Of a DNA stretch of 64,000 nt, positions 1-64,000 are shown one piece after another. Positions within the stretch are counted from its first letter, which is position 1. Each line of letters begins with the position of its first letter. The stretch covers positions 544,001 to 608,000 of the forward strand of contig CAXXUO010000001.1 of NCBI GenBank assembly GCA_963666485.2. The letters run 5' to 3'. The notes beneath the pieces were generated by a model, which saw nothing but the letters and a program-made list of their open reading frames with translations, had not been told where the DNA came from and did no database searches. The position numbers and the translations under genes were made by a program. The DNA comes from Syntrophorhabdaceae bacterium (GTDB taxonomy: Bacteria; Desulfobacterota; Syntrophorhabdia; Syntrophorhabdales; Syntrophorhabdaceae).

Positions 1-223
1 TTAACTTTTTTATCTCTTTCTCCCTCTTCAGTGCATCGGACCTCGTCAGGCATGGCTCCTGGTAAACCACCCTGACCGGTCTTCGCCCCCGGGTATATTT
101 CGCGCCGGCGGACCCTTCGTTGTGTTCCCGAAGCCTTTTCTTGAGGTCCATCGTCCAGCCGCAGTACAGGGTCGTGTCGGAACACTCGAGGATATATACG
201 ATAGGGCGGGGATTCTCGTTCAT
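1..223 (-). CDS. GIY-YIG nuclease family protein (UPF0213/YhbQ-like), 3' end runs off the window
   Basis: Not in the ORF track. Manual translation from ATG at 223 gives MNENPRPIVYILECSDTTLYCGWTMDLKKRLREHNEGSAGAKYTRGRRPVRVVYQE...ALKREKEIKKL, with the VY-x-LYxG-T...RLxEHN...GAKYTRGRRP signature. Confidence 0.9.
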   Translation of the reverse strand, partial: MNENPRPIVYILECSDTTLYCGWTMDLKKRLREHNEGSAGAKYTRGRRPVRVVYQEPCLTRSDALKREKEIKKL

Positions 224-230
224 TTTACTA

Positions 231-2135
231 TCAGGGCTGTTTGCTCCCGTTCAAGCTGGCCTGAAGCTGCTCCAGTTCTTCCCAGCGCCGGTATGCCGCA
301 TCGAGCTCTTTTTCAATAGCGCTCCAGCGTTCATTTGCGGCCTTGATCGCCGGCAGGTCCCGGCCGGCATAAAAGTCAGGCGAGTTGAGTGTGTGCAGCA
401 GCCGGGCCTTCTCTTCTTCAAGCGCGTCGATCATGGAAGGCATGGATTCAAGCTCCTTTGCCTCTTTGAAAGACAGCCTTTTTTTCTCCTGGGGCCTCTT
501 TTCTTTTTTTTGCGTGCGGACGGACGGGATAACCGGGATGGATGCGGCGCTTTGCCTCAGCCAATCGTCATAACCGCCGACGTACTCTTCGATCAGCCCG
601 TTATCCTCGAATACGATTGTCGAGGTAACGACATTGTTGAGGAATTCCCTGTCGTGACTGACCATCAGGATCGTCCCGTTATACTCGAGCAGCCTTTCTT
701 CGAGCAGATCGAGCGTTTCCGCGTCGAGGTCGTTTGTCGGTTCGTCGAGGACCAGGACATTCGACGGGAGAACGAAAAGTTTCGCGAGCAGCAGGCGGTT
801 CCTTTCCCCGCCGGAGAGCGACCTGACCGGTGACATCGTACGCTCGGGCGGAAAGAGGAAATCCTGGAGATATCCAACCACGTGGCGGGACCTGCTGCCG
901 GTCACGATCATATCATTGCCGTCGGCTATGTTTTCCCTGAGGGTCCTGTCTTCATCGAGCTGTGAACGAAGCTGGTCGAAGTATGCCACCTGCATGTTTG
1001 TGCCGACCCTTACTTTTCCCTCGTGAGGCGCAAGTTCCCCGAGGAGCAACCTGAGGAGGGTTGTTTTACCGCACCCGTTCGGCCCTATGATGCCTACCCT
1101 GTCACCGCGAATGACGGTGGTAGAGAATCCCCCGATGATCTTCTTTTTCCCCCAGGCGAACGATATGCCGCTCGCGTCGACAACCATGCGGCCGGTGCGC
1201 TGTGCCTCCTCGATGGAAAATCGGCACATGCCCGTCTGCTCCTGCCGTTTGGAACGTTCCTCCCGCATACGCAGCAGCGCGCGCACCCTTCCCTCGTCGC
1301 GCGTGCGCCGGGCTTTGACCCCCTGCCTGATCCACACCTCTTCCCTGGCAAGCTTCTTGTCGAACTCGGACCACTGCTTTTCCTGTGCATCGAGAAGGGC
1401 TTGCCGCCGCTCGAGATATGTCGTGTAGCTGCAGGTATAGGACGTCAGGCATCCCCGGTCGATCTCTACGATCCGTGCCGCAAGGCGTTGAAGGAACGCC
1501 CGGTCATGAGTGACAAACATGAACGCCTTTTCATACCGGGTAAGGAATTCCTCCAGCCAGAGGATCGCGGGAATGTCGAGGTGGTTCGTGGGTTCGTCGA
1601 GCAGCAGGAGGTCGGGTTCATCGACAAGGGCCTTTGCGAGGAAGACACGGCGCTTCATGCCCGCCGAGAGACCCTGGAACAATGCGTTCTCATCAAGTGA
1701 CATGCGTTCTATAATCGTTGTGATGCGCTGGTGGTAGTGCCAGGCCCCGGACGTCTCTATCTCATGCTGCAGGTGTTCCAGCGTCTTTATCAGTGCCTCG
1801 TCCCTGCTTCGGGCAATGCGGTGAGTGAGGTCATGGTACTCCGTGAGAAGCCGGGCATGCCGCTGCCCTCCCGTAGCAACGACGTCATACACTGTGCCGG
1901 GCATGCTCTCGGGAACTTCCTGCTGAAGCATCGATACGCTCACACCGCCCCGGTCGATCGCGCCTGAATCGGGGGAGATCTGGCCCGCCAGCAGTTTCAT
2001 GAGGGTAGATTTACCCGAGCCGTTGCGCCCCAGAAGACCGATCTTCTCTCCCGGGTCGACCTGCAGCGAGATGCCGTCAAGCAGCGGTGAGCTGCCGAAG
2101 GATATCGAAACATCATGTAAGCGGATCGATCCCAT
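231..2135 (-). CDS. uup: ABC-F family ATPase, Uup-like
   Basis: Two ABC domains (GRNGSGKS, LSAGMKRR, LLLDEPTNHLD; GPNGCGKT, LSGGERNR, LDEPTNDLD), linker WIRQGVKARRTRDEGRVRAL, C-terminal coiled coil (RLSFKEAKEL...RWEELE), no TM helices. Confidence 0.92.
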   Translation of the reverse strand: MGSIRLHDVSISFGSSPLLDGISLQVDPGEKIGLLGRNGSGKSTLMKLLAGQISPDSGAIDRGGVSVSMLQQEVPESMPGTVYDVVATGGQRHARLLTEYHDLTHRIARSRDEALIKTLEHLQHEIETSGAWHYHQRITTIIERMSLDENALFQGLSAGMKRRVFLAKALVDEPDLLLLDEPTNHLDIPAILWLEEFLTRYEKAFMFVTHDRAFLQRLAARIVEIDRGCLTSYTCSYTTYLERRQALLDAQEKQWSEFDKKLAREEVWIRQGVKARRTRDEGRVRALLRMREERSKRQEQTGMCRFSIEEAQRTGRMVVDASGISFAWGKKKIIGGFSTTVIRGDRVGIIGPNGCGKTTLLRLLLGELAPHEGKVRVGTNMQVAYFDQLRSQLDEDRTLRENIADGNDMIVTGSRSRHVVGYLQDFLFPPERTMSPVRSLSGGERNRLLLAKLFVLPSNVLVLDEPTNDLDAETLDLLEERLLEYNGTILMVSHDREFLNNVVTSTIVFEDNGLIEEYVGGYDDWLRQSAASIPVIPSVRTQKKEKRPQEKKRLSFKEAKELESMPSMIDALEEEKARLLHTLNSPDFYAGRDLPAIKAANERWSAIEKELDAAYRRWEELEQLQASLNGSKQP

Positions 2136-2198
2136 AGTGTCCCGGAGGTCTCAGTATACCTTTTTTGTCATGATGGGGCGGAGAAATTCCGCCTGAGA

Positions 2199-3629
2199 TC
2201 AGTCCTGGAAACTCTGGAGGCGCTTGCGCCTTTGCGGGTGCTGCAGTTTTTTGAGGGCTTTGGCTTCGATCTGACGGATACGTTCGCGGGTCAGGCCGAA
2301 GAGGTCCCCGACTTCCTCCAGGGTATGGTCGGTTGCCTTGCCAATACCGAGCCGCATTCTGACGACCTTCTCCTCCCGCGGTGTAAGGGTTGCCAGGACC
2401 GAGTCTATTTCTGCCTTGAGAGAGATATCCATAAACTCGATAAGCGGCGAAGGTGCCCCGGTGTCTGCTATGAGGTCGCCAAGCGTTGATTCATCGTCTC
2501 CGATCGGGGTTTCGATGGATACAGGCGCTCCCGAAAGCCGCATTGTCTTCCGGATCTTTTCCACGGGAAGCCCGGTTTTGCGGGAGATCTCCTCGACATC
2601 GGGATTGTCGCCCAGTTCCTGGTAGAGTGCCGTGGCGGCTTTCTTTATCTTGTTCTTTGTTTCGAGTATGTGCACCGGTATCCTGATGGTCCGCCCGTGA
2701 TCTGCGATCGCCCGTGTTATGGATTGCCTGATCCACCATGTCGAGTATGTCGAAAACTTGTAGCCTTTTTGATGGTCATATTTTTCTGCGGCCTTCATGA
2801 GCCCCATATTGCCTTCCTGGATAAGATCCAGGAATGACAATCCGCGGTTCTGGTATCTTCGTGCCACATTGATAACCAGCCTGAGGTTTGCCTGAACGAG
2901 CTTGTTCCTGACGATCTTCAGCCCGTTGTCGATCTCGTCGAGTTCCTTGAGTTTCCGTTTTGTGCGTGCCGCTTCGCCGGCATCGTTCATCGACCGCACC
3001 TGCTGCGCTATCTTCCGGATGATCATGGTCAGGATCTTTTTGCTGAGCCCGAGGTCAAGAAGGAATGGTATCAGCTGCTCTCTTTGTTTATGAACTTTTT
3101 TTATACCCTCGATGGAATGTATCGTCTGTATTTTAAAGTTCTCCCTGTCCTGTTCCGTGCAGTTCCCGTCATCGACGTGCCTGATCACATCAATGACATT
3201 TATGCTTCCCTCTTTCAGCTGCCTGCCTATTTCCATGAGCTCATCTATGGCCTGCGGCATACTGAACAATATATTCAGTGCCTGTTTTTCCGCTTTTTCA
3301 GTTTTTTTTGCTATGCTGCGTTCCTCATCGGCTGTGAGAAGCTTGATATTTTTCAGGTCATTCAGGTACGCCCACACTATGTTGTTTGCTGTCTCTGAAT
3401 ATTCCTTTTCGTCCGGGTCTTTCACCGGCTGCGGCCGGGCAGTCCCCTGTATCGTTTCGACAAGATCGATGCCGGATTCTGTAAAATAATCGTATTCCCC
3501 ATTTTCATCGTGAGAAGAAAATTCATCCGGAGAAAAAGTTTCGGTTTCGGAGGGTCCGAACAAACCTTCTTCAACGTCCGGTTCCGTCGTATTTTTTGCC
3601 TTTATTCTGTAGTGAATTGCCATTTTCAC
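2199..3629 (-). CDS. RpoD-like sigma-70 factor (paralogue with divergent N-terminus)
   Basis: Region 2 [42 protein letters not shown]...[20 protein letters not shown]; region 4.2 [27 protein letters not shown]; region 1.2 [17 protein letters not shown]. Confidence 0.9.
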
Positions 3630-3727
3630 CTCAAAATTTCATAATACCTTCGGTGAGGGTCTCCCCTGGTATGATCTACAGGGCTGCGGTTTGGATCGTG
3701 CGATGGCCTCTCACGCTGCGTTCATCA

Positions 3728-4072
3728 TCAATGCTCGAACACCGCTATCTCGGGAGTTTCGGCGATGGCCGGCTTGACAGGGGTTTCCAGTTTCGCCGGT
3801 TTTTTCTTTGCCACCCGTTTTCCTGAGGGCATTTTCGCTTCCATTCTCACTATCTTCACGCTGAACCCTTCGAATTGTGCCGTAAGGCGGCTTATCGCCC
3901 TGCCCTGGATATCATTGGCCACCATCGTCTTGAGAATTTCCAGCTTCTGATTGGCATCGTTCAGACAGACACGTGATTCCTTGACCGATTTATGCTCCAC
4001 AAGCACCGTGATCTGAGCGGCAAGCTTCTCAATAGCCTCTCTCGCTTTAATGAACTCTTCGATTGTCGTCAT
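3728..4072 (-). CDS. Hypothetical protein (114 aa, helical N-part, Lys/Pro-rich tail)
   Basis: ORF 3728..4138; start moved to ATG 4072 (MTTIEEF), which is preceded by AAGGAG. Confidence 0.6.
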   Translation of the reverse strand: MTTIEEFIKAREAIEKLAAQITVLVEHKSVKESRVCLNDANQKLEILKTMVANDIQGRAISRLTAQFEGFSVKIVRMEAKMPSGKRVAKKKPAKLETPVKPAIAETPEIAVFEH

Positions 4073-4231
4073 CAGCTGCTCCTTTTGTTGCTGCTTTGCC
4101 GAATGATCTCGGCGGGCGCGTGCCGGACGGGCCGCCATCCCAATGGCTGGAATACCCGGCAGGTCGCTTGTACGTAAATTAATTGCGTGTTGTCGCCGCT
4201 GTTCTTTTTAATCCTGCTGCTTTTAAGATGC

Positions 4232-4268
4232 AAAAAAATCTGTCTTTATACGATCTCGTCGACAGATT
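4232..4268 (-). terminator. Intrinsic terminator-like hairpin
   Basis: Minus strand AATCTGTC-N16-GACAGATT followed by a T run. Confidence 0.5.
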
Positions 4269-4435
4269 CCCTGAAACTGATCATATCATCGGAAGGTGAT
4301 ATTCATTGGATGCATTTGTTCTCCACAAACCTGTGAGCGATCGACACTGAAGAAAGTGTCAAAGGCAGGGTTATAGATAAGATAACACAGGAAGGAGTGA
4401 TAAAGATACGAATAAAAGGCCCCGGGCGATGTCCG

Positions 4436-5944
4436 TCACATATGGGTCGCATACGTCTTTCGGAAGTGAAATCCATAGACCATGTAGGTAATGGCCATGG
4501 GCAGAAGGAGCGGGCGCCTGAATAGTGACCAGAAGACCATTTTCCAGTAATAAAGCCTCGCCTTGTCTCTGATGCCCAGCGTCACCAGGGTCCGGAAAGG
4601 AGCATCGAGATAATAGAGATTGTAACGGACGAGCCCCAGGTGCAGGCCGCGTTTTCTCTTTTCCAGCGGCTTATACTCTTTGAGGTATGCCTTGACGCGT
4701 TCATAGTACGCCCGGGGCGAATAGATGCCGCTGAGCACCTCCCTGTAACCGGCTGCAAGCTTGTCATAACCCATCTTGGGAATGATATTCGTTGAGAAAT
4801 CGGTGTTATCACCCGTAATGTCCCGGCTGAGCCTGCCTTCCCGCTTTAATCTTTCATAAAGTTTGCTCCCGCTCGGGGCATTGAGCATGCCCACCATAGC
4901 GGTGACAATACGGCTTTCCTGTATGAAGCGTATCTGTCTTTCAAATATCTCCGGCGAATCGTTGTCGAACCCCACGATAAAGCCGCCGCGGACGCGCAAG
5001 CCGAGCTGCTGGATGCGCTTTACCCCGGCAAGCAGGTCACGGCCCCTGTTCTGAAATTTGTTGCACTCTTCAAGAGATCTATCGTCCGGGGTTTCGATGC
5101 CGACGAAGACGCCCTCAAATCCGGCCTGTATCATCTGACGTATGAGCTGTTCATCATCGGCAAGATTGATAGATGCCTCGGTCGCAAGGTCGAAGGGGTA
5201 TCTTTTTTTCTTCATCCAATCGATCATCGCAGGCAACACCCGGTCCTTGAGGGCCCTTTTGTTCCCTATAAAATTATCGTCCACGAAAAAGACGCTGCCC
5301 CTCCATCCTGCCGAGTACAGGGCATCCAGCTCGTTGATAACTTGAGCGGCGCTCTTGCTTCGGGTCTTGCGCCCGTACAGTGTCGTAATATCGCAGAATT
5401 CGCAGCTGAACGGGCAGCCGCGAGAATATTGAAGGTTCATGGAATGATATTTATTCATCCTGACAAGGCCCCAGAGCGGAACAGGTGTTTTGCCCAGGTC
5501 GGGAAACAGCCCGGACCTGTATACGTGTTTTGCTTTACCCAGGTAAAGGTCTGCAAGAAAGGGGTTCAAGGTGTGCTCAGCCTCGTTAAGCACCAGGTGG
5601 TCCACATCGGGATAATCTTCGGGAGAAGCTGTGAACAGCGGCCCCCCGGCAACGGTCTTGACCCCTGCGGCCTTACACCGGGCAACGACTTCGCGGACGG
5701 AGGCTTTTTGCACTGCCATCGCACCGATAAACACATAGTCCGCCCATACCAGGTCGCTATTCTTCAGTTTGGAAACGTTCATATCGATCAGCTTTTTGTC
5801 CCAATGGCCCGGCAGCATGGCAGCTACCGTAAGAAGGCCCAGGGGAGGGTGCACGGCCTTTTTTGATATAAATTTGAGCGCATGCTTGAAGCTCCAGAAA
5901 GTATCGGGGTATTCGGGGTATACCAGAAGGATTCTCATATTCAT
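4436..5944 (-). CDS. B12-binding radical SAM protein (DUF4070 C-terminus)
   Basis: N-terminal PPLGLLTVAAMLP...VAGGP cobalamin-binding domain; SRGCPFSCEFC (CxxxCxxC); FFVDDNFIGN. Start is probably 5944 or 5938. Confidence 0.9.
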   Translation of the reverse strand: MNMRILLVYPEYPDTFWSFKHALKFISKKAVHPPLGLLTVAAMLPGHWDKKLIDMNVSKLKNSDLVWADYVFIGAMAVQKASVREVVARCKAAGVKTVAGGPLFTASPEDYPDVDHLVLNEAEHTLNPFLADLYLGKAKHVYRSGLFPDLGKTPVPLWGLVRMNKYHSMNLQYSRGCPFSCEFCDITTLYGRKTRSKSAAQVINELDALYSAGWRGSVFFVDDNFIGNKRALKDRVLPAMIDWMKKKRYPFDLATEASINLADDEQLIRQMIQAGFEGVFVGIETPDDRSLEECNKFQNRGRDLLAGVKRIQQLGLRVRGGFIVGFDNDSPEIFERQIRFIQESRIVTAMVGMLNAPSGSKLYERLKREGRLSRDITGDNTDFSTNIIPKMGYDKLAAGYREVLSGIYSPRAYYERVKAYLKEYKPLEKRKRGLHLGLVRYNLYYLDAPFRTLVTLGIRDKARLYYWKMVFWSLFRRPLLLPMAITYMVYGFHFRKTYATHM

Positions 5945-6039
5945 TCCTTGTGCGGGGCAATGCCTCACGCGGTGAGATGTTTGGGGGGCCGGGCGAATAA
6001 TAAAGCGACTATGATGACTGAATATGGACCGTCCTATAC

Positions 6040-6074
6040 AAAAGAAAAGCAGGTCTGCAGCTATGCAGACCTGC
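6040..6074 (-). terminator. Rho-independent terminator of csp
   Basis: Perfect 11-bp stem GCAGGTCTGCA/TGCAGACCTGC (6049-6074), followed on the minus strand by TTTTCTTTT. Confidence 0.85.
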
Positions 6075-6084
6075 CCGTTGTGAC

Positions 6085-6285
6085 TTAGCTCTTCACCACG
6101 TTGGACGCGGCAGGCCCCTTCGGGCCGTTCACCACGTCAAAACTGACGGTTTCGCCCTCGGCGAGGGATTTGAAACCGCTATCCTCGATAGCGGAATAGT
6201 GGACAAAAATATCCGAACCATCATCTTTGGTAATAAAACCAAAACCCTTTGCATCGTTGAACCATTTCACTGTTCCTTTTGCCAT
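6085..6285 (-). CDS. csp: Cold-shock protein (CspA family)
   Basis: [18 protein letters not shown]...DIFVHYSAI (RNP1/RNP2); AGGAG SD; 66 aa. Confidence 0.96.
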
Positions 6286-6756
6286 GTCGACAACTCCTGT
6301 TTTGTAATTTGAAGTGGGAAAATGAGTTAAGAAGAACGACAAAAAGGATATTTCTGCTGTAGCTAATAACGGATAGTCCCGGTACTTCAGGATTATAGTA
6401 TCTCACAATTATTAGGAAATTACAACGTTATATGAGAAGATCGGGTCACATTCACTGAAAATGGTCTCGGGCATCACAGGCGAAAAGACCGGAGGACCGC
6501 GGGCGCTGGCGCTTGACGGGGGTCATGCAGACTACGCGTGCGGTGAAATTATGAACACACTGACGAAAAAGATAGCGGGGTCATTTATCTATAAAAATCA
6601 CCTCAGACGGTCACCTGTTCGGACATTTTCGTCGGAGAGACTCCCGGGAAAACGACAAAAATGTCTAAACCGTGCCGGTCCGCAAATTAATCATCAATTA
6701 TTTCGATATGTTGTCTGCCTGAAATGTCGGGCATCTAAATTGCTAGATAAAACTAT

Positions 6757-7113
6757 ATGAAGATCCTTGAACCAGAAACTGCCGGGACCAGAAGCAAGAT
6801 CCGATCGATAAAACTTATTGTCGGAGCACTTGTTCTGCTCAGCCTTGGACTTGCCGGATGCGCAGTGGTGCCTGCCGCCCCTTATGATGCATATTACTAC
6901 GGGGGGCCGTACTATTCCTCCTCCTACTATTATTCGGGTTACTGGGGAGGATATCCCCATTACTATGTACCGTACCGCGGCGGTCCTCCGCCCTACGGGT
7001 ACAGAGGGGGATACGGATATGGCGGGAGCCGCTACAGTGGCGGGGGATATCGCGGCCGGAGCGGCGGATACCGCGGGGGAAGCGGGTCCCGTGGAGGCGG
7101 CGGACACAGGTAG
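6757..7113 (+). CDS. Gly/Tyr/Arg-rich lipoprotein
   Basis: Hydrophobic stretch ending in the lipobox LAGC, then Y/P-rich and GGYRG low-complexity segments. Confidence 0.7.
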   Translation: MKILEPETAGTRSKIRSIKLIVGALVLLSLGLAGCAVVPAAPYDAYYYGGPYYSSSYYYSGYWGGYPHYYVPYRGGPPPYGYRGGYGYGGSRYSGGGYRGRSGGYRGGSGSRGGGGHR

Positions 7114-7153
7114 CAGGGAGCTATACCGGGCAGCGGGCCGGCACAGGAAGCAT

Positions 7154-7702
7154 CTAGAGATAAATCGCGCTCAATGTATCGAGCAGGCGATGAAATTGTT
7201 CGTGCCTGCCGCGGCCGATCCGTTCCTCTTCGATCCTTTCAAACCCCTCGAACAATTCACTCTGCTGTTCGGCGGAGAAGGTCCTTTCGGCCACTTCCAG
7301 GATGACGCCATTCTCCTTTCCCATGTGCTCCCTCAGCAGCGAAATGTAGGCCCCGGCATTCTCCATGATGCCGGCCGATGACATTGCCTCACCCTGAAGA
7401 AACGCGGCATACGCCCGGGACATTTCCCCAAGATATCCCCTGGCCTTATCGTGGTCCGCACGCATAGCCGCAGCGGGCGCTATCGCCTCGCTGCTTGCCG
7501 CTATCATCGCAGGGAACAACAGGTCCTCTTCCTTGCCGTGATGGCACTTATCGACGAATATATTCAGGAATTCAAGGATGCCTTCACAATGTTCCCTTTC
7601 GACAGCGCCCGTCTTTTCCAGTTTTTCGCAAACCTTCTCAAGAATATTGAGCATGACCCTGATGCCCTCGTGCTCATCCTTCAGCTGCTGCGTTGCTTTC
7701 AT
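7154..7702 (-). CDS. Hemerythrin HHE cation-binding domain protein
   Basis: LKDEHEGI...CHHGKEEDLLFP...DHDKAR...LREHMGKEN; start MKATQQL after AGGAG. Confidence 0.88.
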   Translation of the reverse strand: MKATQQLKDEHEGIRVMLNILEKVCEKLEKTGAVEREHCEGILEFLNIFVDKCHHGKEEDLLFPAMIAASSEAIAPAAAMRADHDKARGYLGEMSRAYAAFLQGEAMSSAGIMENAGAYISLLREHMGKENGVILEVAERTFSAEQQSELFEGFERIEEERIGRGRHEQFHRLLDTLSAIYL

Positions 7703-7719
7703 TGTCGGTTCTCCTCCTC

Positions 7720-8388
7720 TCATACCAGCACCCATCCGGCCTTTCCTTTTTCGGCGAACCTCCTGCCCATATCGAAGGCCTTTTGACAATCCATCGGGAA
7801 AACGTCAGCACGCACCCGGGCCTTTTCCGCGGGGTCGAAACGCGGGGCATACACCCGGGAGTAATCCTCGAACTGGTATGTGTCGTAGCTGATGAGCGTT
7901 TCGGAGCTTCCGAATATGTTTGTCAGGACCATCGTGTTGAGCCCGATGTGCTGGCTGTATCCGCGCTCTTCCGCCATCTCTTTCGTGGCCCCCAGCGTAT
8001 AGATAAAACCCGTTGCGATCTTTCCCGGGAAAAGAGACCCCGGCGGATCGGTATAGGTCATGTAGGGAAAAAAGAGCCTTTCCATGAAAGACCTCATTTC
8101 GCCCGTGACGGTCCCGAAATATATCGGCGAGCCGAGGACCAGGGCATCTGCGTCCTTCACCTTGTCGAGCAGCGGCCTCAAACCGTCCTTAACGGCGCAC
8201 TGTCCATAGCTCGGGCCGTCGACGGTCTTGCACGCGAAACAGCTTATGCAGCCCTTGAACTTGAGATCGTAAAGATGAACGAGCTCGACCCCTGCTCCCC
8301 GGGAGGCGGCCCCTTCCAGGGCCTTTTCAAGGAGAGTTGCCGTATTCCATTTCTTCCTCGGGCTTCCATTTACGGCCAGCACTTTCAC
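7720..8388 (-). CDS. Iron-sulfur flavoprotein / NADPH-dependent FMN reductase family
   Basis: NGSPRKKWNT, CISCFACK...C motif, LGSPIYFGTVTG; GTG start. Confidence 0.88.
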   Translation of the reverse strand: MKVLAVNGSPRKKWNTATLLEKALEGAASRGAGVELVHLYDLKFKGCISCFACKTVDGPSYGQCAVKDGLRPLLDKVKDADALVLGSPIYFGTVTGEMRSFMERLFFPYMTYTDPPGSLFPGKIATGFIYTLGATKEMAEERGYSQHIGLNTMVLTNIFGSSETLISYDTYQFEDYSRVYAPRFDPAEKARVRADVFPMDCQKAFDMGRRFAEKGKAGWVLV

Positions 8389-8597
8389 GGACCCGGACCT
8401 CCTCGCACTTTAATGAAAAGATAATATCACTGAGAGGCACAGGGTGGCAAGATGGGCCGCTTCCTAAAATAAACAGGGAAAGAGCGGCCGGGTGCCGGGA
8501 AAGAAATAAGGATTGCAAGAAATGCCGATGTATAAGACAATGGGGGGTATACTTGTCGGAATGCGCAACACAAATCTAACTTTAAGGAGGGGGTAGT

Positions 8598-8969
8598 ATG
8601 AAAAAATTTTTCTGCGGTCTCTTCGCCTTCATTATCGGCATTGCTTTTCTCTTTGCCGGCCCGGTCATGGTAAAACCGGTGTTTGGTGCCGACGAGAAAC
8701 CGTCCGGGTCTACTGACAAGAAAAAGAAGAGCGGAAAGAAGAAAAAAGGTGACGACGCGAAAACAGGCGAGGACCAGTCCGCCGGACAGACAAAGACCGG
8801 AACGGCGACAACCCCGACCAAGACAATGACCCAGCCCGCCACCAAGACACAGGGCGCAGTCTCCTCCGGGTCACCGGCCGATGCAACAGATAAGGGTAAG
8901 ACGGAAAGCAAGAAGAAGAAGACGGGAAAGAAGAAGGGATCCGACAAGGATACCGAGCCTCCCAAATAA
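8598..8969 (+). CDS. Exported Lys-rich low-complexity protein
   Basis: AAGGAGG SD, signal-peptide-like N-terminus, two poly-Lys tracts, terminator downstream. Confidence 0.7.
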   Translation: MKKFFCGLFAFIIGIAFLFAGPVMVKPVFGADEKPSGSTDKKKKSGKKKKGDDAKTGEDQSAGQTKTGTATTPTKTMTQPATKTQGAVSSGSPADATDKGKTESKKKKTGKKKGSDKDTEPPK

Positions 8970-8982
8970 TCAGGCAATAAAG

Positions 8983-9019
8983 AAAAACCGCCGGCCTTTC
9001 GCGTGCCGGCGGTTTTTTT
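8983..9019. terminator. Bidirectional intrinsic terminator
   Basis: AAAAACCGCCGGC...GCCGGCGGTTTTTTT between convergent genes. Confidence 0.85.
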
Positions 9020-9029
9020 GTGGCGAGCC

Positions 9030-12000
9030 TTACCTTCCAATCCGTACCAATTCCGTAGCGATGTCCCGGTTGTAAGGGTCCATCTTCATCGCTCTCAAGA
9101 GGAGCTCTCCCGCCTTTTTCCGATCATTCGCCCGGACATACATCATTGCCAGCTCCATGATAGTTTGTGCGTCGATCCCTTTCATCTTGAGCATGGCCTC
9201 TCCGGCGGGGATCCCGTTGCCCGTGTCGTTGAGGCCCCGATAGACCTGGAATAGATTTTTACCGACACCATTGTCCTTGTCTCTATCCCCGACCGCGAGA
9301 AATACCGGCAGCGCCCGGCTGTAATCCTTCAATGCCAGAAGAACATTGCCTTGCGCTATGCGGGGAGCAACACTCCCCGGGATCTCCCGCCGGGCCTTTT
9401 CCGAAATGTCCAGGGCTTTCCGGTAATCCTTTTGCTTGACCAACACGTCGACGTAGTCCCTGACGATCTCCTCGCTGCGCGGGTTCAGCCGGTACGCCTT
9501 CTCGTACATGTCCGCCGCCTTGCCCGTCAGGCCCTCCCCGGCGTAGATCCTCGCCAGTTCATGGTACACGCGCACGTCCGTGGAGCCCTCGGAAGCAAGG
9601 GCGCGAAGCTCCGATTCCGCACGGACAACCTGTTTGTGGTCGAGCATATACCGGACCTTGAGGAACCGGATCTCTTTGTCGCGCGGGTACGCCTTCACCG
9701 CCTCGTCGAGGGTCTCCCGGGAAAATGCCTCTTCGAGGTCCCGGTACAGTGATACGTAATAGTCGGGGGACAGCTTGTCTTCCTTCCTGTAACCCGTCAC
9801 ATCCGGCACCTTCCGGGTCTTGAAACGGTACAGGCCCTTGATGTTGTCCGCGGAAGTAGCGGAATAGAAACTCTTCGGCGCCGAGAACTCAAGGGCCGGC
9901 AGATCGTCCGTGTTGTAGTATGCGGTAGCCAGGAGAGGTTCGATCTGCCGGGCGTCGGTGATGTAGTGGGCAAAGATCGCGTCGGGCTTCGTCAGGTTGA
10001 TGCCCTGGAGAGCCTTTCGAAACGCGCCGTTTCCCCGGTAGTGGCGGATATAGTTCTGATAATCAAGGGTCAGCCTGTCCTGCGACCCGAGCAGTATCAG
10101 GTCCGCATCACACCCCCGCCACACGATCCCGTCGGGAAAAACCGAAAAGAACGTCCTGAGGACCATCTTCACATCGGCGGGGTCAATGTCGTATAACTGG
10201 AGCCACTGGCAGAAGATGCCGCCTTTTTTCAATTTTGCCCTGCTTGTCCTGTAGAACTCCTTCGTGAACAGGTTCCCGATACCCGCTATCCAGGGGTTTG
10301 AGGGCTCCGAAATGATGATGTCGTACTGTCTTGACGACGCAAGAAGTGCGTTCCTCCCGTCATCTATTTTCAACCTGAACCTGCTGTTCTTCAACACATC
10401 GCCGTTAAAGGGCTCAAAGAAGCGGTTGGCCTCGACGACCGCGGGCTCCAGTTCGGCGCACGTCACGGAACGCACCGAGGGGAAATCAAGCACGGCCTTC
10501 GCCGTAATGCCGCTGCCCAGGCCGACGATGAACACGTCCTCGGGCGCCCGGTGATAGAGGACGGGGATATAACCGAGCAGCAGCTGGGTCGGCATGTCCC
10601 CTGCCGTCGAGGCATCCGTCTTACCGTTCACCTTGAGATACGTGCTCTCCGAATCCCTGTACACGGAAACGGTCGATGTGATGCCGTCCTTGTGGAATAT
10701 CGGCGCCGCGGAATTCTGGATCTCACCGTAATCGCCGCGGTACCAGTCGGCATAGACTGCGCCGCCGCTCGACATGACGGCGGGGCTCCAGGACGGCAGG
10801 TACGCAGCAAGGAGCAGTGCGGGCACGACAACGAGGCTGGCCGCCGCCTTTTTGATCCTGTTCCGTTTGGCGGTGTATATGAAAATTGCCCCGCAAAGAA
10901 CATTGATCATCACGGCTATTCTCAGGCTATCTTCTATCCCGATAAAAGGAATGAGAATGAACCCGGTTGCGAATGCCCCGATGATGCACCCTATGGTATT
11001 GATCGCATAAATCTCGCCGATGCGTCTGCCGAGGTCGTGGAAGCTTGCCGCATATATCTTACCGGCGAGCGGGAAAACAAATCCCATGACCACCGTCGGG
11101 ATGAGCATGGCAAGAAAACAGAGAACGAAATCGGCCGTGATGATCAGGTTGTAGGAATGCTTCACATAGGGAAAGAGCGCTATGAAAAAGAGCGGGGCCT
11201 TGCCGAGGAGGAGGATGGAGACAATACATGAAATACCTGTCACAACCTCAAGCCACCCGAACGAGACAAGGCCGAAAGACGCCCTTCGCGATATGCATCC
11301 GAAGAGTATGCTTCCTAAGGCTATCCCGAAGAGGAACGTGGTCAGCATGGTCGTAAAGGCGTACGTGGAGCTTCCCAGCGCCAGGGCCAGCGCACGCGTC
11401 CAGCATATCTCGTAGACCATGGATGCGAATCCCGTGAAGGCAAAAACATAAAAGAGCAGCCGCACACGGCGGATGTCCGTCACCGGGGCGCCGGTGTGCC
11501 CTGCATCAGCGGCCGCATCCATCCCCTGCCTTTCACCGGAGGCTGTCATTCTCCTGTTTATCAGCCATATCGAGAGGCCGACCATGATATTGACAACCGC
11601 CGCGCTGATAAGGCTCATCTGGATGCCGGCGAGGCGTATCAGGTAAAAGCCCGCTATGAACGCGCCCAGGGCTGCCCCGATGGTGTTGATGAAATAAAGG
11701 GAGCCGAGCTTCCTTCCTACTTCGCCGCTGTGGCGGATGAAGAACTTGGCCAGGAGCGGGAGCGTCCCTCCCATGAGGAACGTAGGGATGATCAGGACCG
11801 ATACGCACAGAATGAAGCGCACTATGCTTATGGTGAAAAATGATGTCTCGGAAAATCTAAGATAGATCGTCTCAACCACGCGAAAAAGAAAAGGCGTGAG
11901 AAGGCAGTAGAAGCCGATCGCCCCTTCCAGCATCCCGTATGCAAGAAAGAGCGGCGACGCCCCGTTCCTTTTCAGGATGTTCATGAGAGGGCCTCTGCTG

Positions 12001-12215
12001 TCAGCGAGGCGGCCAAAATACCAGCTGCCGAGGGCAAGCCCTCCCATGAAGGCCGTGATCACCGTGCTGACCGCAAAGGTCGTATGCCCGAAAAGGAGGC
12101 TGAGCATGCGCGTCCAGACGATCTGGTACACGAGGCCGCATACGCCGGAAAGGAAAAAGAAAACGAACAAAAATACGAAGACAGTCCGGGGAGTCCCCCT
12201 CGGCCGATCACCCAT
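9030..12215 (-). CDS. Fused multi-TM / spermidine-synthase-like SAM-binding domain protein with C-terminal TPRs
   Basis: FFLSGVCGLVYQIVWTRML N-terminal TM repeats; VGLGSGIT, AELEPAVV, DDGRNAL, YDIIISEPSNPW; TPR-like tail. Start uncertain (12215 or 12272). Confidence 0.85.
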   Translation of the reverse strand: MGDRPRGTPRTVFVFLFVFFFLSGVCGLVYQIVWTRMLSLLFGHTTFAVSTVITAFMGGLALGSWYFGRLADSRGPLMNILKRNGASPLFLAYGMLEGAIGFYCLLTPFLFRVVETIYLRFSETSFFTISIVRFILCVSVLIIPTFLMGGTLPLLAKFFIRHSGEVGRKLGSLYFINTIGAALGAFIAGFYLIRLAGIQMSLISAAVVNIMVGLSIWLINRRMTASGERQGMDAAADAGHTGAPVTDIRRVRLLFYVFAFTGFASMVYEICWTRALALALGSSTYAFTTMLTTFLFGIALGSILFGCISRRASFGLVSFGWLEVVTGISCIVSILLLGKAPLFFIALFPYVKHSYNLIITADFVLCFLAMLIPTVVMGFVFPLAGKIYAASFHDLGRRIGEIYAINTIGCIIGAFATGFILIPFIGIEDSLRIAVMINVLCGAIFIYTAKRNRIKKAAASLVVVPALLLAAYLPSWSPAVMSSGGAVYADWYRGDYGEIQNSAAPIFHKDGITSTVSVYRDSESTYLKVNGKTDASTAGDMPTQLLLGYIPVLYHRAPEDVFIVGLGSGITAKAVLDFPSVRSVTCAELEPAVVEANRFFEPFNGDVLKNSRFRLKIDDGRNALLASSRQYDIIISEPSNPWIAGIGNLFTKEFYRTSRAKLKKGGIFCQWLQLYDIDPADVKMVLRTFFSVFPDGIVWRGCDADLILLGSQDRLTLDYQNYIRHYRGNGAFRKALQGINLTKPDAIFAHYITDARQIEPLLATAYYNTDDLPALEFSAPKSFYSATSADNIKGLYRFKTRKVPDVTGYRKEDKLSPDYYVSLYRDLEEAFSRETLDEAVKAYPRDKEIRFLKVRYMLDHKQVVRAESELRALASEGSTDVRVYHELARIYAGEGLTGKAADMYEKAYRLNPRSEEIVRDYVDVLVKQKDYRKALDISEKARREIPGSVAPRIAQGNVLLALKDYSRALPVFLAVGDRDKDNGVGKNLFQVYRGLNDTGNGIPAGEAMLKMKGIDAQTIMELAMMYVRANDRKKAGELLLRAMKMDPYNRDIATELVRIGR

Positions 12216-12599
12216 TCGATGCCCCTTTTTCAGGATATTACCTGAAGTATACGTGCTTTGAGACCCGGGCACAAGCTAAGTGAGCTCTTATCAATTTGGC
12301 CCGATACATTTATCGAAGGGCAGGGTATAATCCGGTCATGAGCAAGCGCGCCTTGTCAGTTCACGAAAGCCATTGAGCCGGTCATCCCGGGGGAGACCCC
12401 TTTTTATGAACCGCTTAAGCCCGTATTGGAAAAGTACGGCAAACGAATGGGCGAGGCCACAGTAATCCGGTAATACGTGAAGTTTGCAGCTTCACGTCCG
12501 GGAGGACCTGTATGAGTTGCTTCTTGACCCAATCCGGCCGATAATAATTGGTATATTTCAGTGTTCGGGCGTCAAAAAATAGAAAAGGAGGGGCGCGCG

Positions 12600-13415
12600 G
12601 TGATCTATGGGGCAACCAACAACCCGCTTCGGCCGTTAAAAAGTGAGATCAAGGCTATAGCCGCCCTTGGCTTCGATTACCTGGAATTGTGCCTCGACCC
12701 GCCACAGGGCCTGCCCGGTATGCTCAGGCCGAAAATTGCCGAGATCACGTCTATCCTTGAAGGGGAAGGCCTCCGGCTGCCGGTCGCCCACCTGCCGACC
12801 TTTATATCGCTTGCCGACATCTACGCCTCGATCCGTGAAGCTTCTCTGGGCGAGGTGTTCGATGCCCTCGAACTGGCGGCAGAGTTCCGGGTCGAAAAAG
12901 TAGTCCTTCACCCGGCATACCTCACCGGGCTCATAGCCTTTACCCCGGACATCGGGAGAGGGTACATGCTGGAATCCCTGGCGCGCATCCTGGAGAACGC
13001 CTCGGGGCTCGGCCTTACGTTATGCCTCGAGAATATGTTCCCCCGCGTGGGACACATGTACCGGCCCGATGAATTTACCGAAGTCCTTGCGAAGAATCCT
13101 CAGCTCATGATGACCCTTGATCTCGGCCACGCCAGCATCCGCGCCCCGAAGGGCCAGATAGCCGCCTTCGTGCATGTGGCCCGGGGACGTATAGGCCACG
13201 TGCACGTGTGTGACAACAGCGGCAACGAGGACGAGCACCTGCCCGTGGGCGCCGGGCGCATCGACCTTGCCGGAGGCCTTCAAGCCGTCAAGGCATCCGG
13301 ATACGACTCAACTATCACCCTCGAGGTCTTCTCGCCGGACCGCAGCTATCTCGCCGCATCACTCGAAAAGATACGTGCCATCTGGGATAAAGCAGGCTAT
13401 TTCCCGACCCCATAG
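12600..13415 (+). CDS. Sugar phosphate isomerase/epimerase (xylose-isomerase-like TIM barrel)
   Basis: GFDYLEL, VVLHP, LCLENM, TLDLGHA, HVHVCDN...DEHLPVG, TLEVFS; GTG start after AAGGAGG. Confidence 0.88.
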   Translation: MIYGATNNPLRPLKSEIKAIAALGFDYLELCLDPPQGLPGMLRPKIAEITSILEGEGLRLPVAHLPTFISLADIYASIREASLGEVFDALELAAEFRVEKVVLHPAYLTGLIAFTPDIGRGYMLESLARILENASGLGLTLCLENMFPRVGHMYRPDEFTEVLAKNPQLMMTLDLGHASIRAPKGQIAAFVHVARGRIGHVHVCDNSGNEDEHLPVGAGRIDLAGGLQAVKASGYDSTITLEVFSPDRSYLAASLEKIRAIWDKAGYFPTP

Positions 13416-13576
13416 ACCTTCTCACTACCGCCGCATCCCGCGTCTTGCGTTGTACGTTTCACGATTCAGCCAATCATCCCGTTTCTCCTTTCCGCATCCT
13501 TAAATATCCTGCCAAACCCGGCGGACGAGGCTATACTTACTGTAGGTAGACATTATGGGGAAGGAGATGATGCATA

Positions 13577-13981
13577 ATGCTCATACCGACAAAGATACTC
13601 GTCCCGACCGATTTCTCGGAACATTCCGACAGGGCGCTCGGGCAGGCCCTTGACATAGCCGCACAATACGGTGCGGAGGTCTGCCTTGTCCATGTCCTGT
13701 GTGTTATCCGCTCCGATTTTGAAGAGTTTGTCCGGAAAGAGGCACAGGAAAAACTGGCGGACCAGCTTCGCAGGTTCCCCCGGGCAAAGGACATGGGCGT
13801 CTCTGCGCATATCCGCAGCGGCATTACGTACGAGGAGATCCTGAAAGAAGCAAAGGAAAAAGGGATAGACCTCATCGTGATCGCGTCCCTCGGCCAATCG
13901 GGCATTGCAAAATATTTCATTGGAGGAGTGGCCCGCAATGTTTTGAAGGGCTCGAAATGCACGGTGCTGCTGACAAAATGA
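13577..13981 (+). CDS. Universal stress protein (UspA family)
   Basis: KILVPTDFSEHS...DLIVIASLGQSG...IGGVARNVL. Confidence 0.9.
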   Translation: MLIPTKILVPTDFSEHSDRALGQALDIAAQYGAEVCLVHVLCVIRSDFEEFVRKEAQEKLADQLRRFPRAKDMGVSAHIRSGITYEEILKEAKEKGIDLIVIASLGQSGIAKYFIGGVARNVLKGSKCTVLLTK

Positions 13982-14045
13982 ACGGTGACCGGACCCCGCT
14001 CGAAGGGTCATGCACCTTAGAGAACGAACAAAAGGAGGATACCCC

Positions 14046-14357
14046 ATGTATACACGGTTGATCCTGGTAAACTTCGGACCGGGAGCGCGGTCGACCGGGG
14101 AGATGGTGATCGACACGTTTGCCCCGATATATAAAACGATGCGCGGTTTCAGGAGCGCGACGTTCTTCGCAAACCCCGACACCGGTGAATGCGGCGCCTT
14201 GAGCCTCTGGGAGACAAAGGAGGATGCCGAAACGGCGACGGTCAGCCTGTGGCCGAAACTTCAGGAAGTGGCCGGCGGCATGCTGAAAGGGCCGCCCATG
14301 GTGCGGACGTTCGAACTTTACGAACCCAGGCCCCTTCCACCCGAGGAAATTGGATAA
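14046..14357 (+). CDS. Small dimeric alpha/beta-barrel (ABM-like) protein
   Basis: AAGGAGG SD; MYTRLI...GFRSATFF...GECGALSLWETKEDAE pattern. Confidence 0.65.
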   Translation: MYTRLILVNFGPGARSTGEMVIDTFAPIYKTMRGFRSATFFANPDTGECGALSLWETKEDAETATVSLWPKLQEVAGGMLKGPPMVRTFELYEPRPLPPEEIG

Positions 14358-14420
14358 AACGTCCTGCGGAACCTGTGAAAACGACAACCCTCCCGCACGG
14401 CAGGATGAGGGAGTTTCCTG

Positions 14421-14449
14421 TTGACATGGGAGCGTTTCAGGTCTATAAA
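14421..14449 (+). promoter_or_regulatory. Sigma-70 promoter for the Mg-transporter operon
   Basis: TTGACA (14421-14426), 17-nt spacer, TATAAA (14444-14449). Confidence 0.7.
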
Positions 14450-14486
14450 ATCATGGACACAAATCTATCAAAGGAGTGGGACCGCA

Positions 14487-14570
14487 ATGGAAGACGACCC
14501 TGGCAGTCGATTATGCCTTGATTGGGGCGGATCGCTTCCATCCCTCGCAGCGGCCATCCGGGTCCTTTGA
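14487..14570 (+). CDS. Putative 27-aa leader peptide (MEDDPGSRLCLDWGGSLPSLAAAIRVL)
   Basis: AAGGAG at 14471-14476, ATG 14487, TGA 14568-14570, inside a structured leader of about 230 nt. Confidence 0.45.
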   Translation: MEDDPGSRLCLDWGGSLPSLAAAIRVL

Positions 14571-14689
14571 TCCTTATAGCCTCTTCGATGACCGGAAGCG
14601 GTCATAAAAGAGGTTCCTGCAACAATTTCCCTCTTTCACTCCAGTCATAAAGACCGACCGGGCCTCATCCATTATTTGGAGAGGTTGTT

Positions 14690-16006
14690 ATGTACTGGAT
14701 CAGCAAGACCATGCACCGGCTTGGAAATTTCCGGGCGCGTCTCTTCGTCTTTCTCGTCATCCTGGGACCGGGGGTCATCACGATGATCGCCGACAATGAC
14801 GCGGGGGGGATCTCGACGTATGCGGTCACCGGGTCTAAATACGGGTTCAACATACTCTGGGCATTCTTCATCCTCGTCCCGATGGCCTATTTTATACAGG
14901 AAATGACCGTCAGGCTCGGTGCCGTGACCAAGCGGGGCCACGCGGAGGCCATCTTCGACGGTTTCGGGCCGGTCTGGGGCTGGTTTTCCATCATCGACCT
15001 CGCGGTCGTGAACTGGCTGACCCTCGTAACAGAATACATCGGCATGACAGCCGCCATGAGCATGTTCGGCATACCGCCTGTCATCACGTTCGCCGCCGTC
15101 ACCATCATCCTGATGGCGGTGGTCATGACGGGAAAATACTGGACGTTCGAGAGGGTAACCCTCTTCTTTTGCTGCTTCAACTTCGTCTATATCCCTGCGG
15201 CATTCTGGGCGATGAAAAGCGGGAGCGCCCCCCCGTGGAGCGAGGTCTTCAAGGGCTTCTACAACCCCAGTTTTCCCCAGGGGCTTACGACAGACCTTAT
15301 CTTTATCATCATGGCAAATATCGGCACCACGATAACCCCGTGGCAGATATTCTTCCAGCAGAGTGCCGTCGTGGACAAGGGCCTCGACATCAAGGACGTC
15401 AAGTTTGGAAAGATAGAGACCTTTGTGGGCGCCTTCCTGACATGCCTTGTGGCCGCCTTCATCATTATCGCGACGGGGGCTGCATTTTATTATCACAACC
15501 CCCCGATCACCGTGGAGGATGCGCGGCAGACAGCCGACGCCATCGTTCCCCTCATGCCACACGGAAGGGGCTCATGGGCCCGGATGTTCTTCGCAATCGG
15601 CCTGTTCGATGCAGGGTTCCTCGGCGCTCTGTGCATATCGCTTTCGACATCCTGGGCTGTGGGAGAGGTGTTCGGATGGGCGCACTCGCTCAACAAGGGC
15701 GTTAAGGACGCACCCTGGTTCTATTTCATCTACTTTTTCATTCTCGCAACGGCCGGCGCGATCGTTCTCATCCCCGGGGCACCGCTCATCACGATCACCA
15801 TGTTCGTCCAGGTCGTCGCGGTGACGCTCCTGCCTGCCGCCCTTATATTCCTTATCCTTCTTTTGAACGATGAAACTTTGATGGGCCAGTACAAGAACAC
15901 GCGGTCGCAGAACATTATCAACTGGAGCATCACCATCTTCGTTATTTTCATGTCGAGCCTGTACGGCATTTCCGTTCTCTTTCCCGAACTGTTCGGGCAA
16001 GGATAG
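14690..16006 (+). CDS. NRAMP-related divalent cation (probably Mg2+) transporter
   Basis: TM1 GPGVITMIADNDAGG replaces DPGN; TM6 IGTTITPW has Thr in place of the NRAMP Met; QEMTVRLGAVT; many TM helices. Confidence 0.85.
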   Translation: MYWISKTMHRLGNFRARLFVFLVILGPGVITMIADNDAGGISTYAVTGSKYGFNILWAFFILVPMAYFIQEMTVRLGAVTKRGHAEAIFDGFGPVWGWFSIIDLAVVNWLTLVTEYIGMTAAMSMFGIPPVITFAAVTIILMAVVMTGKYWTFERVTLFFCCFNFVYIPAAFWAMKSGSAPPWSEVFKGFYNPSFPQGLTTDLIFIIMANIGTTITPWQIFFQQSAVVDKGLDIKDVKFGKIETFVGAFLTCLVAAFIIIATGAAFYYHNPPITVEDARQTADAIVPLMPHGRGSWARMFFAIGLFDAGFLGALCISLSTSWAVGEVFGWAHSLNKGVKDAPWFYFIYFFILATAGAIVLIPGAPLITITMFVQVVAVTLLPAALIFLILLLNDETLMGQYKNTRSQNIINWSITIFVIFMSSLYGISVLFPELFGQG

Positions 16007-16017
16007 GAGGAGGTCCC

Positions 16018-17274
16018 ATGAACGACTCTACATACAACAACGGGCCCGGGTTTGAATTCCTCTGGTTCTCCGAGCTGCTGTCGCGCCCGGTAAACGCCGG
16101 GCAGGCAGGCAAAAAGCTCGGCAAGCTCACAGACCTCGTTTTCGAGCTCGTCGAGCCCCATCCCCATGCCAGGGGAATATTCCTCGACCATGGGTGGGGA
16201 AAACCGACCGAGTTCATACCCTGGGACAGGGTCATCGAGATCACCCCGGATGCCATAGTCGTCGAGCCGCCGGAAGATGGCGAGGCTTATCCCCCCTTTC
16301 AGGACCAGCCGGGCTGGATGCTCCTCAACCAGCATCTCATGGGCAGGAGCATCCTCGACATCGACGGGAGGAAAGTGGAGGTTGTCAACGACATTCATTT
16401 GCTGTTAACCAAAGGCCAGCTGATCATCGTTCATGTCGATGTTTCCATGAACGGGTTCCTGCGAAAATGGGGATTCAAGGACGTCCGCTGGATAAAGGAC
16501 CGCCTTATTTCCTGGAAGTGGGTGCAGCCCTTTTCCGTTGAGGATGCCGTCGCCACCGATTCCCTGTCCCTCGCCATCAGGAGGGAACAGGCGCTCGATA
16601 TGCCCGGGGAGGACCTGGCCGATGTCGTGGAGATGCTTTCCGGCGAACAGCAGGAAGCGTTTTTCTCCGCCCTCGATGCCGAGAAGGCCGCCGAGACCCT
16701 TATTCACGCCGAACCGCGGGCCAGGCGCCAGCTGATCGAAGACTTGACCGAAGAGCGTGCGAGGTCCATCCTTGCAGAGCTGTCCCTGCCGCAGCTCGCG
16801 GACATCTTTTCGGACCTTCCTCACGACGATGTGACAGAATTGATGAAATTACTTACCGAGGAGCAGAAGGAACAGCTCCAGCACATGTTATACGATGATG
16901 AGGTCACGGCGCAGAGGTTCATGGTCCCCAACTTCCTGCACTTCCCGCCGGACGCCCTGGTAGGGGAGACGCTGGGTGCGATCAGGCAGTCGAAACTGGA
17001 GATCGACGCAATTTCATACATTTATGTCGTTAGCGACGAGATGGTCCTGCAGGGCGTCGTCGATATCCGCGAGCTGATACTGGCATCCGACGACATGCGA
17101 TTGCAGGACATCATGTCGACATCGGTCGTTTCCGCCGAAGTGACAAAAAAGATCGAGGAAGTCGAAGAGATGTTCGATAAATACCATTTCCGGATGATCC
17201 CGGTCGTGGACACGTACGACCGCCTGACAGGCGCCATCTATGCAAATGATGTGGTAAAACCGTCTGATCAATAA
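16018..17274 (+). CDS. PRC-barrel + MgtE N-domain + CBS-pair protein (MgtE cytosolic part without TM domain)
   Basis: GKLTDLVF and ILDIDGRKVEVVNDI PRC-like units; acidic helical MgtE_N (EDLADVVEML); CBS pair ISYIYVV...GVVDIRELI...MIPVVD. Confidence 0.8.
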   Translation: MNDSTYNNGPGFEFLWFSELLSRPVNAGQAGKKLGKLTDLVFELVEPHPHARGIFLDHGWGKPTEFIPWDRVIEITPDAIVVEPPEDGEAYPPFQDQPGWMLLNQHLMGRSILDIDGRKVEVVNDIHLLLTKGQLIIVHVDVSMNGFLRKWGFKDVRWIKDRLISWKWVQPFSVEDAVATDSLSLAIRREQALDMPGEDLADVVEMLSGEQQEAFFSALDAEKAAETLIHAEPRARRQLIEDLTEERARSILAELSLPQLADIFSDLPHDDVTELMKLLTEEQKEQLQHMLYDDEVTAQRFMVPNFLHFPPDALVGETLGAIRQSKLEIDAISYIYVVSDEMVLQGVVDIRELILASDDMRLQDIMSTSVVSAEVTKKIEEVEEMFDKYHFRMIPVVDTYDRLTGAIYANDVVKPSDQ

Positions 17275-17290
17275 CGAAGGAGCACCCGCC

Positions 17291-17404
17291 ATGCCAAGGA
17301 TAAAAATGACCCCCACGGTCAGGATCGCACTTTTCTTTCTCTGGTTCTACCTCCTGTTCCTGATGATCCTCATCCTGATAAAATTCATCCGGGTCATCGG
17401 GTAA
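17291..17404 (+). CDS. 37-aa single-TM membrane peptide (MPRIKMTPTVRIALFFLWFYLLFLMILILIKFIRVIG)
   Basis: Below the ORF-track cutoff; GAAGGAG SD directly after the MgtE-like stop; one hydrophobic helix flanked by basic residues. Confidence 0.7.
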   Translation: MPRIKMTPTVRIALFFLWFYLLFLMILILIKFIRVIG

Positions 17405-17446
17405 TGTCCCGCGTATTGCCGGCCCGGCACCGCCAGAAAGCGGTGC

Positions 17447-18139
17447 TTACAGGTCAGGCAGCCCCACCTGGCCTAAAAGCTCCGACCGTGCCCGGCGCAG
17501 CGCTTCATTCCCCGGGTCCCGCTGTGACAATGAGACGGCCTTTTCTATCGCATCATACCAGTACCCGTTCGCCGCATACTTCCGTATAAGGTCCATGCCT
17601 CCCGTTGCCGAGAATTCCTTTGAAAGCCCGGGTTGAGCGGGCGTGAATATAACGCTGCCCCCGCTCACTATGTCTTTTGACCTCTGCTCCGGATCGGGAA
17701 CGATCGCGACAAACCACTGGTACTCCATCGCAGGCTGCAAAGATACCCCGCTCCCCGAGAGGGACGAGCAATAGATCCCCTCCTTCGGGGGCTTGTTCAA
17801 TTTCTTCTCGTAGACCGGTTTTACCGATTTGCCGTCATCGAGCACTATTTCGATCATAATGTCCGTAGGACGGGAGATGTACCAGCAAAAAGACGGCTGC
17901 GCGACCGACGTGGTCCCCGCGTAGTCCGGGACCAGGGCCACGAGTTTGAGCCCCGTCGTATCGACGCCCCGTGTTCCTCCTCCCACTCTCTTGCCCGGTT
18001 TGCCGAGCATGGGCGGGTTGAACTTGACCGGACCGTCCGCTTTCTTGACCTCCGGTGCCTTATCATCGGCTGAAATGGCGGGTGGTGCATAAACGAATGC
18101 GAGAAATATGACGAGAAACACTGCTGCTATGACCTTCAT
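17447..18139 (-). CDS. Exported DUF928-like protein
   Basis: Signal peptide; GKPGKRVGGGTRG, LVALVP...TTSVAQPSFCWYI, EYQWFVAI, YAANGYWYDAI, LLGQVGL; start overlaps the cyclase stop (ATGA). Confidence 0.8.
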   Translation of the reverse strand: MKVIAAVFLVIFLAFVYAPPAISADDKAPEVKKADGPVKFNPPMLGKPGKRVGGGTRGVDTTGLKLVALVPDYAGTTSVAQPSFCWYISRPTDIMIEIVLDDGKSVKPVYEKKLNKPPKEGIYCSSLSGSGVSLQPAMEYQWFVAIVPDPEQRSKDIVSGGSVIFTPAQPGLSKEFSATGGMDLIRKYAANGYWYDAIEKAVSLSQRDPGNEALRRARSELLGQVGLPDL

Positions 18140-20079
18140 GTCCTGCCCTCCTTTATTCCGTTCCCGGCATCGGATATTACCTCGAAAACGGTTAAGCGGT
18201 CCTTCTTTCCCTTCAGAGAGACCGCGCCGATACCGACCGTTTCAAACCTCCCTCCCAGCCGTTTGAGGGTTGCCTCGCCAATCAAAACCCTCCACGGCCG
18301 GCTCCGGTCGTCGGACGCCGATGCTCCCTCTTTTTGAAACCCTTCGAGGCGCGACGCAATATTGACCGTGTCCCCGATAACCGTGTATTCCATCCTCTCC
18401 GAGCTTCCGAGGCACCCGGCAACGATGGGCCCCGTAAATATTCCGATGCGTGTATAGGCTGACGGCAGGCCCCTTTTTTGCCATACGGCATTAAGCTTCA
18501 GGGTCGCATCCCCCATTTCAAGGGCGCAGAGCACTGCGCTCATCGCGTCGGCATTTATGTGGCTTTCGAGCTCTTTTTTCAGCGGGGCCCCGAAGATGGC
18601 CATGACAGAATCGCCGATATACTTGTTGATCGTCCCCCCGTGACTGATAATGACCGATCCCATCGCCTCCATGTATTCATTGAGCCAGTGAATGAGGACC
18701 TCCGGGTCGAGTTTTTCGGAGATCGAGGTAAAGCCTTTCAGATCGGTAAAAAGGATCGTCGCTATGAATTTCTGGGATGAAGGCCGTCCACCGGACATAA
18801 ATTTGTCCCGGTCTTTCCACAATTCCGCGGCGACACTTGCAGATACATGCTTTGAAAAAAGCTGCATCATGGATTCGCGTTCTGCCCTTTCGACGGTAGA
18901 GATATATGCCGTGATAAAGCCGGATGAAGCGAGGCAGGACATGAGCACCGGGATCACGGGCAGCCACCAGCCGGCAAGGAATGCGAGGAATGTGACCGCG
19001 GCGACTATGGCCAGGACACAGAAACCGGAGAGAAGGAAATGCCAGATCTTCCTTGTAAACAGCGTAAATATCCCGCCGAGCAAACCGGCGACGATTATCA
19101 GGACATATTCCAGCGATTCGGGGAAAAATCGCAGGGGCTTGCTCTCTCCCAGCGCAAAACGTATCAGCTGGGACGCCATGAATGCATGGATCTCGATACC
19201 GTACTGAAAATCCCGCGATGCCCCGAACCTGTTGATCGGCGTGTGAAAAATGTCCTTCAAACTTACCGCCGTTGAACCTATGATGACGATCTTGTTGGAA
19301 AATATCCCCGCGGGAACCTTTCTTTTCATAAGGTCATCCAGCATGATTGATTGAAACGGGGGACCCTTGTAATCGAGGATATACTGGTATCCCCGGGCAT
19401 CGATCCCGGCATATGCTGCGTCATATTCCCCGAGCGGTGTAAAGGTGGTCTTTCCTAACCTCATATGCGTCGGCTCCCTCGCATCGGGTTCCGGGACGAT
19501 CTTAAAATTTTTTAGATACTGCAATGCCAGAAGAAGCGATAACGAACTGTATACCGTCTTTCCGTCATCGAGGAAGAGAAGCCCCCGCCGGATCGCACCG
19601 TCCGGGTCCAGGATTATATCGTTAAAACCCACCCTCTCAGGATCCCGCAAGGAATATGGCCCGCCAACGCCCGGCTCCCGGTCGTCGCCCAGTTTTCTTA
19701 TAGCGAATACATTGGCCCTTTCGCGAAACACCTTTTCAAGCATTACCTTCCCCGGCGGGACTTGAATATCGCGAAGGATATCGAGGCCAATGGCCGACGG
19801 CTTATCCGCGGCGACCGAATCGAGCAGCACGGCCAGTTCACCATCCGTCATGGGCCAGTGCCCCAGGGCTTTTATGTCCCCTTCCGTTATTTTTACCAGT
19901 ATGATCCGGTCATTACGCACGCCGGGATCATACTGCAACCCGACGTAAAGATCGTAGCAAATAAGCTCTATGGGCTGGAGAATGCCGCTGAAGCGCACCA
20001 GTATTACGGAAAGCGATATCAGTGCGCTGGCGGCAAGAATGAAAAGAATGCGCGGCAGTCCCGTTCCGGGGAGATAGAT
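18136..20079 (-). CDS. CHASE2-domain membrane adenylate cyclase (class III)
   Basis: CHASE2 (IILVKITE...WPMTD...AIGLDILRD, DPDGAIRR, KIVIIGSTA, GIEIHA), 3 TM helices, cyclase LFTDLKGFT / INKYIGDSVMA / EYTVIGDTVNIASRLE. The first canonical start (GTG 19998) omits the N-terminal TM; an in-frame ATC at 20079 follows GGGAGG. Confidence 0.88.
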   Translation of the reverse strand: MYLPGTGLPRILFILAASALISLSVILVRFSGILQPIELICYDLYVGLQYDPGVRNDRIILVKITEGDIKALGHWPMTDGELAVLLDSVAADKPSAIGLDILRDIQVPPGKVMLEKVFRERANVFAIRKLGDDREPGVGGPYSLRDPERVGFNDIILDPDGAIRRGLLFLDDGKTVYSSLSLLLALQYLKNFKIVPEPDAREPTHMRLGKTTFTPLGEYDAAYAGIDARGYQYILDYKGPPFQSIMLDDLMKRKVPAGIFSNKIVIIGSTAVSLKDIFHTPINRFGASRDFQYGIEIHAFMASQLIRFALGESKPLRFFPESLEYVLIIVAGLLGGIFTLFTRKIWHFLLSGFCVLAIVAAVTFLAFLAGWWLPVIPVLMSCLASSGFITAYISTVERAERESMMQLFSKHVSASVAAELWKDRDKFMSGGRPSSQKFIATILFTDLKGFTSISEKLDPEVLIHWLNEYMEAMGSVIISHGGTINKYIGDSVMAIFGAPLKKELESHINADAMSAVLCALEMGDATLKLNAVWQKRGLPSAYTRIGIFTGPIVAGCLGSSERMEYTVIGDTVNIASRLEGFQKEGASASDDRSRPWRVLIGEATLKRLGGRFETVGIGAVSLKGKKDRLTVFEVISDAGNGIKEGRT

Positions 20080-20098
20080 GGCGGCCTCCCGTGACCGT

Positions 20099-22426
20099 CT
20101 ACAGCCAGTTCCCTACCAGGACAAAGGGGGCCCAATAACAGGGGTGCTGATAACGTTCACCCTTGAGCAGTTTCAGCTGGGCCTGCCGGAGTGCCTTTGC
20201 CTTCGAGAACGATCTGTCGGTCAAATTCCTGTAAAATTCCACGACGAGGTCCGAACTGGCCTGGTCGTTGATGTACCACAGTGTTGCAAGTGCACTGCGC
20301 GCCCCGGCCTTGACCGACAGGCCGGCAAGGCCGAGTGCTGCCCTGTCGTTCGTTGCCGCCGACTGGCAGGCGCTGAGTGTCAGCAGCTCGACGGGGTTTT
20401 TCCGGTACCGGCTCATCCCGACAAACTTTTCGAGCTGGTCCATGTTCAGTTTCTCGTTCCATGTCAGGATATACGTCTCCGCGGCATTCTCCGAGAACTC
20501 GCCATGCGAAGCTATGTGCACGATGGAAAACGGGGTCTTCCTGATCTCGTCGTTGATCAGGCTGGTCTCGAATTCCTTGTTCATAAGCGCCGTACTGCGG
20601 ACCAGCTTCCGGATCTCTTCAACTTCGTACGGCACGTAGGGAAGAGGCGAAAAACCCTGGACCCCGTCGGACAATCCTGCAATGAGCACATCGTCCTTTT
20701 CCCTTCCCCGCGGGGATGCGTCTACCAGGGTAAGGCCGGGCATCGTCACGGCCGCAAATCGCGTGATGAGGAAGTCCTTCCCGTCATGGAGCGCCGCAAA
20801 AGGCATAGTCCGGAGTGTCCCGTCCGGTACGAATATTATGGTGTCGACCTTCTGCGCAATAAGGTCCGCCTCGATGGGGCGCACCATCCAGTCGTACAGT
20901 TTCTGCCCGTGGACCATGTATTCACGGGATGTCCTGTTCTCGAGGGTGCGCCTGAACTGCCGTATCTCTTTCGCGACCGTGTCCCGGCCCAGGCCGACCG
21001 TGTATTTCCGGAAACCCCGGGGCAGGCCGGCAATGACCTCGATGCGGTCCGGGAGGGTTATAAAGTAAAAGATCGCACGGCCCGGGTGGACAAGATCGGC
21101 GTTGTCTATTTTGATTCGTTTGGCCGCCACGCAGCTGTTTTGAAAATAGTCCTGCAGCTCCGCCGCCCGCAGGAGCTCCACGGCCTGGATCGCTTCGAGA
21201 AGATAGGTCTCCGATTGCTTTTCGTCTCTTTTTGAGGCTGCTTCCTTCAGGAGAAGATTGACGAATTCCACGTAGATCGGCTCGGCGGAATCGGTGTATG
21301 TCGCCTGGTTGTAAATGCGGCAATCCCCCGAAAATTCGTACCGGATCGACTGGAGAACGTTGATGGTCTTGCGATACGCGAGAAGGGCCTCCTGTGCGTT
21401 GCCTGTCCGGACCATCAGCCGCGCGGTCTGCCAGTACCACCGGTACAGGGATTCAAGCGCCCCGGCGGCCTGCGCCTCGAAGATCGCCTGCCGGGTATAC
21501 CGCATCGCCGCATCGTAGTCGCCCTCGTTTTCGCTTAAAGCCCCGAGGTAGCCCGATGCGTACGAGAGGGAAACGTGGTCCTTTATCGGTTCCGCGCTCT
21601 TGAGTGCCCCATCGAGCGCCCTGCGCGCCTCCTTTGTCAGCTCCGCCTTCCGGTTGGGTGAACGTGATGCCAGTGCGGTGTACATCCGGGCGATCCCGAT
21701 AAGCCCGTATGCCTTGTCATGCGAATCCGGCAATGCCATGTGCCGTGCATACGCCGACCTGAGCGATGCCTCCGCGGACCTCACGTCATCCCGCGCGAGG
21801 GATGTACGGGCGGAATTCGACATGGCCCGTGCCGCGAGAAGATTATTTCCGGTGCGCACGGCTAGCTCATAGCTTCGCTGATAAAGCCCTGTGGCCTCGG
21901 CGTACTTCTTCTGGAGAAAAAGTAGGTTGCCTGTATTATTGAGCACCGCAGCCAGTGCTGCGTCATTTTTGGTTTCTTCCGCCAGGCGCTGTGCCTCTTC
22001 AAGTACTTTCGCGGCTTTGTCCAGATCGTTGGTCAGGAGATAGCTATTGCCGATATGGGCGAGAATGACCGCTTCCTTATCGTTCGGCTCCGTTTTCTTT
22101 GAAAGCCTGAGGGCCGTTTCCAGGCATTTCTGCGCGGCCCGGTAGTGCCCGAGGGAATTGTATGCCAGCGACAGGCTAAGCAGGACGTCCGCCTGTTCTT
22201 TCACCCGGCCGAGGTCCCCGAGAACTTTGTCGGCCTCGATCCCTCGTTTGATGGCGCCCGTAAAATCACCGTTCTTGAGTCCGTCGTTCATCTGTTCGAC
22301 AAGCTTTTCCGCCGCCGCAGTTTCCTTCGGCGCTTCGTTTTGCTGCACGTCTTCGGCCATGGCGGTACCTGAAAAGAAAAGGGCACATACGATGGCGATT
22401 ATAAATATATATTTCATGATTTTCAT
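20099..22426 (-). CDS. Exported TPR + CHAT (caspase-like) protease
   Basis: Signal peptide MKYIFIIAIVCALFFSGTAMA; multiple TPRs; CHAT motifs IFVPDGTLRTMPFAAL, VHIASHG (His), LTLSACQSA (Cys), ATLWYIND, HPCYWAPFVLVGNWL. Confidence 0.92.
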   Translation of the reverse strand: MKIMKYIFIIAIVCALFFSGTAMAEDVQQNEAPKETAAAEKLVEQMNDGLKNGDFTGAIKRGIEADKVLGDLGRVKEQADVLLSLSLAYNSLGHYRAAQKCLETALRLSKKTEPNDKEAVILAHIGNSYLLTNDLDKAAKVLEEAQRLAEETKNDAALAAVLNNTGNLLFLQKKYAEATGLYQRSYELAVRTGNNLLAARAMSNSARTSLARDDVRSAEASLRSAYARHMALPDSHDKAYGLIGIARMYTALASRSPNRKAELTKEARRALDGALKSAEPIKDHVSLSYASGYLGALSENEGDYDAAMRYTRQAIFEAQAAGALESLYRWYWQTARLMVRTGNAQEALLAYRKTINVLQSIRYEFSGDCRIYNQATYTDSAEPIYVEFVNLLLKEAASKRDEKQSETYLLEAIQAVELLRAAELQDYFQNSCVAAKRIKIDNADLVHPGRAIFYFITLPDRIEVIAGLPRGFRKYTVGLGRDTVAKEIRQFRRTLENRTSREYMVHGQKLYDWMVRPIEADLIAQKVDTIIFVPDGTLRTMPFAALHDGKDFLITRFAAVTMPGLTLVDASPRGREKDDVLIAGLSDGVQGFSPLPYVPYEVEEIRKLVRSTALMNKEFETSLINDEIRKTPFSIVHIASHGEFSENAAETYILTWNEKLNMDQLEKFVGMSRYRKNPVELLTLSACQSAATNDRAALGLAGLSVKAGARSALATLWYINDQASSDLVVEFYRNLTDRSFSKAKALRQAQLKLLKGERYQHPCYWAPFVLVGNWL

Positions 22427-22430
22427 ACCT

Positions 22431-25400
22431 TTACTGTATCGGGCTGGCCAGAAGGCCGCCGGGCTGCGGCGGCAGGCCATCCCGCCCTTTCATCACGAAG
22501 GTGCTCATCTCCTCCTCGTTCTCCGCGCAGGCCTTCGGCACCAGGGAAGCGAGGTTTAGAAACGTGTCCGGGAGATCCACCATGGTGGCGCTCACATCCA
22601 CATAGGGGGCACTGATGCCCACCGTGCCTGATAGGCCGAAGCTCGATGATGCGCTGACAATACTGTCCAAGCTCTGCAGGAAGACATCCGTGATGAGGCT
22701 GATGTGACCGCCTTCTCCATATACCGCATTCGCAATGATCTTACTGGCATTCTCGAGCACAACAGCGTCCGCAGCAATAAAGATATTTCCGCCGTTTCCG
22801 TATCCGCCGACACTTGCAGAAATGCTGCTATTGATAAGATGGAGAAGCCAGGGGTCTATCGTAATGTTGCCGCCGTCGGAGCTTACTGTTGCGGCGGTAA
22901 TGGAGCTGTCCCTCAATTCGATCAGGCCCGGGACTTTGATGCTAATGTTGCCTCCTGTGCCGGTGCCCTTGCTTTCTGTTGTGATCTTGGAGCCTGACGA
23001 AAGATAAAGGTCCGAGGACGCAACATTTATATTACCGCCATTTCCTGTCGAGCCGATGCCAGTATTGGCGTAAATGCCACTATTGTTGGATAGGTTTGCA
23101 GCCCCAGAGGCTGAAATATTTATTGATCCTCCGTGTCCAGCTCCCTGTGTTGTTGTAATAATGTCACCGGCATTTAATGTCATACTGCCCACAGCCATGT
23201 TTATACTCCCGGCGTTTCCGGAACCGGTTGTTGCCGCCTGGATAAAGCCGGTATTTCCGACATATAGGGAAGGAGTATTGATGGTTATGCTCCCGGCATT
23301 GCCTGTTCCGCTTGAATCGGCTCCAATTGAGCTTGACATATCAGAATTTTTTCCCGTTATAGTTACAGATTGGGTAGAAGCAATTTTGATTGATCCTCCT
23401 ATGCCCGAAGATTCCGTGGATGTATTTATTTGGCCTCCATTGTCTAGTAATAAAGTTCCTACATTGAGGCCTATGCTCCCCGCATTTCCTCCAGAACGCG
23501 TCATCGCTTGTATCCCACCTTGGTCCAGAACACTTAAAGAGGGACTGGATATCGAGATATTGCCTGCACTACCGGGGCCGACTGTATTTGCAACAATGCC
23601 GCTTTGCAGCCCCGTGGGGCTAATCCCCGACACAAGCATTCCCTGCGTTGCATTGATGTTGATGTGCCCGCCAGAACCAGAACCGATCGTTGATGCTACT
23701 ATCCTGCCACCGTCAACCAGTGACAATTCGCCCACGTTGAGGTCAATACCACCCGCATTGCCGGTAGATACTGCTCCAGCTTGGATGCCCGCATTAACAA
23801 TACTCAAAACGGGCGTGGTTACTGATATATTACCGCCATTTCCTATTCCCGCCGTCGTCGCGCCAAGGCTGCTTGGGGTGCCTGCGGCATCCTGACCCGC
23901 AATGTAGACAGAATTGCTTGCATTCACATTGATTGAACCGCCCGATCCCGATCCCATCAACATGGTCGATACAAAAGCCCCTCCCGTCACGTTCATGGTT
24001 CCGACATTTATGGTAATCGCACCCGGTTTGCCGGAACCAAACCCCGTTGATGAATCTATTACTGCGGTGTCGGCAACATTCAGGACAGGAGCGTATACGG
24101 TTATATTGCCCGCGTTTCCGTCATTCAAAGTACCTGCGTAAAGTCCGCTTCTGCCCGCTGTTCCCCATCCGGATATCGTGACTGCGCCCGTTGCATTAAC
24201 GCTTATCGAACCTCCGGTCCCCGGGCTCGCCGTCGCTGATGTCACTTTCCCGCCGTTGAGAATAGAGAGAGAACCGGTATTCAGGGTAAGATTGCCGGCA
24301 TTCCCCTGTCCTATTGTCATCGATTGTATATAGCCATTATCACCAATATATAAGGAAGGTGCCGCTATTGTCACATTCCCTGCGTTTCCGGAACCTGCGG
24401 CGGCAGACAAAATATAAGTGCCGGTGTCTGAGATAGAAGCAGACTTTGTTGCCGTAATATTTACGGAACCACCTGAACCGGCACTGTAAGTCGTTGTATC
24501 AATAGTGCTTTTATCAGAAAATGTGAAGTCCCCTGCGTTTATATTGACATCACCAGCTCGACTCGTATTCATTGAATAAGTTTTAATTGTACTGGAACCG
24601 AGGATATTGAGCCAATTGCCCGCGGAAAGACTTATAAGCCCGCCGGGGCCGGTTCCAGTCGTCAATACCCCGTCATCTGCTGTCGAATCAAGTACTGAAT
24701 GAGACAAATTGATCTTATCGGCGGCAAGAATAATATTTCCGGCAGGTGCACTTGTCCCCCGGTATGTGTATGAAGAAAACCTGCCTTGGGAAATGTCCAT
24801 TAGATCGCCCGCTATGGCAGTGATCGTACCCCCGGCACCTGTACCGGAATATGACGTCCATGCCCTGAAAGAGTCATCGGAAATTTTCATTGTTCCGGAC
24901 CGTAAGTAAATATTGCCGGAAGGGGCATTCGTAGAATGGTCCGAATAAGAATAAAATTTACTTGTCGAAATATCCATCGCTCCTGTTGATGTAAGAGAAA
25001 TTGACCCCGCAGCTCCGGTTCCGGACTTATATGATTCAGAATCAAACGTGCTTCCGGAAACTGTCATAGTCCCGGATTGAAGGTTTATAGCCCCAGCGGG
25101 AGCATTTGTGGAATAATTCGAATAAGAAGAAAATTTACTGGACGAAATATTCATAGAATCAGTTGCTGCGGCAGTGATTGACCCTCCTGATCCAGTACCG
25201 GAGCTATATGTGTCAGCATCAATCGTGCTTCCGGAAATTGTCATAGTCCCGGAATTCAAATTTATGCCTCCGGCGGGCGAATTGAGACCAGATAACGTAT
25301 ATGAATAAAGTTTGCTACCAGAAATATTCATCAACCCATCCGCGGTGACATTGATCGTTCCCGCCGGCCCAGCACCGCCGTATGTGTCCGCATCGAGTAC

Positions 25401-26870
25401 GCTACTGGTTAAATTTATTGATCCCCCTTTAAGCCTGATATTACCGGCCGGCCCACTCGAATATTCTGAATAGGTATCGATGTGACTGCTACCCGAAATG
25501 GTCATAGCACCCAGCGCTTCCGCACTAAATAATCCCCCCGACCCTGTGCCGGATTTATACGTAGTTGCGTCAATCAAGCTGCTTCCGATAATATTCAAGG
25601 ATCCGGCATTGAGGGTAATATTCCCGGCAGGCGCATTGGGAGCTTTATAGGTGTAAGATATTAGTGAGCTCCCCGAGATACTTGTTAAACCGCCAGAAGT
25701 CATATCGATTGTCCCGCCGGCACCCGTCCCATACGATGTGTCAGTGTCCAGTGTACTGTTCGTCAGGGTAATGGAATCGACTGCCTTCAGTGTGATTTTC
25801 CCGGCAGCCCCGGAAGCCCCGTAGCTGCTCGAATCGATATAACTGTTGGTGAGATTAACAGTATTCGAATCCAAAGTTGTATTTCCCGCTTTACCCGAAC
25901 AGTACAATGTATATGCGGACATACTACTTGAAACCAACGATATCGAACTGGTTGCCTTGATATTAATATCTCCAGAATTTCCTGAACCCGTTGTCGTTGT
26001 TTTTATTCTTCCTCCCGATATAAAAAACTGGCCTCCCTGGATGTATACTGCTCCGCCCGTTGTTCCATTTGTATCTACATCGCTCGTATATCCGGATGGA
26101 TAAGGATGCGCGGCCGTATTTCGCAGTATTTGAACATTACCGAGATTTGAGGAAACTTGCACTAAAGGGGGACCTGTAGAGATGCTAACTTCCCCGGGGG
26201 ATGCAACGCTGACGAGGCTTACCTGTCCCCTTTGCGCCCGAAGAACTGCGTTATCCACGGTAATATCGCCTCCGACCACCGACAGGTTCTTTCCCGCCGG
26301 CATGACGAGCTTTGTGTTGGGCTGAAAATTAATGGATGCAGGCGTCGTCGCCAGAAAACCGAAAGCCGACGGCGTGTCGGCGGTCAGGATATCCCCCGTC
26401 GATGAGTTCGCGTAATAACGCCCGCCCGTACCCAGCTTGATGTAGTCGGCGGTGCTCACATGAAAAGCTCCGCTTATGCTAAGAGAGGCGCTGGGGCCAA
26501 AAACGACACCGTTGGGATTAATGAGAAACATATTAGCCCCGGCGATAGTCGAAGCTAAAAGGCCGTTAATGTTCGATACATATGACGAACCAACCCCTGT
26601 GACGCGGGAAATAACGTTCTGAATGCCGGCAGGTCCGGAAAAGACCGCACTCTCAGTATTAGTTATTCCAAATTTAGAAAAGCTGTGAAAAAGGTTGTTC
26701 CCGAACTGTGTCCCCGCCGTTATGCCATAGGCGGGGCCAGCGGAGACCACGGTGCCCCTTGTCCCATCGGCGACGATGCTCTGTGCGGACACACCACCAT
26801 GGGTCAGGATGAAAAACAATAATGTGGCAACCGCGATTGCCATTCCTGTAGATCTTTTTATTGCTGTCAT
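22431..26870 (-). CDS. Filamentous haemagglutinin-like TpsA exoprotein 1 (about 1480 aa)
   Basis: Signal peptide; TPS domain NLFHSFSKF...NVISRVTG...SNINGLL...NMFLINPNGVVFG; Gly/Ser/Thr beta-helix repeats; C-terminal tail ...FVMKGRDGLPPQPG. Confidence 0.9.
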   Translation of the reverse strand: MTAIKRSTGMAIAVATLLFFILTHGGVSAQSIVADGTRGTVVSAGPAYGITAGTQFGNNLFHSFSKFGITNTESAVFSGPAGIQNVISRVTGVGSSYVSNINGLLASTIAGANMFLINPNGVVFGPSASLSISGAFHVSTADYIKLGTGGRYYANSSTGDILTADTPSAFGFLATTPASINFQPNTKLVMPAGKNLSVVGGDITVDNAVLRAQRGQVSLVSVASPGEVSISTGPPLVQVSSNLGNVQILRNTAAHPYPSGYTSDVDTNGTTGGAVYIQGGQFFISGGRIKTTTTGSGNSGDINIKATSSISLVSSSMSAYTLYCSGKAGNTTLDSNTVNLTNSYIDSSSYGASGAAGKITLKAVDSITLTNSTLDTDTSYGTGAGGTIDMTSGGLTSISGSSLISYTYKAPNAPAGNITLNAGSLNIIGSSLIDATTYKSGTGSGGLFSAEALGAMTISGSSHIDTYSEYSSGPAGNIRLKGGSINLTSSVLDADTYGGAGPAGTINVTADGLMNISGSKLYSYTLSGLNSPAGGINLNSGTMTISGSTIDADTYSSGTGSGGSITAAATDSMNISSSKFSSYSNYSTNAPAGAINLQSGTMTVSGSTFDSESYKSGTGAAGSISLTSTGAMDISTSKFYSYSDHSTNAPSGNIYLRSGTMKISDDSFRAWTSYSGTGAGGTITAIAGDLMDISQGRFSSYTYRGTSAPAGNIILAADKINLSHSVLDSTADDGVLTTGTGPGGLISLSAGNWLNILGSSTIKTYSMNTSRAGDVNINAGDFTFSDKSTIDTTTYSAGSGGSVNITATKSASISDTGTYILSAAAGSGNAGNVTIAAPSLYIGDNGYIQSMTIGQGNAGNLTLNTGSLSILNGGKVTSATASPGTGGSISVNATGAVTISGWGTAGRSGLYAGTLNDGNAGNITVYAPVLNVADTAVIDSSTGFGSGKPGAITINVGTMNVTGGAFVSTMLMGSGSGGSINVNASNSVYIAGQDAAGTPSSLGATTAGIGNGGNISVTTPVLSIVNAGIQAGAVSTGNAGGIDLNVGELSLVDGGRIVASTIGSGSGGHININATQGMLVSGISPTGLQSGIVANTVGPGSAGNISISSPSLSVLDQGGIQAMTRSGGNAGSIGLNVGTLLLDNGGQINTSTESSGIGGSIKIASTQSVTITGKNSDMSSSIGADSSGTGNAGSITINTPSLYVGNTGFIQAATTGSGNAGSINMAVGSMTLNAGDIITTTQGAGHGGSINISASGAANLSNNSGIYANTGIGSTGNGGNINVASSDLYLSSGSKITTESKGTGTGGNISIKVPGLIELRDSSITAATVSSDGGNITIDPWLLHLINSSISASVGGYGNGGNIFIAADAVVLENASKIIANAVYGEGGHISLITDVFLQSLDSIVSASSSFGLSGTVGISAPYVDVSATMVDLPDTFLNLASLVPKACAENEEEMSTFVMKGRDGLPPQPGGLLASPIQ
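24610..25500 (-). repeat. Degenerate 177-bp (59-aa) tandem repeats inside TpsA1
   Basis: GAAAT(A/G)T(T/C)CAT recurs at 24790, 24967, 25144 and 25321, a period of exactly 177. Boundaries are approximate. Confidence 0.8.
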
Positions 26871-26955
26871 AGGGAATCTCCTTTTGCAGGAACCCAAGGA
26901 CAAAATGGAAATTAAAACCCTGTTCTACGAAGAAACTGGAACATCTCTCACACCC

Positions 26956-29727
26956 TTAGTATATCGGGCTTGCAAGAAGCCCGCCAGGCTGCGGCGGCAG
27001 CCCGTCCCTTCCCTTCATCACGAAGGTACTCATCTCCTCCTCGTTCTCCGCACAGGACTTCGGCATAAGTGAAGCGATGTTGAGGAACGTGTCCGGGAGG
27101 TCGACCATGGTGGCGCTCACGTCCACGTACGGGGCGCTAATGCCCACCGTACCCGACAGCCCGAAGCTTGACGATGCACTGACAAAGCTGTCAGGGCTCG
27201 TGAGGAAGGCGTTCGAAACGATGTTGATGTGGCCGCCGTCACCGTATTCCGCGTTCGCGATGATGTTGCTTGCATTCTCGAGGATCACGTTGTCCGCCAC
27301 GATATTGATATTGCCACCGTTGCCAATTCCACCTACACTCGCCGTGATCGAGCTGTTGGTCAGTCGAAGGAGCCACGGGTCTATCGAGATATTGCCGCCG
27401 TCTGTGCTCACCGTCGCCGCCGTGATAGAACTATCCGTCATCTGGATCGTACCCGGAACCTTGATGGTGATGTTGCCGCCGGTGCCGGTGCCGGTGCTCC
27501 GGGTGCCAATGCTTGAGCCGCCGGACATGTAGAGGTCCGACGCGTTGACGTTGATGCTGCCCGCATTGCCTGAACTGTATGTATTAGAGAAAATGCCGCT
27601 CGGCCAGCCAACGTTTGTACCTGAAATGGTCACAGGGCCCGAAGCGTTGACATTGATCGAACCGCCTGTTCCAGTTCCTCGTGTTGAACCGGACAGTTGT
27701 CCCCCCGAAGTAAGGGCCAGGCTGCCGGCATTGAGATCAACGATCCCTGCATTACCCGAATTCCATGCCATCGAGAAAATACCAGTTGGATTATCTTCTC
27801 TCCCTTCTGAGATGCTGACCAGACCCGAAGCATTGACAACTACCGTTCCGCCTGCTCCCGTTCCTCGTGTTGAGCTGGCGAGCTGCCCCCCCGATGTAAG
27901 AGTTAGGTTTCCGACATTAAGGTTTACGGTTCCCGCATGCCCCGAACTCCATGCGCTCGAAAAAATACCACTCGGCCAATCAAAGCTGCCTTCTGAGATG
28001 TTCACCGGGCCCGAAATATTGACATTGACCGTTCCGCCTGCGCCCGTTCCTCGTGATGTGCTAGCAATTTGCGCCTGGGATGCTATGGTCAGGCTTCCCG
28101 CGTTTAGGAATATAGTCCCCGCATTGCCCGAACCCCGCGTGTTCGAGAAAATGCCGGTTGGATAGTGATCGGGATTCATAATCCATCCCGACACGATCAC
28201 AGGACCGGATGCGTTAATATTGATTATCCCGCCATTACCCGTCCCCCTTGTTATGCCGGAGATTTCCCCACCGGATGCCAAGGCAAGGGTGCCTACGTTG
28301 AGGTTAACGCTGCCTCCATTGCCAGAACCTGTCGGGCCTACCCCCGCAGCAATTAACCCGCCATTAGAAGCAGCAAGATATGGCGTGTCTACTGTGATGT
28401 TCCCGCCCTTTCCCGCACCATTCGCCATAGCATAGATACCAGATACTGCTCCGGTAACACTAAATCCGGAGATAATCACTGATTCTGAACTTGCGATGGT
28501 TATGTCTCCTCCTGAACCGATACTTGAGGTATTCGTCGATACATAACTGAGGTCATTCACGATAACATTCTTTGACTTGATATCAATGGTACCGGCATTG
28601 CCAGAACCCCGACCAACTGCGTTAATACCTGAAGAACCTGAAAGAGCGATGTAATCCGCGGCATTGAGGGTAATAGCGCCACCTGATCCGGAATACAAGG
28701 TATCCGATTCAATGAGAGCATGTGATAAACTGATACTGCTCGCATTCACGGTGATACTCCCTCCATTCCCGACTCCTTCTGCTATCGAAACAAAAGTGCC
28801 CCCATTCACGGTAATAGGCCCCGTTGTGGCAATATTGAGAATCCCTCCAGGCCCGGCACCTGAAGAGTTCGTCACTATCGAGCCGCCTGTCAATATGAAT
28901 TGTCCTCCCCGGATGTACACGTCACCTCCGGTCGTTTCCCTTGTTGATACATAACTTCGGGATAGTTCTATTGTGCCCAAGTTGCCGAACCCGTTCATTA
29001 ACGGAGGGCCGGTACCAATTGTTACTTCGCCCGGGGAACCGACGCTGATGAGATTGACCTGTCCCCCTGGGGCCCCAATCCAATTACGGGTCATATTAAT
29101 ATCACCTCCGACAATGGATACCATTTTGCCGGTCGGCACGGTTAGTACCGTTGTCGACCAGGCAGATGTGGTGTCTCCCGCAAAGCTTATTGGCGCCGGC
29201 CTTGCGGACAGGAATCCAAATGCCGAAGGCGGGTCTGAGGTAAGGACATCCGCTGCCGGGTTTGAGGCATCAAAACGGCCGGTCGCACCCAACTTTATGT
29301 AGTCCGCCGTGCTGACATGAAAGGAGCCTGTTATACTGAGAGATGCGTTGGGACCAAAAGCAACGCCGTTGGGATTGAAGAAATACATGTTGGCGCCATT
29401 AATGGTCGAAGCCAAAAGACCATCTATATTCGATACATACGACGGGCCGACCCCTGTAACCCGGGAAATTATGTTCTGAACCGATGCCGGCCCGGAAAAC
29501 GTGGCGCTGCCTGAGGTAGGAACACTAAAATTCTGAAAACTGTGAAATAAGTTCCCGCCCACCTGCGTACCTGCCGTTATACCAAAACTCAGAGGACCGC
29601 CGGAAACTACCGTTCCCCGGCTTCCATCGGCCTTGATGGCCTGACCAAACCCTGCAGAAACTGAGATATACAAAAGAAGTACCGCCAGGTATAGCGGCGT
29701 AACGATGGTTCTTTTTATTCCTGTCAT
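26956..29727 (-). CDS. Filamentous haemagglutinin-like TpsA exoprotein 2 (923 aa)
   Basis: Signal peptide; NLFHSFQNF...NIISRVTG...NMYFFNPNGVAFG; beta-helix repeats; same C-terminal tail as TpsA1. Confidence 0.9.
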   Translation of the reverse strand: MTGIKRTIVTPLYLAVLLLYISVSAGFGQAIKADGSRGTVVSGGPLSFGITAGTQVGGNLFHSFQNFSVPTSGSATFSGPASVQNIISRVTGVGPSYVSNIDGLLASTINGANMYFFNPNGVAFGPNASLSITGSFHVSTADYIKLGATGRFDASNPAADVLTSDPPSAFGFLSARPAPISFAGDTTSAWSTTVLTVPTGKMVSIVGGDINMTRNWIGAPGGQVNLISVGSPGEVTIGTGPPLMNGFGNLGTIELSRSYVSTRETTGGDVYIRGGQFILTGGSIVTNSSGAGPGGILNIATTGPITVNGGTFVSIAEGVGNGGSITVNASSISLSHALIESDTLYSGSGGAITLNAADYIALSGSSGINAVGRGSGNAGTIDIKSKNVIVNDLSYVSTNTSSIGSGGDITIASSESVIISGFSVTGAVSGIYAMANGAGKGGNITVDTPYLAASNGGLIAAGVGPTGSGNGGSVNLNVGTLALASGGEISGITRGTGNGGIININASGPVIVSGWIMNPDHYPTGIFSNTRGSGNAGTIFLNAGSLTIASQAQIASTSRGTGAGGTVNVNISGPVNISEGSFDWPSGIFSSAWSSGHAGTVNLNVGNLTLTSGGQLASSTRGTGAGGTVVVNASGLVSISEGREDNPTGIFSMAWNSGNAGIVDLNAGSLALTSGGQLSGSTRGTGTGGSINVNASGPVTISGTNVGWPSGIFSNTYSSGNAGSINVNASDLYMSGGSSIGTRSTGTGTGGNITIKVPGTIQMTDSSITAATVSTDGGNISIDPWLLRLTNSSITASVGGIGNGGNINIVADNVILENASNIIANAEYGDGGHINIVSNAFLTSPDSFVSASSSFGLSGTVGISAPYVDVSATMVDLPDTFLNIASLMPKSCAENEEEMSTFVMKGRDGLPPQPGGLLASPIY
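27550..28230 (-). repeat. Degenerate 186-bp (62-aa) tandem repeats inside TpsA2
   Basis: GA(G/A)AAAAT(G/A)CC (GIFS) at 27587, 27773, 27959 and 28145, a period of 186. Confidence 0.8.
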
Positions 29728-31389
29728 GGGAAACCCCCTTTTACAGGGAAGCCAAAGACAAACTGGAAATTAAAGCCCTGTTCCTGAAGTGAATTGCTCA
29801 CCTTGTCGATGTTCCGGAAAGGATACCCGTAATAGAACTGGAGGCTCATCCGGTTCGCTATGTTCCACATGACGCCCATGCCGGCGCTGCCGATGCTGTC
29901 GGGATCGGGGGTGTCCCTCTTCGAGTTCCATGACCAGCCAAAATCGGTGAAAGGGACGAGGTAGATGATGTTGTTCCCTGATGACGAGGTGTAGATGGGG
30001 ATGCGCAGTTCGAATGAGCTTGCGATGCCGTTGTCCCTGACGAGCTGGTTCTCCGGGTACCCCCGCACGGAGTTGATGCCGCCGATCGAGAACTTTTCGA
30101 TCGGCAGGAGGGGGGTCGCGGGTAAACTGCATGTCCGTCCGGAAAACGAACTGCGTCCCGCCTTCGGTGATCTTGCGCAGGTACTTGACCTGCCCGAGCC
30201 ATGCAAGGAACCGGCCGTCAGGCCCCGGACTATCCCCGCGAGTGGCGCCGAGTATGCTGAGCCCAAGGCTGAAGCTCGACCGGGCCGCGATAATCTGGTT
30301 CTGCGATCGGGAAACATATTCCTGCGCGAACCGGAGCACCCGTACCTTGGACTTGCCGTCGTCCTGCCCTTCCGAGAAGGAGAAGCCTTCCCCCAGCAAA
30401 GTCTGCGTGCTGTCCCTGTAATCACCGGTGAGCGAAAGCCAGAATTCATGCTCAGGGGTCCGTATGATGGGCTGACTCAGGGTGATCCCGAACGTGTTCG
30501 TCAAACTCTTTATGTCGAGGCTGCGGAAAACGTCCTGGATCACCGTGCTCTGGTTGTTCGTGTAGTGAACGTTCAGATACGTGTCATACGCGGTGATCGG
30601 CAGCGAATAGGATATCCTGTATTCGTCGAGGCCCTGCGTCTTCCCGTAGCTGCCCTCCAATACATCGCCCAGACCGAACAGATTCTGGTGGCTGAGCCAC
30701 AGCTCTCCCTTTACATCGCCTATGCTCGGGTTCACGTTGTTGTTGAAGTTTATGCTCGCCTTGTAAGGCAGGTTCTCTTCGACCTTGACGTTAAGCTCAC
30801 CCTCGCCGGGTTTGACCCCGGGCTTCAACTCTGCGTTGAGGCGCTTGATCCGGGAGTCCTGGTTGAGAAGCTGCAGCATGTCCTGGAGTTTTCCCATGTT
30901 CAGAGGGGGGCCGGTGGCACGCTCTATGCGTTTCGTAAAATAGCTTGTCCGGAAGTATTTGTTACCCTCGACGTTGATGCTCGTGATATTGCCTTCGATG
31001 ACCTGGATCCGCACCGTGCCGTCAACGACCTGCTGGTCGGGGATTATGGCACCCGAATTGATATACCCGTTGTTAACGTAATGCAGGGTGATGGCCTGCC
31101 TGAGAGATTCCAGTTCCTCAAAGGTGATCTCCCTGTTCTCGTACGGGGCCGATATCTTTCCGAGCTGCTCGCTTGAAAATATGGTGTTTCCGGTGAACTC
31201 AAACGTTTTGACCTTTATTTTGGGAAGCGTCTTCAAGTCCTGGAACTGGGGGGCCACGGGTGAATATGACGGCTGCTGGTCGATCTGCTGAAGACGTTCC
31301 GCGTAAAGTACCGCAGAATGACAGAAGATAGAGAGAAAACAAAAGAGTCCCGCTGCGAATCCGGAAAGGTATCCGGACCGCCCCGGCAC
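29724..31389 (-). pseudogene. ShlB/FhaC/HecB-family TpsB outer-membrane transporter with a +1 frameshift
   Basis: POTRA (FEFTGNTIFS...YVNNGYINSGA...IQVIEG) and barrel in ORF 29770..31389 up to FTRDP; continues in ORF 29724..30449 as PLLPIEKFSIGGINSVRGY...ELRIP...FTDFG...QGFNFQF. The break is at a G6 run (30110-30115). Confidence 0.85.
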
Positions 31390-31771
31390 TTCTCGCAGCG
31401 GATCATTCCGAAAACGGAAGCGTTTGATCGCCCACCTCTTTTGCTGTTTAATGTTTAAGGTATTTAGTAAATATTGTCATACTCTCTCTAGCATGACAAT
31501 GCTGAAAAATTGGGGTGATAATGTAGTTAATTTCAGTACATTCTCGGCTAATTCGGACAAATAAAGCCCTTTTCACGACGAAAGATCCCCAGTCTGAGCA
31601 ATTCGCGAAAAATTATTGTTTTTGTCGGAAAATTTCATAACAATACAAGAAACGTCTCAGATTTGTTTTAATAGATTTCGATCGACGGGGGGTATCGGAC
31701 GGACGGCGGTCGCCCGGTCAAGTACCAGGGGGGGTGCTTGACAAATAGAAAAAGAGTGCTTTACTTATAGT

Positions 31772-31927
31772 GAAGGGCGGGTAAGCCCAGGCAGCGAGTA
31801 GGTGGAGGGACATATCCGAGTCGAAGGAGAATCGGATTCTCACTTCGAACCTCTTCATACGAAAGCGGAAAACAGGCACAACGCGCGAGAACCTGTGAAA
31901 GCCTGGCTAATCCACCCGATTTTTTTG
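31772..31927 (+). ncRNA. Candidate stand-alone structured small RNA
   Basis: TTGACA at 31738 upstream; 5' and 3' ends complementary (GGGCGGGTAAGCCCAGGC / GCCTGGCTAATCCACCC); internal hairpin ATCCGAGTC-GAAGGA-GAATCGGAT; ends in a T7 run; no downstream co-oriented CDS. Confidence 0.45.
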
Positions 31928-32001
31928 TCCAAATGCACCCTCCCTGAAAACTGCGGATGAATTTGAGCATGCTGCCTGCTCCATGTATTTTCGTGAATTA
32001 T

Positions 32002-32466
32002 CTAGCCGACCCAGTCGTACCTGCTTGCGAAGAATTGATAGACAAAGGCGAAGGCGAGGCCGAAGAGGGCGTTGTTTGCGAGGCCGGCGGGGATGGCCCA
32101 CAGGCCGGCAATGTTCGTCATGAAGACGCCGGGGGCTTCTATCGTCCCCGACCGGATGCCCTTATGCACGGCCGGCAGAGCCCCGATAACAAGGCCGATC
32201 ACGCACCACTGCGCGACACCGAAGACAAAACCGTAGAGGTAGCCTATCCAGCCGATGCCGGCTGACCAGAGGGCAGCGTATACGAGCCCGAGAATAACGC
32301 CGAAAAGGTAGAGAAGGACAAATCCGGCGGTTGTGTTTTCCTTCTTTGTGAACAGTGTGCTGAAATACCGCTCGAGGCCCATGAGGTTCATGGTCGATAA
32401 TCTCGTCGTGACCCAGACGACCAGCGTTGCGGCAATGCCCGCTATCACGGCTCCCGGCACATTCAT
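32002..32466 (-). CDS. Hypothetical 4-TM membrane protein
   Basis: Start MNVPGAVIAGIAAT after AAGGAGG; hydrophobic Gly-rich helices. Confidence 0.7.
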   Translation of the reverse strand: MNVPGAVIAGIAATLVVWVTTRLSTMNLMGLERYFSTLFTKKENTTAGFVLLYLFGVILGLVYAALWSAGIGWIGYLYGFVFGVAQWCVIGLVIGALPAVHKGIRSGTIEAPGVFMTNIAGLWAIPAGLANNALFGLAFAFVYQFFASRYDWVG

Positions 32467-32578
32467 TCCTGGAAACTTCCTCCTTACCACAAGGTAATAC
32501 CGGGCGCCGTCATTGCAAGGCTTTACAACCGCAGGTCCTTGCCAAACGGGTAATGCGGCCATACCGTAGATAAAGGGT

Positions 32579-33256
32579 ATGACAGGTGAAATAATGGAGT
32601 TTTTCCTCCCTCTTTTCGTCGGGCTCGCCGGAAGCCTGCATTGCCTCGGCATGTGCGGCCCCCTGGTCCTTGCTTATTCGCTGAACATGAACCCGCCGGG
32701 CACACACAACCGCCGCATCGTCCCGTCCGGGGCCCTTCACCACCTGGCCTTTCACCTCGGCCGCGTCACGACGTACGCACTCCTTGGCGGCGCCGCGGCC
32801 CTCGTGGTCGGGATGGCCGGTCTTACACCACATTTGAAGAACATAAGGGGTATCTTTACATTTGCTGCGGGGCTCGTGATGATGGTCCTCGGGCTAAGCA
32901 TCATGGGTGTCTCCCTGTTCCACGTTCCCGGCACGGCCGGCAGCACCCGCGCGGCCGGCCTCATCAACGCGCGCTCCCTCGGCTCGAAATACCTTCTCGG
33001 TTTCTCGGTGGGGTTCCTTCCCTGCATGCTGCCCTGGGCAATGGTCATGAAGGCAAGTTCGTCTGCAAATGTCATTGAAGGCTTTCTCACGATGGTCCTC
33101 TTCGGGCTCGGCACGGTCCCGGTCCTCTTCTTTACCGGTTTTTTTGCCTCGCTTCTCTCCTACCGGTTAAGGATCCTCGGCGAGCGTCTCGCCGGCCTTT
33201 CGGTCATTGTCATGGGCGCCCTGCTCGTCTTCAAGGGGCTGAAATATTTCCTGTAG
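32579..33256 (+). CDS. DsbD_2 / TauE-SafE-like membrane protein associated with cbb3 biogenesis
   Basis: GLAGSLHCLGMCGPL, HLGRVTTY, GFLPCML, MVLFGLGTVP. Confidence 0.85.
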   Translation: MTGEIMEFFLPLFVGLAGSLHCLGMCGPLVLAYSLNMNPPGTHNRRIVPSGALHHLAFHLGRVTTYALLGGAAALVVGMAGLTPHLKNIRGIFTFAAGLVMMVLGLSIMGVSLFHVPGTAGSTRAAGLINARSLGSKYLLGFSVGFLPCMLPWAMVMKASSSANVIEGFLTMVLFGLGTVPVLFFTGFFASLLSYRLRILGERLAGLSVIVMGALLVFKGLKYFL

Positions 33257-33426
33257 GACGTCCCGGGAGATGGCGTCTTAAGCCTTATGCCGCAAGCATC
33301 CCCGCCATGCGGCGCTTGAAAAGGATTACCCGGATACATACGGTTCTAAAGGGCCAGGACCGGCCTTCAAGGGCGTCCTCTGTCGGGGCTTGAGGACGCT
33401 GCCATACGATACAGGAAGGAGTGCAC

Positions 33427-36342
33427 GTGGCGAAGTTTTCGCGCCGGCAATTTCTGAAGACCCTGGGACTGGCGGGCACCGCTGCCCTGGCAGGCTGTTC
33501 GGAGCCGGCCCGCCATCTCGTGCCGTATGTCATCCCTCCTGAAGATATCGTGCCGGGAGAGGCCACGTGGTATGCCACCACGTGCAGGGAATGCCCCGCC
33601 GGCTGCGGGATGCTGGCGAAGAACCGGGACGGCCACGTTATAAAGGTCGAGGGCAACCCCCGGCACCCGGTGAACACGGGCAGGCTCTGTGCGCGGGGCC
33701 AGGCGTCCGTTCAGGGCCTCTACAATCCCGACAGGTTCAGACAACCCATGCTCAAGGATGCAACCGGAAGGCTGCAGCCCGTTTCATGGGACCAGGCCAT
33801 GAAGAGAGCCATAGATGCGATAGGGAAAGCGGGCCAAAAACGGGTGGTCTTCATGTCGCACCTCATGACCGGATCCGAAGCCGGCCTCGCACGGAGATGG
33901 GCCGATGCCGTCAACGGGCAGTACGTCGTGTATGAACCGTACGCGTACGAGGCGCTGCGAAAGGCCAACCGGATCGTCTTCGGGGCGGACCGGATACCCG
34001 ATTACCGCATCGACCTCAGCGATCTCCTCATCTCTTTCGGGGCGAATTTCCTTGAGACCTGGGTGTCGAACGTCCGGTTCACCCGCCAGTTCTCCGTCTT
34101 TCATGAACCGAAGCAGGACCGCAAGAACCTTTTCATTTATGTCGGGCCCCGGCTTTCCCTGACCGCGGCCAACGCGGACCACTTCATACCGGTTCCCCCG
34201 GGAGGCGAGAGATACGTGGCCCTCGGGCTTCTGAACCTGCTTGTCAGCCAGGGTTTGTCATCCGGTATGACGGGAATGAAGGTCCCGGCGGATATTTCCG
34301 CTTTCACCCCCGGTGTGGTTGAGGCCAGGGCAGGAGTACAACCGGACACCCTCAAAAAGATCGCACAGCACTTCCTGCGCGCCAGACGTCCCCTTGCGCT
34401 TGCGGAAGGTATGGGCTTTCAGGACATGTCGGCGCTCGAGACGGCGGTTGCAGCAAACCTCCTGTGCACCTTATCACCGGGCAGCCGGGACCTCCTTGAC
34501 TTCGGGAACTTCATGTCACTCGGAGAGATCGCGCCGGCATCGGACATAAAGAGGTTGACCGATGATATGGCAAACGGGCGGATCGGTGCCATGATACTGT
34601 ATCGTGCCAATCCCGTATATTCCCTTCCGGCGGCATGGGGGTTCGAAACTGCCCTGTCCCGGGTTCCCGTCGTCATAAGCCTCTCCAGTTTTCCCGATGA
34701 AACGACGGCACGCGCCTCGCTCGTCATGCCGTCCAGCACCTTTTTGGAATCCTGGGGGGATTACAGCCCCCAGGCAAAAGTGACCGGTCTCCTCCAACCG
34801 GCAATGGGCACTTTTTTCGATACGCGGCAACTCGGGGATATCCTTCTTGCTTTAGGAAAGGCCATGGCCGGGCAGGAAAAATTCCCCGAAAAAGATCTTT
34901 ACGATGTCCTCCGCAATTCCTGGGGAAAGACCGGTGGCGGTGTCTCGCCGGAAGCAGCCTGGCAGGAGAGCCTGCGCCAGGGGGGCTCCTTCGGCCTCAA
35001 TGAAAAAAGCCAGCCTGCCCGGGGAAAGGGCGGCAGTTTTTCTTTTTCCCCTCCCGCGACACCGGACGCGGAAAGAAGGGGCACTTTCGATCTCTTCACG
35101 TATCCGACGATCCAATTCTTCGATGGCCGCCTCGCCAACCGGCCTGTCCTGCAGGAGATGCCGGACCCGGTGACACAGGTCACATGGGACGCCTGCGTGG
35201 AGATACATCCCGAAACGGCGAGAAAGATGGGTATCAAAAAAGGGGATGTCCTTGAATTGCATGCGGACAACCGCAGCATCCGCGCACCCGCATTTCCCTG
35301 CGTCGGTATCCCGGAAGGCGCACTTGCCATCCCCATCGGGCAGGGTCACGCCCCTTCCTTCAGCCGGTATGCCCGGACCGGAGATTCGGGAAATCCGACG
35401 TACCTCCCGGCCGGACGGCTCGATGCGGCGGGCGGCATTATCCGGACAGTCCGAGGGGTGACGATTCAAAAGACGGGGCATCACGTGCCCGTTGCACATG
35501 CGGATGGCGACGCCTACCAGCATGGCCGCAGGATCGCCCGGAGCCTCACCTTTGCGCGGTACGCCGCGACGAAAAACTCAAGGCCGCGCATAGACATGCC
35601 CCTGCCCGAAGGATGGGACAAGAGAAAGGATTTCTACCCCGCCCACAAACACGCGGCGTACCGATGGGGCATGGTGATAGACATCGACCGGTGCATCGGC
35701 TGCGAGGCCTGCGTCATCGCATGCTATATGGAGAACAACGTCGGGATCGTGGGCAAGGACAACGTCCTTCTCGGCCGCCAGATGTCGTGGATCCATGTCG
35801 AGCGGTATTATGAGCCCGACCAGCCGTACATACGCTTCATCCCGCTGTTGTGCCAGCACTGCGACAGCGCCCCGTGCGAATCGGTATGCCCGATGTTCGC
35901 CCCGAACCATAGCCAGGAGGGCATCAACAACCAGGTCTACAACCGCTGTATCGGGACCCGCGACTGCAACATAAACTGCCCCTGGAAGGTCAGGCGGTTC
36001 AACTGGTTCACGTGGGGCCACGATTACCCCCTCGGGTGGCAGTTGAACCCCGACGTCACCGTACGCCAGAAAGGCGTGATGGAAAAATGTTCCTTCTGCA
36101 TCCAGCGCGTGGTCAAGGCGAAAACAGACGCCACGTCCGAGCACAGGAAAATAAAGGATGGCGAGTTCACGACCGCCTGCGCCCAGACGTGCCCGGCGGA
36201 TGCCATCGTCTTCGGGAACCTGATGGACCCCGAGAGCAGGGTATCGAAGCTTCTGAACCAGGGCCGTGCTTACCAGGCTTTGGGTGAGCTCAATACCAAA
36301 CCGGCCGTGATCTACCTGAAGAAGATCACGCAGGAGTTATGA
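33427..36342 (+). CDS. actB: Alternative complex III subunit ActB (molybdopterin-oxidoreductase-like domain + Fe-S domain)
   Basis: Tat/lipoprotein signal SRRQFLK...ALAGC; LVPYVIPPEDIVPG...WYATT; KVEGNPRHP; C-terminal CIGCEACVIAC, CQHCDSAPCESVC, YNRCIGTRDCNINC, NPDVTVR..GVMEKCSFC. Confidence 0.88.
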   Translation: MAKFSRRQFLKTLGLAGTAALAGCSEPARHLVPYVIPPEDIVPGEATWYATTCRECPAGCGMLAKNRDGHVIKVEGNPRHPVNTGRLCARGQASVQGLYNPDRFRQPMLKDATGRLQPVSWDQAMKRAIDAIGKAGQKRVVFMSHLMTGSEAGLARRWADAVNGQYVVYEPYAYEALRKANRIVFGADRIPDYRIDLSDLLISFGANFLETWVSNVRFTRQFSVFHEPKQDRKNLFIYVGPRLSLTAANADHFIPVPPGGERYVALGLLNLLVSQGLSSGMTGMKVPADISAFTPGVVEARAGVQPDTLKKIAQHFLRARRPLALAEGMGFQDMSALETAVAANLLCTLSPGSRDLLDFGNFMSLGEIAPASDIKRLTDDMANGRIGAMILYRANPVYSLPAAWGFETALSRVPVVISLSSFPDETTARASLVMPSSTFLESWGDYSPQAKVTGLLQPAMGTFFDTRQLGDILLALGKAMAGQEKFPEKDLYDVLRNSWGKTGGGVSPEAAWQESLRQGGSFGLNEKSQPARGKGGSFSFSPPATPDAERRGTFDLFTYPTIQFFDGRLANRPVLQEMPDPVTQVTWDACVEIHPETARKMGIKKGDVLELHADNRSIRAPAFPCVGIPEGALAIPIGQGHAPSFSRYARTGDSGNPTYLPAGRLDAAGGIIRTVRGVTIQKTGHHVPVAHADGDAYQHGRRIARSLTFARYAATKNSRPRIDMPLPEGWDKRKDFYPAHKHAAYRWGMVIDIDRCIGCEACVIACYMENNVGIVGKDNVLLGRQMSWIHVERYYEPDQPYIRFIPLLCQHCDSAPCESVCPMFAPNHSQEGINNQVYNRCIGTRDCNINCPWKVRRFNWFTWGHDYPLGWQLNPDVTVRQKGVMEKCSFCIQRVVKAKTDATSEHRKIKDGEFTTACAQTCPADAIVFGNLMDPESRVSKLLNQGRAYQALGELNTKPAVIYLKKITQEL

Positions 36343-36369
36343 GGAAAGATATGACGGGACCGGTGGTGC

Positions 36370-37722
36370 ATGGCTGAAAGGGAATCGGAGCTGGATATAA
36401 AATTTGAAAACGTGAACGACCAGATCATCGGGACGCTCTGGAAGCCTCCTTTCATCTTCTGGTTCGTTGTCGGGGTCTGCTTTGTCGCGTTCCTCTATGG
36501 TCTCGTCGCATGGGGTTACCTGGTCGCGACCGGCATGGGGTCCACGCGCCTGCGTCCTCCCTCCGTCATGTGGGGCATCTTTCTGTCCAATTTTATCTTC
36601 TTCATCGGTCTTGCACATTCGGGAACCCTTATTTCCGCGATCCTATACCTTTTCCGGGCAAAGTTCCGGACGTCGATCAACCGGATGGCCGAGGCGATGA
36701 CCATGATATGCATCGCCCTTGCGGGCACCTACCCCCTCATCCATCTCGGAAGAAGCTGGCTGATCTACTGGATATTCCCCTACCCCAACCAGCGGCAGCT
36801 ATGGCCGGATTTCTTCTCCCCGCTCATCTTCGATTTCCTGGCCGTATCGACGTATTTTACCGTCAGCCTCATTTTCTTCTATACGGGACTCGTACCAGAT
36901 CTCGCCGCGGTCCGCGACCGGACGCAGGGGCCGTTCCGCAAGGTCTACGGGTACTTCGCTATGGGCTGGACGGGTTCGTCAAAACAATGGCACCATTACG
37001 GCACATCGTATCTTCTTCTTGCGGGCCTCGCGACCGCCCTCGTTATTTCCGTCCATACCGTCGTTTCATGGGATTTTGCGCTTCCCATCCAACCCGGGTG
37101 GCACAGCACGATATTCCCCCCCTACTTTGTGGCCGGGGCCATACATTCGGGTGTCGCAATGGTCCTCACGCTGCTCATTCCGATGCGGCGGCTTTTCAGA
37201 ATAGAAAATATCGTTACGACGAGGACGCTCGAACTGCTCGCCGAAACAACGATACTGATGGCAGGGATCCTCGGCTATTCGTACCTCACCGAGCATTTCA
37301 TGGCGTGGTACAGCAAGAATGTCTTCGAGGAACAGATCTTCAAATTCCGGGTCCTCGGGTATTACGGCTGGATATACTGGATGGTGGTTCTCTGTGCGGT
37401 GATCGCACCGATGTTCTTCTTCGTCAGGAAGTTCCGAACCACACCGATCGCACTTTTCATCATATCGATCATCATTAACATAGGCATGTGGTGGGAAAGG
37501 TTCGTCATCGTCATCCAGTCGCTCTCGCAGAATTACGTGCCTTTCCAGTGGGGTTTTTACTGGCCGGGCTGGATAGAGCTTGCCTGGACGCTCGCGACGT
37601 TCTGTTTTCTTTTCGCGGTCTTCATGCTCTTCGCGAAATACCTGCCTTCCATCCCGATCTCCGAAGTGAAAAAGGAATCGGGGATGCCCAGGGAAAAAGG
37701 GGGGCTCTATCGTGAAGAATGA
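36370..37722 (+). CDS. actC: ACIII subunit ActC (NrfD/PsrC-family quinol-binding membrane subunit)
   Basis: NFIFFIGLAHSGTLISAIL, SINRMAEAMT, IHLGR, SPLIFDF, SVHTVVSWDFA, WHSTIFPPYFVAGAI. Confidence 0.92.
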   Translation: MAERESELDIKFENVNDQIIGTLWKPPFIFWFVVGVCFVAFLYGLVAWGYLVATGMGSTRLRPPSVMWGIFLSNFIFFIGLAHSGTLISAILYLFRAKFRTSINRMAEAMTMICIALAGTYPLIHLGRSWLIYWIFPYPNQRQLWPDFFSPLIFDFLAVSTYFTVSLIFFYTGLVPDLAAVRDRTQGPFRKVYGYFAMGWTGSSKQWHHYGTSYLLLAGLATALVISVHTVVSWDFALPIQPGWHSTIFPPYFVAGAIHSGVAMVLTLLIPMRRLFRIENIVTTRTLELLAETTILMAGILGYSYLTEHFMAWYSKNVFEEQIFKFRVLGYYGWIYWMVVLCAVIAPMFFFVRKFRTTPIALFIISIIINIGMWWERFVIVIQSLSQNYVPFQWGFYWPGWIELAWTLATFCFLFAVFMLFAKYLPSIPISEVKKESGMPREKGGLYREE

Positions 37723-38227
37723 GAATGCCCTGCTCGCAACCTTTCTCCATGTGGACAGATTTCTTGCGTGCCTTAAAATCCTGAAAGAAGAAAAGCGCTG
37801 CCGCGTCATCGAAACCTTTTCGCCGGTGCGCCTCCCCGAGATGCAGGAGATAGTAACCCCGAAGTCAAGCCCGGCACGCTTATTCACCCTCATAGGGGGG
37901 ATTATCGGGGCAACGGGCATCGTCAGCCTTGCGGCATACGCGCATCTGAGCTTCCGCCTTATCGTTTACGGAAAGCCGGTCATTGCATGGGTGCCATGGG
38001 TCATCGTGGCATTCGAGGGCATGGTCCTTATCGCTTCATTGTTCGCCTTTGTCTCGTGGGTGTTTAAGGCGGGGCTGCCGCAGGCATCGATCGAACCCGG
38101 ATACGATGCCGCTCTGTCGGGGCATGCATTCGGCATCCTCGTCGCACCGGCACATATCGACGACCGCCAGCTCGAGGAGTTCCTGAGGAAGAACGGGGCC
38201 GAGGAGGTGCGCCATGTTGCCGCCTGA
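37712..38227 (+). CDS. actD: ACIII subunit ActD (DUF3341)
   Basis: ETFSPV, two TMs, LIVYGKP...VAFEGMVL, GAEEV end; position after actC. Confidence 0.82.
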   Translation: MKNENALLATFLHVDRFLACLKILKEEKRCRVIETFSPVRLPEMQEIVTPKSSPARLFTLIGGIIGATGIVSLAAYAHLSFRLIVYGKPVIAWVPWVIVAFEGMVLIASLFAFVSWVFKAGLPQASIEPGYDAALSGHAFGILVAPAHIDDRQLEEFLRKNGAEEVRHVAA

Positions 38228-39440
38228 CGACCGGGCCCTGACCCTGCGCACCCCGGTGAGCTGGGTGGTCATATCCCTCACCCTTACACTGATCGGTGCG
38301 GCGGCGTTCTTTTACGGGACGTCAGGCAGTCATGCCTTGAGGACATGGCAGGCCTTTACGGTCAACTATATCTTCTGGACGGGCCTTGCCTTCGGCGGGG
38401 TGCTTTTTTCCGCGGTGCTCAACCTGTCAAAAGCGGTGTGGGGAAGGCCGGTAAAACGCCTGGCCGAATCATTCAGTGCCTATCTCCCCGTTTCTTTCCT
38501 GCTTTTCTGGATCTTCCTCAAGGGCAAAGAATATGTCTTCCCCTGGGTGTTGAACCCTGTTCAGGAAAAACAGCATTTCCTGAACACAACATTCATGTTC
38601 GTGCGTGAAGGCGTGTGCCTTTTCGCGCTCACCGTGCTGAGCCTCGTCTTCGTCTATTTTTCGGTGAAAGGCGACAGGCAATGGTTGAAGGACGGGCGGC
38701 CCCCCGTTCGCACGGAATACCCGTGGGTGGGACACTTCCGTTCCCAGTGGCGCCTGTCCCCGGTCCTGCCGGCGGCGTACGCGTTCATCCTTTCCCTGTT
38801 TGCCGTCGACCTCATCATGAGTTTAAGTCCCGAATGGATAAGCACCCTCTTTCCCGGTTACTATTTCACCGCCGCTTTTTATTCCGCCATCGCGGCCATC
38901 TACCTCTTCGTGCTCCTCGCGAAGGACCGGCTGGGTATTGGCCCGTATCTCCTTCCGCGCCAGTTTCACGACATGGGAAAGCTCATCTTCGGGTTCGCCA
39001 TATTCACCGGCTACCTCTTTTACGCGCAGCTGCTCGTGATCTGGTACGGCAACCTGCCCGATGAAACGACGTTCGTCATACTCAGGACACGGCTCGATCC
39101 CTGGAAGCCATGGGCATGGGCGGTGCTGTTCATGATATTCGGCATCCCTTTCCTCGCGCTTCTGTCGCGTAATATCAAGGTAAAGCGGGTGCCCATGGTC
39201 TTCATAACGATAATGATCCTTGCGGGTATGTGGATGGAACGTTTCCTCCTGGTCGTTCCGTCGCTCTGGCACCACGGCGGGATCCCGTTCGGCCTCATCG
39301 AGGTCCTTGTCTCCGCGGGCTTCGTCGGCCTCGTCTGGCTGTGCATCACCGTGTTCCTTTCCCGTGTGCCCGTCATGCCTGTGTCCGACCCCCTTTTCCA
39401 CAAATTCCTGAACCAAAGCGAAGGGAACATGAGACCATGA
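38214..39440 (+). CDS. actF: ACIII subunit ActF (ActC paralogue)
   Basis: AVWGRPVKRLAE, VDLIMSLSPEWISTLF, HDMGKLIFGF, YAQLLVIWYGNLPDET. Confidence 0.88.
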   Translation: MLPPDDRALTLRTPVSWVVISLTLTLIGAAAFFYGTSGSHALRTWQAFTVNYIFWTGLAFGGVLFSAVLNLSKAVWGRPVKRLAESFSAYLPVSFLLFWIFLKGKEYVFPWVLNPVQEKQHFLNTTFMFVREGVCLFALTVLSLVFVYFSVKGDRQWLKDGRPPVRTEYPWVGHFRSQWRLSPVLPAAYAFILSLFAVDLIMSLSPEWISTLFPGYYFTAAFYSAIAAIYLFVLLAKDRLGIGPYLLPRQFHDMGKLIFGFAIFTGYLFYAQLLVIWYGNLPDETTFVILRTRLDPWKPWAWAVLFMIFGIPFLALLSRNIKVKRVPMVFITIMILAGMWMERFLLVVPSLWHHGGIPFGLIEVLVSAGFVGLVWLCITVFLSRVPVMPVSDPLFHKFLNQSEGNMRP

Positions 39441-39988
39441 TGAACGAAGAGGGAAACGGCAGGCCGGAAACAAGGCGCCCCATACGGCGCGGTTACATAT
39501 GGCTGGGAATTGCAGGGGCCGTCTTTGCCGTACTGTTCTTCTTCTACAGTTTCTTCCCGGCAAGCAGGGTCGGGCCCGTACAACCGATCCCCTTCAGCCA
39601 CCGCGTCCATGCCGGGGTAAAGCAGATCGACTGCCGCTTCTGTCATTCATTTGTGGAGCGGTCACAGGATGCGGGCATACCCGAGGTAAAGAAGTGCTTT
39701 TTCTGTCATGAATACGTCATCCCCCAACACCCGGAGATCCGCAAGGAAAAGAGTTATTTCGACGCGCAAAAACCCGTGCCCTGGAAGCGGGTCTTCTGGG
39801 TCCCGGATTTCGTTTTCTTCCATCACAGGCCCCATGTGTCGTGGGCAAAGTTCGATTGCTCCAAGTGCCACGGAGATGTGAGGACCATGGACAGGCTGCC
39901 GCGCGTCGAGTTCCAGATGGGCTTTTGCGTGACATGCCACAGGAAGCACAAGGCGCAGATCGATTGCTGGCTCGCCTGTCACAGATGA
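39437..39988 (+). CDS. actA: ACIII pentahaem cytochrome c subunit ActA
   Basis: TM anchor; PVQPIPFSHRVHAG; CRFCH, CFFCH, CSKCH, CVTCH, CWLACH; VPWKRV..VPDFVFFHH. Real start is ATG 39437, overlapping the actF stop. Confidence 0.88.
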   Translation: MMNEEGNGRPETRRPIRRGYIWLGIAGAVFAVLFFFYSFFPASRVGPVQPIPFSHRVHAGVKQIDCRFCHSFVERSQDAGIPEVKKCFFCHEYVIPQHPEIRKEKSYFDAQKPVPWKRVFWVPDFVFFHHRPHVSWAKFDCSKCHGDVRTMDRLPRVEFQMGFCVTCHRKHKAQIDCWLACHR

Positions 39989-40003
39989 GGAGAGGAAAAA
40001 CGC

Positions 40004-41410
40004 ATGGTTGAAGGACCGGGAAATATCGCTGGAACGCTCGAGGCGAAAGATGCTTACAGGCCCATCGCGGGGTTCTTCCTCTCTTCGGCGATCTGGTTCG
40101 CTATCTTTGCCTCCTTCGGCTTTATCCTTGCGTCGTGGATGATAGCACCGGACCTCTTCCTCTACAAGAACATACCGTGGCTCGTTTTCAGCCGGGTCCG
40201 CCCTGTCCACACGAACGGCATGATATTCGGCTTCGTCGGCTCGGCACTGATGGGTGCGATCTATTACTACGTGCCCCACCTCGTCCGCTCACCCCTTCAC
40301 AGCCCTCTTATCGCCCGCATCACCCTGTGGATGTGGAACATCGCGATCGCGGCGGGCAGCACGACATTGCTCTTCGGGCTGACGCAGGGCCGGGAATACG
40401 CCGAGTGGATCTGGCCCATCGACGTCGTCGTCCTCATCGCCTTCGCCGCGACCTTCTATAATGTCCTCATGACCGTGGCCGCCCGGGAAGAGAAAACCCT
40501 GTACGTGTCGGTCTGGTATGTCTTCGCGACGCTTATCTTCATTTTCTGGATATACTTTTTCGGGAACGCGGTCTGGCACCCGGAAACGGGCGCTATCCGG
40601 GGCCTCGCCGACGGGGTCCTCGCCTGGTTCTACGGCCACGGCGTGGTCGGCCTTTTCCTCACCCCGCTTGCGGTGGCCGTTTCCTACTACATCATGCCGA
40701 TCGTCAGCGGAGGCCCGCTTTTCAGCCACACCATTTCGCTCGTCGGTTTCTGGTCGATCCTGATCTTTTACCCGCACATCGGCGGCCACCACCTCCTCCA
40801 GACGCCTATACCGACATGGCTTAAAGTCGTTTCGGTAACAGGCTCGATCGGGATGCTCCTGCCGGTGCTCGCTGTCCTTATCAACCAGTGGCTCACCATG
40901 AAAGGCCGGCTCGCATCGATACACGAAAACATCGGGGGGAAGTGGGTCTTTGCCGGCCTTGTCTGGTACCTGATCGTCTGCCTCCAGGGACCTTTTCAGG
41001 CCCTGCCGATCATCCAGCGCGTCACACACCTGACCAACTGGGTGATAGGCCATTCCCATATCGCGGTGCTGGGATTTTCCGGCTTCATCGGACTTGGTGC
41101 AATCTATTTCCTCATCCCGCGTATAACGGGGAGGCCGGTCTACAGCAGGAAGCTTGCCGACATCCAGTACTGGATGCTCCTCATCGGCCTCGCCGGCTTC
41201 TGGTTCGTCCTGACCGTTGCCGGGCTTATCCAGGGCAACTCGTGGCTGAACGGCGAGACCGTCTACCGGACGCTGCCGGAGCTGCATCCTTATTTCATCT
41301 TCAGGCTGATCTTCGCGATGCTCATCCTCCTTGGCTCCTTCATCGGCCTTTACAACATCGGGATGAGCCTCGCCGCCGGGCATACGCGAACGCGCAGGGA
41401 GGTCTCATGA
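40004..41410 (+). CDS. ccoN: cbb3-type haem-copper oxidase subunit I
   Basis: RVRPVHTNGMIFGF, GREYAE, WFYGHGVVG, FYPHIGGHHL (Tyr six residues before the His-His pair), HLTNWVIGHSH: all six His ligands present. Confidence 0.9.
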   Translation: MVEGPGNIAGTLEAKDAYRPIAGFFLSSAIWFAIFASFGFILASWMIAPDLFLYKNIPWLVFSRVRPVHTNGMIFGFVGSALMGAIYYYVPHLVRSPLHSPLIARITLWMWNIAIAAGSTTLLFGLTQGREYAEWIWPIDVVVLIAFAATFYNVLMTVAAREEKTLYVSVWYVFATLIFIFWIYFFGNAVWHPETGAIRGLADGVLAWFYGHGVVGLFLTPLAVAVSYYIMPIVSGGPLFSHTISLVGFWSILIFYPHIGGHHLLQTPIPTWLKVVSVTGSIGMLLPVLAVLINQWLTMKGRLASIHENIGGKWVFAGLVWYLIVCLQGPFQALPIIQRVTHLTNWVIGHSHIAVLGFSGFIGLGAIYFLIPRITGRPVYSRKLADIQYWMLLIGLAGFWFVLTVAGLIQGNSWLNGETVYRTLPELHPYFIFRLIFAMLILLGSFIGLYNIGMSLAAGHTRTRREVS

Positions 41411-42354
41411 GGATGACCGTTACCCTCATTATTATCGGAGGGCTGATCGTGTTCGGTGCCGTGCTCCTCATCGCCGTCATATTGCCCTGGACGACGATAA
41501 CTGACAGACCGGCAGATACATTCCGGGCGAGGACCGACCTCGAAAAGAAAGGGAGAAAGGTCTACATCGAGAACGGGTGCACGTACTGCCATACCCAATT
41601 TGTCAGGACGATCGACTGGAACCACGGGGCGGTGCGCATCGCGCGGTCCGGGGACTACGTGGCCGATCAGCCCCATCTTTTAGGTACGGAACGCACCGGG
41701 CCCGACCTGTCGCAGGAGGGAGGCGAGAGGCCTGATGACTGGCACCTCGCCCATTTCACGAATCCCCGGTACACGAGGCCCGAATCCATCATGCCGGCCT
41801 TTGAGTTCTTAGGACCGGAAAAGATCGGGGCGCTTATCGCCTACAAACAGTCCCTGGGTTTTCAACTGGCCGATCTCAAAGTGGAACGGCAGAGGTTCTG
41901 GAAGGAGCAGGCAATTGCAGCCTATTCGTCCGGGCCCGACAAGAACGTCGCGTGGCTCCACTCGTGGGTGCCCGACGGCTGGAAGACCCTGTCGAACCCG
42001 TATAGGACAACCGGCGTACAGCTTGCCCAGGGAAAACGGATATACGAGAGCTTCTGCATCGGGTGCCACGGCCCGGTCGGTGACGGCATGGGGCCTGCGT
42101 CGCGCTACCTTTACCCTCCACCGCTCAATTTTACCATCCTGAAAGGAAGGGGCATATCGGGAGGGATCCTCTATTACCAGATCATGAACGGGATCACGGG
42201 AACAGCCATGATGTATTTCAAGAAAGATCTCGAGTCGGAGAAGATCTGGAATGTGGGCAACTACGTCGCCGTGACATTTATCGGCGAGACGGATGCAGGC
42301 AAACCGCCGAGAGGCATCCCTGCCGCCTACGAGGTATCGGAGGGGGTGCGATGA
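41407..42354 (+). CDS. ccoO: cbb3 subunit II (CcoO) fused to a second cytochrome c domain
   Basis: GRKVYIENGCTYCHTQFVR, LGTERTGPDL, WHLAHFTNPR...SIMP; second haem CIGCHG. Start MRMTV at 41407. Confidence 0.88.
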   Translation: MRMTVTLIIIGGLIVFGAVLLIAVILPWTTITDRPADTFRARTDLEKKGRKVYIENGCTYCHTQFVRTIDWNHGAVRIARSGDYVADQPHLLGTERTGPDLSQEGGERPDDWHLAHFTNPRYTRPESIMPAFEFLGPEKIGALIAYKQSLGFQLADLKVERQRFWKEQAIAAYSSGPDKNVAWLHSWVPDGWKTLSNPYRTTGVQLAQGKRIYESFCIGCHGPVGDGMGPASRYLYPPPLNFTILKGRGISGGILYYQIMNGITGTAMMYFKKDLESEKIWNVGNYVAVTFIGETDAGKPPRGIPAAYEVSEGVR

Positions 42355-42623
42355 TGCTCTTTGGCCTTCTTCCCTGGTTCTGCCTGATGGCGGCAGGCCT
42401 CGTGGCGAGCGTGGCGCTCCTCTTCTGGGGCCACGCGAGCGGCCAGTTCTCCGACCAGGAACGCGCCCGGTACCTCCCCCTGGTAGGGGAAGAGATCGCG
42501 GCGCCGGATACAGGATCGCGTTCGGGAAAACGGGAGGCCCGGGTACTCGCGGGATTGATCGTCTTTGCCGGCATTACCCTTGCGGCCTGCCTCGTGGTTG
42601 CGCTGCTGAGACAAGGAGGGTAG
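42351..42623 (+). CDS. ccoS: cbb3 oxidase maturation protein CcoS
   Basis: TM followed by LFWGHASGQFSDQERARYLPL. Confidence 0.8.
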   Translation: MMLFGLLPWFCLMAAGLVASVALLFWGHASGQFSDQERARYLPLVGEEIAAPDTGSRSGKREARVLAGLIVFAGITLAACLVVALLRQGG

Positions 42624-42625
42624 GC

Positions 42626-42895
42626 ATGCGGTTCTTCTTCCTGAAGGATTATCAGGACTGGCTTCTTTCGGTCGGGCTTGGCCTCATCCTCGTCATCCTC
42701 ATCTACCTTGCACTCAAAAGCTACAACTATTCACAGGAAAGGATCCGGGGCAGGGAGCAGGAGGAGTTCCATTATCCGGATGGTATCGAAGGGAGGAATT
42801 TCCCGACCCCGCCCTTCATGATCTTTCTCTATATCGGCTTCGTCATCTGGGCGGTCTGTTACGTGATCTTCATCGGTATGAAAGGGCCGATCTAG
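42626..42895 (+). CDS. Small 2-TM protein resembling the CcoP/FixP N-terminal membrane domain
   Basis: AAGGAGG SD; HYPDGIEGRNFPTPPFMIFLYIGFVIWAVCY resembles the CcoP H-x-x-DGI-x-E-x-D/N-NP-x-P...Y motif. Confidence 0.6.
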   Translation: MRFFFLKDYQDWLLSVGLGLILVILIYLALKSYNYSQERIRGREQEEFHYPDGIEGRNFPTPPFMIFLYIGFVIWAVCYVIFIGMKGPI

Positions 42896-42901
42896 AAGCT
42901 T

Positions 42902-43243
42902 ATGGGTAATCAAAGGTATACGGACAAACCCGGCAGGGAACAGGGCCCGAGGCGCATGGCCCTTCACGGGTATATCATTGTGTGCGCCATAGCCGTCCTC
43001 TTCGTGCTGTACGGTTTCCTTGCATTCTTCGTGATCGGGGACAAGGGGCCGCCCGACTGGGACTACGGAAGCGTTGAGGACGTTCCGGGACAGTCCGTCT
43101 ATTCCACGCATCCCTACGGGGTTGAGGCGCCGGAACCCCAGCATGTCGATCAAAAGCCATCTTCCGCTCCAATGGGCGTTTCGAAAGAAAAAGACCGGCC
43201 CGCGCCCTTAAAGGGCCCGGTTATGGGGGGTCAAGGCCAATGA
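42902..43243 (+). CDS. Hypothetical single-TM protein in the cco operon
   Basis: One TM then GDKGPPDWDYGSVEDVPG; tightly packed in the operon. Confidence 0.65.
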   Translation: MGNQRYTDKPGREQGPRRMALHGYIIVCAIAVLFVLYGFLAFFVIGDKGPPDWDYGSVEDVPGQSVYSTHPYGVEAPEPQHVDQKPSSAPMGVSKEKDRPAPLKGPVMGGQGQ

Positions 43244-43743
43244 AAGCCCGCGTCGGAACACTCCCGCACATGATCCTGTTGTTGCTGCTGTTCCTGTCTC
43301 CCGGCAGTATCACATCGTGCGATTACGCCCGCATGCGCGACCAGGAATCGGTAAGGACATACGAAAAAGAAATGCCCCGTGCCGACGCCCGGACAGTGCC
43401 GGTCAATAGCGGTTTCCTGGCGCTGCGAGCAGCCGACCCAAAAAAACTTGTCAACCCCTATCCCGTGAATGCCGCATCGGTCAATGAGGGTAAATTGGCT
43501 TACAGGTATTTCTGCATTCAGTGCCATGGTCAAAGGGCGGACGGGATGGGCACGGTAGGACAGAGCTTCTCGCCGCTGCCGGCGGACCTCGGATCCGAAA
43601 GGGTGCAGGGCTTGAGCGACGGGGAATTGTACGCCAGGATCAGGCTCGGCTACAAGCGCCATCCGGAGCTTTATACGACAATATCCGAGCGTGACACGTG
43701 GTACGTGATACAGTATACACGGTCCCTCGCCGGGAAAAAGTGA
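43240..43743 (+). CDS. actE: Monohaem cytochrome c lipoprotein, ActE-like
   Basis: Signal ending ITSC; MRDQESVRTYE...RTVP; NPYP...GKLAYRYFCIQCHG..ADGMG; LSDGELY. Confidence 0.72.
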   Translation: MKARVGTLPHMILLLLLFLSPGSITSCDYARMRDQESVRTYEKEMPRADARTVPVNSGFLALRAADPKKLVNPYPVNAASVNEGKLAYRYFCIQCHGQRADGMGTVGQSFSPLPADLGSERVQGLSDGELYARIRLGYKRHPELYTTISERDTWYVIQYTRSLAGKK

Positions 43744-43744
43744 C

Positions 43745-46276
43745 ATGCCGGGCCCGGCTTTACCTCACGTGACGCCCGGAACATCATCACAGGTTCCCGC
43801 GCGGCCCCCGGTCATGGCATGTCACCTGTGCGGCCTTCCTGTTAAAGGCACAGGCATGCAGTATTCGACAGGGTCCGGCATTCTTCACTTCTGCTGCCAC
43901 GGCTGCCAGCAGGTCTTTCTTCTCCTCACGGCTGCCTCCGGTGTGCTGCCCGAGGGCTTCCGGGAAACGGACCTCTACCGCGCCTGTGTGGAGGCGGGGA
44001 TCGTGCCTGACGCCTCCCCGGCAACAAACACGGCCCCGTCGCACAGTGAAGCGGGCCTGCCCCCCCTGGAATTCGCCTGTGAGGTTGAGGGCATGTGGTG
44101 CCCGTCGTGTGCCTGGCTCATTGAAGAGATGCTCCGCCGCATGTCCGGCGTGCTATGCCCGAAGGTCTCGTTCGTCTCCGACCGGCTGAACCTCGAATAT
44201 CTGCCCCACATCGTTTCCCCGGCGGACATCATCGCACGTATCGGGCGGCTCGGATACCGTCTCGTCACCCCGCACGAGGGAGACGCCGGCCGGGAAAGAA
44301 AGAAAGAGAACGTGCTGTCTCTTGCCGTCTCCGCCTTCCTTACCGGCAATATCATGATGGCCTCTGTCTTTTTTTACGGGTTCATCGATGTATCGCCTGC
44401 CGTACTGCGGGGTTTTTCCTATCCGACTGCCGTGATGGCATCCTTCGTTCTGTTCTGGGCCGGGATGCCGGTACTGAAAAGAGGTTTCACATCGCTATGG
44501 TACGGCTCGCCTTCGATGGACACGCTGATATCCCTTGGCGCCCTCTCCGCATACGCCTACAGCCTCGCCCGGATGGCGACCGGCGGCGTGCACCTTTATT
44601 TCGATACCGCGGCAATGCTTATCACGTCCATACTTTTCGGACGATATATCGAGGCCCGGGCAAGGCAGGGCATTCGGTCGGGGCTGTCCGATCTTTACCG
44701 GATCTCCCGCGGCAAGGTGAGAACGTCCGGCGGCGCCCGCGAGGTCTGGCTGCCTGCAGACATGGTGAAGCCGGGGCACAGCTTTATTGTTCGCGCCGGG
44801 GAGACGGCCTGTCTCGACGGCCGCATCACCCGCGGCAGTGCTGCCGTCGACGAGTCATGCCTGACGGGTGAGGCCCATCCCCGCGTGAGACACCCTGGCG
44901 ACATGCTGCGCGCAGGGAGCATCGTGTGCACCGGGGAGGTCGTGCTCGAGACGACCGCTGCAGCGAGGGAGAGTTTCGTCGGGCAGATGATCGCCGCGAT
45001 TGAAAAAGCCCTGGACAAAAAAGATGCATACGAGCGGCTTGCGGAAAAGGTAAGCCGCATCTTCGTGCCTGCCATATTCGCTATAGCAGCCGCCACAGGG
45101 TTTTTCGTCGGGATATCGGGTTCTTCTCCGGGCGAGGCGATGCTCAGGGCCCTTACCGTGCTCATTATCTCCTGTCCCTGCACGCTCGGCATCGCCATAC
45201 CTCTCGCGAAGGTCCGGGCTGTCGCTCTGGCCCGCAAGGCCGGTATTATCGTCAGGGACCCGGATGCCCTCGAACGTTTACCCGATATCGATACCTTCTT
45301 TCTTGACAAGACAGGTACGGTGACGGAAGGAAGATTTTCATTGAGACACATAAGCTGCAGCTGCGATGGGACCGAGCTGTTGTCCCGCCTCGCTTCCGTG
45401 GAGGTCCATTCCCGTCATTTCATCGGGCAGGAGATCGTTCGCGCGGCGCGTGAGGCCGGTTGCGCCATTGCCGGCGCGGAAATGTTCACAACGTACCCGG
45501 GGCTTGGTGTATCGGGAAATGTCGACGGCCTCCAGGTTTTCATCGGGAACCGCATCCTCATGGAGAGAGAGGGCATAGCGGGAGATGGAACCCGGGACAA
45601 CGAAGCGGCGGCGTGGGAAAGAATTGGCAACACCTGCGTGTTCTTCGCGTGGGGCGGGCGCGTCCGGGGCTTTCTCGTGTTCGGCGACGCGCTGAGGGAA
45701 GGCGCAGCTGAGACCGTGAAAAACCTCGAGGAAAACGGTATCGACATCAGGCTCATCTCTGGCGATGCCGCAGCTACAACTGCTGCTGTCGCCGGGTTGC
45801 TGGGGATAAAGCGCTTCACGGGAAACGCGCTGCCGGAAAGCAAAGCCCGGCTTATCGAATCGTACCGAAAACGGGGACGGAAGGTCGCCATGATAGGGGA
45901 CGGGCTGAACGACGCGCCTGCCCTCGCCGCGGCGGATGTAGGCTGCGCCTTCGGCCCGGGCGCTGACCTCGTGCAGGGAACGGCCGATATTGTCTTCCTC
46001 TCCGGGGACCCCCGTAGGATCCTGGAGGCCCGGGAGTTATCCGCGTTGACGAAGAGAACCATCAGGCAGAACCTTTTCTTCGCTTTTTTCTACAACACCA
46101 TGGCCATTCCCGTGGCCGCACTGGGCATTCTCGACCCGTTCATTGCCGTGGTCGCGATGGCGGGAAGCTCTCTTGCCGTGACCGGGAATGTGTTGAGGAT
46201 GTCCGGTAAACTTTCGGCGTCGCCCCGATCACCGGCCAACAACGTGCGGCATATGATCATATCAATAATACCGTGA
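43745..46276 (+). CDS. ccoI: CcoI/FixI-type heavy-metal (Cu) P1B ATPase
   Basis: CHLCG...FCCHGC N-domain, GMWCPSC, SCPC, DKTGTVT, GDGLNDAPALAAADVG. Confidence 0.9.
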   Translation: MPGPALPHVTPGTSSQVPARPPVMACHLCGLPVKGTGMQYSTGSGILHFCCHGCQQVFLLLTAASGVLPEGFRETDLYRACVEAGIVPDASPATNTAPSHSEAGLPPLEFACEVEGMWCPSCAWLIEEMLRRMSGVLCPKVSFVSDRLNLEYLPHIVSPADIIARIGRLGYRLVTPHEGDAGRERKKENVLSLAVSAFLTGNIMMASVFFYGFIDVSPAVLRGFSYPTAVMASFVLFWAGMPVLKRGFTSLWYGSPSMDTLISLGALSAYAYSLARMATGGVHLYFDTAAMLITSILFGRYIEARARQGIRSGLSDLYRISRGKVRTSGGAREVWLPADMVKPGHSFIVRAGETACLDGRITRGSAAVDESCLTGEAHPRVRHPGDMLRAGSIVCTGEVVLETTAAARESFVGQMIAAIEKALDKKDAYERLAEKVSRIFVPAIFAIAAATGFFVGISGSSPGEAMLRALTVLIISCPCTLGIAIPLAKVRAVALARKAGIIVRDPDALERLPDIDTFFLDKTGTVTEGRFSLRHISCSCDGTELLSRLASVEVHSRHFIGQEIVRAAREAGCAIAGAEMFTTYPGLGVSGNVDGLQVFIGNRILMEREGIAGDGTRDNEAAAWERIGNTCVFFAWGGRVRGFLVFGDALREGAAETVKNLEENGIDIRLISGDAAATTAAVAGLLGIKRFTGNALPESKARLIESYRKRGRKVAMIGDGLNDAPALAAADVGCAFGPGADLVQGTADIVFLSGDPRRILEARELSALTKRTIRQNLFFAFFYNTMAIPVAALGILDPFIAVVAMAGSSLAVTGNVLRMSGKLSASPRSPANNVRHMIISIIP

Positions 46277-46479
46277 TTACCGTAGGAAAAACCCTGCATG
46301 AATGAAATTGCAATTGCAGGCAAAATCATACAGACAACCGGATTATTCCTAAAATAAACGATTCAATTCCTTTTTGATTCCCTGCGCATAGCGCACCGCG
46401 CCTGCACAGGTACGTAATTTGCTCTGCGTCCCGGGAGTGCCGCGTTCACATTTTAATGTGGCAAAAAGGGAATGGATCG

Positions 46480-47148
46480 ATGCGAAGAAGGATCTGGACG
46501 TTTGCCGGAGCGGTCCTCATCATGATGGGAGTCATGGCATATCCCGGATATGCCGCCATGAAAGAACTGTCCGGGACGCCGGCAATAGATCAGAACTGGA
46601 TGGGAACAGAAACGGGATACAGGTACAGCTGCGGCCCCCGGTCGGCAGCGGAGGTCATGGCATACTGGGCCCTGAACGGCTACCCGAACCTCATGTCGGC
46701 GCCTCCTACCGGCGATGTGCCTGACAAATCCCCGCAGATCATCGGCCTCTTCCTCAGCATGGTGAAACACACGACGTATGACGATTACGACTTCGAGCGT
46801 ACTCTCGCCGAACCCAGACTGGTTGACAAGCTGAAGTCATTCCTGGAATCAAAAGGATACAGGGGCACCGTCGAACTGGCGGGGTTCGGGAACGTGACCT
46901 TTGACAGGATCAAAAACGAGATCGATGCCGGCAGGCCCGTCATGCTTCTCGTTACCGCGTGGTACCATTGGATGGTCGTTAAGGGGTATGACGAAGAAAG
47001 CAGGCAACTGCGGGTCCTGTGGGGCCATCCCGACTGGGAGCAGATCCTTGAAAGAACGATATATTTTCCCAGCATCAAGGCAGCTGAAACCGACCCGCTG
47101 ATCGGGGCGAACGCGGTGTACATCAAATTCGATGACCGGATACACTAA
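46480..47148 (+). CDS. Exported C39-like cysteine peptidase
   Basis: Signal peptide; SCGPRSAAEVMAYW (Cys), IKNEIDAGRPVML, HWMVVKGYD (His). Confidence 0.75.
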   Translation: MRRRIWTFAGAVLIMMGVMAYPGYAAMKELSGTPAIDQNWMGTETGYRYSCGPRSAAEVMAYWALNGYPNLMSAPPTGDVPDKSPQIIGLFLSMVKHTTYDDYDFERTLAEPRLVDKLKSFLESKGYRGTVELAGFGNVTFDRIKNEIDAGRPVMLLVTAWYHWMVVKGYDEESRQLRVLWGHPDWEQILERTIYFPSIKAAETDPLIGANAVYIKFDDRIH

Positions 47149-47169
47149 AAGATCGGGCCCGCCTGACAT

Positions 47170-47691
47170 TCAGGATGCAGGGTAGATAATTGACGTCCCC
47201 GTGACCTTCGCTCCGGGATTGACGGTGTGCATCCTGGTACCGTGCATTCCCATAATGTGTTCCACCGTGATGGCACGGACCACGAGGGCATCGGCGATCA
47301 GTGACCTGTGACAGCGCCAGGGGAGTGCCTCTGCACACATGATAACTGTTTTCGCGGAACGGGCGGCCTCAAGGAGCCTCTCGATGCCCCTTGCGAATTC
47401 CGGGGTCTGCATATAGTCGGCAAAACCCCGAAAGGACAGGTTGGTCCACCCGGTATTGATCGAGTGACCGGTCGTATGCCGCAGGCCTCCCAGTTCATTG
47501 AGATGGAGATAACGGATATCACGCTTTCCGAGGTCGGATTCGAGAACGTCTTTGTTAAATTGGGGATTATGGCGGGACCTGGGTATCGTGCGCACGTCGG
47601 CGACCAGTTGGACCGTATAATTCTGGAGAATTTTAATAAATTCATCCGACGGATGCGTCGAGTGGCCGATCGTGTATATCTTTACACTCAT
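47170..47691 (-). CDS. DUF488 family protein
   Basis: IYTIGHST, ADVRTIPRSRHNPQFN, LGGLR, MCAEALPWRCHRSLIAD. Confidence 0.9.
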   Translation of the reverse strand: MSVKIYTIGHSTHPSDEFIKILQNYTVQLVADVRTIPRSRHNPQFNKDVLESDLGKRDIRYLHLNELGGLRHTTGHSINTGWTNLSFRGFADYMQTPEFARGIERLLEAARSAKTVIMCAEALPWRCHRSLIADALVVRAITVEHIMGMHGTRMHTVNPGAKVTGTSIIYPAS

Positions 47692-47816
47692 TTCGGTATC
47701 GCCCTTGCCGCGAAAGCATGCTACTTTTCAAAATATTCATGCCGCCTTGAAAGTCAAGCCGCTTAAGCCGGCCGGGATTGCTGCGCATGACATAAGAACG
47801 CGGGCGGCGTCCGGGC

Positions 47817-48992
47817 TCATCGTTTGCCGGAGTGTTGTTTTATATTGGACGGAAGCTGTATGTTCTCGAAATTTTCCTGAAGCCCATAGCGTTTGAGCAT
47901 ATAAGCCCAATCGGGTTTTTCCATCAATGAGACGAGCGAGATATTGAGGCTCTTCGTAAGCGGGCTGTTCCTGGGAAGGCCGAAACCGAAGAAAAACCTC
48001 CTGAAACCCGTCGGATGGACAAAGATCCTGTCCTTATAATCCATTCCCTCGTAATAATGAAGGGTGATCATGTCATAGAGGAATCCCTCGACCTCTCCGC
48101 TTAATACCGCGTCGAGAGCGTCTTTCTCTTCGGCGTAAAGCTTGTACTTCCCTCCCAGTCTTGGCAGGACTATCGATTCGGCGCTCCCCGTCACGCCGCC
48201 CAGGTACATTCGCCTGAGCTGCTCATCGGTGATAACGCCAACATTGTTGCGGTTCTCATATATGGCATTCGTAAGCGACGCGATCAGGGCGGAGAATGCG
48301 ACAGCGCACAGGAACATCCACGCAAGGCCGAGGGCGCGTGCGGCAAATGACTTCAATGTCACGCCGATGCAGACGCCGGAGGTCAGGGTAGACCCCACCC
48401 AGTAGATGCCGGAACCGATCCCCTTGACCTTGTTCCCCCCGAAATGGTCGGGATTGGCCCGCCTCTCTATCAGCCACAGAATAATGCCGAACAGAAAGAG
48501 GGAAAGACCTAACACACCCAGGATCCTGACGTTGCCCCATGAAAACAGCGTTTTGACCGCAAGCCACCACGGATGGCTTATTTTGCCCGGCAGGGTGGCA
48601 ACCCCCAGCCTGGCATATCCCAGGACTGTCGAGTAGTCAAAGCGTTTCTCCCTCTCGGCGAGCACAAAAAAAGTATCGATCGACAGGTCGATCCGGTTCT
48701 TTTCCAGCGCGTCCAGGATATCTGCAAAGGGCATTTCGCGGAGCTCATAGTCCACCTTTAGATCCTGGGAGATCGCCTTCCAGATATCGACGCTGATACC
48801 ACCCCATTGCCCGTCTTCCATTTTTATAAGGTATGGCGGATCGTGACAGACACCGACGATAAGCTTCTTTCCCTGGAAGCCCGTTTTTTGCCGCCCCGTA
48901 TTCCCCATCGCCGGGCACGCAAACGACAGGCACAGAAAAAGAAGCGCCGACATGAAAACGCATCGAAACCAGTATTCCCGTTTCGCCATCAT
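47817..48992 (-). CDS. GluR0-like protein: split periplasmic ligand-binding domain enclosing a 2-TM/pore channel module
   Basis: Signal; S1 (DPPYL...GISVDIWKAI...AEREKRFDYS); M1 (WLIERRANPDHFG); P region (GIYWVGSTLT); M2 (FSALIASLT); S2 (FGFGLPRNSPLTKSLN). Confidence 0.8.
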   Translation of the reverse strand: MMAKREYWFRCVFMSALLFLCLSFACPAMGNTGRQKTGFQGKKLIVGVCHDPPYLIKMEDGQWGGISVDIWKAISQDLKVDYELREMPFADILDALEKNRIDLSIDTFFVLAEREKRFDYSTVLGYARLGVATLPGKISHPWWLAVKTLFSWGNVRILGVLGLSLFLFGIILWLIERRANPDHFGGNKVKGIGSGIYWVGSTLTSGVCIGVTLKSFAARALGLAWMFLCAVAFSALIASLTNAIYENRNNVGVITDEQLRRMYLGGVTGSAESIVLPRLGGKYKLYAEEKDALDAVLSGEVEGFLYDMITLHYYEGMDYKDRIFVHPTGFRRFFFGFGLPRNSPLTKSLNISLVSLMEKPDWAYMLKRYGLQENFENIQLPSNIKQHSGKR

Positions 48993-49106
48993 GGCTCCTT
49001 GCACGTGATGAAAATCGCCTGTAGCCGGCTGAGAATTATAAACTTTTCCCCAGCACCCGGGCAAGTTTTTTGATCGCTGAATTCAAAGAATTTTAAGGTC
49101 TCACCG

Positions 49107-50120
49107 TTATTCGTAGCCGGGCCCTTCCTCGCCTACCTTCCCTTTGAAGACCCTGTACGCCCAGGCCTGGTAGATGATGACGACCGGGACGAAGATGAGG
49201 GCGACGACAAGCATTATCTTCAGGGTAAGGGGGCTCGATGCCGAATTGTAAGCGGTGAGGCTGAAAGAAGGGTTGAGGCTCGAAGGAAGCATATCGGGAT
49301 AGAGCCCGACGATACCGAAGAACGTGACGCAGACGATCGCGAGCGATGACGCCCACCAGGCTTTCACGGGTGATGCTGCAAGGGTTGCCCTGACCGCGAA
49401 AAGAAGACAGGCCGCGGCGAGGGGGATGATAAAGAGTACGGGGGCCCTGAGGTAATTCTGGTAAAGGCCGGTAAAAAAGGCTGTCATGATAAGGAAGAGG
49501 ACCACAAGGGCCGCCACGATGACCCAGAGCTTCTTTGCGAGAGAGATGGCCCTGTCATGCAGTTCGCCCTGCGTTTTTACCGCCAGCCAGATGGAGCCGT
49601 GCAGCAGGAATAAGCAGAGGAACAAGAGGCCCCCTGCAAGGCCGTAGGGATTCAGAAGCGTTAAGAGGTTTCCCTGGTAAACGCCCGCCCCGTCAATGGG
49701 AATCCCTTTGAAAATGTTGGCAAAGGCGACGCCGAAAAGAAGCGCGGGCAGAAAACTTCCCACTGCGGCCATGATGTCCCAGAGGGACCTCCACGACTGC
49801 CCTTCCCCCTGGTGCCTGAACTCGAAGGAGACCCCGCGTATTATAAGTGCAAAGAGGATGAACATGAGCGGGGTGTAGAAGGCGCTGAAGAGAACGGCAT
49901 ACGTTGCAGGAAAAGCGGCAAAGGTAACACCGCCCGCCGTGATGAGCCAGACCTCGTTGCCGTCCCAGTACGGGCCGATCGCACCATGGATCGCCCGTTT
50001 TTCATTCTCCGTGCGGCCCAGGAAAGGCAGAAGCGTGCCCAGGCCCAGGTCGAACCCGTCGAGCATGAAATAAATGGCCCACAGAAGCCCCCAGAGAATA
50101 AACCATAGTGTCTCGAGCAT
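49107..50120 (-). CDS. cydB: Cytochrome bd ubiquinol oxidase subunit II
   Basis: YFMLDGFDLG, IGPYWDGNEVWL, RGVSFEFR, ASSPLTLKIML. Confidence 0.95.
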   Translation of the reverse strand: MLETLWFILWGLLWAIYFMLDGFDLGLGTLLPFLGRTENEKRAIHGAIGPYWDGNEVWLITAGGVTFAAFPATYAVLFSAFYTPLMFILFALIIRGVSFEFRHQGEGQSWRSLWDIMAAVGSFLPALLFGVAFANIFKGIPIDGAGVYQGNLLTLLNPYGLAGGLLFLCLFLLHGSIWLAVKTQGELHDRAISLAKKLWVIVAALVVLFLIMTAFFTGLYQNYLRAPVLFIIPLAAACLLFAVRATLAASPVKAWWASSLAIVCVTFFGIVGLYPDMLPSSLNPSFSLTAYNSASSPLTLKIMLVVALIFVPVVIIYQAWAYRVFKGKVGEEGPGYE

Positions 50121-50158
50121 GCCCCTTGACCTCCTTTATCTTCCCGGTCCCGTCCCCT

Positions 50159-51460
50159 CTAGGCGGCCGGCCCTTTTCGTACTGCCCGTGCCATGAGCGT
50201 AAATGCGATAAGGCCGATAAGCGTGTAGACGACGATGAATGCCGCGAGCGACAGGGCCACCTGGGATGCAGCGACCGGCGATACGGCCTGGGATGTCCTC
50301 ATCAGCCCGTAGACGATCCAGGGCTGGCGTCCCACTTCGGTCACGGTCCAGCCGAAGGCACAGGCGATATACGGCAGCGGTATCGCGTAGAACATTATCT
50401 TCAGGTAGAGCCGCGAGGATGCGATCCTCTTCCTCAGGAACCACCCGACAACGGTGAGCAGGGCAAAGAGCATCCCCAGCGTGACCATGATCTTGAACGA
50501 GATGAACGTCGCCAGAACGGGCGGGCGGTCCTCTTTCGGAATATCGTTAAGCCCCTTCACAACGGCGTCCGCGGTGTGGTATGCAAGCAGGCTCATGGCA
50601 CCCGGGACGGCCCCTATCTCGATGATGTTCCCGTTGTTCTTCGGGTCGGGAAGCGCGATGAGGTAAACGGGTGCGTTCTTCTGCGTCACCCACAGCGATT
50701 CCAGTGCGGCGAGTTTGCCCGGCTGCTTGTCGGCGAGGTCCGCACCGTGCATGTGCCCCTCTGCGACGACAAACAACGAGAAGATGAGGGCGAAGACAAG
50801 GCCGATGCGGAAGGACTTCAGGAAAATGTCCGTATGCTGTTTCCTGAGAATATGGTACGCGCTGATCCCCATGACGAAGAAGCCGCCCACGACGTAGGCC
50901 GCGGAGAGGGTGTGGAGGATCGTGAGGACCGCGTACGGCTGGGTGACGACCGCCATGAAATCCGACAGGACGGGCCTGCCGTTCTGCATGACGTAGCCGA
51001 CAGGGTGCTGCATCCATGAGTTGGCGATCAATATCCATTTGGCGGAGACGCTCGACGCCCCGGCTACGAGCCAGATGGTGACGCAATGGGCCTTAGGCGA
51101 AAGCTTCTTCCATCCCATCGCCCACACTGCGATAAAAGTCGATTCGAGGAAGAAAGCGACCGTCGCCTCGATGGCGAGGATGGAACCGAATATGTCGCCC
51201 ACGTAGCGGGAATACCCCGACCAGTTCGTGCCGAACTGGAACTCGAGGGTGATGCCCGTGACAACGCCGACGGCGAAGTTGATGAGGAAGAGCTTTCCCC
51301 AGAACTTCGTCATGGTCCTGTACTCCTCGTTACCCGTCCTTACATAGATGGTCTCCATGATCGCAATGATAATGGACAACCCCAGCGTCAGCGGGACGAA
51401 CAGGAAATGAAAATACGTGGCTGCTGCGAACTGGAGCCGGGATAATATGGTCACGTCCAT
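50159..51460 (-). CDS. cydA: Cytochrome bd ubiquinol oxidase subunit I (short Q-loop)
   Basis: LSRLQFA...HFLFVPLTLG, GITLEFQFGTNWS, FFLESTF, ANSWMQHP, QPGKLAALE, TEVGRQPW. Confidence 0.95.
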   Translation of the reverse strand: MDVTILSRLQFAAATYFHFLFVPLTLGLSIIIAIMETIYVRTGNEEYRTMTKFWGKLFLINFAVGVVTGITLEFQFGTNWSGYSRYVGDIFGSILAIEATVAFFLESTFIAVWAMGWKKLSPKAHCVTIWLVAGASSVSAKWILIANSWMQHPVGYVMQNGRPVLSDFMAVVTQPYAVLTILHTLSAAYVVGGFFVMGISAYHILRKQHTDIFLKSFRIGLVFALIFSLFVVAEGHMHGADLADKQPGKLAALESLWVTQKNAPVYLIALPDPKNNGNIIEIGAVPGAMSLLAYHTADAVVKGLNDIPKEDRPPVLATFISFKIMVTLGMLFALLTVVGWFLRKRIASSRLYLKIMFYAIPLPYIACAFGWTVTEVGRQPWIVYGLMRTSQAVSPVAASQVALSLAAFIVVYTLIGLIAFTLMARAVRKGPAA

Positions 51461-51634
51461 TTACGCTGCCTCCATCTTTTTTCTCATTATAAATGACTGC
51501 GCAAATTTTGCAAGCTATGTCCTGCGTCCCGGGACGAGCTCCAGGTTTTGTGAGGCCGGCAGCAAAGCACGCGAGATCCAAACATCGAATTGAAACACCG
51601 AAGATCCGGAAAAAGAATAATACTATCCGAATAT

Positions 51635-51671
51635 ATATCAATTTTCGATTTGACTAATAGATAATAACTAT
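51635..51671. promoter_or_regulatory. LysR/OxyR-like operator in the cydA-yedE divergent region
   Basis: ATAT-N7-CGAT-N7-ATAG-N7-CTAT, overlapping TTGACT (51650-51655). Confidence 0.4.
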
Positions 51672-51707
51672 GATTAATATATGGACTTAAAAATACCGGG
51701 GATATCA

Positions 51708-52802
51708 ATGTCCAAACTGGCAATGATTTTTGCATCGCGATGGGGAATTATCGGGGTCGGGGCCGTCATCGGAATCCTCGCCCCGCTTTTGCAGAAGCTG
51801 GGGAACCCCGCGAACATGGGGGTCTGCGTCGCGTGTTTCGAAAGGGACATAGCGGGCGCGCTGGGCCTCCACCGCGCGGCGGTTGTGCAGTACATGAGAC
51901 CGGAGATCATCGGTTTCGTCTTCGGCTCACTGATCGCCGCTTATATATTCAAGGAATTCAGGGCCCGGGCAGGGTCCGCCCCGGTCGTCAGGTTCATCCT
52001 GGGCGCATTTGCGATGATCGGTGCCCTGGTCTTTCTCGGATGTCCCTGGCGTGCAGCGCTCCGCCTGGCCGGAGGCGACGGGAATGCCATACTCGGGTTG
52101 CTGGGGTTTACCGGCGGGATATGGATCGGAACTCTCTTCCTGAGGAGCGGCTATAACCTCGGACGGTCTCAGACGACCCATACGTCCGTAGGGTGGCTGA
52201 TGCCCCTGATGATGCTCGGCTTTTTCGCCCTGATGCTGATATTCCCGCAGGTACAGGGACAGGACAAGAGCGGCATATTATTCTACAGCGTGAAGGGCCC
52301 GGGCTCGATGCACGCGCCACTCCTTATCTCACTGGGCGTCGGTCTTGTCATCGGCTTTTTGGCACAGAGGAGCAGGTTCTGTACTCTCGGAGCCATTCGC
52401 GACTTTGTCCTTTTCAGGCAGACCCATCTCCTCTCGGGGTTCGTTGCCCTTATCGCGGCCGCATTCCTGACCAACCTCGCCCTGGGGCAGTTCCATCCGG
52501 GTTTTGTAAAACAGCCGATAGCCCATACCATGGGCCTGTGGAATTTCGGCGGGATGCTGCTCGCGGGCCTCGCCTACACCCTGGCAGGGGGATGCCCCGG
52601 GCGCCAGCTTTTTCTCGCAGGTGAAGGGGATGGCGACGCCGCTGTCTTCGTCATGGGTATGATCTTCGGGGCCGGGATCGCACACAACTTCGGCCTCGCC
52701 AGTTCCCCTGACGGCGTGGGGCCATATGGCATTCCCGCAGTAATAACAGGCATCCTGGCATGTATCTTCATCGGGTTCACGATGAGAAACAAGACCGCCT
52801 GA
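51708..52802 (+). CDS. yedE: YedE/YeeE family sulfur/selenium-metabolism membrane protein
   Basis: GNPANMGVCVACFERDIAGALGLH, LGCPWR, QRSRFC, LAGGCPGRQL. Start 51681 or 51708. Confidence 0.88.
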   Translation: MSKLAMIFASRWGIIGVGAVIGILAPLLQKLGNPANMGVCVACFERDIAGALGLHRAAVVQYMRPEIIGFVFGSLIAAYIFKEFRARAGSAPVVRFILGAFAMIGALVFLGCPWRAALRLAGGDGNAILGLLGFTGGIWIGTLFLRSGYNLGRSQTTHTSVGWLMPLMMLGFFALMLIFPQVQGQDKSGILFYSVKGPGSMHAPLLISLGVGLVIGFLAQRSRFCTLGAIRDFVLFRQTHLLSGFVALIAAAFLTNLALGQFHPGFVKQPIAHTMGLWNFGGMLLAGLAYTLAGGCPGRQLFLAGEGDGDAAVFVMGMIFGAGIAHNFGLASSPDGVGPYGIPAVITGILACIFIGFTMRNKTA

Positions 52803-52819
52803 GATCACGAGGTGACGAT

Positions 52820-53038
52820 ATGAGCACGATCATCGACGCACGCGGGCTCTCATGCCCCCAACCGGTCCTCATGACCCTCGACCAGATAAAAAAGATGGGA
52901 AAGGGTGAGATCATCATTCTCGTTGACACGGTCACCTCGACGGAAAACGTTTCCCGTGCCGCAATCTCGGCGGGGTGGACGGTGACCGGCATCGATACCG
53001 GGGGCCCCGAATTCCGTATCAGCATTGCCAGGGAATAA
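52820..53038 (+). CDS. TusA/SirA (YedF-like) sulfur carrier
   Basis: IDARGLSCPQPV motif; GAGGTG SD. Confidence 0.9.
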   Translation: MSTIIDARGLSCPQPVLMTLDQIKKMGKGEIIILVDTVTSTENVSRAAISAGWTVTGIDTGGPEFRISIARE

Positions 53039-53115
53039 CCTGCTTCGTTGACAACATCATCCCCGGATAATAGAATGGACGAGTAAGTATACATTTTATC
53101 CAAGGGGGGTGCCCG

Positions 53116-53820
53116 ATGATCTTCGGCCTTACGAAGGACAAGGCTCATACCAGGCTGCAGCAGGCGTTCGAGACCGGTGATTTCACGGCCGCGATCGATG
53201 CATACAATAAGCTGATCAAGAAGAACCCATCCGACTATGAACTGTTCAACAACCTCGGGATGGCCTACAAGGAATCGGGCCGGTTGCCAGAAAGCATAGA
53301 AGCCTTCCGCGAGGCGAACAGGCTCATGCCCGCCTGCGCGCATCTGAACAATCTTGGCAGTGCTCTCCTTCAACAAAATGACTTTGAGGGAGCACGTGCC
53401 GCGTTTGCGGACGCACGCAAACTCGACCCGACGGATCCCAAACCGTGGTTCAACATGACCGTGGCGCTGCGCGAAGAGGGGCGCCTCGAAGATGCCTATC
53501 GGGAACTCCGGGAATTTCTCGGCGCCCACCCGACACACGCGAACGGTTTGGGCGACCTGGGATGCTATCATCTCGATCGCGGCGAGACCGCCGAAGCCAT
53601 CGACTGTTTCACAAAAGCCGTGGACAACAACCCGAATGCCCTGGGCCCAAGGCTGAACCTCATACGGACCCTGTGCGACGCGGGGCAGTATCCGGACGCA
53701 ACCCCCCACCTCGACCTGCTTGCCCGGTCCGGTTTTAAGGTCAGGGTGAATGTAGAAAAAGGTTTGATAGAGATCGACATCAACGGCTCCCCTTTTTACC
53801 GGGGCGAGGTCAGGGAATAA
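53116..53820 (+). CDS. TPR repeat protein
   Basis: Repeated NNLG/WFN TPR motifs. Confidence 0.82.
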   Translation: MIFGLTKDKAHTRLQQAFETGDFTAAIDAYNKLIKKNPSDYELFNNLGMAYKESGRLPESIEAFREANRLMPACAHLNNLGSALLQQNDFEGARAAFADARKLDPTDPKPWFNMTVALREEGRLEDAYRELREFLGAHPTHANGLGDLGCYHLDRGETAEAIDCFTKAVDNNPNALGPRLNLIRTLCDAGQYPDATPHLDLLARSGFKVRVNVEKGLIEIDINGSPFYRGEVRE

Positions 53821-53844
53821 CCGCCGCCGGCCGTTGGACCCGTT

Positions 53845-55818
53845 TTACCGTTTATCGTTGTTCGCAAGCCACGCGCGCGCGGATTCTTTGAGTGCCTGGC
53901 GATCCCGGGCGTTCAATCCGTCAGGATCAAACCGGTACCGGTAATGCAGGGACACGATCCGGCGCAGTTGGTCGTGCATAGAGGCGTCGGCTGCGATCCT
54001 GTCGATCCACATCCCGGGAGGCTCCCATTTTTGCCGCCCCAACCCCCGCCGGTTTAGTTCACTTTCGACAGCGTAGAATTCCGAGTCTATTCCCTTTTGA
54101 GGTTCCAGGGCAGTCTCCTGCCACTGCTTTGCCTTTCGCAGGAAGACCCGCTTCTTGACGTACAGCCTCCACACGAATATGATGACGATCGGTATGGCGA
54201 TCCATAAGATGTAATGCGTAAAACGGCTCTTTTGATCGCTCCACACCAACCCGGAAACCTTGAAAACGAGCCATGACCACAGGTCGGTCACGGTCCGCAA
54301 CCCCGAATCATTCTTTTCGGCGTCGAACCACGAGGACGGGGTGGTGTCCACATCACGCCAGGCCCCGTCGACAAAGGCACGAGCCCAGGCATGGGCGTGT
54401 TTCGACCTCACGATATACGTCTTTTCCAGCGGGCTGAACTCCTGGACGGAATAGCCTGTCGCATACCGGGCGGGGATCCCCGCAGCCCTGAGCAAAAGGA
54501 CCGTCGCCGTCGCAAAATATTCACAATGCCCGGAATGGGACCTCAGGAGAAAATCCTCAACGGGGTCCTTTGCGGCATCTTTCTGGTATGTCGAATAGCG
54601 GAAATTGTCGTTGAAATAACGGGTCACCGCCTGAACGGCCTCGCCGGGCGGTCGTGTCCTGAGCTGAAGGTCTTCGACCAGCTTCGACAACACAGGGGAC
54701 ATGTTCTGGGGAAATTTCAGATCTGCCTCCTGCGGCGGTGCGAGTTGCGCGGCATTCGCGTCAAACCGGACCATGTAATTCACGAGAGCAGGACCGTCGC
54801 CAACAGTCACGGTCCCGAACCCGCTCTGTTTCATTTCCCTCACCGGCAGGCCCTCTATGCGTGATGCGCCATGCGGCAGGGCGAGTACCCCCTTTCCCCC
54901 CTTGAGATACGCCGATACGCTCATACTCTTCTTCGGGTCAGGGGAATTGTTGAGGTCCCATGTCGCGCCGTCCTGGCCGGGCCTGACCGGCTTGAAAACA
55001 GAGCCGCGGGCGAACCACGTGGATGCGCCGTACAGGTCATAACCGGCATCCTGCAGGAGAAAAGGCGGCCGGGGCCCGTTCTTGTCAGTTACCACACGAA
55101 GCACGATCTTCTCCGAGAGTTTCAGTGAACCGATACGGCCGAGTGCCGTTTTGCTTTTGTACGCATCGGGGGCTTCGCCCGGCACCTGGGCCGCCACGGC
55201 AAACTCCTCCACAACGCCCTGTAGCTTGTTAAGCCCGATGTGACCGATAAACCCCAAACCTCCGACAGCAACGAGGAGGGTGACCCAGATGACGGGCTTG
55301 AAGGCCTTCGGGCGATGAACAAAAAGCACCCATGCCAGCAAAACGGCAAACCCGGCATAGAACCATAGGGTCCTGATATTGGCTGCGCTCGCCGACAACA
55401 GGCAGATCGCAAAATAGGGATAGGAAAGATCGACAAGTTTCTGCGGCTTATCCTTTTCTGCGTGCTTCTTTCTGACAACAAGCCTCAGCAGGCTGATATC
55501 TATTTTATTCGCGGTGCTGTACGCCTGCGCAATGATGAGCGGGAGTAGGGCAAGCGGGGTTGCCCGAAATAAGGATATGAACGCATCCACGAGGTTTGCC
55601 CGGCCGGCCGTTAAGAAAACATAGACAACCCCGCCGATGAGCAGAAGATCGCACAGGTAAATGACGCGCTTGAGATCGGTCGGGGACAGGTCCCACCTGA
55701 GCCTTACGAGGCGCGACCCTTCAAGGACGACGGCCCCTGCGATGCCAAACCAGAGAAATCCCGCCTGCCAGCCCCAGAAAAGAAGTGTCGCTCCGATCAA
55801 AAAGGGCGGTGTGTTCAT
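53845..55818 (-). CDS. Membrane transglutaminase-like protein (TgpA type)
   Basis: N-terminal TMs; GHCEYFATA, GIPARYATGY, HAHAWA, WRDVDTTP triad; YRYRF tail. Confidence 0.88.
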   Translation of the reverse strand: MNTPPFLIGATLLFWGWQAGFLWFGIAGAVVLEGSRLVRLRWDLSPTDLKRVIYLCDLLLIGGVVYVFLTAGRANLVDAFISLFRATPLALLPLIIAQAYSTANKIDISLLRLVVRKKHAEKDKPQKLVDLSYPYFAICLLSASAANIRTLWFYAGFAVLLAWVLFVHRPKAFKPVIWVTLLVAVGGLGFIGHIGLNKLQGVVEEFAVAAQVPGEAPDAYKSKTALGRIGSLKLSEKIVLRVVTDKNGPRPPFLLQDAGYDLYGASTWFARGSVFKPVRPGQDGATWDLNNSPDPKKSMSVSAYLKGGKGVLALPHGASRIEGLPVREMKQSGFGTVTVGDGPALVNYMVRFDANAAQLAPPQEADLKFPQNMSPVLSKLVEDLQLRTRPPGEAVQAVTRYFNDNFRYSTYQKDAAKDPVEDFLLRSHSGHCEYFATATVLLLRAAGIPARYATGYSVQEFSPLEKTYIVRSKHAHAWARAFVDGAWRDVDTTPSSWFDAEKNDSGLRTVTDLWSWLVFKVSGLVWSDQKSRFTHYILWIAIPIVIIFVWRLYVKKRVFLRKAKQWQETALEPQKGIDSEFYAVESELNRRGLGRQKWEPPGMWIDRIAADASMHDQLRRIVSLHYRYRFDPDGLNARDRQALKESARAWLANNDKR

Positions 55819-57140
55819 AGCTTCGCGAGCCCCTCTTCGATCCTGCCCGTGGTGAGCAGTTTGAGCCATACCGGCTTGTCCTGTCCGCTGTCAAGGGCCG
55901 GTACATTTGAGAGTTCCGGGTCAGTGATGACAATGACAACGGGCCGCAATCCAAGCACGTGCAGGTTGTGGATAAAGTCGCTCCTGTCATCATCCCACGC
56001 GAGTAAAACACAAACGCAGCCGCTGATGACGGGGCGCCTCGAGACCACGTGCTGGCGAAGCACCGAAAAAGCCTTATCGTAGCAGGGCCTCACACAGGCA
56101 AGTACCTCGAGGAAGCGATCGATCTGCCCCTGGCCCCGCCCGATCGTCTCGCAAAAAGCTTCGGTGCCGACAAACATCAGGTCGAGCAGGGACTCCTGGG
56201 TCTGCACGGTACAGGCAAACGATGCGGCCACTGAGATCGCCTCTTCAAAGATCTCGCCGGAAACGCCTTCCATGAACGTGTCCAGTATCAGGGCGTGCCG
56301 GACGAAGAACTCGTCCTGGTATTCCTTGATGATCGGCTTGCCGGTCTTTGCCCAGCTCTTCCAGTGGATCTTGCGCGGCGGGTCGCCGGGCCTGTATTCC
56401 CTGAGCGACTGGAACTCTTCCGAGTCGGCTACCGACGTGGAGAGCGCAACGCCGCCCTGCTGGTATGCACGGTTGCCGGAAAGCTTGATGTCGGGCAGGA
56501 CGTAGCGTTTCGGAAGGATGAGGACATGCTGCTTCACGGTCACGGTGGCGTACGCATTGATGAGGCCAAAAAGGTCGGCCCTGCCCACCGAGAACGACTC
56601 AAACTCGATGCGCCCCCTCCTTAAGGGCACGAACCCGGCGCTGACCTCGATCTCGCTTTTTGGCATGAGCGCAGGCATCGGCTGCCTCACGGCTTCGGCC
56701 AGCTGATTCATGGCAATGAGCTGTCTCCAGCGCTGGTATTCCGATTTGAGGCCCAATTTCGCCTTGCTGTAATCCGCGAAAGATGGCCGGGGGTCCGGCA
56801 GGTTCTCGAGCAGGAACAACCCCTGCACCTGTTTATCGCCTGAATTGGTGATCCTGATCCTGTACGACAGCGTCTGTCCGGCGGAACCGAAGCGGGGCAG
56901 AACCCTTACGGCACTGAGGTTCACGCGAAAAAAAACGTTCCAGGCAAGGCCAACGGCAACGAGCGCCACAAGGCACGTGAAGGCCTGGTAGGCCGTGGTC
57001 TTCGTCGTATCCAGGCCGAACAGCGCAGACGCCACGATCCCGGCCAGCACGAACCGTCCCACGGGCGTGAACCGCCTCGTCACGCGGTACCTGAACCCGG
57101 AAAATGCCCGGAACCAGATGTACACCAGCCGCTTCATCAT
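55815..57140 (-). CDS. DUF58 domain protein
   Basis: EFQSLREYRPGDPPRKIHWKSWAKTG...KEYQDE; start MMKRLV. Confidence 0.88.
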   Translation of the reverse strand: MMKRLVYIWFRAFSGFRYRVTRRFTPVGRFVLAGIVASALFGLDTTKTTAYQAFTCLVALVAVGLAWNVFFRVNLSAVRVLPRFGSAGQTLSYRIRITNSGDKQVQGLFLLENLPDPRPSFADYSKAKLGLKSEYQRWRQLIAMNQLAEAVRQPMPALMPKSEIEVSAGFVPLRRGRIEFESFSVGRADLFGLINAYATVTVKQHVLILPKRYVLPDIKLSGNRAYQQGGVALSTSVADSEEFQSLREYRPGDPPRKIHWKSWAKTGKPIIKEYQDEFFVRHALILDTFMEGVSGEIFEEAISVAASFACTVQTQESLLDLMFVGTEAFCETIGRGQGQIDRFLEVLACVRPCYDKAFSVLRQHVVSRRPVISGCVCVLLAWDDDRSDFIHNLHVLGLRPVVIVITDPELSNVPALDSGQDKPVWLKLLTTGRIEEGLAKL

Positions 57141-57145
57141 CCACC

Positions 57146-58096
57146 TTATGCGGGTACGGGGATCTTCTTCATGATATCGCCGAGGATCGATTCCGCCGTG
57201 ACGCCCGAAAAACGTGCCTGCGGGTCTATGACCGTCCGATGCGCAATAACATGCGCGGCGATCTCCTGAATATGCTCGGGGACCACAAAACCCCCGCCAT
57301 TCAAAAGCGCGACGGCCTGTGCGGCTTTTATGAGGGCGAGGGATGCCCGCGGACTTGCCCCGAGCTGGATGCCGGGCGCATTCCGCGTTGCGCCGACGAT
57401 ATCCACGATGTAGCGCTTCAGTTCGTCGCTTATCCGCACCTTTTTCACGTTGTGCCTGAGGTCGAGAACGTCGTCCACGGATACGCACGCAGAAATATCT
57501 TCGATAGGGTGCTTCGTCTCCTGCGACGTCAGCATGGCGACCTCCTGTTCGGGGGCCACGTACCCGAGGCTGAATTTCAGTGCAAAACGGTCCATCTGTG
57601 CCTCCGGCAGCGGGTAGGTGCCGCGGAATTCCACCGGGTTTTGCGTGGCAATGACAAAGAATATGTCATCGAACCTGTGCGTCGTACCCTCGATGCTCAC
57701 CTGGTTTTCAGCCATAGCCTCGAGCAGTGCCGATTGCGTCCTCGGTGACGCCCGGTTTATTTCGTCGGATAAGAGGATATTCGTGAATATGGGCCCTTTG
57801 TGAAAAAAGAACGACTGGTTGCCCTGGTCAAAAACGGAGACGCCCAGAATGTCGGAGGGCAGGAGGTCAGGCGTGAATTGTATGCGGCTGAACTTGACAT
57901 TGATCGAGAGGGCAAGCGCCTTTGCCAGTGTCGTTTTGCCCGTGCCGGGAAAATCCTCGAGAAGGACGTGGCCCCCGCTCGCAAAGGCGACGAGGAGCTT
58001 GCGGATCGCTGAGGACTGGCCTTTCATCACCCTTTCTATGTTCTCTGTGATCTTCTTCATGGTCTCGCTCGAAGACTGAATTAATTCTTCCGTCAT
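57146..58096 (-). CDS. moxR: MoxR family AAA+ ATPase
   Basis: HVLLEDFPGTGKT, RIQFTPDLLPSD, DEINRASPRTQSALLEAM, ATQNP...PLPEAQMDRF. Confidence 0.94.
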   Translation of the reverse strand: MTEELIQSSSETMKKITENIERVMKGQSSAIRKLLVAFASGGHVLLEDFPGTGKTTLAKALALSINVKFSRIQFTPDLLPSDILGVSVFDQGNQSFFFHKGPIFTNILLSDEINRASPRTQSALLEAMAENQVSIEGTTHRFDDIFFVIATQNPVEFRGTYPLPEAQMDRFALKFSLGYVAPEQEVAMLTSQETKHPIEDISACVSVDDVLDLRHNVKKVRISDELKRYIVDIVGATRNAPGIQLGASPRASLALIKAAQAVALLNGGGFVVPEHIQEIAAHVIAHRTVIDPQARFSGVTAESILGDIMKKIPVPA

Positions 58097-58396
58097 ATGC
58101 ACCCCCAGAAGGTAACGAAATATAGATGCCTGAATTGGTCCGGTTGTAATTTTTCACATTCTCTCAAATGTCCGGAGTTAATACAATAGAAAGTCTGGAA
58201 TGCGAAACGGATAGACATATGAGACAGCAAACCGGAGATTTTGCATTTCACCAATTGACAGAACGCGAAAGGAGTGCTATGGCAATCCTATGGGTTTCTC
58301 GCGTACGGGGTTTGGCAGCCCCATACGCTCCCACAGGGTGATCGGGGGCTTTGTTTACAAGGGCCCCGGCAAGGTGCACAACAGGGAGGGGTTTTT

Positions 58397-59212
58397 ATGG
58401 AAGTGAAAGAATTCGGGGAATTTAAGGGTTATACACCGGTCGGGCCCGGCAGGCTTCTCGAAGCGAAAAAGGGGCTGATCCTCGGAATTGCCAACAACGA
58501 CAGCATCGCCTATGGTTGCGCACGGATGTTCAGTAAGCTCGGAGCTGACCTCGCCGTTACGTACCTGAACGAAAAAACGGAAAAATATGTCAGGCCTCTC
58601 GCGGAAAAAATGGGCTGTTCCATTATCACGAAGTGCGACGTGATGAACCCCGGGGAGCTCGAAGCCACCTATCAGGAAATCGAGAGCAGGTGGGGTAAAC
58701 TGGATTTTGTCCTCCACTCGATCGCATTTGCCCCCAGGGACGACCTGCAGGGGCGCGTCACAGACTGCTCGAAAGAGGGGTTCGTGCTGGCCATGGACGT
58801 TTCCTGCCATTCCCTCATCAGGGCGACCAAACTGGCAGAACCTTTGATGAAGGCCGGAGGGTCCATTCTGACAGTGTCATTCTATGGTTCGGAAAAGGTG
58901 GTCGCGAACTACAACATGATGGGCCCCGTCAAGGCGGCGCTTGAAAGCACGGTCCGATACCTGGCGATGGAATTGGGCCCTCAGATGATACGGGTGAACA
59001 GCCTGTCTCCCGGCCCCATCAAGACCCGTGCGGCGTCGGGCCTCAACCAGTTTGATGACCTCATACTGAAAGCCGCTTCGCTCGCGCCGGAGCACCACAT
59101 TGTATCCATCGGGGACGTCGGGACATTCGCCTCGTTCCTCGTCAGCGACTACTCAAGGAGCATAACGGGCGGCGTCCATTATATCGACGGCGGCTATCAC
59201 ATCGTGGGGTAG
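58397..59212 (+). CDS. fabI: Enoyl-ACP reductase FabI
   Basis: GIANNDSIAYG, LHSIAFAP, YNMMGPVKAALE, SPGPIKTRAASG; GGGAGG SD. Confidence 0.92.
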   Translation: MEVKEFGEFKGYTPVGPGRLLEAKKGLILGIANNDSIAYGCARMFSKLGADLAVTYLNEKTEKYVRPLAEKMGCSIITKCDVMNPGELEATYQEIESRWGKLDFVLHSIAFAPRDDLQGRVTDCSKEGFVLAMDVSCHSLIRATKLAEPLMKAGGSILTVSFYGSEKVVANYNMMGPVKAALESTVRYLAMELGPQMIRVNSLSPGPIKTRAASGLNQFDDLILKAASLAPEHHIVSIGDVGTFASFLVSDYSRSITGGVHYIDGGYHIVG

Positions 59213-59236
59213 GCTAAAGAGGGTTTATGGTTCACC

Positions 59237-59926
59237 TTAGGGGAGGGATGCCGGGTTGAGCATTATCCTCCCGTCGGCCACCACGCACCGTGATGAACTG
59301 CACATAACCGGGTTAAGGTCGATCGACGCGACCATAGCGCCCAGGTCCATGACGAGGGTGGAGAAATTCATCAAAAGGACGGACAGCTTTTCCATGTCCA
59401 CCGGATCGGCGCCCCTGTACCCTTCCAGAAGCTGGTGTGCCTTGAGGCAGCTCACCATTGACATGACGTCCTCTTTCCTGACAGGCATCATTCTCAAGGC
59501 AACGTCCTTGTAAATTTCGACGGCCGTTCCGCCGGCGCCGACGAGGAGGACCGGCCCGAATTGATGGTCTATCTTCGCCCCGACGATGATCTCCGTTCCG
59601 TTGAGCGGCTCTTCGACGAGCATCCCGGCGAAACCGTCGATCTTCCGGAACCTCTCGAAAGTTTTTACCAGTCCCTCATCGTCCCTTATCCCCACCACGA
59701 CGCCGCCGATATCCGACTTGTGAATGACCTTCGGTGACACGATCTTTCCGACGACGGGGTATCCGATGGAACGGGCGAACCCGACCGCTTCGTCCGTGTC
59801 CCGCGCCCAGGTAAAACGAGTGACCTCGACGCCTGCCAGGGAAAGAAGCTCTTTGACCTGCGGCTCCATGAGCCAGCCCGCAGCCCTCGCCTCCGAAAGG
59901 ATCGATCTCATTGTATCTGTCAGCAT
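59237..59926 (-). CDS. Acyl/acetate-CoA ligase (ADP-forming) beta subunit, ATP-grasp
   Basis: GYPVVGKIVSPKVIHKSDIGGV, EIIVG...FGPVLLVG.GG, DLNPV. Confidence 0.88.
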   Translation of the reverse strand: MLTDTMRSILSEARAAGWLMEPQVKELLSLAGVEVTRFTWARDTDEAVGFARSIGYPVVGKIVSPKVIHKSDIGGVVVGIRDDEGLVKTFERFRKIDGFAGMLVEEPLNGTEIIVGAKIDHQFGPVLLVGAGGTAVEIYKDVALRMMPVRKEDVMSMVSCLKAHQLLEGYRGADPVDMEKLSVLLMNFSTLVMDLGAMVASIDLNPVMCSSSRCVVADGRIMLNPASLP

Positions 59927-61290
59927 GTCTTGTATCTCCTTAGCGCCTCGGCCATGAAAACCGTGCCCTCGATCGTATCGGAAACGGGCACGCCGTTCAG
60001 TTCGAACCCCTCGATCAGCATGCCGTATTTTTCAACGTGGGGGACATAGGCAAGAAGGGGTTTGCCCTCCTGCCTGTAGACCTGGCTCAACCGCGCGCCA
60101 AGGTCCATGGATATGCCCGGTGCGTAGGGAAGAAGAAGGATGATGATGGAATCATATTCGGGCCTCCTGCTCAGGTACCGCACCGTCTCCACGACGTCGT
60201 CGTCAATAACGCTTCCCGTCAGGTCGACGGGGTTCTTGAGGGACGCAATATCCCGGACGCCGGCCGACAGCTTTGTCTTCAACTCATCCTGCGCCTCTTT
60301 CACGAGGCCCGGCACCGAAAGGTCCACAACCGAACAGACATCCACTGCGAGCACGCCATGTCCTCCGCTGCCCGTCACTATGGCAACATTCTTTCCGGCG
60401 GATCTCGGATAACAGCCGAGGGCCTCGCAATAGTACACCATGTGGAGGTGGCTCCTGGCTTCCACGATGCCAAACTGGGTAAGGACGGACGAGAAGGTCT
60501 CGTAATCGCCTGCAAGGGAGGCCGTATGGCTTGAAATAGCCTTGCCTGCCTCGGGGCTCTTGCCGGATTTCAGAACGATCACGGGCTTCTGACATTCTTG
60601 CGCGGCCGTCACGAACTCCCTGCCCTCATTCTCCCCAAACCCCTCCAGGTAAAAAGCAATGACCCCGGTCTCGGGATCGTTGGCAAAGAACCGCAGGAGC
60701 TCGGTCTCCCGGATAACAGCCTTGTTCCCGATGCTGATGGCCCTGGCGAGACCCACATGCTCCTGGGAGAATTTTATCATCTGGTCGACGAGGATCCCGC
60801 CGCTCTGGCTGATGAACGTTATATTCCCCGGGCCCGGCTTCACGATCCGTTCGTTTGCGAGGAAAAACGTGTCCACAAAGGAGGGGCAGTAGATACCGAG
60901 GCAATTGGGACCGATGAACGGGAAGTTGGCATCCGCGGCTATGTGCGTTATCCTGTCCTGGAGGTCGTTTCGGCCTGCCTCCGAAAACCCCCCGGAGATT
61001 ATCACGGCCCCCTTCACTTTCTTTTCAATGCACTTCGTCAGCATGTCCGGCACGCGTTCCGCGCGGACAGCGATAACGGCAAGGTCTATATCCGCGGGCA
61101 CCTCGGCGATGTCCGGGTAGATCGGCTCCCCCTGAAAAATCCCGCCGCCGTGAGGATTGACGGGAAAGACCCGGACAGGATAGTTGAGGTGGTTCTTGTT
61201 GTATATTATGTTTGCAGGGTGCCGGTCATCTGCGGAAGATACTCCGATAACTGCCATGGTCTGCGGCTTGAACAAAGGTAAAAGGTCCAT
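59920..61290 (-). CDS. Acyl/acetate-CoA ligase (ADP-forming) alpha subunit, CoA-binding
   Basis: AVIGVS, IISGGFSE, IGPNCLG, SQSGG, KSGKS...SHTASLAG (phospho-His), NPVDLTG. Confidence 0.88.
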   Translation of the reverse strand: MDLLPLFKPQTMAVIGVSSADDRHPANIIYNKNHLNYPVRVFPVNPHGGGIFQGEPIYPDIAEVPADIDLAVIAVRAERVPDMLTKCIEKKVKGAVIISGGFSEAGRNDLQDRITHIAADANFPFIGPNCLGIYCPSFVDTFFLANERIVKPGPGNITFISQSGGILVDQMIKFSQEHVGLARAISIGNKAVIRETELLRFFANDPETGVIAFYLEGFGENEGREFVTAAQECQKPVIVLKSGKSPEAGKAISSHTASLAGDYETFSSVLTQFGIVEARSHLHMVYYCEALGCYPRSAGKNVAIVTGSGGHGVLAVDVCSVVDLSVPGLVKEAQDELKTKLSAGVRDIASLKNPVDLTGSVIDDDVVETVRYLSRRPEYDSIIILLLPYAPGISMDLGARLSQVYRQEGKPLLAYVPHVEKYGMLIEGFELNGVPVSDTIEGTVFMAEALRRYKTC

Positions 61291-61354
61291 GCATCCCTCC
61301 CCTTGAATGGCTTCTCATATTCTGTCAGCGTATGCGGATTCTTGTCAATAAAAA

Positions 61355-61452
61355 CGGTTCAAGGTTCAAGGTTGAAAGTTGAAAAGCCACCTTATAATTC
61401 GGGGAATCTTTTCGCGTACAACCTTGAACTTTGAACCTTGAACTTTGAACCG
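61355..61452. repeat. Inverted arrays of heptamer tandem repeats
   Basis: CG-GTTCAAG-GTTCAAG-GTTGAAA-GTTGAAA ... CTTGAAC-TTTGAAC-CTTGAAC-TTTGAAC-CG, separated by about 35 nt. Confidence 0.8.
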
Positions 61453-61464
61453 CTAAAAAGGATT

Positions 61465-61875
61465 TTATGACATGATTCGCCGAACCAAATCGCCTATGTT
61501 CCACACGAGCTGCCCCACCCCCTTATTTACATACAGCCCGATCTGCGCGATCAGGGAATAGGCGATACCGAACTGCGCAAGCGCATAAAGCGCGATGGTG
61601 AATTGGCCCAGGCTGAAGACGCCCAGGCCGAACTGTGAAATATTGACGATGCCGATCCCGAACTGCCCGATCGAGATTATCCCTTTGGCGGGCACGGGCC
61701 ATGGCCGGTATTTGAACGAGATGTGCACGAGGGGCAGCCCCATGACGGTCGCATCGCTCTTGTACTCAAACCCCCAGCCGTCCCATATTTCCCGGGCAGG
61801 ATAAAGGGCGCCGCAATTGGGGCAGGCAAAGGCCTGTTCACTCACCTCGTGCTGACACTCTCTGCATCTGTTCAT
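61465..61875 (-). CDS. Zinc-ribbon protein with Gly-rich hydrophobic decapeptide repeats
   Basis: CRECQ...CPNCG; FEYKS...GLPLVHI; repeated xxQFxxG/A. Confidence 0.75.
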   Translation of the reverse strand: MNRCRECQHEVSEQAFACPNCGALYPAREIWDGWGFEYKSDATVMGLPLVHISFKYRPWPVPAKGIISIGQFGIGIVNISQFGLGVFSLGQFTIALYALAQFGIAYSLIAQIGLYVNKGVGQLVWNIGDLVRRIMS

Positions 61876-61901
61876 GTGTACTGTCCCGCCACCTGGAACT
61901 A

Positions 61902-62630
61902 TCATTTTGGTTTAAAGATGACCAGTTTAAATTTAAGGCCGTGCTCGCCTGCAATGGTCTTTATCGCCTCGCGCAGCTTACCGTATTCGAAGCCATACTT
62001 GCCGCCGAACAAAAGGTCCCTGTGCACCGTTTTTGTCACCTCCAGCCCTTTTTGAACGGTCTTTTCACTGAAGAACCCGCTCGACGAACCCGAGGAGGTT
62101 TCCACCATCTTTTCCCAGAAGGTCAACTGCTTTTTGTCTGCCTCCAGCTGAGCTATGGCGTCGTACTGCACCCTGGCTTTCTGTATGGGTGACTGTGCCC
62201 CCGTTTGCGACGAAAATTCAAAACGTCCCGGCTGCACCTCTTTCACGGAAAGAAATTCGCTGGCCAATCCAAGGAATTCCCGGCCGATAGATGGTCTCTC
62301 CGGCGTGACCGGGGATACGTTTTGCGATAAAGGCTTTCCGCAATTCGCACAAAAGACTGCCGCAGGCGGCAGTTTGGACCCGCAGGCAGAGCATGTTTTT
62401 TCACTCTCGCCTTCTGTCTGCGTCTTCTGGCCCTCAAGGCGCGTTCCGCAATTCGTGCAGAAAACTGCATCGGAAGAAAATTCTTTTCCGCAGGACGGAC
62501 ATCTCAACGTGCCGACCTCCTCCGGGACCTTTTCTTCCTCCAGTTTGGTCCCGCAGTTCGTGCAGAAGATCGCATCAGGCGGGAACTCTTTATCGCACGC
62601 GGGGCATTTCTTGACGCCGTCATCTCTCAT
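61902..62630 (-). CDS. Protein with three zinc-ribbon (double zinc ribbon-type) units
   Basis: Three CxxC-x8/9-FCxNCG units, then a globular C-domain; start MRDDG after GAGAGG. Confidence 0.8.
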   Translation of the reverse strand: MRDDGVKKCPACDKEFPPDAIFCTNCGTKLEEEKVPEEVGTLRCPSCGKEFSSDAVFCTNCGTRLEGQKTQTEGESEKTCSACGSKLPPAAVFCANCGKPLSQNVSPVTPERPSIGREFLGLASEFLSVKEVQPGRFEFSSQTGAQSPIQKARVQYDAIAQLEADKKQLTFWEKMVETSSGSSSGFFSEKTVQKGLEVTKTVHRDLLFGGKYGFEYGKLREAIKTIAGEHGLKFKLVIFKPK

Positions 62631-62873
62631 ATCGTTTCCTCTCTCGCCAGGTTTCATTTCCCGCCGGAAAGCAGGATATTCATTTTATATCAGACGGCTC
62701 TGTTTCGCGTCAATGGAGGATTGGAGGGGATGAGTAGAGGATGGACGATAGGAAGACAACGGGTTACGGCCGGGCGATGGACAATACGCCATGGGAAATA
62801 ATGGCGCCCGCATTGAACAATTATTTTATGAGTGATATCAGAAGCTGCGGGGGACAGGAAACGGTATGATTGC

Positions 62874-63185
62874 CTATTGCCTGGTGCCTTTTTTATTGGG
62901 CTCGATCATCTGCCTGTCACGTTCAATTTGCTCACGCTGCTGCTCAAGCTCGAGCAGTTGCCGCTGGATCTCAAGCTGCTCTTCCTGGATCTTGAGCTGC
63001 TGCCGGCGTATCTCGAGCTGTTGCCGCTGCATCTCTACTTGCTGCTCGATCTGCCGCTGCCTGTACATTTCCCACGACAACGGCCTGTCTCCGCTTTGAT
63101 AAGGATCGACGGGCTGAGCCATGCCCCCTGTAGCGAGCATCACGGCAATAGCTGCGATAAAAAATGCTGGCACCGCTCGAACCAC
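62874..63185 (-). CDS. Exported Gln/Glu-rich coiled-coil protein
   Basis: GTG start after GGGAG; signal peptide; heptad QQLEI repeats. Confidence 0.55.
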   Translation of the reverse strand: MVRAVPAFFIAAIAVMLATGGMAQPVDPYQSGDRPLSWEMYRQRQIEQQVEMQRQQLEIRRQQLKIQEEQLEIQRQLLELEQQREQIERDRQMIEPNKKGTRQ

Positions 63186-63225
63186 GTCATCTCCCTGATG
63201 AACTATATTCGGGGCCCGAAAAATA

Positions 63226-63393
63226 TCAACGTTGATGCCGGTTTTCTTTACCCTTCCCGGGAACGCCCTCGCGCACTGTCGAGGCGGGCAATTTCCGGCT
63301 GCTGTAGAGAACCCGATTACAGCACGTTGCGATATAGCCGTAGCCAAACGGGATGATCTGCACGTCCCTGCCGCACGTCGTGCAGTGCACCAT
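63226..63393 (-). CDS. Small Cys-rich hypothetical protein (55 aa)
   Basis: MVHCTTCGRDVQIIPFGYGYIATCCNRVLY; CxxC...CC. Confidence 0.5.
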   Translation of the reverse strand: MVHCTTCGRDVQIIPFGYGYIATCCNRVLYSSRKLPASTVREGVPGKGKENRHQR

Positions 63394-63670
63394 ATTGTCC
63401 CTATCCTGCGCTTGGCGCCGGGGATAGGACGTCGATGTCTGTCTTGTGTGCCGGCTCATTAAGCGACCTGTACCTATAGTGTAATAGTGCGGTACACTTC
63501 TGTCTGTCGCTCAACAGGCTATTTATTTGTAATATTATTCGACCACAGATTAACTGCTGAAAACCTCACCCCAACACACCCGGCAACCCCCGCTTCCCCT
63601 GAACTGCGAAATCATAGTAACATACAATTTCCGAAATTTCTCGTTGATTTACTATTGGATTATTATGGTG

Positions 63671-64000
63671 CTAATTCCCATACCCGGAAAATTGCGCCTT
63701 CATGGATGCAAGGCGCTGATCGACCAGGACGTTCATCAGCATCGCGATCCGGGGGTTTTGCAGGACCAGCGAATCGAAGTCCTCCTTCTTAAGGACCAGC
63801 ACCTTTGCAGCAGTAACGGCGATGACCGTTGCCGAGCGGGCAGCCCCGGTGAGAAGCGCCATCTCGCCAAAAATATCCCCGGCGCCAAGCCTGGCGATGG
63901 TGAGGTCGATACCGAGCTCGGGCTTCCTTTTCTTTATTTCGATCTCCCCCGAGCGTATTATGAACATGGTACTTCCCCGGGTCCCCTCGCGAAGGATCGT
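63671..64000 (-). CDS. Cyclic-nucleotide-binding domain protein, 5' end outside the window
   Basis: REGTRGSTMFIIRSGEIEI...LGAGDIFGEMALLTGAARSATV. Confidence 0.85.
   Translation of the reverse strand, partial: TILREGTRGSTMFIIRSGEIEIKKRKPELGIDLTIARLGAGDIFGEMALLTGAARSATVIAVTAAKVLVLKKEDFDSLVLQNPRIAMLMNVLVDQRLASMKAQFSGYGN

Follow-up and report, generated by a model that had tools for sequence, protein, structure and literature searches.

A cluster of TPS, TPR-CHAT, DUF928 and CHASE2 adenylate cyclase genes as a possible envelope signalling module

In the CdrA/CdrB system, which works with LapG/LapD, the periplasmic C-terminus of a TpsA protein is cut by a dedicated protease, LapG. The prodomain of FhaB, a type Vb substrate, is another periplasmic TpsA C-terminus and is processed, in the available part of its description, by DegP, CtpA and SphB1. 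TPR-CHAT proteases are found in Craspase, where Cas7-11 acts with Csx29, which cuts Csx30 (PMC10028731; PMC11506125, both available in part), and in the DdvA/DdvS system, where a periplasmic TPR-CHAT protein gates an ECF sigma factor and provides a partial precedent for the locus described here. According to the accessible text, DdvA carries a His-Cys dyad and is proposed to signal outside-in by proteolysis, with CHAT cleavage still a hypothesis, and anti-sigma/ECF switches form a known class working by regulated proteolysis (PMC11506125). In magnetotactic bacteria, the portion of the report at hand places the gene of a CHASE2 adenylate cyclase directly after mtxA (PMC4439547). In Sinorhizobium meliloti, the available text describes the pathway NsrA - CyaD1/CyaD2/CyaK - Clr, in which an outer-membrane beta-barrel perceives a protein-type signal, CHASE2 adenylate cyclases raise cAMP and a Crp-family regulator reads it (PMC13001267).

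Here we describe six minus-strand genes, coding for TpsB, two TpsA proteins, an exported TPR-CHAT protease, a CHASE2 adenylate cyclase and a DUF928 protein, in a 64-kb stretch of DNA (the window). We tentatively propose that the locus may well represent a widespread envelope signalling module, leading from a surface filament through a protease and DUF928 to cAMP. A literature search found no paper on this module, which is apparently unstudied, in agreement with the preliminary description, which knew of no mechanism for such gene sets. That description had listed six tightly coupled, co-oriented genes. Their identities and strand were confirmed by Pfam. As described, neighbouring genes overlap by ATGA at 18136-18139 and 29724-29727, and 4 nt separate the stop codon of TpsA1 from the ATG of CHAT at 22426, but TpsB is not a single ORF. 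The genome (3.77 Mb) contains one DUF928, two TPS domains, one (split) ShlB, eight CHAT and four CHASE2 domains. Each of these families is represented within these 14 kb, including both TPS domains and the sole ShlB, and this clustering is more than chance; only 1 of the 4 CHASE2 genes and 1 of the 8 CHAT genes are linked to DUF928. Metal transporters and respiratory genes neighbour the cluster.

TpsB (29724-31389, POTRA_2 and ShlB/Omp85 barrel) is encoded in two frames. Its N-terminal part (29770-31389) matches ShlB positions 1-232 and its C-terminal part (29724-30449) positions 231-308, and the ShlB match switches frame at a run of six C (30110-30115, minus strand). The gene is thus split by one extra C; five C instead of six would give TRDPLLPIEKFSIGG, continuing the match. 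Single-base errors in homopolymers are a common assembly artefact. A GTG at 31389 yields a signal-like N-terminus, and ATC 31428, the start previously chosen, is an in-frame alternative; the single gene 29724-31428 proposed earlier does not hold, its span not being a multiple of three. TpsA2 (26956-29727, 923 aa) has a signal peptide, a TPS domain with an NPNG motif, beta-helix repeats and a conserved C-terminal tail (26959-27213). TpsA1 (22431-26903, an ORF of 1490 aa) has a TPS domain, long Ser/Thr/Gly-rich beta-helix repeats and a near-identical tail of about 85 aa (22434-22688, ...APYVDVSATMVDLPDTFLN..PKACAENEEEMSTFVMKGRDGLPPQPGGLLASPIQ); judging by its resemblance to TpsA2, it likely starts at the ATG at 26870 (MTAIKR). 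Pfam detected no domain beyond TPS in either protein, in accordance with the earlier remark that neither carries a toxin domain.

The TPR-CHAT protease (20099-22426, 775 aa; CHAT E 2.1e-58) consists of a Sec-type signal, a TPR array and a CHAT domain, whose dyad residues His641 and Cys687 lie in SHG and SAC motifs. Both its export, judged by the signal-like N-terminus MKIMKYIFIIAIVCALFFSGTAMA, and its intact dyad had been claimed before and stand: the His and the Cys are each invariant in 53/53 aligned sequences. The cyclase (CHASE2 E 2.3e-49, class III cyclase E 1.4e-22) is built from a first transmembrane helix (TM1), a CHASE2 ectodomain, three transmembrane helices and the cyclase domain. 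Alignment to solved adenylate cyclases places both Asp, Lys, Thr, Asn and Arg as previously described, the Lys and Thr occupying the sites that specify adenine. Its sole canonical start is GTG 19998 (ORF 18136-19998), from which TM1 is not encoded, while TM1 is present in 22/22 aligned relatives with a recovered N-terminus. Upstream, the frame runs without a stop as far as 20112 and includes TM1, but it has no ATG, GTG or TTG ahead of this helix. Thus, TM1 is made only if translation begins at a non-canonical codon, for which ATC 20079, preceded by GGGAGG, is the best candidate (18136-20079). The preliminary description had overlooked both this problem and the TpsB frameshift. Because of them, the copy in this genome may be impaired and may not work, unless the defects are assembly errors.

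The last gene encodes DUF928 (17447-18139, 230 aa; PF06051 E 4.6e-32), with a signal peptide, a disordered N-terminal segment, a beta-sandwich (66-165) and four helices (170-224). An exported DUF928 with an Arg/Gly motif had been noted; indeed, its N-terminus is hydrophobic, and the motif PPMLGKPGKRVGGGTRG (17966-18016, minus strand) falls in a low-confidence, probably disordered region of the AF2 model, with P43, G46, P48, R51, G53-55, R57 and G58 invariant in 17 homologues. In the model (pLDDT 84.7), the closest fold is the C-terminal domain of MtxA (4Z29; Z 9.8, rmsd 3.8, 146 residues), the next-best match reaching Z 7.1; no PDB sequence matched the DUF928 profile at E up to 1.

To place these genes in a wider context, we examined 79 DUF928-centred loci from many phyla, chosen by similarity to this DUF928 (best 80 of 210), in which partner genes were detected by local profile searches; many loci are kin, so that the counts are not independent. 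CHAT was found in 55, CHASE2 in 40, TpsB in 46 and a TPS domain in 39 of the 79. For the 35 loci with full flanks (8 kb or more to either side), the respective numbers were 27, 19, 26 and 24; all four partners co-occurred in 13 of these loci, whereas 4 had none of them. CHASE2 lay less than 200 bp from DUF928 in 30 of its 40 loci. The co-occurrence analysis that had been suggested thus finds all four families co-conserved with DUF928 across phyla, and, as judged by these profile searches, their linkage is not due to chance.

The TpsA tail, described earlier as conserved, is also recurrent: its motif occurs in 43/79 loci, 37 of which have CHAT, although its Arg is less than 80% conserved and not universal. 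TPS and CHAT domains are combined in one protein in at least 113 of the 120 best-matching longer homologues of this CHAT domain (identity to it up to 68%), in the Pfam order TPS ... TPR-CHAT, and the junction of one such protein (P0036) carries the same tail motif as the TpsA proteins here. The gene order seen here recurs within the same family, where one genome (G024) encodes TpsB, a fused TpsA-tail-TPR-CHAT, CHASE2-cyclase and DUF928. Since the tail joins TpsA covalently to TPR-CHAT in fused relatives, this locus is a split form. The output also varies. Loci of Myxococcota and Spirochaetales encode a protein that joins, in this order, an HxxxCxxC zinc-finger anti-sigma domain, a transmembrane helix and DUF928 (Pfam zf-HC2: 22.7 bits in L039, above the cut-off of 22.2; 20.6 and 19.8, just below it, in two other loci). 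In 5/5 loci checked, the gene immediately upstream encodes an ECF sigma factor, and TPR-CHAT and TpsA are present while CHASE2 is absent. The output is thus interchangeable, DUF928 anti-sigma and ECF sigma replacing CHASE2. Genes of cNMP-binding proteins occur in 14/79 DUF928 loci; three examined by Pfam were two Crp-type regulators and one Na/H exchanger.

We infer the direction of signal flow, the cutting by CHAT, its substrate and the sensing of a signal by the filament as follows. TpsB would export both TpsA beta-helix filaments, whose conserved tail would remain at or under the outer membrane and dock the Sec-exported TPR-CHAT protease. CHAT would then act on the small periplasmic DUF928, most likely at its disordered Arg/Gly-rich N-terminal segment. 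DUF928 would partner the CHASE2 ectodomain, so that a change in DUF928 would switch the cytoplasmic class III adenylate cyclase, and a cell-surface event would be converted into cAMP. The outside-in direction fits the tail junction of the fusions, the DUF928 anti-sigma/ECF variants and the cNMP-binding genes. Outside-in proteolytic signalling, as first put forward, is thus plausible and its cleavage step putative: co-conservation, the invariant dyad, export and the conserved tail speak for it, and the TpsB frameshift and the lack of a canonical cyclase start against it. A complex of DUF928 with the CHASE2 ectodomain was predicted from custom-built alignments. Its score of 0.57 (best of 3 controls, 0.00) lies within the range, up to 0.60, where just 18/157 solved complexes, plus both mismatched pairs, passed a mark reached overall by 116/157 solved complexes and 2/215 mismatched pairs. 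Three runs shared at least 49% of contacts, with partner pLDDT of at least 78, and the prediction offers weak support for binding. The Arg/Gly motif tracks CHASE2 (35/57 motif loci, 5/22 non-motif loci) and not CHAT (39/57 and 16/22), a pattern that suits binding to CHASE2 no less than cleavage by CHAT. In some CHAT loci, the single motif of DUF928 is replaced by long tandem arrays, such as (SRGL)n, (GVRG)n or (LTRGYARG)n, that look like multiplied Arg sites. Further observations count against the proposed route: the tail-bearing TpsA is upstream of CHAT in 11/35, downstream in 9/35 and on the opposite strand in 15/35 loci, and in the sole CHASE2-CHAT fusion (P0116) CHAT follows the cyclase and would be cytoplasmic.

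The same genes could instead form an adhesin module, in which CHAT merely trims or releases TpsA at its tail, in the manner of LapG on CdrA or of SphB1, DegP and CtpA on FhaB, while CHASE2 cyclase and DUF928 make up an independent sensor of the environment that controls the adhesin genes or simply accompanies them. The position of the tail exactly at the TpsA/TPR-CHAT junction suits self-processing, periplasmic processing of a TpsA C-terminus is established for FhaB in the available account, and 7/35 full-flank loci combine CHAT, TpsB, TPS and DUF928 but lack CHASE2 within 10 kb. Yet DUF928 is retained with CHAT and TPS where CHASE2 is absent, often as an anti-sigma ectodomain beside an ECF sigma gene, so that the protease and TPS genes never lack an attached transducer; together with the cNMP receptors in 14/79 loci, this leaves the adhesin explanation unlikely.

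Whether the module signals anything in this strain is a separate matter, as it may be a decaying, horizontally acquired remnant losing its function. The genome's sole TpsB is frameshifted, no canonical cyclase start precedes TM1 and the module is found in 0/19 other genomes of the genus searched. Against decay, the other five genes are open, including the repeat-rich ORF of 1490 codons, all catalytic residues are intact, a one-base homopolymer error is an ordinary artefact and the ATC after GGGAGG could act as a start; we regard decay as doubtful. The patchy distribution (DUF928 in 1/40 related genomes, 0/19 of the same genus) is also one that mobile accessory systems often have, and would suit an envelope-triggered conflict or defence system whose filaments or CHAT detect a phage, predator or competitor and whose cAMP or ECF sigma activates defence, a role that has also been suggested for DdvA/DdvS. 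According to the accessible text, the periplasmic anti-sigma DdvA, itself a TPR-CHAT protein, controls a CBASS-CRISPR island (PMC11506125), and PADLOC likens the cyclase domain to Pycsar cyclases (E 2.5e-24). This match reflects the generic class III cyclase fold, however; the other five proteins gave no PADLOC match or weak ones only, and the genes beside the cluster, being of metal transport and respiration, included no defence effector or known defence gene, which makes a defence role quite improbable.

Compared with described systems, the proposed signalling module would share with Craspase a TPR-CHAT that is inactive until an allosteric trigger, the Craspase targets being described, in the text available, as putative anti-sigma factors; Craspase is cytoplasmic, RNA-guided and cas-associated, while the present CHAT is exported and Pfam gave no cas match in the window. 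The module resembles the DdvA system in that its ECF-type variants bring together TPR-CHAT, a zinc-finger anti-sigma and an ECF sigma. DdvA itself contains both the CHAT and the anti-sigma, with no TPS pair, DUF928 or CHASE2 in the available description, whereas in the module CHAT is exported on its own or as a fusion to TpsA, DUF928 proteins take the anti-sigma role and the output at the present locus is a cyclase. MtxA resembles DUF928 in being exported, in the fold of its C-terminal domain (the Z 9.8 match) and in its gene adjoining a CHASE2 adenylate cyclase; it differs in having no detectable sequence similarity to DUF928, in that the accessible part of the report gives no CHAT or TPS genes there and in gene order, mtxA preceding the cyclase, the reverse of the order here (PMC4439547). 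In the S. meliloti pathway, the outer-membrane partner is NsrA and not TpsB/TpsA, and the available text mentions no protease or DUF928 (PMC13001267). FhaB and CdrA would share with the module the retained periplasmic C-terminus and a dedicated protease that decides between filament retention and release, but these proteases are of the serine or LapG type and not CHAT. Finally, LapD runs inside-out from c-di-GMP, whereas the present output domains, cyclase or anti-sigma, point outside-in.

The cluster comprises six co-oriented minus-strand genes spanning 17447-31389, as delineated by an ORF and Pfam scan of the window. From 5' to 3' on that strand, these encode TpsB (29724-31389; POTRA_2, E 7.9e-24, and ShlB), TpsA2 (26956-29727) and TpsA1 (22431-26903), each with a TPS domain only (PF05860, E 3.9e-32 and 5.7e-33, respectively), a TPR-CHAT protein (20099-22426; TPR repeats and CHAT, PF12770, E 2.1e-58), a CHASE2 protein with a cyclase domain (18136-19998; E 2.3e-49 for PF05226 and 1.4e-22 for the cyclase), and a DUF928 protein (17447-18139; PF06051, E 4.6e-32). 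Both ATGA overlaps reported in the preliminary description match the sequence, as does the 4-nt spacing from the TpsA1 stop to the CHAT ATG at 22426. The flanking genes are unrelated: Nramp and MgtE-like on one side, DsbD-like and alternative-complex-III-like on the other. Among the cluster proteins, an NCBIfam scan recovered the TPS domain (TIGR01901, in both TpsA1 and TpsA2) plus sub-threshold TPR and BamA matches and nothing else, and a PADLOC scan returned only generic cyclase (PycC) and weak TPR/CHAT matches. Pfam scans found no ECF sigma gene beside the cluster and no Crp-type regulator or cNMP-binding gene adjoining it; the genome encodes 12 cNMP-binding domains elsewhere, one of them in a minus-strand gene at the window end (63755-64000; G000:C1:607755-608021 in the window's own genome), ~32 kb from the cluster. 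The window also carries an alternative complex III-like cluster (33421-39440; molybdopterin/Fe-S subunit, NrfD-like, ActD) followed by a FixO/cytochrome c fusion protein (40888-42354), cytochrome bd oxidase subunits I and II (49107-51460), a 1080-aa protein with a spermidine-synthase-like domain (566-712) and C-terminal TPR repeats (9030-12272), and a 251-aa protein with many zinc-ribbon or double-zinc-ribbon motifs (61902-62657).

The genes of this cluster travel together. One genome per species was scanned with a 9-sequence DUF928 alignment as query, and partners were sought with local profiles made from the window's proteins. The resulting 79 DUF928-centred loci (L numbers) come from the 80 best of 210, ranked by similarity to the query. 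Because of this selection, and because many are related to one another, the counts reflect a sample rich in particular clades and not independent events; 35 loci are full-flank, having 8 kb or more to either side. CHAT was found in 55/79 loci (27/35 full-flank), CHASE2 in 40/79 (19/35), the cyclase domain in 39/79 (19/35), TpsB in 46/79 (26/35) and the TPS domain in 39/79 (24/35). All four partners (CHAT, CHASE2, TpsB and TPS) occur together in 13 of the 35 full-flank loci and none in 4; in 30 of the 40 loci with CHASE2, it sits no more than 200 bp from DUF928. The linkage is thus far beyond chance, and the co-occurrence of CHAT, DUF928, CHASE2 and TPS genes, which had been put forward as a check, is borne out. 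The loci span Nitrospirota, several Pseudomonadota lineages, Methylomirabilota/Rokubacteria, Myxococcota, Desulfobacterota, Verrucomicrobiota, Acidobacteriota, Spirochaetales and others. Apart from parts already known and antisense shadow ORFs, clustering all locus ORFs against one another yielded only a cNMP-binding group (14/79 loci); the three members checked with Pfam are two Crp-type regulators and one cNMP-binding Na/H exchanger. The window's 3.77 Mb genome has one DUF928, two TPS domains (both in the cluster), one split ShlB (in the cluster), 8 CHAT and 4 CHASE2 domains. DUF928 was found in 1/40 other related genomes and in 0/19 of the same genus; this rarity among relatives points to patchy inheritance, and the module was probably acquired horizontally.

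In both TpsAs, a TPS domain with an NPNG motif (NPNGVVFGP and NPNGVAFGP) follows the signal peptide. The two are paralogous, with TPS domains and final ~190 residues much alike; the last ~85, hereafter the tail, are near-identical. Both proteins finish in this conserved tail, with no further Pfam domain, and 4 nt downstream of TpsA1 comes TPR-CHAT instead of an immunity gene. The make-up of a CdiBAI system is therefore lacking, consistent with the earlier statement that there is neither a toxin domain nor an immunity gene. TpsA2 contains a 186-bp tandem repeat (27662-28062; 2.2 copies, 76% matches) because of a 62-residue beta-helix repeat of the protein, and GC content, 0.56-0.60 in the flanks, drops to 0.478 in TpsA1 (24-26 kb). 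The tail motif (...APxxDxSGxLxxLP...LLxxxCAxR...SSFVxxGRxGxPxxPGxxLPSP) occurs in 43/79 loci, 37 of which have CHAT, and in 36/39 TPS loci. In 45 of 46 ORFs, no more than 71 residues (0-71) separate it from the C-terminus; the exception, in locus L050, continues in frame into TPR-CHAT. This arrangement is common elsewhere: a large protein collection held 495 longer relatives of the window's CHAT domain and, in 113 of the best 120 of these, TPS (N-terminal) and CHAT (C-terminal) reside in one protein by Pfam, with identities up to 67-68%. In one such protein, P0036, the junction reads ...PKACVERAEQMSSFVVKGRDGLPPQPDALLMSPYAG..., followed by the TPR region. A genome of the window's own family (G024) encodes TpsB, a 2344-aa TpsA-tail-TPR-CHAT protein, a CHASE2-cyclase and DUF928, in the same order as the window. 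Accordingly, the window presents a split form of the TpsA-TPR-CHAT fusion; the split falls exactly after the tail, and CHAT has gained a new signal peptide. A tail placed directly upstream of CHAT is not a rule: besides the window, it is seen in L002 and L033 only (2/35 loci with both). In these 35 loci, the tail-bearing TpsA precedes CHAT 11 times, follows it 9 times and is on the opposite strand 15 times. A Sec-exported CHAT without a TPS domain should remain in the periplasm, which would make the periplasm the action site of both forms. We infer, as the most economical view, that it is the likeliest working place of split and fused CHAT alike. One protein of 1377 aa (P0116) combines CHASE2 (25-330), cyclase (433-608), TPR and CHAT (1108-1375); its CHAT would be cytoplasmic unless further membrane helices intervene, and it could be a fusion or a gene-call artefact.

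The catalytic residues described earlier for both enzymes are in place. CHAT starts with a Sec-type, cleavable-type signal, and a hydrophobic N-terminal segment is present in 38/47 long CHAT ORFs. Its SHG and SAC motifs hold a His and a Cys that are each invariant in 53/53 aligned domains, as expected of a CHAT peptidase; against PDB sequences, the protein matched TPR proteins alone. Class III cyclases rely on two metal-binding Asp, a substrate-defining Lys and Thr/Asp, and a transition-state Asn and Arg. When aligned with the solved adenylate cyclases CyaC (1WC0) and CyaB (3R5G), the window's cyclase matches in FTD, KyiGD and eyTviGdtVNiasR and keeps both Asp, the adenine-specifying Lys and Thr, Asn and Arg, the residue set of a class III adenylate cyclase; in the guanylate cyclase Cya2 (2W01), Glu and Gly replace the Lys and Thr. 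D419, D463 and R550 are fully conserved, and N546 almost so, among 23 relatives. By sequence, then, both CHAT and the cyclase look active. The CHASE2 ectodomain was modelled with confidence (pLDDT 88.5, pTM 0.90). Foldseek with this model returned nothing at E up to 0.001, a wide VIA search gave an uninformative best Z of 4.9, and no solved chain covering CHASE2 by sequence was found in the PDB; fold comparison therefore gives no hint of the ligand.

Two defects had been overlooked in the preliminary description. Firstly, the TpsB domains are split between two frames, ShlB positions 1-232 lying in that of 29770-31389 and positions 231-308 in that of 29724-30449. The frames join at a run of six C (30110-30115), where five C would give TRDPLLPIEKFSIGG. 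These two pieces are the only ShlB matches in a genome-wide search, so the split gene is the genome's sole TpsB, and the sequence as assembled does not encode the intact protein of a type Vb system, in which POTRA domains join a full Omp85-type barrel. The split may be an assembly error; another candidate explanation is programmed +1 frameshifting at CCC CCC. Secondly, the only canonical start of the cyclase, GTG at 19998, yields a protein without its first transmembrane helix, leaving a CHASE2 receptor topology in which TM2-4 are present and TM1 is coded only upstream of that start. A helix 25-45 residues upstream of the CHASE2 profile is found in 22/22 relatives aligned with the cyclase (alignment A3). 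Upstream, the frame stays open as far as 20112 and codes for a helix of this kind (RILFILAASALISLSVILV), but has no ATG, GTG or TTG; the best candidate start is ATC at 20079, five bases past GGGAGG. The window's copy of the module may thus be impaired.

The DUF928 protein scores 111.7 bits against a cut-off of 26 (PF06051), which places it within a family of 6780 representatives at E up to 0.001. Its hydrophobic N-terminus is followed by PPMLGKPGKRVGGGTRG, a stretch poorly ordered in the AF2 model (mean pLDDT 84.7), which otherwise shows a beta-sandwich (66-165) and four helices (170-224). The closest solved fold is the C-terminal domain of MtxA (4Z29; Foldseek E 7.8e-5), with which VIA aligns 146 residues (model residues 65-230) at Z 9.8 and rmsd 3.8; the second-best match, at Z 7.1, covers the sandwich alone. 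The DUF928 profile found 0 matches among PDB sequences at E up to 1, so the link to MtxA is structural only. Passages of PMC4439547 report that MtxA has a signal peptide and that, in magnetotactic bacteria, a CHASE2 adenylate cyclase gene follows mtxA. MtxA is thus a second, sequence-unrelated case of this fold beside CHASE2. Complex prediction for the CHASE2 ectodomain with mature DUF928, run on alignments that we built, scored 0.57 (best of three controls, 0.00), above a pass mark reached by 116/157 solved complexes and 2/215 mismatches, although passes at 0.60 or under comprised only 18 of the 157 solved complexes and both mismatches. The runs agreed in at least 49% of contacts, with partner pLDDT of at least 78. 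The model lends weak support to binding of DUF928 by the CHASE2 ectodomain.

A P-x-x-G-x-P-x-x-R-x-G-G-G-x-R-G motif near the N-terminus is invariant across 17 DUF928 homologues, and under a loose pattern this Arg/Gly motif is present in 57/79 loci. CHASE2 occurs in 35/57 loci with the motif versus 5/22 without it (18/27 versus 1/8 among full-flank loci), a contrast driven by few clades. CHAT shows no such association (39/57 versus 16/22). Because the motif tracks CHASE2 and not CHAT, a CHASE2-related role is favoured. In DUF928 proteins from three CHAT loci of Desulfobacterales type (L028:9191-10510, L047:381-1553 and L064:9437-10606), the single motif gives way to extended arrays of perfect tandem repeats, each unit four or eight residues in length: (SRGL)n, (GVRG)n and (LTRGYARG)n. 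The arrays are flanked by a 'YNPPxKxAEIRRRE' segment on one side and the DUF928 domain on the other, and resemble Arg-Gly sites in multiple copies. A preference for Arg is common among clan CD proteases, and both the CHASE2 association and the arrays would fit an Arg-directed cut freeing a short Gly-rich peptide for CHASE2. Separately, the top DUF928 relatives P0155-P0158, P0160 and P0161 (460-500 aa) have two or three matched stretches, indicating tandemly duplicated DUF928 domains. No fusion scored among the longer DUF928 relatives, which is weak evidence; fusions came to light through the loci.

Of the full-flank loci, 7/35 have DUF928 with CHAT and TPS but without CHASE2, and 4/35 have it with CHASE2 but without CHAT. 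In loci from Myxococcota and Spirochaetales, the DUF928 domain is preceded by a pair of HxxxCxxC motifs, a TM helix and a linker rich in Pro and Ala. In L039, one of these, the N-terminal region matches zf-HC2 at 22.7 bits against a cut-off of 22.2 (Pfam); two others reach 20.6 and 19.8. In 5/5 of the anti-sigma::DUF928 loci checked, the gene immediately upstream encodes an ECF-type sigma factor (Sigma70_r4_2); these loci have TPR-CHAT and TpsA and lack CHASE2. As DUF928 is shared by both locus types, one input set (TPS, CHAT) and one transducer would feed either a cyclase or a sigma/anti-sigma pair. On gene content, DUF928 is the predicted hub of the module, with a swappable output. The classical route to release from a membrane anti-sigma factor is regulated proteolysis. 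For the anti-sigma factor DdvA, a periplasmic TPR-CHAT is proposed as the site-1 protease in a passage of PMC11506125. The swapped output, an argument by analogy, is the strongest one for outside-in, protease-dependent signalling. In L060, a CHAT locus without CHASE2, a PilZ-domain ORF (8594-9088; 23.9 bits, cut-off 22.5) immediately precedes DUF928, which hints at a c-di-GMP link in that lineage.

Together, these results make proteolytic trans-envelope signalling, as first proposed, the best available reading of the module, in which we infer every mechanistic step. The general proposal is strengthened by the fusions and the output swap, while its binding, cutting and sensing steps stay conditional. 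In its fullest form, the TpsA filament would be retained in TpsB with a periplasmic tail, and strain on the filament or ligand binding would activate the tail-bound TPR-CHAT. The protease would then cut after the arginines flanking a short Gly-rich DUF928 peptide, R|VGGGTR|G in the window, a site that other lineages repeat as GxxR units. Either the released peptide or DUF928 in its trimmed form would be the long-sought CHASE2 ligand and, in lineages with the other output, the equivalent cut would be site-1 cleavage of the anti-sigma factor. That all of these steps hold as one continuous relay we consider improbable. If true, it would add a further cell-surface signalling route besides TonB-dependent transducers. 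The module itself ties CHASE2, DUF928 and TPR-CHAT to a type Vb secretion pair and is spread over many phyla, both split and fused, with either of two outputs (cAMP or ECF sigma). It gives a handle on what CHASE2 senses and on what an exported caspase-like protease cuts, and bears on whether two-partner-secreted filaments can be sensors rather than adhesins or toxins.

In the literature searched, which excluded subscription journals, we found no published account of DUF928-CHAT, CHASE2-CHAT-hemagglutinin, CHAT-two-partner-secretion or CHAT-hemagglutinin systems, and the sole mention of DUF928 was a passage of PMC5587647 noting CHASE2 and DUF928 as neighbours in Nostoc punctiforme. Searches pairing CHASE2 with CHAT gave nothing on the module, and among the matches listed for CHASE2 since 2022 none defined a ligand or such a pathway. 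Caspase-CHASE2 fusions appear in passages of Kaur et al. 2021 (PMC8195603), and TPR-CHAT proteases beyond CRISPR and DdvA are described as little known in PMC11506125. Among known systems, Craspase (type III-E CRISPR Csx29) is cytoplasmic and Cas7-11-associated, whereas the window has no cas domains among its ORFs (Pfam) and its CHAT carries an export signal. LapD/LapG joins a LapG-family protease to a c-di-GMP-binding receptor; in contrast, Pfam assigns the window a CHAT rather than a LapG-type peptidase and a cyclase rather than GGDEF/EAL. DdvA/DdvS combines a zinc-finger anti-sigma domain, a TM helix and TPR-CHAT on one protein, with a cognate ECF sigma. The window's CHAT differs in having a cleavable-type signal, no anti-sigma domain and no neighbouring ECF sigma, but related loci resemble DdvA/DdvS in pairing a sigma gene with anti-sigma::DUF928.
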